This document shows positions 1 to 64,000 of a stretch of 64,000 nucleotides of DNA, piece after piece. A program made the translations under genes and the position numbers. Numbering within the stretch: the stretch's first letter is position 1; each line of letters begins with the position of its first letter. The stretch spans positions 25,753,233 through 25,817,232 of the forward strand of contig OZ316892.1 of NCBI GenBank assembly GCA_973895155.1, given 5' to 3'. The DNA is from Marsupella aquatica. Taxonomy: Eukaryota; Plantae; Marchantiophyta. The notes below the pieces were generated by a model. It had not been told where the DNA came from and did not search any database. It saw only the letters and a list, made by a program, of their open reading frames with translations.

Positions 1-804
1 TGTAGATTTTATGTGGCTGAAAAGGCGGGAGAAATGATTCTATCGCCAATAGAAGGGCCCTGTGGAAGGTGGGTACCGACATAGGCTGGTGCTCCTTTCA
101 GGAGTAATGATAACATGTGTCAACTTGTAACTATAGTAGAATCTATTCATGGCTTAACAAAATAGGCTAACCTCTAGTCAATTAGGAAATGCACACTTAC
201 ATCTCGTGTACAATTCAATTTTTATGTGAGTGTACTAGCCCGCGTGAGTATGCCCTCAAGGGCTCATGTACACACCTATAACCCATGTCCATCTTTACTC
301 ACAAGCACATTCTAAATGTTCTAATGTATTTGTTATGAGAGAGATTATGGTCTATGATTTCATTCTAAGAAGCAAATATTGAAAGGTATACTTTGATCAC
401 AAATTCTAGTATAGATAATATGTTTACATACAAGTGATGGGATGTAACCATGCAACTCAGATGGACCTGAAATCTGTTCAGAATACTCAGAATTTCAAGA
501 AAATTGGTGGACCATTTCTTGTAGGCTGGGATATTTGTTTCATCTTTTTTTGTCAATAACAATGAGCTACTAGTTTCACTCATCATGGGCTAACACGCCT
601 GCCCACACATCCATGCACACTGGGGTGAGTCACTTAAGAAGCACTTGTGCTCCACTTTGGGGATGGGGAGTGTAACATCATCTGTGAATTAGACCAAGGG
701 AGAGTAAATTTCACTTTTGTTGGTGGGGTGTGTTAAAACTTGAGTTTTATGAGCAGGGTAGGCACAAACACGTTAAGCAAAGATGACATTCAAAACGGCA
801 AATC

Positions 805-1370
805 CATGATCATCCAATGCACAAGTAGTTGACACAGAGAGATACATGGTTCATCTCAGTTGAGCCTACGCCTTGGCGACTGCTTCAACTGATACAAAGA
901 TTTAAACAGTCTGCAAACCAACTCTTCCTACCCTTTATTCACAAAACCTAATGCGGTTATCTCATGAAAATTAACTTTTCCAAGGTGTCATAGAAAACAA
1001 TTGTGACAACATCCATCTGATCTAACATCAGACTAAACAAAACAACAAGCACACTCAATATTCATATTGTAGAGTACTAGGTGAGAACACCTCATTATAA
1101 TCCACATGTTTCTCTTTTGTGAATCGCTTGGATACCAACCTAGCCTTGTAGACCTTTGATCCAGCTCATGTGGATTGGTTGGACTTCAGTTTGTAAGTCC
1201 ACTTGTTTCAAACCCCCATTTAGCCCCAATTTATTTGTTTTTCCCAATTTTCTATTGGTTATTGCTTGTCTCGAGAGCAATTGTTGAGCACAGACTACAT
1301 TCACAATGACAAGCCCATGATCATCCAATGCACAAGTAGCCAACATAGAGAGATACATGGTTCATCTCAA
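805..1370. repeat. ~55-bp dispersed direct repeat (~805-860 and ~1316-1370) in degenerate repetitive DNA
   Basis: CCATGATCATCCAATGCACAAGTAG..ACA.AGAGAGATACATGGTTCATCTCA occurs twice. Confidence 0.7.
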
Positions 1371-4300
1371 CTAAGGTTAGGTCATGGAAACACATGAGAG
1401 CTTTATTGCACTCTAGGCCCATTGACAATATTGAGACTTTGCAATACAAGTTCTCCTTATCTCTCAATTGGCTCTGTAATTAACTTGAGTTCTTACTATC
1501 CAAGCAAACACCGCTTGAGATATAGTGTGCACAATGACTAAACTAACCAAGGTTGCAACTAGGGTTAGCCCTAATTATTTGTTGCTACAATCATAACCCT
1601 AGACTTGAGAGCAAAACACACACCTGCCAAGACACACTAAAGTAGTGTAATGGTAAACTATACAAATATATGACAAAGACCTACAAATCCAGGAGCCTAC
1701 AACTTTCATGATTGGGTACATTTTCACCAAATTTGATATTTCACAGATGAATTGAGGATGTTACATTGAGGATTGAATGTAGTTTGGACATAGTGTCTTG
1801 GATTAAACCAATTTTCAAAGTTGAGCCCTCCCTTTACGTTTGACATAGAATCCAATGGCTCTTCATCTAACATAGTCGCTCTAACATAGAGAATGGAGAA
1901 GCAATAAATGCCATCAATGCCAAAGAGTACAAAGAGCAGCAAGCTTATAAACCTTGAAACACCCTTGTCACTTATTAGACTGACCTCCACCAAGTTTCAC
2001 TACTTATAGCAAACTAGCCCAATGTCTGTGAGTTGCATAACTGCTTTTGTGTCCATATTGTTGTTGTGGCCATGTGGGTTGCTACAACCATGTTGACATC
2101 AGTGATGGGGTGACTGCCGGGGGGGGGGGGGGGGGGGGAGCACAAAACAGGCAAAGGCAACAGGGTGAGACACACTTGCATGACCCTGGGGTAGAAGGAG
2201 ACCAGTTTTCCATCCCCTGTGGCCTCCCCCCTCTTTCTATCCTTCCTCCCAAGGTGTCCACCCCCTCCTACCCTTGCTAGCAAATTCCTGACTTCTTTGT
2301 TGCTATCAAGGGCCTATGTTGCCAATGAATGTGTGTGAGTGTTTGTCAGCTTTCTTGCCGACTAGTTTTACTTGCTACCATCTTCTATTAATGGAGGATT
2401 GGTGGGACATAAAAGACAGTCAAGATTAATCCATATCATCAAAAGAAACTCACCTTAGCACTAGGTACACGAGTTCACACAACAACGCACATAAGTTTAA
2501 AAATAAATAAATGATAATGCTGGGATTCAGACACACTGTAACCTGCTGTAGGGCTCCAAAATATGTTGATTTCAGTTTCATTTCTTGTTTCTTGGCAAGA
2601 TGAGGAAGGTCTTGAATCAGGAGGATCTGAAGCAACAGCATGCACAAGAGAACTGAAAGGAGCGCATGATGTGGAAAGGAAGATAAGAATACTTTGAGAT
2701 AAAATGGAATTAATATTTCGTGCACTCCACGATGATGGTGGCACTACAATAATCAGCTATTAAATTGAATTGTCTGACTCTACCTTTGGCGGTGCTCTAA
2801 TAGCATAACTTGGATGTTCAAAAGTGCTCTTTCATTACAGTGCAAGGAACATCCACCATCATGAAATTGATTAGCCCAATCACATAAAGTTGTAAGAAAT
2901 CATTTGGCAGGATACAGAATTTTCAAACATCAAATGTTCCTACCGACATTTGCAACGATCGTCTCCTCGTACATGGAATTTGATCCAAAGAAACATGAAC
3001 AGACAATATGGTCTGCCACTAACAATGATTTTGACCCTACTTTATACACAACTCGACAAACATAGTGGTCCCCCCCCCCCCCTCCCCCACATTAGAAAAA
3101 AGTCATAGAATACGTTTGCTACAATGGAAGAACCTTTACCATTTCTGGGGTTTTCGATTCTTTTGTTTTGGGTGGGGTCCTTGCGCACATCAGCACATGA
3201 TTCCGAACATGTTTCGTGCACATATGGCTGTTTCTCTTACATTCCTCGTTTTTCTACTATGTGCTAATTTCCAGTCCTGCACAATTGTGCTCATACTTCA
3301 AGTTTGATGCTTGCATGGACCACAAAGTTTTTAAGAACTAGAGGACAAAAATTGAGAGCTCACATGTATTTCACCAGGTAGACCTAAAGAGATGGTCAAG
3401 TGATGCATTTAATAATAAAGTATTCACAGAATGAGTATAGACTGATGAGAGATTTTTCCAAAAGATCACCTCAAGAGGTGGTCTAAACATTGACCAACAG
3501 TGTGGCCAAAAGTAGACTGTTCACATAGCCTTTTGCGGGACCCCCCAGTCATGTAAGATTGGGGAATGTCTTGTAAGAGTGACTCCTCAATCTGATGTAA
3601 AGCCAAAGTGTAGCGGTCACTTGATATGAAGTGTTGTGATGAAATCTACAACAAAATCTTGGACGCGGTCAGTCAATATTTTTACTCTCCTTCCTGTAAA
3701 CCTCCCATTAGGACTACTACTATTTTGGATGCCAAGCACTTTATGGCATCCAAAAAGGTATGATCTTACATGACGGTGTTTTGTTTAAGGAAAAGCAAAA
3801 GGAAACGAAGCCCGAGTGACAGGGCTGCGCTATGAAATGGGTCACTAGGGCAAATGAAAACACACTAAAATGAAGTTGATGTATAGGTGGTTGTAGTTTC
3901 TTGACTGTTGTGTGAGGTGGAGAGGGTGTTGGGTATGTATGGCCTCTGTGTACTATGTGCCAAACGAGTCTTGTATGGGTTGGTCTCTTGGCTGGTCCGA
4001 TTTCTGTGTTAAATTGTCCTATACCTGTTACTTGGCAAACGATGCATCTGAAACCATAACGTAGACAGTCTGCTAATGAGGCTCTAGACTTTACAACATC
4101 AACTACTATAATAAGGGCCCCTACCTGTGAATGCCCTCCTGTCATTCGCCTAGGTGACCTACCTTGCAGGCTCTCCCACTCACTCCCAGCATAGGACCCT
4201 GTACCCTACAGATGGTTTGTTAATAAAAGATTTATTAACAAACGTTATTTTATATGCAGTTCCTTGTGGACTCGAGCTACAATCTCTGTTTGGACTAAAT

Positions 4301-6642
4301 ATCACCCCCAATGGTGGACTAATCAGATGACTATGATACCGAAAATTCCTGAAAATAAGAAAATACGGCTGTACTCTATGAGAAATAAGCACTACTGTAG
4401 GGCTTACACAAGTACTTGTTCTATATCACTAAGTATATGGAACGTTGGCTTAGTCCAAGGCATCTTTACACCATGGACCCTTTTACACTTCAAACCGTAC
4501 TATAGACCCTAGACATAACAGGTGGACCCAATCGCCTCTCCGCCTTTATGGAAAGAATTCAAGGAATCGACGGTACCAGAGCTCAAATCGTCCTCTCACA
4601 TATATTGACCGTCGATCCTACACGTACATTTCCCTTCTGACATCGTCTGTCTTCTAGAACGAGCAGCAGCGAGACAGTCAGAGACACGTGGGAAAGAGTC
4701 ATAACTGTCCATAACTGCCCATCGTTACCGTACATGTCAAGTCATCCCCTTCTTTAATTCTTTACATGTTCTAGAGCAGTTTCCGTGCGTTCTAGTACCG
4801 AAGGCCCGATTCGTGAAAGACCCGGGAAGCCCATCGAGGGCACGTGGCAGCGGTCTGCGTGGGGGCAGTTTGGGCAGTGGCTGGTCTTTTTGGGGCACTA
4901 GAGTTCGCTAAGGACAAGGAATGATGTGCTCCTGGATAAAGGGGAGGATAACGCCGGACGAGAAAGAAAGTTCCGGGAGAGTCGCCGGGGAAAAAGCGGC
5001 CGTCAAATCTCACCGCTAAACCTGACAACTATCACCCGCCTACTTTTTTTTCTTCTTCTTCTTTTCTCCTTCTTTTTTTCTTGAAAGGAGCACTATACTT
5101 GAATGAGAGTAAAGCCCATTAAATCAACTATGACCCGCCTACTTTTTAATGTGTTTTATTTGCGAGAAAAGAGATTTTCGGAAACTAAGGGAGCCAAAGG
5201 TTCATAAACCCTCATTTTTGGGGGTCTTTCTATGGATGGTTATGAATGATAACCTCTTGCCGGGGTGGTCTGGGTTTTATGAGATTTTGGTCCCATGGTT
5301 AGCCCGTTTGCAGCCTTATCCCATATAAGGCAAAAACGTTTTGGTAAAAAAAGAGCAAAAGTACACTCCGAGGTTCTGCTCTTTATTCCATGGCCACTCC
5401 AGGGTCATGGCTATAACCCATTGGGCTCACCTCCCTTGGGGATTACATTCTATAATCCCCTTAATGCCCATGCATTTTATTGTTATTGTTGTGGTTCTGC
5501 TGAAGGTATGGATTTTGATTTTGACTAATTAACCTCAGGCAAATTTCTCTTCCCTACTCTGTCATGGAGTTTAGTCCTGAGTTTGACCCTACCTTTCAGT
5601 CTACCGTTGAGTAGGGCTTTAATTCCTTTGTCGGTGTGTGGTACTCTCTTGAGCTCTTTGCTCTTCCTGGGTTTTCCTTTGCTTTCTACTCTTTATTGGG
5701 GCATCTCAAACTTGAAGGACTGCAGAAAGATCTGCAGCCCACAAGTGAGAGTTACATACTGTGGTCACAAGTGGGAGGACAAGCTTTTACAAGTCTGCAA
5801 CTTTACTTCCGGGACAACGTGTGTGACCATGACCAAAGTCAAAAGCAAGAGACTCTACACCCCCTATTGAGTCTCCCTGTGTGTGGTATTTAATTTATTA
5901 AAAAAGTGTAGTTGAAGCAGGAAGCAGAAATATTGGTGAAACTAAAGTGAGGAGAAAGTGGCTACACAATATGGAGCAAGACTTTAGTACGCACAAATTC
6001 TTAACATATAGTCTTGGACATAGAAGACTATGGCTGAATAAGAATTTGGAGGCAAAGTCAATCCAATAAGGACGTAGAGAGTGTGAAAGGCAAAAGGTTA
6101 CAGGTGCATGTTTCCTCATGAGGCAAACGGCCAGGGTTGAGGGAAAGGTGAACCTGGAGGGGGAGCGAGGGCACGGAGTTGAGCCCAGAGTGGAAGTGCC
6201 CACGACCAGATCCAGGCTGGAGGGCCCTAGAAGGGGCTGGCGTGCAAGTGAGAGCCATGCACAGACTCATCTTTGTGAGGCGGGTGGCCATGGTCATGGG
6301 GCAAGGCTGTCAGGGGCCATGTCCAGGCCTGAGGGCTGCAAAGGAGGTGAGGTGATGGGTGGGAAGGCAGGTAGTTGAGACCAGGGTTGCGCACACCCCA
6401 CTTGGATTGCCCAGGGTTTGGTGGACGTATAGGGTAATGACGGGTTTGGTCTGGGGTTACTAGTCTGTAAACTTGTGACCAGAAAGTGAGGAACAGGTTT
6501 TAGACTTTCTGGGAGCATATTTTAGACTAGAACCCCAGTCTAAACAGTCATTATCATAAGTAATACCTACATATTGGGCAGAGGGTTATGGAAATGGTGG
6601 CACCTAGTATAAATGGTTACACACCGGTAACCTTTCTTCATG

Positions 6643-6665
6643 ACACACACACACACACACACACA
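6643..6665. repeat. (AC)n microsatellite
   Basis: acacacacacacacacacacaca. Confidence 0.9.
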
Positions 6666-7687
6666 ACTAGATGTAGGCAGCAGGGTTGAGTAGCTTCTTT
6701 GTGTTGTGGCCTGTGGAGTGGGTGTAGCCCAGTTTGAGCCAAATACAAGGTCAGCAAGATAGGCAGCATCAAGCTATGATAGCCTGAGTTTGTTTCCATT
6801 CGAATCACATTATTTTGGAGACCACAGGTGAGAAAAGAGGGGGATCCTTTTCAAAGTAATTTAAATGTTGTTTTATTGAGTAAGTTGAATAAGAAGTAGA
6901 ATTTCCCAAGGGAGTGAACTGGTAAGCTTTAACCAGACTTTTAAAAATTCTGAAATCAAATCTTTTCAGGTGTTGTCAAAAGGCTGAGTGGGGATGGGTT
7001 GTGATATACTCCTGCTGGACTATGAGACACCCTGGTATTCTCTTTGCATTTCATGAGTTCTTGAAGCATCCTTCACATGTGGCAGTAAAGGTGACAATGC
7101 CCTAGGGAGAATGCATTCCCCTGCTAATATAGTTACAATGCTAATGAAACCTAGTGAGGATAGACCAAGTTTTTCCTTATGTAGACATATTCTTCAGAAT
7201 TTAAGAGCATCCACTAAATTCCGCAGGGAGACCGCACCATCCATATGTTGGCGCCCCCAAATCAAACCAAACAGAAGTTCCAATAATCTTTTTGGGCGAG
7301 AGCAACTACTGATTCAATTTTGTCACATGGGCAGCTAAAAAATATTCTATGTGGAGTTGAACAATAATGTGGCTGCCCTGAGAGCTTATCCAGCAGTGAG
7401 GCATCTGCAAACTGCAAGAAACCCTATTCCTGGCCAACAAAAGAGGCCCCAATATTTATGCACACGCCTGCAAAACTTGCCAAAGCCCACCAGTCACAAA
7501 CAATTTTGACCGCCATCCCTGGACTCAAGTTTATCTTTCAAAAAGTAGACAACAAAAACTATAGAAACCACATGTGATACAAAAAAAATATTTTTGATGA
7601 AAATTATGTAATTCTTAAGGGCATATGAGGTGAAAGACGGTGTTATACACTCAACTTTTATAGAATATTTTTCAAAGTATAGTTTTC

Positions 7688-7771
7688 ATATAAGGTCAGG
7701 ATTGCACTAGGTTTTTATATGAGGTCAGGATTGCACTAAGTTATTATATGAGGTCAGGATTGCACTAAGTT
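7688..7771. repeat. ~29-bp tandem repeat, 3 copies
   Basis: ATAT(A/G)AGGTCAGGATTGCACTA(A/G)GTT repeated three times. Confidence 0.9.
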
Positions 7772-8655
7772 AAGCCCTTGAGGTTTACCTTGCACAATCC
7801 ACCAACACACTCGGGCTTTAAGCTTGTTGTACAAAATCTATTGTATTCTGGTGCAAGCCTGGCTTTTGAACAGGGGTTGCTGCATGGTGTTTGGAAAATC
7901 ATAGATTCACATGCGGGTTGATGGAGGGTTGCCTCCTCAGTGCCTTTCTACCAGAAGATGGAGGTTAGGAGACATTGAATATGGCAGTCACCAAACAAAT
8001 TTCCTGGATGGAAGCAATGTTGGAGTGCCTACTCACCAAATATATGCTATGAGAAAGGAGCAGTTGCAGGGCTGATAGCCCCTAAGAAGGGCACCCTCAA
8101 CCCCAAGCCCTAAACTTCTCACGAAATGAATTTGAAATATTCTTCTAGTCTAGAATGGTATCCTTGTTTTGATCTGTTCCTTTCGTTAATGTAATGGATT
8201 ATTTTCTCTGAAATGTGCTGTTTCAGAAAAATTTCAGAAAAATTGGATGAGAATCTGATCATTGACAAAATTTACATCTCGTCCTGAGGGCCATAAATTA
8301 TGTCCCATACGTGTCATCTTCTGAGTCAGTATCCTGAATCATCACTCATCGCCTAATCAATTTGATCTAGTTCATTATACTTCATTCAATTCTGGCCCTG
8401 GCATACAAACTTATGATAGAAATGCTATCATTTTTCCATAAGATAAATGATAGACTGACATGAAAAAACAATATAATAATACAGCATGTTGGAATGAAGA
8501 ATTATGTTACCTACCAAATACCAAGTACAGTCTTGGAAGCGGTCTGTGTCATGATATGATTTGAATAATTAGGAAATGTCCAGACTATCATTGTAAGGAA
8601 AAGAGACCCAACAACCAAGTAAGAGAAAAGTCTCAAGCTAGGCCACGAAATCTAT

Positions 8656-9603
8656 TCACAAACCTTCCAAAGGCATTATAATATGCAACGAGACTTTTTC
8701 TTTCTCATGGTCATTAATGAGCCTTCTCGCTGGGAGTCTCCATTCTGGTTGGAGGACTCTGGTTGGAGGACTCCCTGACACTTTGGTTATGGTGAGTTTT
8801 TGTCCTGACCATGAGATGGACCTAATAAAGTGCCATTCTGTATATTTTCCATGCCCACCCAGTGACTTTCCCTGCACTTTGCACACTCCTTGTAATCCAC
8901 CTTCCAGATCGACTTGCCAATTCTTTGTAGTGTTCAACTGCCTGGCCATCTCATACATTTGGCAACACTGCCACTAGACATCACTTCGATTGACAATACT
9001 CTGCAATGCACATTGGGCTAGTAGGCCACAATTTCTCTGGTACCAGACAATTTTGACATTGAGACTATGCTTGTGATCGACAATAGGGATGGGGACTGTG
9101 GGTATAAGGTGCCCTTTGTGTGCACATGCACAAGTGTCTAGGCTAATAAGACACCTTTGTGAATCATGTGTAGGTTGTTTTCTAACATGAAGCTTGACCA
9201 GTACAAGGGACATGACAGCGCAAGCTATTTGGCTTACAAATCTCATGATATACCTTGTTCAAGAGAACAGTGGAGGGTCACTTTGCCTTGGCCAGAAATT
9301 TCAAAAACCCAGCCGGAAACACATAGAAAGTAAAATTTGGTTTTGCGTGGTGGTCCAAGCCCATGCCAGAATGGTATTTTCCTCCTTGTCTAACAGTAAC
9401 AGGCGGCCTTTGTCAAGCAGTATTTTGGTTTTGTGGTGCCTGATTAATGTCAGGCAGGGCCTTGTTTTGACATAGAAAGTAGGGCAGGTTTTACCGTCAA
9501 TTCTACCCCCAAAAAGAGCTGTGAAAAGAAAACAGTGGAGCTTTGTCAATCTTCTTCCATTGAGAGTTGAGGTGGTCAAGAGGCATCTAAACTTGTGACA
9601 CAA
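8656..9603 (-). pseudogene. Degenerate ~316-codon reading frame of unknown family, probably TE-derived
   Basis: ORFs 9301-9603, 8974-9246 and 8656-8958 share one frame and are separated by only three stops; no motif recognised. Confidence 0.35.
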
Positions 9604-10297
9604 GTTCTTTATAGATTCCTATTAAAGCTTGATGGCTTGACAAAATCTTCTCCCCACACACCATCCCAATGTACTGTAGATCTTCTTTTGTAACCAGAAA
9701 CACAAATCCAAATAAAACAACCAGAGGGGTCTTGTGTAGTCTATCCAGCATTTAGGGGAACAATTGATTACTTTCCTATATAGTCTACCATGTCTAATTG
9801 CAGGCTGCCGGGATGATGCCCCAAGTTTTCACTTGTCCACAGTATGCACTATGCTATAAGTGCTCTGGATATCATATATGCACTTCTCCATATGTGCATG
9901 GTTGCACTACACAACAAGTGCATGAGAAATCTCTTATGCACCTTCTCATATATGTTCAGGTCACACACATCAGACTCCTTATAACCTTGAGCCCTGATAT
10001 TGATTGAACTTGATAAGTGCATGAAACAGCTTCATGTAATACTCTGCTGAACTTATCAATGAATACTTCTTATTGATGTGTTGCATATTGATGTGTTGCA
10101 GTAACTGATAAATGCATGTGTACACTTATCGATGAAAATACCGACCATATTTTGTCTTTCTGTGAGTGTCAACTTGCACTCATGCAAATTGCACTTTTGG
10201 TGTTTTTTACAAGGAAATTGCTGTAATAGTTACTACATGGCTGGCCAACACACCATGGAATGCACTTATACATGTTGCACTTATGCATGATAGACTG

Positions 10298-10762
10298 TAC
10301 TCCAAATTAGTCAAAATGATTGACCTGCCCCCAGAAGTAATTTAATTATTAGGTCTCCCCCCATTTGCATGTGGGTTGGCTCAACCAGACTACACTAACC
10401 CAAGATGAGATGTAATTGCTCTGGGGACACGTGGAGGCTCGTAAATTTGTCTAAGCTAATCCCCTCTGACCATGAAAATGTAGAAAATGAGGGGACCAAA
10501 ATGCAGATATTTTTGCTCAAATACAGAAGACCCACATTCTGGCAGGTGTCAAATGGCAGAACCTGGTCCAGGATGACTACCGTTTGGAGGGTGTTAGCAC
10601 AGGCAAATCTCAAGCCTCTCCACTAACCAATCATGTGCCACCTTGAGTTAGTGTGTTTGAGTTAAACCAACCCATACACAAATGTGGGGCAACCTGATAA
10701 TGAAATAGTTTTGGGATATATACTTTTGGGGCAGTTAGGAATTTGAACCAATTTGCGGGATA
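10298..10762. mobile_element. Old MITE-like element with ~110-bp degenerate terminal inverted repeats
   Basis: Left CAAATTAGTCAAAAT..CTGCCCCCAGAAGTA..CCCCATTTGCATGTGGGTTGG..ACACTAACCCAAG matches the reverse complement of right CTTGAGTTAGTGT..CCAACCCATACACAAATGTGGGG..TACTTTTGGGGCAG..ATTTGAACCAATTTG. Confidence 0.6.
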
Positions 10763-13072
10763 GGATAGTGAAGCACCACTCGATATTCTACTATATTTTG
10801 ACAAAAGTCGCTAATTGCAAATGAGAATCCTGAAGGAGCTTATGGGAGGTTACCAGTGGTTACCCAACGTTTTTAATAATTGAGTAGTTATCAACCATGC
10901 ATTGAAAGCCATGGAAATGTTTCTTACCTACCAGGCTAACGATACATTCTCCTGAGTGATATTTGACTTTAAAGAAGTGAGGTAAAGTATGAGGACCATT
11001 AGCACTTAGCAGAGATAAACGACACAGCAAACGACTTGCAAATATAATTGCTGTGGTCTGGATTCAACGCATACATTGTCAAGGGGAGCATTTATGACAA
11101 TCCAGACTAAGAATACACAAGGACTGTAAATTATCAGTACGTTTGACTTGGACACCTTTACTTACTTCCTTTTGCATTCCTTTTGGAAAGCCATTACATT
11201 TTTTGAGGCACAAATTTGATTTGATTTATTAAATTAAAGTGTAGCAACAGCCCTTGACACATGCTGGCTTTTTCCTGGACATTGACATATTATCTTCACA
11301 ATAATATAGATTGGTAATTAACAGTGCGACACAGATTAAGGTCATGGGTTTGAGTTTGTGGACTTTGGATGAGTTTATTTTAAGGCACGGTCTCAGAACC
11401 AATGCCCCAGGCTTTATGTAGTACTGAAACCTTACACCCAGGCGTGTTCTATTCAACTGAAGCGTCCAGGGCCTTGTGTCTAAAAAAGTTTGAAGAAGAC
11501 TTCCTCGTACATAGGGTGTTATCGTTGACAAGGCCTTTTTATTTGAAGAATTGGGTTTTTGTTGTAGAATGCTTATTAGGACCACCTCCTCTTAAATTTT
11601 CTGATTGTGATGTGGCCCCTCACAAAGCTGTACATTTGAACACAATAAAGTGGCTGTCATATAATTAGAAAATAATCATTTTGTGGTTGGAAATGCTATT
11701 GTTTCCCATTTTTGAATAAAACCCCTGGGTCTTGTTGTAGGGGTAGATGATGGCATTCGACCTTCATAGTTTGCCCAGGTCCTCCATCACATGTCTGAGA
11801 GTCCAGTTCCTCGGTTACTCAGACTCCCTTTGTTGGGATGCCTGTTATTCCCATTTTTCAATAGCACACTCAGGTACATGACATGTGTTCTCCTTAATGT
11901 TGGATGAAAAGTTGCCAACGGTCGAAAAGAACAGCTTCATTCCCCTAAAATGGTATCCTCAATTTATTTGGACTGATTAAATCACGCAAAGCTGAGAAGT
12001 CATTATTATGAGAGTCTGAATGCCGTTTGCGTTATGTCCGCATTACTGCTTTGACTGGAACAAGTTGAAACTCTACTTATCCTCATTCAGCTTCATCCAC
12101 AGTGCATTTGGTTAAGGTTGGCTCCAATACATTCAATCACCATTGCGTCATTCACTTATCCACATGCCCACTAGCACGTATCAGAGTAGAAGGATCCCTT
12201 CACAAACTTCGGCGATGGTATGTCACCTTCGCCAGGTAGATTGCCACAGTCAATTATATCACACCAGCAATCCATCCACATTCGGATGACGCTCGCAAAT
12301 AGTGTAAACATGAACTGACTGGTACAACCAATTTATGAACCTCTCCATCTTGCTTTGCCCTGCATCCTCAATATCAGCAGGTCATACTTTGACCTACTTA
12401 GAGGAGGATTTATTTTTAGAATGCGTCATACAAAGGGCCCCACAATTCTCAGGTATTTGTTATAAGCCACTACAATTACAGAGAGAATTCTCTCACTACC
12501 CATCGGAACAATTCAGTTGCTCTAAACTTCAACTCTTCGGGAAAAAAATACAATTCGCAGCGAGGTCATTTTCGTAACTGGCCTCACCATAAAATAATGA
12601 ATGTTTACAATGACGAATCAGAATTGGTGTCGAAAACGGGACAAATTGCAAGCAGGCACTTCCCCACTGCACACATTCAACAGCATAAGACACTGTTAGG
12701 ATAGACTTGGCACATAATACGTTTGTCCTTGGAAGGACTACCAAAGATCTGAATCACACCAAACCAAACCAAACCAAACCAAACAAAACCAAAGTTATGA
12801 CAAAAGAATGTCCCTCAGCACATGATGCCTTTTTCATCATGTGCTTGCATGCAGGTCAACACAAAAAGATCACCGCCACGCCAACCAATGGAAGGGGGCA
12901 ATGAAACTCTAGTTTTACTGTGCAAGCTCAGATTACTAAACTGCTCATCATCGGGACAAACAACAGGAAGTCCGCTACCCTTTACATCCCCATGAAAACA
13001 AATGTGAAAGCTAATCTTGCTCTGCCACTCTTAAGACCCACGGACCTGTGCCATCTCCTGACGGTAGAGGTC

Positions 13073-16000
13073 TCAGAAGTTCAAGAGAATCTTCTCTTTT
13101 GGAACACCCTCTGCCAAAAGAAGTTCAGTCACATCCTGCACAGACGGCACAAATCTCAATGTCAGCCGACCGCAGCGTTGGCAAGCCCATGTACCTGAAA
13201 AAATATCAATTTAAATTGAATACAGAGCCCCCAAAAGGAGATTTCGTACTGTAAAGTTCCGTCACAAACCCAGTCTTGCCTTCCGAGAGAAACACAGGAA
13301 GGCAAGTCGGACTACTCATGGCTAAGCAAACATTTGGAGACTAATCCCTTTTTCAGTTGCGGCATTCCTCCAGACTACACCTCCCATCGGTAAACGCCAA
13401 ACCCACAAAGAACAATTCCCTTCAGCTACCCTCGCTCTATATACGAACCTTACGAAATACGGGTTCAGATAAAATTCAGAAAACAAACAGCCCTACTGAC
13501 GGCGACCCATTGGAGCTTCGTAGATTCGGACCCAACACTTCACATTAGATATGAAAAGAGAGGGTGTGAAATGCACGAACCTGGGCCATTCCCTTATGCC
13601 CACACAGCAGGGCACCGGTCTGTCCTCCATTGCCAATACCAGTAGCCTTGGAAAAGAAAGCCTACACAAGCAAACGTCTTGTAAAACAATCACACAAGAA
13701 CAGCTGAACACAACGCCAAGAGACGAAAGCCTCTGTTCAAGCAAGAACTGCCTTTCAAGTCTTCATAAAACCAAGGATTTTTTATACAGCAAGGATGTTT
13801 GTCTCAAAACAAATCTCGGAAATACCTGGACATAGCCTTGTGCCCCATTCCAATCTGAATCAGGTTGGGACAGAACAGGGACAACTTTAACACCTGAGGC
13901 TTCCCAGTCCTTGAATTTCTCCTGAGAAGATTACATAAAGCGGTGAGAACGACACGTCCATATCTAACACATGGTAATCGATGTGGTAAACACTTGAAAG
14001 AAGACTAGCATTCAATGGCTCAACCTCAGGATCATGACAGACTCGCCATTAACACAATTAGAGGTCCCTTGGTAATAGCAGCCATATGACATGCTCGTAT
14101 CTGAATTGCATAATGCTGCCTCAATGAGTTTGCATATTACAATTCATGACACATTACAATATACATGGTATTGCCCCCACGATGCCCCTGATATCATGGA
14201 TTGATCACCCCCGTGGTTTATCCAATTTAAAGGGTGCTTTCCCAATGTTTGTAAACTGTCGAACTTCTGATAATAGAAAAATCGCTTAACAGTTGAATTT
14301 GATAGTGTTAAGGTCCAGTAAGTTATTGTAACTAGAAGATTCAAAACATGTGTGCTGCGAGAATAATTATATAAATTGTATTTTTCCGATGAAGCACAAT
14401 TTGAGTGGCGTTCTTCCATATTCCATACAAAGCGGGAAAGTAGTAGGGGAAAAAATCCAGAAACCAAAGTAAGACAGCATCTAAATTCCAATGTTGAGAG
14501 GTAGACAGTCACTACAGAAGCAAGTAACGCAGCTGTCACTTGGAACAAAAAAGAGATTGCATGACCGGTTGGAAATTCCTTTCTTGAAAAAGGAGATGGA
14601 CAGTAAGGCACACCTGATAAGCCATCCTTTCAAGATTCCTTGCACCGTAGTACAGCCTCACATCAGACCTCTTGTCCGCTTCGAACCCTGCTTCTATGAG
14701 TGATCGAATTGGACTGTCCTACATCATTCCAAAATCACTGTTAGGCATTTCATTTACAAAGGAGTGCACTCCGGAAAAGTGTGCGAAATTTACGAATTAC
14801 TATCAGGAAAATAACTCCATTAATGGTGCTAAACAAACCTGATACCCGAGCCAGTGGCAAATAGCAGAACCGTCTGGTGCTCATCGGCGGGCTCCAGCTG
14901 CTCGACTTTAAATCCATTTCCCAAAACCTGACTAAGCTCCACTTTGTCGCCCTTTCCAAGACTGCATATGAGTCCAGCAGTGCTCCCCTCCACTCTAGGG
15001 TCCTTGATCAGAAATTCCAACCGCCCTTCCCTAGCCAACTTTGGTGGAGACGCGATTGCCAAAAACGCAGGCTTCGTATTCCCTACTTTGACCTGCCAGG
15101 CACGAAAAACGAAAGCGATGAGGCCACCATTCTTAATGACGGGCTGTTTGGGCATGGAAACAAAGATTGCTGCCGAATCTGTTTTGCACCCTCTTTAGAT
15201 CTGCTCTAGTGCAGAGAAAGCCTGAAAGTGGATAAAATACCCATCAGCAAAATTCCTTTCATCTAACTTTTAAAGCGCTGGATTTATCCTACTGTAATTA
15301 TACTCCGCCCTGCACTGCACTCCCTCGGTGGCAATCATTCCACCAGGAAAAATCAGGGAAGGTTAACCGTCTACGCAATTTGTTTTCTCATAACGCATTC
15401 TGACATGGCAACGAAATTGAATATCGGATCCGAAGACTGCCACAAGTATAATCTAATGGTTCCAGAGATATTTCTCAAATTTCAATTCTTTGGTACCTAT
15501 GTCGCAACACACTACAGACCAATAACCAAACTACATTGCATAAACCTGATAAACATTCGCCGGAAGAAAGTAACACCATGTCTCGATCTTCCTCCAACGA
15601 CGTGTTCTCGTTCAAAACAAAAGCGAAAACAAAGACAAATCCACACCCAATCTTCACAACAAGTGAACAAGTCTTCGGCCGTTCTTCTCAAAATGAGGAT
15701 ATTCAGAAGGATTTGAGACAAACATGAGACCCGGCCCTCATTTTCCCCTCACCTGAACAAACTGCCCTGGCTTGACATGCCCTTCAATGAGTTCGGGGTT
15801 ATCACTAATATCCAACACAACGTGAAACAAACTCTCTGCCGCTTTCTCAACCACAGCAACTGGCGAATTCGCCCACAGCACCTCCTGCTTCCAGACTGAC
15901 CTAATTACTGCAGACCCCGTCCTGGAGGAGGACGACGGCGACGATGGGGATGGCCCCTTCCGGGACAGCCTCTGCATCTGCAAGCTCGAAGATCGCCTCA

Positions 16001-16298
16001 AGGCACGGAACACTGGTCCGAATCGGGTCCCGGCCGCTCCCATGAAGGGAGGGGAGGAAGACGAGCGGGGCGATGGCAGAACCGAAGATGAAACCAGACG
16101 CACGCGCGCAAGAGGTGCTGAGGAAGCCACACATGAAGACGAGTAGCCAGCCTCAGACGCGAACGATCCTCCTCCCGCCGCAGTGCTGCACGAGCAACGC
16201 ATCGACGGAGTAGAAGCAACAGCAGCTGACGATGCTCCGACTCCAACTCCGACTCCAACTCCAACTCCTCCTCCGCGCAGGACCGCAGCAGCAGCCAT
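13073..16298 (-). CDS. Plastid FAD/NAD(P)-binding oxidoreductase (fruit protein pKIWI502-like, FNR-like family), 6 exons
   Basis: Exons 16298-15753, 15092-14839, 14713-14614, 13921-13826, 13661-13581, 13135-13073, all GT-AG and in frame. Ser/Ala/Arg-rich transit peptide; motifs PGQFVQ, FLAIASPP, LLFATGSGISPIRSLIE, LYYGARN, GYVQ, LCGHKGM, KILLNF-stop. Confidence 0.92.
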
Positions 16299-16534
16299 GC
16301 TCAATCAATCCACGGACCGTCACTTAGATTTCTTGCGGGGAGCTCTCTCGATTTCTCCTCCGTGCTTCTCCTCTCCACTGTGGGCGAGATTCTGATTGCC
16401 TGCGTGCCACGAAGCTCTTGCTTGCACGACGCCCACTCTCACTCACTCACCCACTCACTCACTCACCCACTCTCACCGCTAATAAGAATAGGAAGAGGAA
16501 GGAACGAGAGTGGTGCAGCAGCACAGCAGAGAAC

Positions 16535-17570
16535 TGCCGTCGCAATTTCCATGGTGGCAACTGATGGGGGCTTTGGAGCACCTCCAAGCTTGCTTAGTGT
16601 GCACACTAAATACAAGTGCCGTAGCAATTCCCATGGTGGCAACTGATGGGGGCTTTAGGGGCTTTTTAGGGGCTTTAGAGCATCTCCAACCTTGCTTACC
16701 ATATTAAATACCAGTCTTACAGTGTCATATATTTAGTTCACTATTCACTATAGATATCTTTAGGGGCCAGGGCCAGCTGAAAAGCAGTCCCAGCCGTGAC
16801 TTGGTAGTTCACACTATAGATATGTTTAGGGGCCAACTGAAAAGCAGTCCCAGCCGGGACAGGGTAATTAACAGGAGGTATCCAGATTTGACAGCCATAG
16901 ATTGAGATCTTGAAAACCCAGCAGCAAACCCACTAAGATCTCCCTCCCATAGAGAGATCCATTAACCAAATGTCAGGGTAATTAACAGGAGGTATCAAGA
17001 TTTGACAGCTATAGATTGAGATCTTGAAAACCCAGCAGCAAACCCACTAAGGAGTCATCTACACTCTACCGTAATTAGTGTTATGCAAGAATTAGTGTTA
17101 GTACAAAATTAGTGTTACTAACACTAATTTTGTTTAAACTGATTTTGAGTCCAAGTAACACTCATTTTTGTCGGTTTTCAAAATAAATTTTTTTCAGTTT
17201 AGTTTAAATTGCTTGTAAAAAATGGATGATCTCTAGTCCAAAGTAACACTAATTGTTGTGAATTTTTTAAAATAGTTTTTTTTTGTATTTTGCCATTTTT
17301 AAGACCATAATAACACTAATTCATGTGCGCAAAAATAGTGTTAGCACAAAATTAGTGTGATTAACACTAATTCGCGAGTAGACCCTGAAAATGGGTGCTC
17401 TCGAGTTAGTGTTAGTCACACTAATTACGGTGAACAATGTACTATAATAATCTCTCCCTCCCATATAGAGATCCATTAACCAAATAACCCCGTTCCTGAA
17501 ATCCAATCTAGATAACATTATAGTGAGTGGGTTGACTGATATCCAGATAACATAATAGTGAGTGGGTTGA
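16535..17570. repeat. Run of successive pairwise tandem duplications upstream of the oxidoreductase gene
   Basis: Pairs: CCATGGTGGCAACTGATGGGGGCTTT (~16550/16632); CACTATAGATAT..GCTGAAAAGCAGTCCCAGCCG (~16746/16812); AGGGTAATTAACAGGAGG..CCCACTAAG (16861/16976); AGATAACA..ATAGTGAGTGGGTTGA (~17510/17545). Confidence 0.8.
17062..17439. mobile_element. MITE flanked by TA (Tc1/mariner-pogo-like) with internal AATTAGTGTTA motifs
   Basis: Inverted termini ACCGTAATTAGTGT / ACACTAATTACGGT; TA at 17060-17061 and 17440-17441; interrupts the second copy of a local duplication. Confidence 0.65.
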
Positions 17571-18058
17571 ACCTGACTTTTTAGACCCAGTTACAATGAC
17601 AAAACCCAGTTGGGCTGGAGATGCTCTTAGCACGCCAGTAGCCTTCATTACTAGTCCCTTGAAAGGCAAGAGAGAGGTGACGACAAAAACAGTAGCTTGC
17701 ACAAAACATTCATGGCTGATGAACTTACTGATTTTATTTCCTACCTGACCCCATTTTGTTTATGGGTTAGTAGTATTGCCTCAGGAGACATAACTCAACT
17801 CTGTCCTCATTGGCATATGGCCTCTATTTACCGGTGCCATTGGCTGTGAATCAACTTGTTTATCTCCCCCCTCCCCAGGCATGCTCTCCTGCAGGGCAAA
17901 AACAATTCAAAATTGTTGTTTTCTCAACTAGAAATAGAGTTTGGTTGCACTTGTGGCCCTGGAACTTATGGGGAAGGGAGAGATAAGCGGCTCAAGCCCA
18001 CGGCCTAAGGCGCCTCGCCACGTGGTAGCCGGAGACCATACACCAATGAGGACAAAGG

Positions 18059-18382
18059 TGTAGAGGTTAACTCAGTCTTGGATTGAACTATGGTTAGTAT
18101 ATTAACTAGGGTTAGAGTAAACACTAGTTGAAGAGATTGGTCCTTATCTCTTCAACTTGTATGTGGTGAGAGAACACACAAGAGAGTTCTCAAGAGAGAA
18201 CACAGTGATACAACAAGAGATGAGAGTTTGAAGAGATGGGAGCTATGGTGATGCTTGAGTAGACACATAACCGTTAATAAAGTTTGGTCTTCTTGTGGAC
18301 GTAGCCAACCTTGAGGCGAACCACGTAACTATTGAGCACGTGTATGTTTGGAGTGTATTTCCTGATCTGATTTCTCCCCACA
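18059..18382 (+). repeat. 5' LTR
   Basis: TGTAGAGG...CCCCACA; I count 8 substitutions versus the 3' LTR. Confidence 0.97.
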
Positions 18383-18384
18383 AT

Positions 18385-18396
18385 TGGTATCAGAGC
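18385..18396 (+). promoter_or_regulatory. Primer-binding site (initiator tRNA-Met type)
   Basis: TGGTATCAGAGC 2 nt after the 5' LTR. Confidence 0.93.
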
Positions 18397-19549
18397 TCAG
18401 ATTTTTTCAGTCGATTAGGAACTCCATAGAACTTGCTTCAAGCAAAGCGAACAACGGATGATTTCCTCTTCGAAGCGGAGCTATTGAAAGAAGATCGGAC
18501 TCAATCTTCTCACAAGTGTGGAGCACATAACCAGGGGCTCATTTTAGTGAAGCAATGAAGGCCTGAGGTCAGAAACAGAAACAATTGTAAGTGACGGTTT
18601 CAATTTACGTTATCGGGCAAGAGATAAGGTCAATTTCTCAGATCAGTCTTTTTGATTGGTCTATCGGGACTTGAAACTGAGATATGCTTGAGCGCCTTGT
18701 CTTTCTAGACGTTTTGATATCAACATCGTTGAATTCCGTCAAACGGTTGAGAAGCAATCTTAATTTCAATTATCATTTTTTGAGCTCGAAATTTTGGCTA
18801 TGGCGGATAACTTAATATCAGCCACTTTCACCTAATTGTTTCTCCCTCATTACTCCACCGTTTTGCACGTTCTTTATATTGATCTTGATGCCCTCGAAGT
18901 CTAGTTTCTGAATCTGAAATCAGAATTAGATTTCATCAAAGACTGAGACGGGTTTGAGTGAATCCGCCGAGGGGTATTTTCTGCCGCGAGTAGTTGCGAC
19001 TTGCGCGGGCGCGCGAGGAGGTCGAAAAGTTCGAGGAGGCCTTTCTAGGGCTCGACAGGGCTCGGGCAGGGGGAAGTGCCCCCTGTGAAGTCCCCCACAG
19101 GGGCTGTACAAGGGCGGACGGAATTTCCCGAAAAGATTCTTTTCCAGAGGCTTAAATTTTTACCGAATGTCAAAGATTTTGAGCGGCAAATAAAATTGGA
19201 TCAACTTCAACTTTTGGAGAGGCGTACTTGGGGAAGCTAGGCAAGTATTGGTGCGTTTGATTTTGAAAAAGTACACTAGTGGAATCTTTGGCATAAGAGA
19301 TTCCCTCGAGGGGTAATTATTTCATCTTTTACCCCCCTCCGATCGGAGTAAAAATTCTCGGCACTCGAGAGTCCATTTGACAAACCGTTTTCAGAATTCA
19401 GAGCGTTACCTTGTGGGCTACACATAGGAGTGATCAGTTTCAAAATTCACCAACTTTCATTTTTGGCCTTATTTTCACACCCACATCTGAGCATTCGACG
19501 TTTATTTCTTGTCGAAAGGCAACTCCACACTACATTTGGCATTCCAGCG

Positions 19550-21780
19550 ATGGCGACTACTAGGATTGGAGGTCAAAGGTTTGAGATGGAAAAATTTGAT
19601 GGTCGGATGGACTATACAATGTGGGAACGTAACGTGGGGGATGCACTTAGGGCGATGGGCCTAGGCAAGGTACTAAGATCTCAACCCAAGGAGATGGAAG
19701 ATGATGATTGGCATGATCTCCAAGATCAAGCGGTAACTATTGTTGGCATGTACCTGAAAAACAATGTGAAGAAGCAGTTCGAGGAAAAAGTAACACAAAC
19801 GGTGACGGACTTGTTTCAAGCATTGCGCAACAAGTACTACAAGAAGGAGATGTCAAACCGAATGTATGCAAGCCTGAAGCTCATGCAATTCAAAATGGCT
19901 GATGGAGTCAAGATTCAAGATCATATCGATCAGTTCAATGATCTTGTGGTTGACCTAGAGAATTTGGGGAAGCATTTGAGCGAAGAAAAGAAAGCCTTAC
20001 AACTCTTGAGCTCACTACCACCTTCGTACCAATCTTTGTCTCGAGTTCTTCTATTCCGTGATAAGACAACTATATCCTACAATGATGTGGTGAGTGCCAT
20101 GTTGACCGATGACATGCAGTCTAAGCTGGTTTCTTCAGCTCATCCTACCTCAACCTCATCATCAACAATACTGTTGGTAGAAAGAGGCAAATCAAGGGAG
20201 CCATCTCATGAAAACAAAAGGTTTAACCCACTTCCCATGGAGCGAGGAAGGTTCCACGACCGATCTTTTGGTAGGAGGAGGTTTAGATCCAGATCTAGAT
20301 CTCGATCCAACCATCCAAGTCTACTCGTGAGATAAAGTGTTGGAAGTGTGACAAAGTGGGTCACATGAAGAAGGATTGTCGCGTCAAAGACACATTCAAG
20401 GAAGTTGCCGGTTCTTCAGCCCAAGTAGTTGTTCGAGAAGAGGATAGTGAAGGATTTGCATTGTGTACCACTTCCCAAGTTAAGGATTGTCAATGGATCT
20501 TGGATTCCGCTTGCTCGTATCACATGTGCTATATGCGTGAACTTTTCTCATCCTACACTCCTATCAATAGATCTGTTTTGATGGGAAATAATCATTCTTG
20601 CAAAGTTTTAGGGATTGGATCCGTAAAGATTCAACTACCCGGTGGCAAGTACTGTACTCTATCAAATGTCAGACACATTCCAAAAATGTGTAAGAATTTG
20701 ATTTCTCTTGGCTACTTGGATGCGAAGGGTTATCAATGGAGTGCAACTGATGGGGTGTTAACAGTCACGCATGGATCAACTGAAGTTCTTATTGGCAAGA
20801 GAAAAAGAAACGTCTATGTCTTGGAAGGCACCACACTTCTTGCCAAAGTCAATTTGGTCACATCTCAGGAGGAGAAAATCAATTTATGGCATGCTCGGCT
20901 TGGTCACATGAGTGAAAAAAGTTTGGAAATCCTACACAAGCGACATCTCCTACCAGGATTGCAAGCATGCAAGTTGAGTTTTTGTGATCATTGCATTGTC
21001 GGCAAGAAAACAAGAACTCCATTTCCGACTGCCATTCATCATTCTAAAGTTGTACTTGAGTATATTCATTCCGATGTGTGGGATCCTGCTCCGGTTTCTT
21101 CACATTCAGGCAAACAATACTATGTATCGTTTATCGATGATTGCTCAAGGTTTGTTTGGATTTATTTCATTGCCCATAAGTTTGAAGTGTTTTCCATCTT
21201 CAAACAATGGGTAGCTCAAGTTGAGACACAGATTGCAAAGAATGTGAGATATCTACGATCAGATAATGGTGATGAATACACCTCTGGCGAGTTCAACACG
21301 TATTGTGCAAATAAAAGAATTACTCACCATCTCACAACTGTGTACACTCCTGAGCAAAATGGTGTTGCTGAGCGACTCAGCCGCACATTGTTGGAGCGAG
21401 CAAGGAGCATGTTGAGCCACTCTAAATTGCCACAAATTTTTTGGGCGGAAGTTGTCAACATAGCTGCTTATCTAGTAAATCTCTCTCATAGTCGGGCAAT
21501 TACTTACAAAACCCCCTTTGAGCTATGGCACAATCGACTTGCTGATTATTCAAAGCTTAGAGTTTTTGGTTGTGAAGCATATGCACATGTTTCTAGCAAC
21601 AATAGGACTAAGCTAGATCCTCGAGCCCAGAAATGCATTTTTCTTGGTTATCAGCTTGACATTAAAGGATATCGATTGTGGGATCCAGTTGATTGCAAGT
21701 TACTTGTTAGTCGGGATGTATCCTTCAATGAAGACAAATCATTGAAGGAGGGGGAGATAGATCAATTCCCTACTACTAAC
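19550..21780 (+). pseudogene. Copia gag-protease-integrase; frameshift near 20330; cut by the insertion at 21781
   Basis: MEKFDG gag start; zinc knuckle CWKCDKVGHMKKDC; protease WILDSACSYHM; integrase HARLGH..CDHC, HSDVW, RSDNGDEY, NGVAER. Confidence 0.93.
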
Positions 21781-22327
21781 CTCGGGGGTCTCACTCCGCG
21801 AAAATCTCATATCACGTGCAACGAAGTATAGGGTCCGTTAATTGGGTTTCTCGGAAGACTTAAGAAGATTTGTGTAAGAACAATAGGGCCAACTTTATAT
21901 GTTGGACAACTTGTAAGAATAATAGGGATATTAATATTTTTGACTTTGTAGATGGAAGGCATACAAAGAAGTTAGGGGGTCTTTGTGTCGGACTATGTAA
22001 AGTACACGTGTCACTATGTCATTGGTACACGTGGCACACATAACATTCCCAATATATTTTCCTAATTTTTCTAATATGTTAACATGGCAAGAATTTGAGA
22101 GTGATCTGGTTTTATGGGGACTCACGTTTAGGGTTTGACCGGGATTAAGTTTGAAATTTTTCTGTTTAACGTGTCTCGTTTACCTCAATTGGCCCTTGTC
22201 AGTCCCTCCCGTGTCGTTTCCCTCCACTATCCCTTTGGCCCCACCCGCTCTTTGCCTCAACAGAGTCTCTTTTGTTTGTACCTTGCAGCAAATGGCCTAA
22301 ACGGGGTCTAAACCAGTTGTGCTCCTG

Positions 22328-23160
22328 CTTGGAGTGAAGGTCGGATCGAGCGAGAGTGTGCTCTCGACTGCACTTGGAGTGAAGGTCGGATCGAGCGAGA
22401 GTGTGCTCTCGACTACACTGTTGCTGGAGTGAAGGATCGACTCCTGTTGTGCTCTCGACTGCACTGCTGCTGCGGCTGGAGTGAAGGATCGAGCTGCGTT
22501 GCTGCTACGGCTGGAGTGAAGGATCGAGCTGCGGCTGGAGTGAAGGATCGAGCTGCGGCTGGAGTGAAGGATCGAGCTGCGTTGCTGCTGCGGCTGGAGT
22601 GAAGGATCAAGCAAGATTTCTCGGAGAAGGATCGAGCTGCGTTGCTGCTGCGGCTGGAGTGAAAGATCAAGCAAGAGTTCTCGGCGAAGGATCGAGCGAA
22701 GGAGTGAAGGGGAGAGCGAGAGTGAAGGGGAGAGCGAGAGTTCTCGGCGAAGGATCGAGCGAAGGATCGAGTGAAGCGCTGCTACTTGGAGTGAAGGGGA
22801 GAGCGAGAGTGTTGCGCTCTCGGCTGTGCTGTTGCCGTTGCTGCTTGAAGTGAAGGATCGACCAAGAGTTCCTGGCTGCGCTGCTGTTTAGAGTGAAGGG
22901 GAGAGCGAGACATCTCAGCTGCGCTGCTGCTTAGAGTGAAGGGGAGAGCGAGACTTCTCAGTTGCGTGCGCTGATTAGAGTGAAGGAGAGAGCGAGACTT
23001 CTCAGTTGCGTGTGCTGATTAGAGTGAAGGGGAGAGCGACACTTTGCAGCTGCGCTGCTGCTTGAAGTGAACCCGGGAGTGAAGGGGAGAGCGAGACTTT
23101 GTAGCTGCGCTGCTGCTTGAAGTGAACCCGGGAGTGAAGGATCGAGCAAGAGTGTTGCGC
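22328..23160. repeat. Subterminal variable-period tandem array built on GAGTGAAGG
   Basis: Many copies of (G)GAGTGAAGGATCGAG and AGAGTGAAGGGGAGAGCGAG separated by GCTGC spacers. Confidence 0.9.
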
Positions 23161-23433
23161 TCCGGGAGGTGGGTGTCGAGAGTGTTGCATTGCTGCTTTC
23201 TAAAACGGGAGCTGCTAGCTTGCTGAAACGGGAGGTGGCTACTGCAGGGAGTGTTGCGATATCTCAAACCGGAGTGCCAGGATTGGAGCTGCATTGCTGC
23301 GTTGCTCAATCGGGAGGTAGGCGCTGCCTACTTTGACGATCGTACTTGCTTGCTTGCTACTATTTGACGCCCAAATCTATCACGCATGGCACACCTAGAG
23401 TCGATCTGGTAGCGGTCATAGACGAGGAAGCAC

Positions 23434-23540
23434 CTGATCTGCCCGTTTAGCTTTTCAGCTATAAAATTCATGTTCTGAGCTCCGTGAATGGCGATAAGCT
23501 CTTTGAGTATTTTGTCCTCCAGAGCTCGCCATGCCCTCGC
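23434..23540 (-). pseudogene. Captured R2R3-MYB exon fragment (first repeat)
   Basis: AWRALEDKILKELIAIHGAQNMNFIAEKLNG; removing 1 nt restores NGRSG followed by a GT donor. Confidence 0.65.
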
Positions 23541-24387
23541 AGATAAGGTTTGGAGCCACTGCTGAGATCCAGCTCCAACTTCCCAGCCGAATACTAGCTC
23601 AGTATTGTCGTCATTTGTCTCGACGTTGTCCATACTCATCTCTCCTTCTGTGTCCGCATCGACGACTTGACGCACATGTTTTTTGGATGCATCGTTAGAG
23701 TAACCGCGAGTACAGGTCTCCAATGATTGCACTTGCCATGATTGACCACCTTACATGATCTCCATCCATGGGCTGGACCCCAGGAAAAAAATCATGTAAC
23801 TTGACTTCTGTCGTCCCCCACACACCCGCACAAATCTGGTTCTCTATTACATGCCTTGGTGTCCCGTTGGCTGGTTCCTGCAATTTTCTTTAAGTCATCT
23901 AGAAGAGAAGACTTCTTTAAGTGTTTACTCAGCCAGGGGGGACCACAGCCTCCAGCCATACTGGGTGGCGGGCCTGGTCAAGACGTGGATGACGCTCGTG
24001 CTTGATTTTAAATTCTCTTTTGTTTCTCAAGCTTCTGGGCAAGGGCATTACCATTCTGGATTCTGAACTTGATCCTATTCAGGTTAGCTATTCAGGTCTG
24101 TTGAGCGATTGGGTTATTATTTTATTGCTGTAGTAACATGCATGGCCAATTGGTTGTCTTCATGTAATGGGAAGTTTTTGAAACTTAGAAATTGAATGGT
24201 GGTTTCAATTTTGTTCACAGGTTGCAAAAGGAATTGTAGAGGTTGTCATCAGCGCTTGCAGCAGTGAGCACCAACACTTGCGGTGAAGCAGTTTGCTAGA
24301 ACACATAGTGTACCTAGTGAATTGTAAGTTGCCTGTCATTGCACGTCTAATCGTCTGGCCATTCACCGAGTATAAAAAAATAGTGCC

Positions 24388-24786
24388 ATGGCTATATTGG
24401 GCATTACATTAGAAGCGAATTATGAGAAGCTCCTTCTGCAGCATCCAGATGAATGCTGCTGGTGTGAACCTTGTGTCAAGTGCAGGGTTGGTGATGGGAA
24501 TTTTGAATGGTTCCATTGCTTCTGCTTGAAAATGCGTGGAAGGCTTGTTACTAGGACATACATGGGAAAGCATGGCAAAGTTGTCACACGTCGTTGGAAG
24601 TGCTCTTGTATAAGGCCAACCATTTGGCCTCAAAATGAGTGTCTTTTACGCAAGATTGTCATCCCGGACACGCTTGACATTGTAGTCCCTGATAGTATTC
24701 CACATTCAACTGAGCTTGATATTGTAGCCCCAGATAGTATATCAGATCAAGCTAAGGTTACAACCCATGGATGCTTGACATTGTAG
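24388..24786 (+). CDS. Small Cys-rich ORF, possible divergent PHD/zinc finger
   Basis: CCWCEPCVKC..EWFHCFCL..WKCSC resembles PHD W-F-H-x2-C and W-x-C motifs. Confidence 0.35.
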   Translation: MAILGITLEANYEKLLLQHPDECCWCEPCVKCRVGDGNFEWFHCFCLKMRGRLVTRTYMGKHGKVVTRRWKCSCIRPTIWPQNECLLRKIVIPDTLDIVVPDSIPHSTELDIVAPDSISDQAKVTTHGCLTL

Positions 24787-25102
24787 TCCTTGATAGTACA
24801 TGGATGCGTTGTTCATATATGACTAGGCCTTTGTTTGCAAGGCTGCAATTGTACCATCCATGATATATGAGAATATTTTTCATTCCCATTATGTGGCAAA
24901 GTTTTGCAAGCTGGCATTGTATTTATGTATGTCTTGGTTGGTGGGTGTTCAGGTTGCACTGTGTAGTTGACTTCATCTGGGAGGGAGGTTTGCAGATCAT
25001 TGGAGCAGGTGCTATGATTAACCTTATCTTTGTCTATGGATTGCTCACTATCATCATGTCCCCCTCATATGTGATGTGCTTTGTGATGATTGCAGTTGAA
25101 CC

Positions 25103-25777
25103 ATGCCGACAAGGACTTCAAACATAAAGAAAGCAACACAGTCCTCTGACAGAGGAGCCTCTTTGGAAGAGGTATTGCGTATTCCGTTGTTCTCTGAGCA
25201 AGAGATTCTACAAACTAGCCCTCATGTTTGTGCAATTTGTGAGCATGGTGGGAAGTTGGTAATTTGTGATGGGCCATGTCACAGGCAATTTCATTATGTG
25301 GTTGGAGATGAAGCCCCTAATGACTCTTGCCCCTGTGTAGTCCTTCCCCTCCATCATGGAGGGAAGCCATGGTTTTGCCCAAATTGTAACCAGGACCAGG
25401 CCATGTGTTATGGGTGCCGCACTGTGGGACCGTCACCTACAATTGTGCGAAAATGCTCTGATCGTTTTTGTGTACGATTTTATTGCTTTGGGTGTTTGGT
25501 AGCTGATGCAAAGTCCTGCCCACTGCATACATGTGTGACATGTTATCAGAGTCTTGAGGGTCAGATGGTCAAGAACATGGTACAATGTCTACGATGTCCA
25601 AATGCCTGGCATACAGATTGTCTCCAGATGATCAAAAGCAAAGGGTTCGCTCATGATAGGGACATCTGGGACCATGAAGCACATGGACAACAGCGACAGA
25701 TGTTTTATTGCCCCCGTCATCCTATTGATCCACACCTCAAGACTCCAATCAGGGACCACATTTCATGGCTCCAATGA
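25103..25777 (+). CDS. Stand-alone EDM2/NSD-type multi-PHD finger protein (224 aa) carried by the transposon
   Basis: CAICEHGGKLVICDGPCHRQFH, WFCPNC..CYGC, CPLHTCVTC, CLRCPNAWHTDCL, YCPRHPIDPHLKTPIRDHI; intact intronless ORF preceded by a TTGCAG acceptor. Confidence 0.85.
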   Translation: MPTRTSNIKKATQSSDRGASLEEVLRIPLFSEQEILQTSPHVCAICEHGGKLVICDGPCHRQFHYVVGDEAPNDSCPCVVLPLHHGGKPWFCPNCNQDQAMCYGCRTVGPSPTIVRKCSDRFCVRFYCFGCLVADAKSCPLHTCVTCYQSLEGQMVKNMVQCLRCPNAWHTDCLQMIKSKGFAHDRDIWDHEAHGQQRQMFYCPRHPIDPHLKTPIRDHISWLQ

Positions 25778-26272
25778 TCTGAATAATGAACAAACCTATT
25801 ACTTAGGTTTCAACGTCTTAGTGGGGTATGAGCAAGGCACATACTTAAGGTGCATCATGGGTGGTAGTACCCAATTTTATTAGTGTTGACATTTTGTCAT
25901 AATTAAGGTCACTAATAGTGCTGCATTTTGATGAGCAGAAGCACTAAACTTCGGGAATTGTTAGAAAAGCAGGCGAAAAGGATATTTTGTCCAAAGATAT
26001 TTTATCCAACTTTAGCGGTATATCATGATTTTCACTGAATACATTTGCATGTATGATGGATTGCATTATAAAGTGTTTTGGCCTATTAGCACTTCTATTG
26101 TTAAATGTATGCTGACATTATGTACATTACATGAGAATGTGTATGTTGTCATTGCATCTCTTGAAGATCCTAATGTGTTTCCCTTGTGTGTATTTCAAAT
26201 GTATTTGTGCAGGTCTTTCTGTTATCAACTCCAAAAGCAATGGTGCTATGCATGTTCTAGATTTGTATTGCA

Positions 26273-29200
26273 ATGGCAGCCCCTAAACCCAACTCTGTTA
26301 AATTAATACGCAAAGTTGGGGATGACAAGGCTGATTTACCAATTTGTGTTTTGTCATTCAAAGAAGGACACACCCTACATGATTTTAGGGCTCGTATTGC
26401 CTCTACTCTAGACTTTGACTTTGATTTTTGGGATGAGAGACTTCCTGGTCGAGTGAAACTTGTACATGAGAAATTAATTGATCTGTCTGAGCTGGATGGA
26501 AGAGTTATTGTTGTACAACAAGAACTTGGAGATGGTGGGAGGATCCCACCAGTACCCTGTCATCCTTGCACTCCTGCATCATTGGGTCCAAATACTGGGA
26601 CACCACAACTGGGGCCAACGGCACTAGCACCCTCCCCTGTAAGGGCTTCTTTTGAGTCACAATTGATGGGAGTAATAGGACTCGAGCTATTGCTCAGGCT
26701 ATGTTCCAATTTGGGGGCCGTCAAGTTGCTCATTGTTTTGCACGAAACTTGACAGCCCCTAGCCTTGTGACCCTAAAACGTGATAGAGCAAAACTCACAC
26801 CTTTTCGAACCGGGTTACGGAAGGAAACCTTTCAGGAGATTGCTAGAGTGTTGTCTGCTGCAAAGCACTCATTGGGCATTGAGGGGGATGTGCCTGTTAT
26901 CTTTGCTGAGGATGAAACAAGGATCAAAGAACGCCCTAGGTAATTGGAACTGGACATTTTTCCAATTGTTTTTTTAATGACTTTACAAGTAGCACTTGGC
27001 TGGAATTGCTGTGATATTGAAAAATTGCATGTCTGTGTTTCAGGTGGGAGGCAAAGTATGATACTCTCATTGGTTTCTGTGGACCTTCAGAGCAGCATGT
27101 ATGCTCCTATGGTTTGGAAATTCTAGTTGGTGAAGGTGATGAGGGGTATGATAAAATTGTAAGTACATTTGAACAATGCCCCAAGTGCATGTATGCCCGA
27201 GTTGTGATTGTGAATCCTCTGCATGAGTCCTTACCTAAATTGGCTGTGTGTGCACTTCCAACTTGTAATAAGTTCACAGCTTCTTGGGTACGAGAGCATT
27301 GGGTCCAGTTAAAGGCTTTTTGGGATGAATATTGTAGAGCTATGGTAGGCCCTTTGCTTGGACATGCTAGTGATGGTGATGCACGTCGCCGAAAGCTGAT
27401 GCTGGAAGATTACAGAGGGCAGAATGGATCATACCCAAGGTACGGAGTTGGGTGGGAAGGGTGGACATACTCTGTTTCAATTCTACCAAATGGAGATTTG
27501 TATGGCTTTGGTGACCAAGACCAACCTCATAATGGGAAAAAGATGATAAACCCCTTAGACAGAGTGTCTTCTTTACTGGTGCTAGGAGATCAACATGCAT
27601 CTTTATCTTATGTAGCTAATGTCTACAATCATTATCCAATTCATGAACATGGCATGGCTTGGGATGATGTGAATAGGACTGACCGGCAGAATTGGGCAGG
27701 TCCACAACGAATAGCAGCAAGAAGAGTGCAGCAATGTCTGAAAGATATGTATGAGAGGAGAGATGTACAACATGAACGAAGTTTAGGAACTCAGTTGTAC
27801 TTGGAGATTTGTGCAGATTACTTAGATATTTTCTTTTCTCCAGTTCATGATTTGAGGTCCCGTATTGTGTTAGCATCCAAGGTTTCATTCTTTCTACGTT
27901 TGTGGAGATTGTGGTTGAGGTTTGGTGACCATTCAGTGGGTGGGAACTTTGTAGCACACACTGAGAAAGACATGATGTCTATTCAAGCTTTTCATGATGT
28001 TAACATGTCATGTCATTTCATTGTGCTGTTAATTTGTGCCTTTCGAGATAAGTTCCCACATCTAGGTGTTCCCTTCCACTTGCTAGGTTCAGATTGTTGT
28101 GAGATTTTCTTCAGCAAGGTAGGAGGCATGAGTGGCCATGAGCGGAATTATGATTTTGGCTCTCTATTGGATAGTGCTGTTGGACTGAACCGGCTTGCTG
28201 CCCTAGAATATGGACCAGAAGGCTTGAAGATAGGTCGTTCACATAAGAAACAAGATCATGTATGGGGGAAGATTCATCCTATAGGGGAAGGGGAGGAAGC
28301 ACCAAATCTACTTGACTATTCTCTCATTGAGACTAATGAATTAGTGGTTGCAGCCCTTAAAGAAGGTTTTGTTGCTGCTAAGGATCTTATGCATCAATTG
28401 CAGATGTCTCCACGAAGTTCCTTACCAGCAGCTAGAAAGAGATGGTGGACATGTCCTTGGGTTGTGGAAAGTGAGACCTGGCCACTAGAGGTGGTTCTGA
28501 AGGAAGCAATTGTTTGCAATGATTCTGAGGAGCAAGTAGAGCACCAACCACCAGACATAGGTCCTCGCCCAACTGGAGATTTTCATGAATTGGAAGATCC
28601 TGAGGATGATCTGAATAGAATAGATGCATGGTTAACAGAACCAGATCCCATTGTTGTTCCTGAGATGCATTCAGATGATGTACACAGAGATGATATACAG
28701 TTTGATGTAGACCCCTCAGATGAGCTTGAGACATTAGGTCATGAAGTTCGGCATGTGTTTGGATCAGTTGTCCATGCTGTAACTAATGTACAGAATCGTA
28801 CCAAGGTAGTGCCTACTGTTACTTATGAAGGCAAGGTGATTTACAAATCCACTCTGGTAAGCCAGTTGGTAGGAAATCCGCATTTGTCAAAAGATAGGCT
28901 GACAAGGGTGAAACAAGTGCTATACTATAGTACTGGCAAGAGAAAAGTGCAAGAAGTCAATCCTAACTCATGTTTTGTTGATGTTGGCACTGATTGTGCA
29001 ATTGCATTTGAGTCTGATGATAGTCCTGCTCCAAGTACTAGATCTGGAAAAAGAAAGGGAGGAAAGAATAAGGTTGTGGTGGAGGCAATCTCAGCAGGTA
29101 AGAAATATTTTTGGTTGGGTCGGATTGTCCAAATGAGACAGAAGTATGGCAGTAGGTGGGGCAATTGTCGGTCACCAATTGATTTGATGGATAGGCCAAC

Positions 29201-29435
29201 TCCACTTGCAGGGCAATCAGGTAACATTTGTGAACTGTTGTTAAATTGGTATAGTCCTATTGGTAAGAGCAAAAGTGAATTCAGATATGATACCACTGAT
29301 TTGAAATGGATGGATATTGAAATGGTCATTGCTAGTGTTAGTTTAACCATGAAAGAAGGGGTTATGGATCGTATCTATGTGTTGGATCCAATAGATAGAC
29401 GTGCTTTGGATCAGTATCTTCAAACAATGGTATGA
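26273..29435 (+). CDS. P-element-like DDE transposase; intron 26940-27043; frame break near 26655-26670
   Basis: Splicing gives 876 aa from ATG 26701: FAEDETRIKERPR|WEAKYDTLIGFCG, GHASDGD, DQPHNGKKMINPL, DRQNWAGPQRI, GSDCCEIFFSKVGG. The upstream ORF 26273-26752 is probably the N-terminus in another frame. Confidence 0.8.
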
Positions 29436-29447
29436 ATATCATGTTAC

Positions 29448-29528
29448 TGTTTAGTTTTTGAGAGTCTGTATATATGTTTTATTTTGTTGTTTAGTTTTTG
29501 AGAGTCTGTATATATGTTTTATTTTGTT
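29448..29528. repeat. 39-bp T-rich tandem duplication after the transposase stop
   Basis: TGTTTAGTTTTTGAGAGTCTGTATATATGTTTTATTTTG x2. Confidence 0.9.
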
Positions 29529-29561
29529 AATATTAGTGGGTGTAGTGGGATAGGATAGGGG

Positions 29562-29621
29562 GTGACGGATTGGCAACTTGAGATCCTTTCTCAATTAGGG
29601 GTTCAATTCCCCTCCGTCACA
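29562..29621 (+). ncRNA. D-armless tRNA-like structure (60 nt)
   Basis: Acceptor GTGACGG/CCGTCAC; stem TTGAG-ATCCTTT-CTCAA; T arm AGGGG-TTCAATT-CCCCT; discriminator A. Confidence 0.55.
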
Positions 29622-30090
29622 TGTTACATCTCTCAACATAAGTTTTAAATGGAGTATGGATGGAGCATGGGATTGGTGATCAATGGGTGGAATGGATTAT
29701 TTATGTTGTGACCTTAAAGGCCATCCCACTTATGCACGTAAGGTTTATATTGGGATGACCTTTTAGGTACACAATATAAATGATGCATTAAAATGATCAA
29801 AGTTTAAGGTCGACAAAGGTGCAAGAACTGTTGCAGGGCGTGCCATGTCTGACATACGACTTCACAAGGTACTGACATAGACTTATCTTTTCTTTCTAGG
29901 CATTTTATATTGATATGTGACACTTTACTTCACAAATTATAGGGGCAATACAATTTGGATTTTAGACTCTTAGAAGAAAGAAAGAGGGAGGAAAAAAAAA
30001 TTTCAACTTAATAAGTATGGGGGTCTAGGCATGAAAACGTCGCAGGTGATGGGGGGGTCCTCCATATAGTGAGACCCCCGAGCTACTAAC

Positions 30091-31904
30091 AAAGTGCAAT
30101 CTCCTCCTCTAGAGGATTTAAGAGGAGAGGATGTGTCAAATGAAAGAATATGTTGACACTACTGTAAGGCAAAGCACACTACAATCAGATCAGCCAGAGT
30201 CTTCAGTGCGAAGAGGAACTCGTAAATGTCAAGCCCGGGAAAGGTATGGAACTTGGCTTCCTTCTGATCATGTGGATTTGGATGAAGAATCTATTGATGC
30301 ATTGGTGACAGAAGATGGAGATCCATCCTCATTTCAAGAGGTCCTAGCTTCTATGGAGAAGCAACAATGGCAGACGGCGATGCGCATGGAAATGAAATCA
30401 CTTCATGATAACAAGACTTGGGAACTCACATGTCTACCTAGTGACAAGCAGGCTGTTGACAGCAAGTGGGTGTATAGGAAGAAAGATGGACCCACGGAGG
30501 ATGCTGAGAAGATATTTAAGGCTCGGTTGGTAGCCAAGGGTTTTACTCAACAGAAAGGTATAGACTACAATGAGGTTTTTTCACCCGTAGCAAAGTATTC
30601 AACAATACGTTTGCTATGTGCTCTTGTAGTTTTATTTGATCTAGTTTTAGATCAAATGGATGTTGTCACGACATTCTTATATGGATCGTTGGATGAGATG
30701 ATTTACATGAGGCAACCAGAGGGTTTTATGCAAAAGGGCAAGGAAAATTTGGTATGCAGGTTGTTAAAATCCTTGTATGGATTAAAGCAGAGCCCAAGGC
30801 AGTGGAACAAGCGTTTTGATGAATTTTTGAAATCGCTTGGATTTGTGCAAAGCGTGTACAATCCATGTGTTTACATCAGGCGTGTAAACAACACAGGTTT
30901 TAAGCTTCATCCTTGTACTTTATGTGGATGACATGCTCATTGCAGCACAGGATAGGGGCAAAGTTGATAAGCTTAAGGCCCAACTTAGTTCTGAGTTTAA
31001 GATGAAGGATTTGGGCACAGCCAAGAGGATCCTAGGCATGAAGATTGTCAGGGATGTTAACAAAGCCAAACTTTGGCTGACACAGAAAAGATATGCAGAG
31101 AAGGTACTCTCAAAATTCAACATGGCAGATGCTAAGGCTGTGAGTGTTCCTTTGGCAAGGCATTTCAATATTTCTGCAGCATTTTGTCCATCGGATGTGA
31201 CAGAAAAAGGTTTGATGTCCAAAGTTCCTTATGAAAGTGTTGTGGGTAGTTTAATGTATCTCATGGTATGCACCCGACCAGACATAGCTTATGCCGTTAG
31301 CAAGGTAAGCAGATATATGGCAAATCCAGGAAAAGTTCATTGGGAAGCAGTGAAATGGATTTTGCGCTACATCAGAGGTTCCACTAAGAAGGGTTTATTG
31401 TTTGATGCAAGTTCAAACAATATGAAAGTGCTTCAAGGTTATGTGGATGCAGACTACGCAGGTGATCTGGATAAGAGAAGATCGACAACTGGATATGTAT
31501 TTACACTTGCTGGTGGATGCATTAGTTGGAAGTCTACTCTCCAAAAGTGTGTTGCAAAGTCTACTATGGATGCCGAGTATGTAGCGGCAACAGAAGCAGC
31601 ATCAGAGACCATTTGGTGGAAAAAGCTTGTCACGGAGATGGGCTTATCACAAGATTGTGTCTATCTTCATTGTGACAGTCAAAGTGCAATTTACACTGCC
31701 AAGAATCAGGTGATGGATGGCAGGGTAAAACACATTGATGTCCGCTATCATTTCATCCGACAGGCATTATCGGATGATGAGTTTGAGCTTGTCAAGATTG
31801 ATGGAAAGCTTAATCCAGCGGATGCTTTTACCAAAGTATTAGACTCCAATAGTTTTTCAAGGCATTGTAAATATAGAGTTAACCAAGAAAATGTCTCTAT
31901 ATGA
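30091..31904 (+). pseudogene. Copia reverse transcriptase and RNase H; frameshifts near 30143 and 30905
   Basis: KARLVAKG, QMDV, LYGLKQSPRQW, (LY)VDDMLI, DADYAGD, DAEYVA, CDSQSA, NPADAFTK. Confidence 0.93.
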
Positions 31905-32053
31905 GTACTCCATCCGATGGCTTATCGGCTACGGCTTAGTTCTAGTTAACCCTTGCATTAGGGGGAGGGTCTTTTGGCCCTACTGTCTTGAACTTCCCGC
32001 AGAGGAACTTGTAAGGAAAAGACAATGTTATGAACCCTCCCAAGACGTGAGTC

Positions 32054-32062
32054 AAGGGGGAG
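32054..32062 (+). promoter_or_regulatory. Polypurine tract
   Basis: AAGGGGGAG just before the 3' LTR. Confidence 0.85.
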
Positions 32063-32064
32063 TT

Positions 32065-32388
32065 TGTAGAGGTTAACTCAGTCTTGGGTTGAATTATGGT
32101 TAGTATATTAACTAGGGTTAGAGTAAACCCTAGTTGAAGAGATTGGTCCTTATCTCTTCAACTTGTATGTGGTGAGAGAACACACAAGAGAGTTCTCAAG
32201 AGAGAACACAATGATACAGCAAGAGATGAGAGCTTGAAGAGATGGGAGCTATGGTGATGCTTGAGTAGACACATAACCGTTAATAAAGTTTGGTCTTCTC
32301 GTGGACGTAGCCAACCTTGAAGCGAACCACGTAACTATTGAGCACGTGTATGTTTGGAGTGTATTTCCTGATCTGATTTCTCCCCACA
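32065..32388 (+). repeat. 3' LTR
   Basis: 324-bp near-identical copy of 18059-18382. Confidence 0.97.
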
Positions 32389-34675
32389 AAAGGTTGAGTT
32401 ACATCTACCGAGGCAGTACTAACCCACATACAAAATGGGAGTCAAGTTAGTAAAGAAATTTTGTTAGGGGAGATCTTAGTAAATTCCTTTGGGTTTATTT
32501 GTTGCTAGATGTTATATGCAGGAAGACAATTATAAGTTCACAAGCAAAAATGTATTGCGCCCTGGCGGTGGGCTTTTTTATTTTCTTACAACCCCTCTAG
32601 TCCCCTGCCTGCCTTTTCCAAGTCTTGCAACAAAGGGTTTCACTAGACCAGCTAAGCAACTCAGTTGGCAGGTTGTGGCCCTTATTTGAACTTAACTGTA
32701 ACCGCAATTGGCACACTAGTTTTCAGTGGCTCCTCACACGCTCTACCGAGACTCATCCTGCCTCAATCCCCCTTTTCTACCTGCACCCCAAAGTTCAGTT
32801 AGAGAATCAATACCAACACCCTCCATCAGGGCCTGACAGGCTTTTGACATTGTTTGTAGGAAGCAAATGTTTTTTCTTCTTGCACCAGTTCCTAGTATCC
32901 TGATATTTTTCCAGGATAGGTCACGGGAGGATATGAGACTGGCAAATAGAGCGTTATCTGCGAGCAACAAAACATTTTTGCCAGGCTTTACTATTCCTCC
33001 GTACCCTTCACAATATATGCTGCAACCATCATGTGCTTTGAGACAGGAGCAAGCCTGAATGGCAACAACCGGTGCATGACCATATTCTGTTTATGTGTGT
33101 GCCGGGGGGGGGGGGGGGGACAGCTCAATGATCCCAGCCTCCTTCGGTGTCCCTGAAAGGTCCATCTACCAGCCCGCAAATTGTAATCCTTTGTGGATGG
33201 TCTTACCAAGGTAACTATTGTAGTCCGCAAATTGTAATCCTATTGTGAATGGTCCAGTTTACCAAGGTAACTATTGTAGGGGTCAGAACTATATACGGAA
33301 ACCGTGACAGTTTTGTAAATACAAAAACAATAGTGGCAGTATTGTAAATTCAAATATGTTTAGTGACAATGTACTTAAAAGTTGTATTAGATAACTATGA
33401 TTTGCAATAGGGGCTTTACAAAAAGTGACAGGTCACTTGTGCTTTATCATATGTGATTCACAGGTCCATGTAGATTGCCTCCTCACCCCAAGATGTGATC
33501 ACCAGTGCATTTATAGTATGGACATCAAGTTCATGCATGTTTTGCAAGAAAATTAAATATTTTTACATTTTGAACTAAACACAATGCTGCAATGAGATTA
33601 ACTAGATTTCATAGTTACTTTATAAACTTTATTCCACACCGATTTATCATGTTTTACATCAAAATGTTTATTCTTAAAACTAGCCCAACTACCTCTCCTT
33701 TGAACATGAATAGAGGTGAGGATTAGAAATTGTTGACCCTCAATGACAGCAGCTGACAAAGTGCTGGCTGTTTCACCTTAGCCCTCCACCCTCAATGACA
33801 CCAGCTGACCTCTTCACAGGCGGCCCCTACTCCACCGACTCTCTTCACTCTCTTCACAGACGGGCCTATTTTAAAATGCGGCGCACTACTCCTGGCACTA
33901 CTCCACCCCCATCCCTAATATGATTATTGCCCCCAAAGTCAGGTCTACACGCAGGCTTCAGTCTAGACAGGCCTTCAAAGTAGCTTCACATTGTGATTTG
34001 ATATAAAATGCCCATTCTATAGAAATGATGATAAAAAATATCCTATATGATCATCATTTTGACCAATATCCAGGGTTATTGTCGTCACATACATTTAGAG
34101 ACACCTTACATCATTTTGATGTATATACCATCCACAGCTCTATCCATCTACATAGGATTGGTGGGGCCCTAGAGTCACAGTCTAGAGTCTTCACTCTCGA
34201 AGCCTAGACCCAACTCTAGCTTGTGATGGCACTTTATAATATAAGATTTGGATCCTATGAAAGGGTAATCCTATGAAAGGGCAATCAAGCTAGTTTGTTT
34301 GAAAAGTGATCTCCCAAGTTGTCAGCTTGGATAGGATCCCAAACTGCTCTTTGTGTGAAAGTAAAGCTCTTTCTAGCTCTAAAGATGCACCTTCCTCTCA
34401 AATTCAGTACATCCCATTCAAGCATGGGAACCCTATCCCAGCAAAAGGTTTGGGATGGAGATCTCATCCAATTCTATAGGTCAAATTATATCCGAGCTTA
34501 TGACTTGCAATCCACCTGTGTTGGAAAGTAGAAACGCAACCCAACGTTTACATATCTCTCAAACGTTGCATTAAAATGAGCTCACAAATGACGATGGTGC
34601 TTGAAAATGCGTCTGTAAAGGCTGTCTCAACTCACTTATGAGTGCAAGACATGAATACTCAGCTAACAACTGCAA

Positions 34676-39416
<4,741 letters not shown>

Positions 39417-40472
39417 TGTAGGCTCGTTGGCTTCTCCTGTACCCTATCTCCCCTATGAGATTCGAACGCTTCGGGATCTCTTCCCGGGAATCGTGCCTCG
39501 TTTGCTCTTTGAAACAGGAGCTGCACCGAAAAATGCAGTTTCAATTTCACCAGACGAAAAAATGTCTCAGAAATGAAAAGGAAGCTGGACATGAATATCA
39601 TAACCCAACGACGAGAAAATCGATGGTTGCCGAATGCTGAATGATCTTTACTCTTTCCGTTTCTCCGTTTTGATTGTTAACAAATGCAAGCAAGGATCGA
39701 TCGAGGTGCGTGTGCAGCTACACCTTCGCGTTCACTCAAAGAGAGTACTGAGATAAAACAATCCCACTTCCACATCGCGTCGTGAGCCTCGCTGACACTC
39801 ACAAGTGTAACTTGGCGCCTCTACAGTGCTACACTTTATCGCACTCTTACACTTACACCTGTAAGCATCTCGTCACCAGTAGCTCGTTTCATGAGCCTCA
39901 CGTTTCGAACAAAAGCCAAATCTCGGCAGTGTCCAATATGCACCACAAGCTCGCCTCACTCCCTCCTCAGGGGCGAGCATGCCATTGCATAGCCCCTCAT
40001 CTACTCAATTCAATCAACTCAACCCAACTTAACTTCGGCACAGCAGTCAGCCGAGATATTCTGGCTGCTCCGCTTGCTTAGTGACAATTGCTCTCAGCGG
40101 TGGGCACTGACGATGTTGCAGATATGAAATGCCAGTGAGAGAATTCGTGTAAGATTCTGGCCGTCCTGAATTTGCTCGGAGCTAGAAACTGAGGCTGCGA
40201 TCGTCGTCTTCTCCTTCTTTGACACACTCAAGATCTTAGGAGGTTTTTGGGAAGATAGAGTGAAAGATTGATTGAATGAATGTAGGCATGAATGAATGAT
40301 TGATTTTAGAAGAAGTCGTGGACGCACTCATAGAATCTGACCTTCAAAGGCTCTGGAATGGACAGGTTGGAGTTGAGTGACAGGTAGCAAGCGTTGCAGT
40401 TCCCTTCTTGGTTCTCTCCAGAACTTCTGGAGCTAAGGAATAGAGCCAGAGCGGTAAGGACAGAGGAATAAA

Positions 40473-43400
40473 ATGCAGGCAGCTGGATTGCGCGGTAGCT
40501 CGGGAGCGGTCGTCCAGAATTTCGGTTCTGCGTTGTCCGTCGGAGCAGCAGCAGCTCGGACGAATGCCGTAGTCGTTGCGGCCAGAAGATCAGCAACAGC
40601 ACGGTCAGGAGAATTGACGTCTTCATTGTTGCCTCAGTCCCAGCAATTGTTGGCATCTAGGAGCCTGTCACGGACACCGCGGCCAGTCTTCTCTGTGAGG
40701 ATGGCTGCAGGTGAGAATGGGAGCACTTCAGGTACTTTAGTCTGTCCTCTTCTCTTTGTGAGCGATGCTTTATCAGCTGAAATGTTTTGGTTAAGCGAAA
40801 TTGTAGCAATGGAACATTGGAGGACGATTCAATTACAAGAATGCGAGGATTGGATTGTTCAAATTTTCAGTCAAGGAGTTGAATGAGATTCGATCAGTGG
40901 GCATGTACAGGAAAGGATGCGCCATTTTTGACGGATGCTGCCCAACTCATATCCGGTGTCGAGACTTTTGTTTTTGATTGCGACGGTCAGTCATTGTTCA
41001 GAACTTCAGACCTGGATGCTCCCTCGCTGTGTTCGTCTTTCGGTCCTTAACTCGCCTGCTATTCGCCTGCGTCTTTAGTCAACCAATTAAAAAAAAATGC
41101 AATTACTCTTTGGCTGTCTGTCTGGTGCTCTGTGGTTATGTTGCAATTGACTGACTTTGTTTCCAGGGTATTCTGATTTTATCTTTCCTTCATTCTCTTA
41201 TAGCTGAATTTCGTTTCCACTCAAAAGCTAGAATAAACTAAAACAACCAGACACCTGGTAGTCATTCTGGTCCTGCTTTGTTCCCTGTTTGCATGAACCC
41301 GGCGTTTGCTGTTTTATGCATTCTCATGCCTCATTTTTGGCTCGCGGGCTGAAGAAAGTAATTCATTTGTGTTCTTTTCCTGCATCGATGGTATCGTAGA
41401 AAATGTATTCGTCGTAAAGTGGGAGTACACAGTTGCTTAGTACCCTGGCGTGCATCCCAATGGACTTTGACTTTGGGCCCATCCAGTATATTCTGCATAA
41501 TTGCGGGTAGAAATAAACTCCAATTTTATTATCAAGTATAAAACCTAACGGATGAACTTGAAGTTCCTTGACTTACCTGCTTAATTAAGGCGAGTGGTTT
41601 CTCTTTGTTCAGAGTAGCCGTTTTTACCTTGCTGATGAAGAAGGTCACAAAACTGCAGGTGTGATATGGAAGGGTGACAAACTTATCGACGGTGTGCCTG
41701 AAACTCTCGACTTGCTGCGGTCCGTTGTGAGTGCTAACAACGGCCATGCTGTTCGTCTTATTTGATGTGGTAGAGGATTTTGTTTCGTCTTGTTGTGGGC
41801 CAAAGAAATTATCATATCGAGGGAGGTATCAAACTTAGCAAATTGCCTGTGTAAAAAGTGATCCTTGCATTCTCCTAGCTACCCGGCTTAGTTGACCTTG
41901 GCTTCTATGAAAAATATGTACATGATTCCTGCACGTGCAGTCACCCGCATGCTTGGATTGAAGAATGTTCTCTGAGCTTTTTAAATCCTGGGTGAGGAAT
42001 TGAAGCCTTAGATTTGTGTTGAATTGCTTTCTGGAGTTCAGTCTTATCTAAATTTACACTTGATGGTTTATGATCAGGGGAAGAAGTTGATTTTCGTCAC
42101 CAATAACTCTACAAAGTCAAGGAAACAGTATGGAAAGAAATTCGAGTCCCTTGGGCTGAACGTTAGCGAGGCAAGATATTGCGCTCATTTTTGCAGTGGA
42201 CAGTCATCGTGATTAACATTATTTTCTGCGTCCCTGGTGAAATAGGTAGACCTAGGCTCGAATTTCAAGAATAGGGTGATCATGCATTTGGTCGAAGACA
42301 TCAAGTCCAAGCTCTTTATAGTGAGTTTCACTGACATTCTGCATCTCCTCAATGCAGGAAGAGATCTTCTCTTCTTCCTTTGCGGCGGCTGGCTATTTGT
42401 CGTCAATCAACTTCCCAGCTGACAAGAAGGTTTGTGCCCGGGCTCTTCTCTATGTTTTTGTATTTCCCGCCGGGGATGATTTTCTTGTTATGCAGGTGTC
42501 CTTGCTTTGAGTGGTCAGACTAGTTACTAAGTTTGGGATGGTCCATGTGTACAACGATGCTTGTTGACAATTATGACTAATGACAAATCAGGTGTACGTC
42601 ATTGGTGAAGTTGGAATTGAATTGGAGCTTCAGCAAGCAGGCATTCAGTACCTCGGTGGCCCTGTAATGTTTCCTCCTGCACTACTGGAATAAAGTTGAA
42701 GTCTAGTTTGTATGTGGCCGATGTCAGTATGTCCTATGAGATACGTGTGTCTTGAGAAGGATTTGTGTTTATTTACCGACGAAAGTATGCTATCAAGCCA
42801 TGCTTATTTCTTGTTTGTAGTGGGGCCTCCGTAGAAAGCCTCTCCTGTCTTGAATGGGAACTCCGGCCTGCCAGATGCCTGACTGACAGATATTATTTCG
42901 TTGGTTTTCGCAAAAACAGGGGGATGGTAATAAGACGATAGATTTGGCACCAGGGAAATACATGGAGCATGATCAAGATGTAATGTCCTGCTTTCTCTGT
43001 ACCTAACACTAACTCCTTGTTATACTCAATACCTCATCGATAGCAGTGGATCTTGTGCGTAGCTCGTAGTGAAGACAGCAAGTCGATACAACAATTTTGA
43101 AGTGTATGACTCTTGTTTAAACCAGTTTAGAAAACTGATCCTGCTTTAAATGTTCTTGCTCAGGTCGGAGCAGTTGTTGTCGGATTTGACAGATATGTGA
43201 ACTACTACAAGCTTCAGTGAGTTCATTACAACGCTAGCAATTAATTGGATGGATGATACACAATTGAGATGATCAGACTAGTGTAGACCGAAGAAATTTC
43301 CAAGCTGCCAGAAAGCCGACTAAGCACAAAACTTGGATAATTGAGCTTTCCTTGACAGGAACAGAAAGACTAAGTGCGGACTAGAAATCTGTGATTGAGC

Positions 43401-44435
43401 TGTGGACCTACTAAAACTCGATTGGAATTGTGACTTTTAACTTTTGACGTTCTCTTTTGGGTGCTAGATATGCAACACTCTGCGTAAGAGAGAATCCCGG
43501 TTGCCTATTTATTGCCACCAACTGCGATGCTGTGACCCATCTGACAGATGCCCAAGAATGGGCTGGTGGAGGTTCCATGGTAGGCGCTATTAAAGGCTCA
43601 ACAAAGAAAGAACCAACCGTTGTCGGGAAGCCTTCAACCTTCATGTTGGACTATCTCGCTGACAAGTACGATTGGACCCCGACCCAGCTCCATTTGAATA
43701 ACAATAAAAACCTCATCTTGTTTGTGCAATGGATGCGAATGTGAAATTGAAACGGAGCGTTCAGTAGTGATTGTGTAAAGAGGATGGATATCCTAGGGAC
43801 CTGCTCTACTGTCTCATGAAGTTCTTTGCTTATAACACAGTCCACTTGGTCAACAGGTTCAAGATCAGCAAGACGCAGATTTGCATGGTTGGAGATAGGC
43901 TTGACACCGATATTCTCTTTGGTCAGAATGGTGGATGCAAAACGCTGCTTGTTTTGTCTGGTAATTGCCCTAAACCCCGTCCCCTGGAATGTAGATCTGC
44001 CTTCTAAAATGTGCTAGTCAATTTACTCAAGGAACGTGATCAGAAATTGCCATCATATCATGAGCAGTCTTGCTAGCTCGGGTCCTGATAAAGTAGCAAC
44101 AGTGACCGTCCGAATTTAAAACCCTGCAGCTCCCCGCTGATGCGAGGAATTTTGTAGGGCCGGGTGGGGGTTAATATGAGTTTCTTTATCAAGAAAGTCA
44201 TCCACTGTCCTAGATCAGTGGTATATTGCGCATGATTTGGGTAATTAGCCGAGGATCACGGCAGAAATTCATCCAATATAGTTTTAATTTTCCCTTTTTC
44301 ATTTTACTATCTGGATTGCTTGCAGGCGTGACAGACCTGAAAACTCTCCAGAGTCCGGAGAACTCCATCCAACCTGATTTCTACACGAACCAATTATCCG
44401 ATCTTTTGGCCGCCAAGAAAGTGGCTGCTGTGTAA
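40473..44435 (+). CDS. PGLP1: Chloroplast phosphoglycolate phosphatase (HAD subfamily IIA), ~11 exons
   Basis: Transit peptide; [63 protein letters not shown]; one GC-AG intron (42171-42357). Confidence 0.93.
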
Positions 44436-46276
44436 ATTAATTGCTCCACATGTTGTCGCTACCCAATCCTTGTACATTGCTGTATGGCTGTATAGGAGTA
44501 GTGACAGACTGTCTCAACAGTAGATCACCTTGCAGATGACTTCAATTCTGCTGTCCTGGAAACTTGGACATCAAGCCATCGAAGCTATAAATTTATCTGA
44601 AATTCTAGCCGGACAAATGTTTTTGGATCCATACAATTGGTATTGTATTTCATACCCATTTTTATGTCCGCACAAGTTCTTCTTGATTGTCTCAGGCATG
44701 CAATTTGTGTACAGATCTGATTTAATCATTCGTCTGTAAAGAGAAACATCAATTTTTATTACACAATCGTCGAGAACTTGTGCTTTAATTAGGTGTCATC
44801 TTCCTCTCAAAGCACTGTGAAGGTCATGGAGCTGCAGTGCTTCAACGTTTCCCTGTGGCGCCTGAATTGCTAATTGCCGTGGCTTAAGGGCACTTGTAAT
44901 CGGGGGTTTTCTTTTCGACAATCCTCACTGGATGTTCTAACCACTTGTGCCCATCATTGTGCTTTGTTGGATTCATTGGATAGAATGGACCTTTCTAAAT
45001 CAAGTGATTCCCCAAGCAAGCTGAAATCTGCCTAAAGCTGAATTTGGTCTTTGATTCTGTAGCTGGTCTCTAAAACGATCAAACCAAGCGGTAAACTACC
45101 TAAATTTGGATTTGATCGCTGTTGCAGAGTGAGAATTTACACGAGTATTGCCATACACTAGCCCAATTCTTTGCGGTGCAAAATGTTGTCGATAGTAAAT
45201 GATGTTAAGTGAAGGTGTTGTCAATGGATGGCCAGGCAGTCGGGCATTGCAAGGAGCCTGGCAATTGGATTTGAAGTAGTGTGTAAGCTGTGAAGAGAAT
45301 GATGGGTTGGGCATGAAAAAGGTGCAGAGTGACACTTTTATGCTTATCTTATGGTTAGGACATGTGCATCATCGAATGGCCAGGAATTTGCAAACATACC
45401 ATGTCAAAGACATGCAAAATGTCCCTAAACATTTTGCATAGTATAGTGTTTAGATAAGTAAGGACATAACTTTTCTTTTTCCCACTGATTTCAAAGGACA
45501 AGCTATGTCCTTGTGGAATGTATCCTGGGCTTTCACTTGTGTGTCAAGGTGTGTAGTCTCAAGCTAGTCAGGGCTCTACCACATTGTACTTCTGTGTTCT
45601 TCTGTCCACAGGGAGAGATAAGATTAGGGGCGGCAGGCATAAAGGCTAGGTTGACAAGGAAGCTACTCTATTTGTTAGAGGGACCGCAATGGTTTAGCGA
45701 CCTGATGCCTAGAGAGGGGGTCCCATTTTGCAGGTTTTGTGCACAACATGTAATTGCACCGGTAGTTGAAAGTGGCATTTTCCAATTCTTCGTATGAGCT
45801 GAAGTGATTTAGCAAAAAAATGGGCGGTTCAAGCACACAAAGAGATGTTGTGCAGAACACCTACAAACGTTACAAGTAAAAATTCAGGCTCCCATTTTGC
45901 AGCTTGTAATACTTGGATATATTTCGTGCAACATGTCTTTGCACCGGCAATCGAAACTAGCTCTTTGCAATTCTTTGTGCAAGCTGAAATGGTCTGGCAG
46001 GACATGATGAATGGTTCAATCACGCAAAGAGATATTGAGCACGGTACCTGACAAATGTTACAAGTGATCGCTGAGCAAAGAGCCAGAGCTCCCAATCTAT
46101 GTTGGGGTCTCAATAGTTGGCTACTTACAGGGGTGCATGGGAGGGAACATTTGACTTAGAGTAGTGATGTCCAACATGTGGCATCCTGTGGGAGTTGATT
46201 AGATTTAGCAAATTAGGGTAAAATTGCCTGCCAAATTGATCAAAACTGGTGGTCAGGAAACTTACTTTGGTGGCGC

Positions 46277-46798
46277 ATGCAAATCTGTGGCGCAGGGCTA
46301 CTATTGTCTAGAATGCTTGGGTAACAAAGCATTAATCCATATAATTGCAATCAAAAGCTACTTTTCATGGCCTACAATCTAGAGTGAAGCCTCTAGACCA
46401 TGACTGGGCACATGCAAATCTGTGTCGCAGGGTTACTATTGTCTAGAATGCTCGGGTAACAAAGCATTAATCTATACAATTGCAATCAAAAGCTACTTTT
46501 CATGGCCTACAATCTAGAGTGAAGCCTCTAGACCATGACTCTCAAGAGTAACTGAATTTGGGGTTGCAAATCTGAAACAAGGATGGGGCAAGGTGAGCCT
46601 CTGAAAATGGGGTTGCAAATCTGAAACAAGGATGGGGGCAAGGTGAGCCTTTGAAAATGGCAGAGCCTGCTTGAATGGCCTCATCTCTATTTACATTCAA
46701 AAAATGAATGTCTGTATTTACGTTTAAAGAATGGACACTCAGGTTTCTGAGAGATTTTGAGTCAAGAATGGACACTCAGGTTCTAAGAGATTTTGAGA
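46277..46798. repeat. Three consecutive tandem duplications (~134, ~49 and ~38 bp units)
   Basis: CATGCAAATCTGTG..CTAGACCATGACT x2; GGGGTTGCAAATCTGAAACAAGG..GAAAATGG x2; AAGAATGGACACTCAGG..GAGATTTTGAG x2. Confidence 0.85.
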
Positions 46799-49700
46799 GG
46801 CTATTATTGCCCTTAGTGCCCTCATAACAGGGCACTCATTTACACTTGGGGGCCTGAGAGATTCCTTATTGGTACTCTTTTCAGTAGCATAAGAGGAGAA
46901 GTTTCATAATTTCCCAATCCAAAATCTGGACTGTGAATTCTTCTCTATAATACATTGGAAATTACAAAGAGACAGACACTAAACATTAAGAATATAACAT
47001 ACACTGTACACTGAAGGAATGTTCACATAATTTCCTAAGAGGTATGATTATAATACACTCTACACTAGAGGGGAAAAGTTTTCTACAAAATTGGAAGATT
47101 GTCTGTTGCATATGGATGTGATTGTGCTCACATAGCTGGACTTATCTGTTAGCCTGAGTGAAGCCATGGAGGAGTAGGGTAGCGCTTCACATCAAAGAAC
47201 ATTCTAGTCAGAACGTATTTAAGCAGCAATTTTTTTTTAGTGAAAAATTTGCTAGCCTCCACTTCTCTCAAGAGTCACTGCCACGTTTAGCGAAACTTCC
47301 TGCTTTTTTGTATTTTATAAGTCAGTTTCTCACCTAGCCACAGACCCCATTAGTTAGATAGGTTCTCAAATCTATGGATCTAGATGCGACTGTCTTGGAA
47401 TATTGGATAGCGTCAGTCCCTTCATCGAGAGGGTGACATTAGTCACCCTGACTAAAAAGAAAAAACCTTATATTAAATGGATCAAAGCAGGCCCCTGCCT
47501 TGGTTTTGGATTACATTATTATTTTGCATTCAAGATCTGCAATTAACTGTCGGTCAACTAGCACTCCTGAACCGTTGGTCTCTGTCAGGTTGCGTTATAA
47601 GTCTAAGTATGAGGACGAAGAACACCGTAACAACTAAAGCATGTGTGCCCATCCATGGATCAAGGCATCACTGGTGTCAACTGTGTAGTACGAAATTTCC
47701 AATCCTTTAAGTATGTTTTGTCGCTCAATTTTGAGTGAAGGATGATGTCATCCCGGATTCATGCAGAGAAATTCAGTCGAAGAGGGTGGTCATCTACAGT
47801 TGATGTAAATGACGAAGGAAAATGGAAGAAGGTTTCTGATGTACTTCATGATTTAATCAAAGGAAATTAAGCTCTGGAAAGTGATCAGGGGAAGTACAAA
47901 AGCACCAGATTTTGGAAGCCCCTTCTGTCATGCCAATAGGGGACTTCCAGTGCGCAGCCCTGGCACATGTACTTGAGTATGTTGCGATTATTCTGTGCTG
48001 CAGTGCTTGCAAGAAAGAACCTACGACGGACAAAAGAGAAGCAGCTGATGGGTGCAGTTCTGTGACTGGAGTTTTAGAGACAGTTCTTCAGTATGTCAAC
48101 AGACACTTCTGCCAGAGAGCCCTCGTTAAATCCCAAGGACTAACCAGGCTGAAGAGGGGTACAGCTTTAAAACCCAGAAACTGATCTGCTGATTCCTCCC
48201 AGGTTAGGCTTCCTTTGGTGCTACTGAATGAATGTGCTTACCTCTGCTTTAGGATCAAGTCACGTGATATTGTGGGCCATCCTAGGTGGTTTTCAATTCC
48301 AAATATTTCAATTCTATTTGCGATGATTGGACGGAATGTTGTTGCCCCTGGATACCAGTTGGACTGACTGTGTTATAGCCTCGCCACAATGCCTCTAGAG
48401 TCCGAATCTTGGGGACTGATTTCCTGAGGAAATGTACCAGATTTACTGACGCAACAGGAAGGTTTTCTACTAGGATAAACAGGGATCCTGCCCTTCAATT
48501 ATTTTCAGGAATTGAGAAGTAGCAAATTTCAATTCCGCTACTGGAATAGTCAGGTCGTCAGCTACGAAGTAGAACGTAATAAAATTGATTCTAAAATGGA
48601 AGTTGTCAGAAAATTCCTAGAATGACAAATAGCTTCTGTAGGTAGAGTCACGACTTGAATAGTGTGTACGGTGAAATTAGGGAATTGCCGCAGAAGTTTA
48701 ATAGCGTGGATGAAGAGAACATGCATTTCTTTTTTTACGTATTGCACCTGAGCACCGAAGTTTCTTGGCATGAAGTCTCCACAGTTCATACTTGGAGGTC
48801 CAGATGCGCCAGAAGTTAGAAATTTGTTTCCCCATCTCTACTGATAGAGTCGTAGTGGCCATCGATTTCTGCGAAGAGAAGGATCAGAGAGTACACACTG
48901 ATTGTCTCAGCTCTGAAACTGTCAAGAAAAGGCTCGGCGGTCTCCTTAGTTTGATCTCTCAGATTAAAGTGATGTATCATAGAATGTCTGGCTTCTTCTG
49001 TATGGCGTAACTCCTTCAACTTTCATGTTGATTCTCCTTTTGGCAGAAATCGCATCCTTCTCGTTTTCTTTGGAATACTTATTTTCATCTCCTTAGTTTC
49101 CGCTAGATAGCAACAACGCGGGCCTGCCCACGTTTCCTGTTCCGGGGACCGTTTATTTTCCTCCTCGTCAAAATTCGATTTCGGAGGATTAAAGAAGATT
49201 TCCTTCTCTGCATCTTGGCCAGCTCCCTAATTACGAGAATCTTTTTGCTGGCCGGCAGTGAGAGTTGGTAAACCGTACATGTAAGTAATGTGCCCCAATG
49301 CAAAAAAACCGAATGTTGATCTATCTGCAAAGCATTACGTCCACTTCGAAGCGTTAGAGTCTGGCTTTCCCAAAATTACCTTTCGTCAAAATTGAGGTTT
49401 CGAGGTGGAGTCCTGTTCGTTGCAGTTCCATGTCCAACGTACACTTTCGGCAGAGTACTGTCTGCGCTCTCAAAAGAGAGGTTTTCATTTCCATGTGTGC
49501 AACACTTTTTGGCCAGAGGTTCATCACATGGTTGTTGGGTTCTACTTGGGCTTACTCTTCAATGCATTGCATTATAGAGTTTCTGAAGCGGGCCCCTCCC
49601 TTCCCTGAAGTTGAGCTCTTGGCTGGCAACAATTGAAAAATCTTGATCGAATAAATTTTCTACACGGACTGAGAATTCCCAGGAGTCAACTTTTTTAGTC

Positions 49701-52700
49701 TCACTTAGCTTTACAGAGCGTCTTTAGCTTTCCTTTATATCATCTGTATGGGCTTGCTGCAGCATCACATGGTCCTCCACCGAGATTCCGCTCATTGCGC
49801 CAAGAACTTGAGAGATCCATGATTGATTTACTCCGAGGCCCTCCCTGTCTCGTCTCGTGCAGGTCATGAGCCTGTACTAGTACAAAACCTCGTAATTTTA
49901 TTGAAATTGGCTCTCACCATCTATGTGGCTTTCTTGTCCTACAAATCATTGACAATTACTACGCACGCCTGCTCAGCTTTTGTCAGCTCATGGGCTTGCT
50001 GCTGATGTGTGCCATTTCTCCCGTCTTTTCTAGCGTGGTTTGCAGTGGAGCAGAACGACAGCAATGAGAGGGACCACACTCGGTCCTTGTTCTTCATTTG
50101 GCGTCTACCGTAGTCTGAAAGATGGCTCCAGTGAGGGTCCACCCGTCTAACACGCAATCCTCGCCTCCCTACCTTTGTACAGTAGTCAGCATCTGTTGCT
50201 ACTCTCTCTACTTATTACCTGTATCGTTTTTCCCATACAATGGTGCTCGATGGCAGAGCAGAGCGTGGGGACCCAGCCTAAACAATAATAGGTACCGTTC
50301 GCTTCCGTCATCTTCGTCCGAATAAGCTTTTTGGCGACGCAGGGCGTCCTTGCTCTCGGCAGTCTGCCTTCTTTGCGTCAGTGGGCCCAGTCCTCCAGAT
50401 ATCAATGACACTCCTTCCCCCATGGCTTTACTTCACTGCAGTACTTCTAATGTCAAGAGGCACCTGAGCAGGGAAGAGAAACGGGTGACGGTACATCGTT
50501 TTTTGTTGAGAAAATAAATGTCCCAAACGAAAGCTGCTCTTCGTATACCACAGAATCTTGCCTGGCTTGGCTCCCTTTTCATAAATCAAAGGAGGGTCAG
50601 ACCTGGCGAGTTTTAATCTCTCCCTCTGTGTGTTTCTCTCTCTGTGTGTCTGAAGGGCGCTGAAGGGCGCTGCCATGACAGGCTTGACCTTAAAAACCAT
50701 TCATGCGTTTTTTTCTCCCTGAGCATGATAAGCAGGTTCTTCTGCTCTGCTTTGGCAGAGACGCCAACCCCCCTCGCCTACTTGTCCTTGCATTCCTTGC
50801 ATTTATGCAGTCGATGAATTCCTCGTCAGGTAATGGGCCCAGTGTTTAATTATAATCAGCTCCGCTCCCTCTCCCCGCTCGTGGCTCATGCCGTCGTCCC
50901 GCATGGCAGCAGCAATATCTTACGTTAGTAAAGATCGTGGCTCGGAGGACCAAAATCCCCCATCAGTCTTTACCGTCGGTTTTGTTGCCACGTTTGTGTG
51001 GCCTAGAGATTCCATGTAAGCTCATAGCCCGTGAGATCTCTCTAGGTTTCTCTTTCAATACGACTTTCGAAGCAACAGAGAAAAACCAGATCAGTGTAAT
51101 TATGGATCATCCGTTCGCATTCCCTTCATGTTCACTCTCCAGCTACTTCTCTCGTGTTTTGGAGGCCCTCTCAAAGCGGCAGAGATTCTCCCTCCACCGC
51201 TATCTCCTTGTTGCATCAGGCATGAATTCTTCGTCAATTAATAGGCCCACTGTCACTGAATTTATAAATGTAACTCACTCAGGGAATTAGCTTCTCTCGT
51301 ATTTGGAGGCCCTTTGAAAATGGCAGAGATCCTCCCTCCACCGCTATCTCCTTCTTGCTTTCCTAATGCCCCTGCAGCCTCAGGCATTAATTCTTCGTCA
51401 ATGGAATTAACCGAAGGCAAAATCATTTAGGAACTGTAACTGAAGTTGATTTGCCTCCACTTCCCCGAGTCAAAATTCTTTAAAACGATCTCTCGTGGGC
51501 CAGACTCTAGCTCAGTCCATGAACGAAATGACCTCGGGATTGATAAAATTCAATTTTCCTTTCTTGCGTCTTGGTCAGTCCATGATTGTGACGACCTTCA
51601 GGCCTGATACTTCGTTCACGTTCCCCTTTCTTTCATCAGGGTTCACGAGCTGCAAGGTTCTTCTTACTGCGGCAGAGCCAGAGCCTCGCAGAAATGGCAG
51701 AGATTCGAGCGCCACCGCCATCTTCTCCTCGCTGCTCTGATGCATTGCTGCTGCTCCAAGGACAAGTATGAATGGGCCCAGGGTCTGCCCTAATAATTGG
51801 AGTTGCTTTGCTTCTCCAAACAAAGCTTGGCAGTACCCCAGCCCTGAAACAGCAGACGTCTTCTTTCTTACCACACAACGATGGACAGGCAGATTGCCGT
51901 GCAGTAGACATTTGATTTCCTGGTGTGACTCTCAATTGTTGCCTTTGCAAGATTCTAGGTCAGTCGATCTATCCCTCACGGAAGGGCGGCTCTGTTCTCC
52001 ATTCAGCTTCCAGTTTAAGCTGCCTCTGAAAGGGCACCTATTGAGTGGTGGCCCCGGACCACCTAAGGAACAGAAACCAAGTACTTTACTAAACTTTACT
52101 AATAAAGTGCGAAAAAGAGAAAAGCGCCAGGATCAAGACCGAATTAAACGAAAACCGAAGCAGTCAGCAATCGCTTTTTCTTATTCACCGATCCCGGTGA
52201 CGTTGAACAGAGCTGGATCTGGACAAACGAGTCAGATGCGCAGCAGATGACCAAAGAGAAACATAACGAGTCAGCAATCGCTTTTTCTTCACCTAGCCCG
52301 TGGAGAGCAGAGCTAGATCTGGATCTGACTCCTTAGTGTGCCGTCGTAGGGTTGGTGTTGCGTTGGGTCCACCCTCTTTCAGGTGAGCTCATCTTTGCCT
52401 ATGTCCTGCTTGTTTAGGCCTGCCGTCAATAGCCTCGGGGCTACTCGAGCCAGGGACGGTGCAAAGTTGTCCAAAGTTTTACTCTCACGGATAGAGTCGT
52501 TTTCGACGCACGATGATTCAGGACAATGAGTGAACCACAGAAAGAAATATAGCATGAGAGCGTGAGACTCTGTTTACCGTCACTGTACCTTACAACAGTG
52601 TGGTACCAGAAACGAAATCCTTTGGCAAAACATTCTGTTCCCAAGCCATCGAGTACACCAGGTATTGGGATTGTTACGTGGTGAGGCAGGCTGTCTCCAG

Positions 52701-55700
52701 GCGTTTGTGCCATGTATTCTATACCATGATTTACAGTAAAAAGATTATTTCTCGTTCTTCGACGGGCGCAGCTCCGTTGTTCACATTAGACAGTGCTTAA
52801 AAAGTAATTGGGAGACTGGTGCCGCTCTGTCATGTTGATTGATCCACAAGGACATAATTATGGCGGACGGGAAGCCAGATGCAAAGTAAACGGGGAAAGA
52901 TCGGGGACAAATGCGCCACACCAATGTAAGGGATGGCTGAGCAACAGAAAGAACAGCCTCTGTTGCATGAGAGCGTGGGGACTCTGTTTACCGTCACGGT
53001 ACTTACTTCAAACAGTCTAGTACCAGTAAATGTCACCACGAGCTAAATCATTCTGTTCTCACGCTCGTTGGAAGATAAGGATGTACTGATGTGTTCGCCC
53101 TTTTCACTTCAATGCTTCAAGTAACTCGTTCAGTCAAATTCAATAATCTTAAAGGACACACCGTATCCATGCCGGAGGTCAGATTCAAGGTGGAACAGGT
53201 GAAACAGGTGAAACCACGAGAAGGTAACGGAAATGACATCGAATGTGTACATTGACTGGTCTGAAGACGCAGTACCACGAGAGAAAGGTATGGGATGCGG
53301 GACACCAAATTGACGGATTTGATCAATTGATTGACATGGTATGGTTTCAGGGGGAATGGGAAGGAACTGTTGTACCGACATATCGGCAGCAAAAGTTTTC
53401 GTCTCAATTGTCTAGTTTCGACGACCTGGTCTACTGCACCGCGTCGTCAACAGTGAACTCCCTACCCAGCTAAGTAACTCTCCGGCGTCTAGAAATTCGC
53501 AGCGAGAATTCCACGCGATGGTTTCGAGGCGGGCTGGTTAATAACTAGAATACGGTGTTACGGATCTACTTTAGTTCTTGGAACGAATGCTTTGGTGGCT
53601 CGTTTGGTGTCAGACATATCTATCCATGCGGGGAGGTTTTGGCATGATATGTTCGCTTTTCTTCTGCCAGACACAGCGACCGACCGACGGGCGCAATGGC
53701 CTCTGCGCTTTCTCCATAGCGCAGCATCGCAGGTAAAGGCATGGCGGCCCCCTCAGTTTGTCTGTCTGACGGGGGCACTGGGGCAGTCCACCCTGATCGA
53801 GTCAAAATAAGCATCCCTCCGGCTTCACCGCAATCGTTGTCCGAACTATGCCTCGAGGAAACAAAATCTCTACATTATTACTTTAACATTTTCCACTTTC
53901 CTAAGGCTGTTATCCATAGGGTGGGGAACGAGCTATGGCCAAAGGTTCACCTGCGCGCACTGCTGGTGTCGGAACACTCATTGTACACGCCATCTCTCTC
54001 CCCCCTCAACCTTTGGGCCAGCCGGCGTGTTCGGGAAGGGACGGGAGGGCACCATGCACTTTGCAGGGGATACAATTATCCAAAAAGTAGCCCCCTCCTT
54101 TTAGGTGAAGATGCCGATCGGAATAAATGCCATGGATCTTCCAAATCTGACTTCCAATCTCTGAAGGATATTCCCCAGTACCGCGAAATTCATTTGATCC
54201 CATCCGCAGGGATGGCTGTCTTGTTGGGAACGAAGGAACATAGAGCTTATATTAGTGTTGACCCACTACTGATTAGTCGAGCACTAGCCGTCCAAGGTCG
54301 GCTGAGCAGCACCTTGATGACTATCCCAGGCATTTTCGTCCTCCTTAACAGTAGAGATCCCAGGTGCCTACGCTGCCTTGATGTGCAGCAGATAACTTGT
54401 CTGTCGTCACATATCTACGGCACCAAGTTGCCGTCCGTGGAGTTTACTTCGATCAATTAATGAGAACTAATGCAAATCTTCTGCTCAAAACATTCACATT
54501 CCACGGGCCGCATTCGGACAGAATATAAACTCACTCCGCCCCCATAATTGTGTTAACTGTTGGCCCACGAGGATTGATCAGGTTATGGGTGATGCCGAGT
54601 TCGTGATATCCAGCAATCTGCGATGGAAGGCATGGCGGCATTTCCACCGTCAATTATGGTTGCAGAGAATGATGTCTAGTTGACCTAGTCAGGTTTTAAC
54701 GCAGTCAGTAAGATAAGATACCACACTTCACCTTCGCACAGTACCGCAACGTCGGTAGAGAGGTATCGAAGTACTGTGGTAAGCTTACCTGCATGGAAGA
54801 GAGTCGATACAGCATGCGCGGTTCACAACTGCTGGAAAAGAAGAGGTGAATGAAATAAGAATACCCAAGCGACCGAAGGACAGAATTGTAGACCTCCATA
54901 GCAACGTTCACAGTCAATCAGCCCCGAATTTCTCCCATGGATGAAAAACAAAGATGGGAGAATAATCTGATGCTCCAAACGGTCGAACGTTTCCCATCCA
55001 GTAGATCCAAAGCTCCAATGCATTGTACGAGATGAAGACCCGGGGAATCTACACGATTTTCAAGTTCTTCTGAAGGGACAGTGATACCAAAGCGATGTCT
55101 AGAGCCGTGAAGGACTAGGACCGGAGCTCAATTATGGTACCAGAGATATGCAAGTAGTCTTCGTCTCCTTTGTTTGACAAGGGGTTCCTTTGCAAATTGG
55201 CAGAGCGGGTACAAGGAGAATGAAGGGAGAGGCACAGATGGAAGGTGTACCCGGAGAGAAACGGTGGATGAATTGTTCTAGATGGAACTCACAGGTCGCA
55301 GTTTGCAAAAGCTGTCGTCCGACCTCCCGGCCATAAATCGATGCAGCTTTTTCAGAGTCGCCTGGCCCGCCAGGCAGGCACGTGAGTGAAGGAGGTAGGG
55401 AAAGTACCGGATCTCGGTTTTAACTCGGATGTTGGCTGTGGCCGACGCCCTCCGAAAAGCGTACGGTACTTGTCATCTGGTGAACGTCAATTCATTCGAG
55501 TGAATGCTGAAAAAGCGTGCATCCGGAGGCGCTACTGACTGTGCGAGCTACTCATTGCACCGAGCTGTGGTCCAGGACCGCCCAATGTTTTCGGCAACAG
55601 CTTCAGCCATGCTCTAGCAAAGGGGCGCATTCGACTCCGTTCGGTAGTGGCGACAGTGGTGGAGGCGCATAGGCCGGCAAGCCAGTGCCCTGCACATATT

Positions 55701-57851
55701 TTACGTGCGCAGGGACATTAATACAGTAGTTGTCTCCAGTAAGGAGCAGAACTGTAAGCTTTTTGGGTGGCATTCGAATAATTGAGTGACAACAATATGC
55801 CCGTGAGACCACATTCAAAGCTTACGAGCTTTTTGAGGTCACTGATTGCCAAAAAAGTGATAGTTAACAATGACAACACTACTACTGTGAAATTGAAGTG
55901 CATCTACGTGGTGCGATGTAGATGTACTGTTGTGCATTAGACGAAAATGAATCTGACCTGATGCGGCATGACGTCCATAAAGCGCCCGCAGTATCCTCGT
56001 GCATGGGAAGAGAAGCCTGCTGAATCATCAAGTGACTCCTAACCTTACCTAGCGAGGATTACTGCCTAAGGGTTTTAGCAATTCAGAATCCTTCGAAGCC
56101 TTCACAACGTCGGGATATGCATCTCACGAAGCGCAGCGGCAAGTGAACGAGCTTTGCGTGGTGCCGACAATTATATTCCAAGAAACAGACGCTCTTCAAG
56201 GGCAGCTACCAACCAAAGTTGATACATCATGGCATGATTGGAGATGGTGCAGTAATAGAGCGTCCGTCTGCGGGCTAGGCCGTGCTCGAAGGTCTCCTAC
56301 CGGTTATTGAAAATGTGAGACCTGTGCCATTTCAGATACTTGCATTACAAATACTCATTTTCAACGAGTAGAGTGACCTGAGTGTACTGGTTAACCTTCC
56401 TAACTTGCTATACCAACCAAGCCGCACTAGCCCCGACTGAGAATACCGGTTACAAGGTGTTGAAACCAACAACCTGAGTTTGCCGTTCGAGATACTTGCA
56501 CGGCTAATACAGCCGTGGCATCGAGAAATATGATGCGAGGTTATAGTAGACTGTATAGAGATTGACGTTGCTACATAAATGAGTCACACAAGCCCGACGA
56601 CGAGGTATCACGAGATCGCACTTAATTTCCAACAACTTCCGGCATTCTACGTGCACTCATCCTGCGTACGGGCTGGCCAGGAAGGCCTGAACACGGACGG
56701 TAACAACCAAAGACTCCAAGATTTGTCACCCACTAATCGACCTCGGACAGACGCGAGATCGCTTCTCAGGCCGCGAACTCCAACCCTATTCTGCAGAAGG
56801 TCTACTGCCGGAGCCGACAGTTGTAGGTCAGGACTACAAAGAACTGGAGAATTGTCAGACGCAATCAACTGTGCATTTGCTTACGACACAACTGTAGTGG
56901 TTTCCTTTACAATGGGTGATGTCTACCTTAACGAGCTTTTCGCCTCTTATTACGCAAGCAAATCCTTATTCTGGCGACATCCCGTTCGGTGTTTATACCT
57001 AGAATGTACGTATGTATGCACAGCTCCTGTGCCCGCACGCCCGGGGAGTGCAACTATGCGAAGAAATATTTAATAGTCTAAAGTCACGATACAGTAGATC
57101 AAATCAGTAAGCAAGAGACGAGATGCGGAAAATCGTGGTGGATCATCAGCGCAGATTGGCACCGCACGGCGATCAGACACCACTGGGAGCTACAGGACTG
57201 AAAAACAATATCCAACGTCGGTCTTGACGCCTTCCGGATGAGAGCGAGAGAGCGCCTCATGAACACGGCACACACGGGATGGCGATGCTGACATGATCGG
57301 CAGATTTTAAACTTACGTAACAACTTCATGGTACAGGGAGAGCGAGACGATCTCCACACCATTATTCGTACCGGAAGGTAAACAAAATTACTCTTAAGCC
57401 AGAGCTGTCTCGTGCAACAATGTCAGAAATGAAGGCATCCAAAGGAAGTGTCACTCTTTATGGAAGTAATTTACAACAAATGGTGAAATGGCTGGCTACC
57501 GGTCTACAGTGATAGATATATACAAGTGACTATTTAATAATTGAGTGCGGTGTTCACCCCAGAGCTCGGTCGGGTCGACGGCATGACAAGGTATGGTATT
57601 CTATGGCTAGACGACATCGAAGGTTCGGATGCTACCTACAGACCTAGAGAATCTTGTCGGTCATCGATAGATATCTTCCAAGCTTCAGATCCTCCGGATC
57701 CTGACTATGAAGGCCTCCCTCGGTGAACCGTCCTGCCTCCCTCGGCAGGTTAACTAGCTAGCTAGCTAAGGGTCGTGACTGTTAGCCACAATTTCTGAAG
57801 AAAAGCAAAGACACTTCGTACTTCAGCTCCTTATAGGCTGCTGCTTTTCGG

Positions 57852-59987
57852 TTAAAGGCTGCGTCGTGGGGGTCGTAGTACTGCATGCTTCTACCGCTGG
57901 TACCCATTCATATCGGCCCTTCAACGGTTTGTCGGTCACTACATCGTAATTGTATCTGCACAGGAAGGGTAAACTTTATCTTCAGAAATCTCATTCCACA
58001 ACAAAAATCAGAACTATCGGCTTGAGTGAGGAGACGAAACAGTGTGACAAAAACATTAGATTGAACTGGGGATTAAATAACTTCATGCGCGAACTGGACC
58101 AAGTGTGCTACAAAAAAATTGAATTTCAACAGGAAGGGCGCAATTGTGGGGAAAAACCAGCGACTTATTTTCGATCATCTCTGGAAAATAGCTTGACTCA
58201 CCTTTCCGTAAATCTCTTTCCCTCTTCCTTCTCCGTGTTGTCGGGCGTTGCAAAGAGTTCATCGATAGCTTTAGCGTCGTTAAAAAGATTCGCTCTCATA
58301 TATCTCCGGTTCATCATGCGATGATGGTTAGCCATGCGGCGATCCTGTCCATCGACTGGGAATCCCGTTCTAGACACTGAACATGGGTCTAAATCTAAAA
58401 CAGGTTCTTTCTCTTTTGGGGAGCTGCTGACCGGACTGCCACGGAAAAACCTGCATCATTCAGATCGGCGTCACTCTCGAGAGAATAGCGCGTCTTTGCA
58501 TACCTTAACAAATCTTGACAAACTAGCACTTTGACTGAAAAAATACTGGGAAGTCAGCGATCGTGGCTCCAGCCTCACCTTCTTCTCGCTGACAACAGGC
58601 CCAGCTCGCCCGCCACATACTCACACGAGGCGTCGACCTGAGAAAGAGCACAGGGAAGTCACTTTAGTCACGCAAGCACAAATAGTGCAAAATGCTCCAC
58701 TCTGAACACTGCGAACAGTGAAAGACCTTTATAGGACAGTTGATTAAGACCCGCCGTGTTTCGGGCACCAGGAATCAAGGAATAATCAGAAAAAACAACG
58801 ACCATGGCTTGTTAATACACCACTGGACACGGACAGACTGAGGAAAACCAGGAAGATGTGGAGGTGAAACCGCAGACACGAATGCCGGCAGGGTGATGGA
58901 TTTTAGCATCGCTCGACCTGGCCCCACCTTGGCACCAGCTTGGACTGCATTGTATGGACTCAATCCGGGTTGAGCGTTTCTTTCACTCACAAAATATTGA
59001 AAGCAGGATGACATGCACAACTTCGGCAGTTGGTATCGGATAACACTCTGCAACTCTTAGACAACAATGGGCCCGTGTATCATCTAAAAATTTGGGGAAG
59101 GGAGTACGCGCGATTCGACAACGCCGGGCTAACCTACGTCACAAAACAGAGAGAAAAGAGGGAGGGCTACCCTCGAGGAAGTGGCTCTTTGAAAAGGACG
59201 TACAATCTTGAGTCCTTCGTCACTGGAAATTCGAATGACGCAGTTACATCCACCTAATTCATGAGTACGTCGGGCACGAGAAAGATGGTCAGTCATTGAC
59301 AATGAAAGCTTTTATATCACTAACCTCAGGGCGTCCGTTGTTCACTCCATCCTGCAAAACGCCGTCATCCACAGGAAATATGCCTCCCGGCATTCCCATA
59401 CAGGCGTGGGATCCTTCACTGCTTCGTTCAGGTGGCGCATTCCCTGACCTCAAAGGCTCCTCTCCCGCTGCAAACTGGGAACATCTTAGCTGTGCGCCAT
59501 CGAGACTGGCCCTTGGAGGACTCAACGCTGACTCCTTAAATATACGAAACCCATCGACGTGTCTAGGAGACAACTCCGGCGTTCGCGAGGAGCCATCAAC
59601 TTCAGCCTGTAACACCAAGGCTTCCCCTGCAGGCCTTGCTGTGCAGACAATCTCGTCCACTGCCATAATGTTCTCCATCTTAGAGCAATTCTTCAGGTCT
59701 TCATTCAAATCGTCTTCCCTCGAAGGATGACCTCTGACGGGTTTTGGAATCTCTTTCACAACCTTCTCAAGTTTCCTACTCCGCAACTCCAGGTATGTAG
59801 TGTGGAAGGGATCTACAACAATGTCACGCTGCTGCTTAGACGTCGCACTTTTCGCTAAAGCAAGCTTACGGTCATACTCAACAAGAGCCAATGTCTTGGC
59901 CCTAGTTCTCACCCCAAGAGCCCCTTGCGAAACTTCCATCAAGGCAACCTTCCCCGCGCCTTTCCCTTTACGCATGTACTTTCCCAT
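57852..59987 (-). CDS. KRP: Cyclin-dependent kinase inhibitor, KRP/ICK family, 4 exons
   Basis: Exons 59987-59325, 58637-58579, 58450-58202, 57955-57852; MGKYMRK, GVRTRAKTLAL, YLELRSRKLEK; CDI motif KRFTERYNYDVVTDKPLKGRYEWV. Confidence 0.92.
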
Positions 59988-61309
59988 TCTATCCGATGGG
60001 AGTAGAATCTTGCCACCACTTCAACATACGGTTAATGCTCGCCCAACGACCATACACTTGGAGCTAACCAACCGAGGTATTTAGACTCTAGTAATCCAGA
60101 CGAGTTTAATTCCAAGGAAAACGGTGCCCACGAATTTCTACTCCCGTTACGACACCTTTTACTTCCCAAACTCGGCTCTCTCATTCATTTCGGGAAGCTC
60201 AGCTCGTATCACAAAATGACTGTCCCTCCGTTCACATAATTCACATCGCACCAACTTGAAAATGGCCGACACAAACAGACCAAAAAAGGGACTCTACTCC
60301 AGCCTAGCCAATTCGGGTCCAATGCTTCCCAAGTGAGTGACCAGTGTTCTGCGGCTGTTCCAATTCGGGAAACGCGGTTGGAAACCTTTTCTCGTGCCAA
60401 TCACCGATAGCAGAAACGTCGGTGGAAATAGAGATAAGGGTAGGGGTACGTTTAAAATGCTACACAGCAGCTGCTCACGCAACTTCGCTGTTCTAGCTCT
60501 AGGCAAAAGCGAAAGCGAAGTAATTCTCGAAAACGACGGCAAACTTAATGGGAAGAGCAGGACTAAATCTCCCGAAAGAATGCGGAAAACCACGGGAACG
60601 CCACACTTCCGCCCGCACTTCTGCCCTACTGCAAATGCGAAACGAAGGGAAAATGGAGGGAAACGCAATGGAGGGTGTGGGCCAACTCACGACTGCGCCC
60701 CTCACGACTGAGCCTTCGAAACAAGGCAGACAGTTTACACGTGCTGAGATACACTCCCAGGGTACAATTCGCTGTTCGAGCCAGAAATGAGCGCTACGCT
60801 GCTCCTTCCCGGATGAGGTTCAAAGTGCGAGCAGGTGGCAGAGGTGGAAATGAAAACATGCCACACTAATACGACAACTGCTTTCCACCCTTCGCGCCAG
60901 CCACTGTCCTCGACTCCTCGCTCCACTACTGCGCTCCGCAGCGGCAGGAATGAATCGAAGCAGCGCAACAACGAACGTTCACCGATTCATTCAATCAAAT
61001 CAATCAATCAATGCACCGATCCTGTCCCACACCCTCTCTGGCTTCTCTCCAACGCAACTCGCAGCACCCCACCCGACCTCCACTTCCCCTCCGTCGCCAA
61101 ACCAACACCCGCTCTCCCGCTTCGCCCCTCGCTGCCTCATTCTGCACACAGCCTTCCCATAATCATATCGAAGCGTGTGGCCCAAGCATCTCTGCAACGA
61201 GCGAGCGAGCGCGAGTACTCCTGCACACTGTAGAGCTCAGCATTCCATCAGCATATCTCCGCATCAAGTGAGAACGCGATGCAGAGCTCCTCCACCCTCT
61301 CACATATGC

Positions 61310-61768
61310 TCTCTCCTCTCCTCTCCTCTCCTCTCACACCAACGCGACAGACTCACAGAGTTCGCTGCCACCCAACATAAAAAGGACTCAGCATCGCTCC
61401 CGCTTTACTCCTGTAGTAATCCACTAGAGCCCATCCATCCATCCATCCATCCGTCCGTCCGTCCGTCCGTCCGTCCCCTCGGAATACGGGCACTGGGTCT
61501 CACTACTACTGTTGCTGTTGCCTTTGTTCCTGTGCGCGGTAGGGACGGAACGAACGAAATAGCCGTCGACGAGAAACAAGGAGACGGGAAGGGACGGGAT
61601 GGGAGCAGACAAGGGAGGGCAGGGGAACGAAGAAAGGGTGATGAGCGGGGGTGGGAGAGGCGGACAAGGAAGGAAAGGGAAGCGAGGAGCATAATTATAG
61701 GAGTGGGAGACGAGAGTCAGTTGTGGTGTCACACTGGTGTCACACTGGTGTCACACTGGTGTCACACT
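61310..61768. repeat. Microsatellite cluster upstream of KRP
   Basis: (CTCTC)n ~61310-61334; compound (CCAT)n(CCGT)n ~61431-61474; (GGTGTCACACT)x4 ~61725-61768. Confidence 0.85.
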
Positions 61769-62511
61769 GTCATCACTATGGGGCTACCGGCTACCACCGT
61801 TACACTTCAAGAGTAACAGCACGCTCGTCACGTCTGTTGTAACCCGGCTCTCTACTACTACTGTACGGGCCAGCAGGTTGGAGGAGAAATAGTTATTATT
61901 ATTATTGAAAAATAAAAGCCCTTGGTATCGTGATATTTATTGTTTTTTCTTTGTAGCTAGGGTGTGAAACTAAAGCCAGAATGGAACTCCACTTTGTCCA
62001 TGAAGCCCAGATGGACCGCCAAGCTTGGATGTATTTGTTCAGAACATTTAAACTCACTCAGAACACTTTTGATTGAAATGGTTTCCTTATCGTTTGCAGC
62101 CGGTTTCAATTACATTACCAAACCGGTTTTCTTGGTAATTTGACTAATTGACTACCTTGAATTTCAAAGACCTCAAGTAATTTCTCCCCAAGGTAGTTCA
62201 AATAGTCAACTACAATCCACGAGTGGTTCCTGTTTTCTTTCCGGTATAAATCCCTTTACGCACTCCATGAGGATGAACAGGGACAATGTCTCGGTCCATC
62301 TGGACTTTTGTTTCCCAGGTTGTGGGATGTCCCCTTTGTGTGAATTAGAAAGATGCTAGGAAGATTCCTTCCTACTTTGTAACATGCATAATTTACTCTA
62401 TGACTGTCAAATCTCCCTAGATTTAAAAATGGCCATCAGATTCTGGCTTTTGGGATTTGAGGCTATGTGAGAAATTGGCTAATGGACAAGACAGAAATGG
62501 AAAAACAATTA

Positions 62512-62981
62512 CCTTGTTTTTGGCATTCCTTTCAAATTCATCATCCATCTCCTCACAGAAAGCAATGAGTTGGATGACCTCTGGGGGTCTGTCCAGTGTA
62601 GTGACAAACTGCTATCCTACCCTTCTTTGTCTTCGTCACTTAGCTGCACTACCTTTCGAGTCTTTTTGCCTTTCTTTGCAGGGGGCTTCTTGGCTGCCCT
62701 CTTCTTCTGGGTAGCGCTCACAATTTCTTGTCCAGGCCCCATGGCAGGGGGCATCTATGGGCAAGGGGAAGAGGCGGAGAAGGGAAGGGGGATGATTGAA
62801 AGGATTGCTCACGGTGCCCACTAGCATGAAATGAACGAGCTGGGTAAGGTGCTTCATTCATTGCCCTCTCAAACTCCTCATTGGAGAAGAAATCTGTTGA
62901 TGTCCCTGGTAGAGAGGAGTCCCCTCCTTGATACCCATATGTTGATTGCAAATCTGGAATGTCATTTTGTGCAAACTTCAT
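62512..62981 (-). pseudogene. Degenerate Myb/SANT (trihelix-like) fragment, possibly the DNA-binding ORF of a PIF/Harbinger-type element
   Basis: Across frameshifts: KKRAAKKPPAKKGKK..LSDED..HWTDP-EVIQLIA..EMDDEFERNAK-KQG, then a GTAATT donor. Confidence 0.45.
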
Positions 62982-64000
62982 TCTCTGTACGTGATGAATT
63001 TGTTACCAAGCCTAGAAAGCAGAGTGCTCCATATCCTCAGGCAGAAATGTGCTGATTGACCTGAAGGAATTATGAGAAATTGAGCAATCTGACGAGTAAG
63101 CAATGTCTGTTGAGAAAAGAGAGCTCTATGAAGTAGCACCACTGGCGCCCATGTTTTCAAGTTCTGCAAATTTGACGTGAATGTTTGAAATTGCAAACTC
63201 TCCCACAGCGTCCCTCTCACTCATGCCCACCATCTTGCATCAGCGACAACCACACTTCCTATGGGTCCACATTTATTGAAACCTGCCCATAATAGGAATG
63301 GACCAAGTGGCCAGATTCGACGGCACGTCCGACGGAGGTGTCAATTCATTATTTTAGAGAATGTGAATAGGGAATATATTTTGGTCACACTTATATTGTC
63401 CTCTCCACTATTCACGTTCAAAGAACAGGTAGTCGGGGCTAGTACAATGAAAACCTCTTTGGTTTCACCCTGACATGCTAGCGGGCACAGTGGTGGTGAA
63501 CTGGGAAACTGTGAGCTGGGACATGGAATGCGGGAGAGCCCTCATCCTTCACTATCAACCTTGCAATTGCCAACAGACGAGCCAACAGGACACTAGTTAT
63601 GCAGAAAAAGTCAATCTATGGAACCAGCAGAAATTAGTGTTAGTTTCAGTATGATTTTCTTAGCATTTGCAACACTAATTCCCCACTATTTAGCATTGCT
63701 AGCACTTAATATTTGGAAGTGACACTAGTCAATTACCAAGTCTGCTTTTTGTTGGGGTGTCATGAAGGGTGTACACTTATATTGGAGTCAAACCCTCACT
63801 TAGTTCACCTCTGAATGTTACAAGGGAAAACAAGAGGCAAGCCTTGACAAAGTTTGATGCTCTACAAATTTTTGATTTTGGCCAATGCATATTGGTGTGC
63901 TGAATTGCAAGGAATGATTGGAAGTTGGAAGTCTGGAAAATGGACATAGATGCAAGGGTCAATGGAGTGAAGCAGAAGCCACACCAAAGCATTGAAGCAC

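Follow-up and report, generated by a model that had tools for sequence, protein, structure and literature searches.

The capture of chromatin readers by transposable elements (TEs) is already known, as are TE anti-silencing genes. TE fusions recruit such readers, mostly with PHD and chromo domains, which in the available part of bioRxiv 10.1101/2021.11.30.470311 are contained in one gene model, whereas the cassette described here is a separate open reading frame (ORF) of the EDM2 type. A plant DNA transposon with an accessory gene is likewise represented by the Mutator-like VANDAL elements, whose gene VANC is accompanied by tandem motif arrays in non-coding DNA (PMC5735166, available text). 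According to the same text, VANC binds DNA motifs; no domain in common with our cassette was seen, and VANDAL belongs to another superfamily. Two-gene DNA transposons with an accessory protein are also known from the RAG1-RAG2-like elements, e.g., TransibSU and ProtoRAG (PMC4411706), and the PHD of RAG2 regulates the recombinase (PMC12337333; both as stated in the available portions of these articles). The RAG-like transposons differ from the present element in that they belong to the Transib superfamily, occur in animals, and contain a RAG2 PHD of a type unrelated to that of the cassette. RAG2 moreover has its own core domain.

With respect to the transposase, the closest described system is the P superfamily, including the Drosophila P element and THAP9, which shares the predicted fold, the terminal inverted repeats (TIRs), and the 8-bp target site duplication (TSD; one insertion here), a length reported for the P element in the available part of PMC3698922. 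The present element differs by a sequence identity of only 12-14%, an undetected THAP domain, another N-terminal domain, a BAH-like tail, an additional PHD gene, and a land-plant host, while the taxa listed in PMC3698922 include no plant. With respect to the reader, the closest system is EDM2 of Arabidopsis, which agrees with the cassette in the order of the ligands and in the C-terminal TP.RDH motif (31% identity). In contrast to EDM2, the cassette is transposon-borne, is devoid of the N-terminal DNMT1-RFD-like and ELP domains, and belongs to a separate, long-stemmed clade. PHD, EDM2, and P elements are absent from the main text of a 2026 review on gene capture (PMC13317346). Our literature search, whose scope did not extend to subscription papers, Repbase, or supplements on bioRxiv, yielded neither a transposon that encodes an EDM2-type reader in a gene of its own nor a land-plant P-like element that has a BAH-like tail.

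An EDM2-type PHD array in a nested DNA transposon

The window, i.e., the whole stretch of 64,000 nucleotides of Marsupella aquatica DNA that was analyzed, contains a P-element-like transposon within a copia retrotransposon (Table 1). An earlier sequence-only reading had placed the cassette in a DNA transposon nested in a frameshifted copia, and the TIRs, TSDs, and LTRs of this arrangement have now been located. The copia LTRs (18059-18382 and 32065-32388) show 8 differences in 324 positions and a 5-bp TSD. The copia lies between two host genes on the minus strand, one at 14144-16304, which we take to resemble a plastid-type FAD/NAD reductase, and one at 34676-39443, which is tRNA thiouridylase-like (Pfam PF20258); a third host gene at 59289-60020, also on the minus strand, presumably resembles a KRP-like cell-cycle inhibitor.

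Table 1. Coordinates of the transposon, its contents, and the surrounding copia in the window
Feature	Position	Strand	Remarks
Host copia LTR retrotransposon	18059..32388	+	Frameshifted; DNA transposon inserted between integrase and RT regions
P-element-like DNA transposon	21781..30082	+	8302 bp; TIRs, TSD, transposase
Left 15-bp TIR	21781..21795	+	Perfect; 8-bp TSD at 21773-21780
CpG-rich tandem array	22328..23140	+	17 copies of the 9-bp motif GAGTGAAGG
Degenerate Myb-like fragment	23328..23750	-	E 0.0036, below Pfam cut-off
Cys-rich open frame	24388..24786	+	No significant match
Stand-alone EDM2-type PHD-array ORF	25103..25777	+	224 aa; basic N-tail 1-40, zinc array 43-222
Transposase N-terminal domain	26273..26551	+	Homologous to N-termini of Riccia and long relatives
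Transposase exon, first catalytic Asp (AEDET)	26671..26939	+	Homology begins abruptly at about 26671
Predicted 104-nt GT-AG intron	26940..27043	+	Keeps transposase frame; homologs contiguous here
Main transposase exon	27044..29435	+	SDGD, DxxHNGKK, and SDCCE motifs
Predicted BAH-like C-terminal domain of transposase	28968..29432	+	VIA matches of the P0009 model
Right 15-bp TIR	30068..30082	-	Perfect; 8-bp TSD at 30083-30090

The same reading had recognized an intact EDM2-like ORF with a characteristic ending and without the other domains of EDM2, and all of this held up. The ORF extends from the ATG at 25103 to the TGA at 25775-25777 with 0 internal stops, is preceded by an in-frame stop two codons 5' of the ATG, and appears intronless as read from the DNA. 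In the BLASTP alignment with Arabidopsis EDM2 (P0258), which includes the C-terminal YC..H.ID..L.TP.RDH stretch, 67 of 213 residues are identical (E 1e-27); the alignment with NSD2 ends at residue 172, short of the ORF end. The order of the zinc ligands and the C-terminal YC..H...TP.RDH motif are common to the ORF and EDM2, with one ligand changed from His to Cys, and the top Atlas match is a Streptophyta PHD_NSD cluster (0.93). Neither the RFD-like N-terminal domain nor the methyltransferase-like ELP domain of EDM2 was found in the 224 aa. The earlier designation as a triple PHD is supported by matches to three NSD-type Pfam models (PHD-1st_NSD, PHD_NSD, and PHDvar_NSD), but it has to be refined, as the array of EDM2 is described as 2 1/2 atypical PHD repeats in the available text of PMC7529245. 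A predicted model of the array from 7 sequences was poor (pLDDT 44.6).

A terminal H-I-x-W motif is located at most nine residues from the end in 11 of 12 near-full-length relatives. Because the terminal stop is conserved, a fusion between the PHD ORF and the transposase was rejected. The cassette was present in 0 of 95 proteins of the transposase set, and the search for fusions among longer proteins retained 1 of 3076 candidates, a remodeler-like protein with a weak match.

Apart from these two genes, the element contains the CpG-rich tandem array, whose CpG observed/expected ratio (o/e) of 0.8-1.0 compares with 0.13-0.46 from position 23781 on. The Myb-like fragment, which had no match in the PDB, is not CpG-depleted (o/e 0.94) and possibly represents a separate capture. 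A faint ING-PHD-like EWFH motif (E 8.2) was noticed in the Cys-rich frame at 24388; its interpretation as a second PHD was rejected, given that this E value was the top match and the Atlas search remained blank.

A transposase with a predicted P-type fold and BAH-like tail

The sequence-only reading had overlooked that the transposase is P-element-like, with a predicted BAH-like C-terminus, and that it is likely internally deleted in the window copy. The window transposase matched neither a Pfam family nor a PDB sequence, and its alignment, used as a profile against the PDB sequences, gave 0 matches. Database searches recovered 66 relatives; most of those with a name are from Riccia, and one is from Adiantum. 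The AEDET, SDGD, and SDCCE acidic motifs are conserved among the aligned relatives. When 29 of the 36 aligned rows were placed in a quick tree (seven rows filled to less than 60% were left out), the window clade was sister to six Riccia proteins (support 99), which points to a liverwort or other seedless-plant host. The transposase scan of viral contigs had no match, and that of the prokaryote collection had a single one (L005, 176-1677, 39% identical) on a 2.1-kb contig of an archaeal MAG, which is likely a eukaryotic contamination; no cassette is located on this contig, which is too short.

Structural comparison was based on the predicted model of P0009 (pLDDT 82.7, pTM 0.84), a relative that is 46-49% identical to the window transposase. 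The top Foldseek match of this model was the Drosophila P-element transposase (6p5a; E 1.5e-7), and VIA aligned both over 344 residues with an rmsd of 3.0 and a Z score of 23.4, followed by the next entry with a Z of 8.6. From this relative, a P-type DDE fold is predicted for the transposase. We use the term P-like rather than canonical because a THAP domain was not detected with Pfam in the 39 alignment members or the long transposase relatives, and the respective region is deleted in the window copy. The C-terminus of P0009 (residues 672-810, about the last 135) matched ten BAH-containing VIA entries over 78-91 residues with rmsd values of 2.6-4.9 and Z scores of 5.4-6.5, i.e., below the tool threshold of about 8. 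BAH matches among the rows include DNMT1, EBS, ZMET2, DIM2, the ORC1b BAH-PHD, ORC1, MTA1, TNRC18, MET1, AIPP3, and PBRM1. Sequence searches for BAH homology of the transposase C-terminus gave no match, and the region is covered by 18 of the 36 aligned rows, from Riccia and unnamed relatives. The concordance of the structural matches predicts a BAH-like C-terminus, at Z scores below the safe level of the tool.

The N-terminal domain of the transposase is ubiquitin-like by appearance and is out of frame with the core in the window copy. In the long relatives, about 500 residues that are absent from the window element separate this domain from the core, and a contig with a depth of 526, which is identical to the window over 26671-27657, leaves it at 26671 for 143 letters. 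Both observations indicate that the window transposase is likely internally deleted by about 500 codons between 26551 and 26671. A simple intron linking the N-terminal domain to the core was rejected because homology extends 5' of the sole in-frame acceptor and because of the departure of the depth-526 contig at 26671.

A family-wide cassette in a young copy

Five sequencing runs contain the element, none of them recorded as RNA, and four were compared with the window. The depth of the PHD bin equals that of the transposase bins in run X1 (663 versus 613-841), run X2 (7042 versus 4663-10139), and run X3 (26668 versus 27716-40027), and these element depths, which according to the tool's own warning do not represent copy numbers, are tens to hundreds of times those of low-copy pieces. 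The cassette is therefore family-wide; its restriction to this one copy, a case raised by the earlier reading, was not found.

The window copy shows 0/987, 1/798, and 1/501 differences (≤0.2%) from high-depth contigs and is therefore very young, so that its intact frame is uninformative on selection; we regard this copy, with its likely internal deletion, as a passenger. The absence of stops, for which the earlier reading had considered either selection or a younger insertion, is explained by this youth. Contigs of runs X1 and X2 join position 22037 to 29847, thereby skipping 7809 bases, which suggests a short MITE-like derivative with both ends. A contig of run X2 joins the right end of the element at 30082 to copia RT sequence at 30921, a hint of a second nested insertion, but the joints could show copia flanks only, so that the junction at 30921 is biased toward copia. 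The landing in a copia, previously proposed as evidence of tethering, thus amounts to one event and one biased junction hint and no longer serves as such.

The distant relatives of the cassette bear on the question of whether it was acquired passively. The cassettes might be an unannotated, intronless host gene family whose constraint arose in the host and of which one member was recently picked up by the transposon family, and linkage to a transposase is indeed seen in the window's family only; none was found on the contigs of L001 (1.9 kb) and L002 (1.5 kb), both of which are too short. The element captures host pieces, as exemplified by the decayed Myb-like fragment inside, and the within-family variant counts are tiny. 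However, the annotated matches from Marchantia, Riccia, Calypogeia, and Ceratodon represent only longer or separate EDM2-like clades, and several relatives are broken (in-frame stop in L001, frameshift in L002). Genome gene names are attached to the annotated bryophyte EDM2-like proteins but to none of the stand-alone relatives looked up. The CpG depletion of the cassette (o/e 0.33 in the window, 0.34-0.35 in relatives) equals that of the transposase (0.24-0.34), unlike the Myb-like fragment, and compares with 0.77, 0.87, and, for the third, 0.43 in host exons. A diverged relative in run X5, aligned across the first finger, reaches a very high depth of 8000-16000 versus about 21 for low-copy pieces. 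These features are indirect signs that the distant relatives may also reside in transposons, and we regard a passive capture as unlikely. The X5 depth of the PHD bin was rejected as a record of a whole sister family, since the alignment is confined to about 50 bases at the first finger and 25651-25774 of the ORF remained uncovered; because of this short alignment, between-family dN/dS was not obtained from X5. Cassette scans of the viral and prokaryote collections had no match.

Age and constraint of the stand-alone cassettes

A word search identified six cassette relatives (213-304 aa, 44-82% identity), and a profile search over 1.84 billion representatives retrieved 518 matches at E 0.001, the best 150 of which were listed. 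The window cassette and fifteen other stand-alone relatives (16 rows) form one clade with an SH-aLRT of 100 and a stem of 1.71. In a cleaner-cut tree (44 rows, without animal NSD), 12 stand-alone rows were united with a support of 100/100 and a stem of 1.09 changes per site. This phylogeny, which the earlier reading had suggested for EDM2 and NSD PHDs, separates the stand-alone clade, together with the EDM2-like proteins, from 6 unnamed NSD-like rows (support 96/99). In the best tree, the clade is sister to ELP-less liverwort proteins, a relation that is unsupported (37/84). The short EDM2-like proteins of liverworts (Marchantia MARPO_0005s0286, Riccia, and Calypogeia) are the best-scoring named matches among those listed; they lack the ELP motif, mostly comprise 620-770 aa, and have an N-terminal domain. 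Six proteins (P0110, P0111, P0113, P0114, P0137, and P0151) constitute a liverwort clade (97/94) that ends after the PHD array, without the ELP motif. A basal position of the stand-alone clade outside the EDM2 radiation was not rejected (AU p 0.48), and an origin from seed-plant EDM2 was borderline rejected (AU p 0.0496).

The core zinc ligands are retained in nearly all stand-alone rows. The window ORF differs from L001 with a dN of 0.49 and at 23 of 30 four-fold sites, the latter of which corresponds to silent-site saturation in this one pair. The single long-stemmed clade, the conserved zinc ligands, and the saturated silent sites argue for an old and constrained cassette; neutral evolution, also considered earlier, was not found. 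Among the listed variants, five of six in the ORF and six of nine in the transposase are synonymous, the tables comprising the best-supported rows (best 40 of 1090). The nonsynonymous ORF variant at 25247 (Gly to Cys), which is surrounded by three indels with a net length of zero, was excluded from the dN comparison set. A chance figure of 0.012, based on few pre-filtered rows, applies to the four ORF variants that stem from near-identical copies.

Conserved His41, Cys128, and His191 have been gained in the stand-alone cassettes, finger 2 exhibits a change of His128 to Cys in 16 of 17 rows, and the acidic lead-in before finger 1 has been lost (charge -1 to +1 versus mostly -3 to -6 in host EDM2). 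Histone reading by the cassette may be altered or lost because of the two latter changes, and, with a stem of 1.1-1.7 changes per site in addition, the H3K9me2 specificity of EDM2 cannot be assumed. These deviations, together with the basic tail, would also agree with a zinc array that reads no histone mark and serves the transposition complex as a structural subunit binding DNA or the transposase, particularly as the long transposases scanned revealed neither a THAP domain nor another named DNA-binding domain. This purely structural role is nevertheless very unlikely in view of the entire EDM2 ligand pattern that has been retained, and the Cys/His-rich middle region of the long transposase relatives could bind DNA by itself.

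Proposed function of the cassette

The cassette likely helps the element to read host chromatin during movement or expression. Our preferred, albeit tentative, interpretation is that the PHD array is an accessory chromatin reader that most likely pairs with the BAH-like domain of the transposase. This partnership is favored because BAH and PHD cooperate in readers of the ORC1b/EBS type and the element supplies one of each; EBS presumably carries the PHD and ASI1 the BAH. In this view, an EDM2-like gene of a non-seed plant would have been captured long ago and trimmed to the reader, which would have an ATG of its own for expression, upstream of the transposase, and would bind both histone H3 tails and the transposase. 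The resulting split BAH-PHD reader would then bring the transposition complex to chromatin in a chosen state.

The tail of histone H3 starts with A-R-T-K. A comparable [AST]-R-x-K start is located at most four residues from a Met in 11 of 18 cassette N-termini (including three near-duplicates), six of which have M-[AT]-R-x-K; the N-terminus of the window protein itself lacks the Lys. H3-tail-like N-termini were noticed in the stand-alone proteins P0005, P0006, P0107, P0109, P0125, P0250, and L001, and several non-seed-plant EDM2-like proteins likewise begin with MAR. The H3-tail-like start is a possible decoy, and a nuclear localization signal is an equally simple reading of it.

Such a decoy would fit an anti-silencing or read-through function, a close rival of the BAH-partner reading that we nonetheless consider doubtful. 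The cassette would bind the silent chromatin of its own element or compete with EDM2 in ASI1-AIPP1-EDM2, resulting in full-length transposase RNA. EDM2, ASI1, and AIPP1 regulate heterochromatic intragenic TEs (PMC10241880 and PMC7529245, available parts), and the known role of EDM2 agrees with this function (PMC3632883, available part). The separate ORF upstream of the transposase resembles the VANC accessory genes of VANDALs, whose targets are tandem repeats according to the available text of PMC5735166, and the window copy contains a CpG-rich tandem array. However, VANC homology was not seen, the PHD families being the sole Pfam matches of the ORF, and the CpG-rich stretch may merely be a promoter. 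The array may not be family-wide because it is shallow in run X3 (3800-5900 versus 22000-40000 for PHD and transposase), although repeats also assemble poorly, and the Lys missing from the window's N-terminus weakens the decoy argument.

Returning to the BAH-partner reading, a more comprehensive scenario is possible but rather uncertain, namely that a P-like lineage of seedless plants took over the EDM2 reader module, split BAH and PHD between the transposase and an accessory protein, and thereby picks the chromatin for insertion or undoes silencing, with the H3-tail-like N-terminus often acting as a switch or decoy. The P-like transposase lineage of bryophytes and a fern may itself be undescribed. 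If functional, the cassette would represent a small natural test of the EDM2 PHD array acting alone and a candidate for the module that directs a cut-and-paste element to chromatin. The element would then be an example of a TE that turns a TE-tolerance factor of its host to its own ends.
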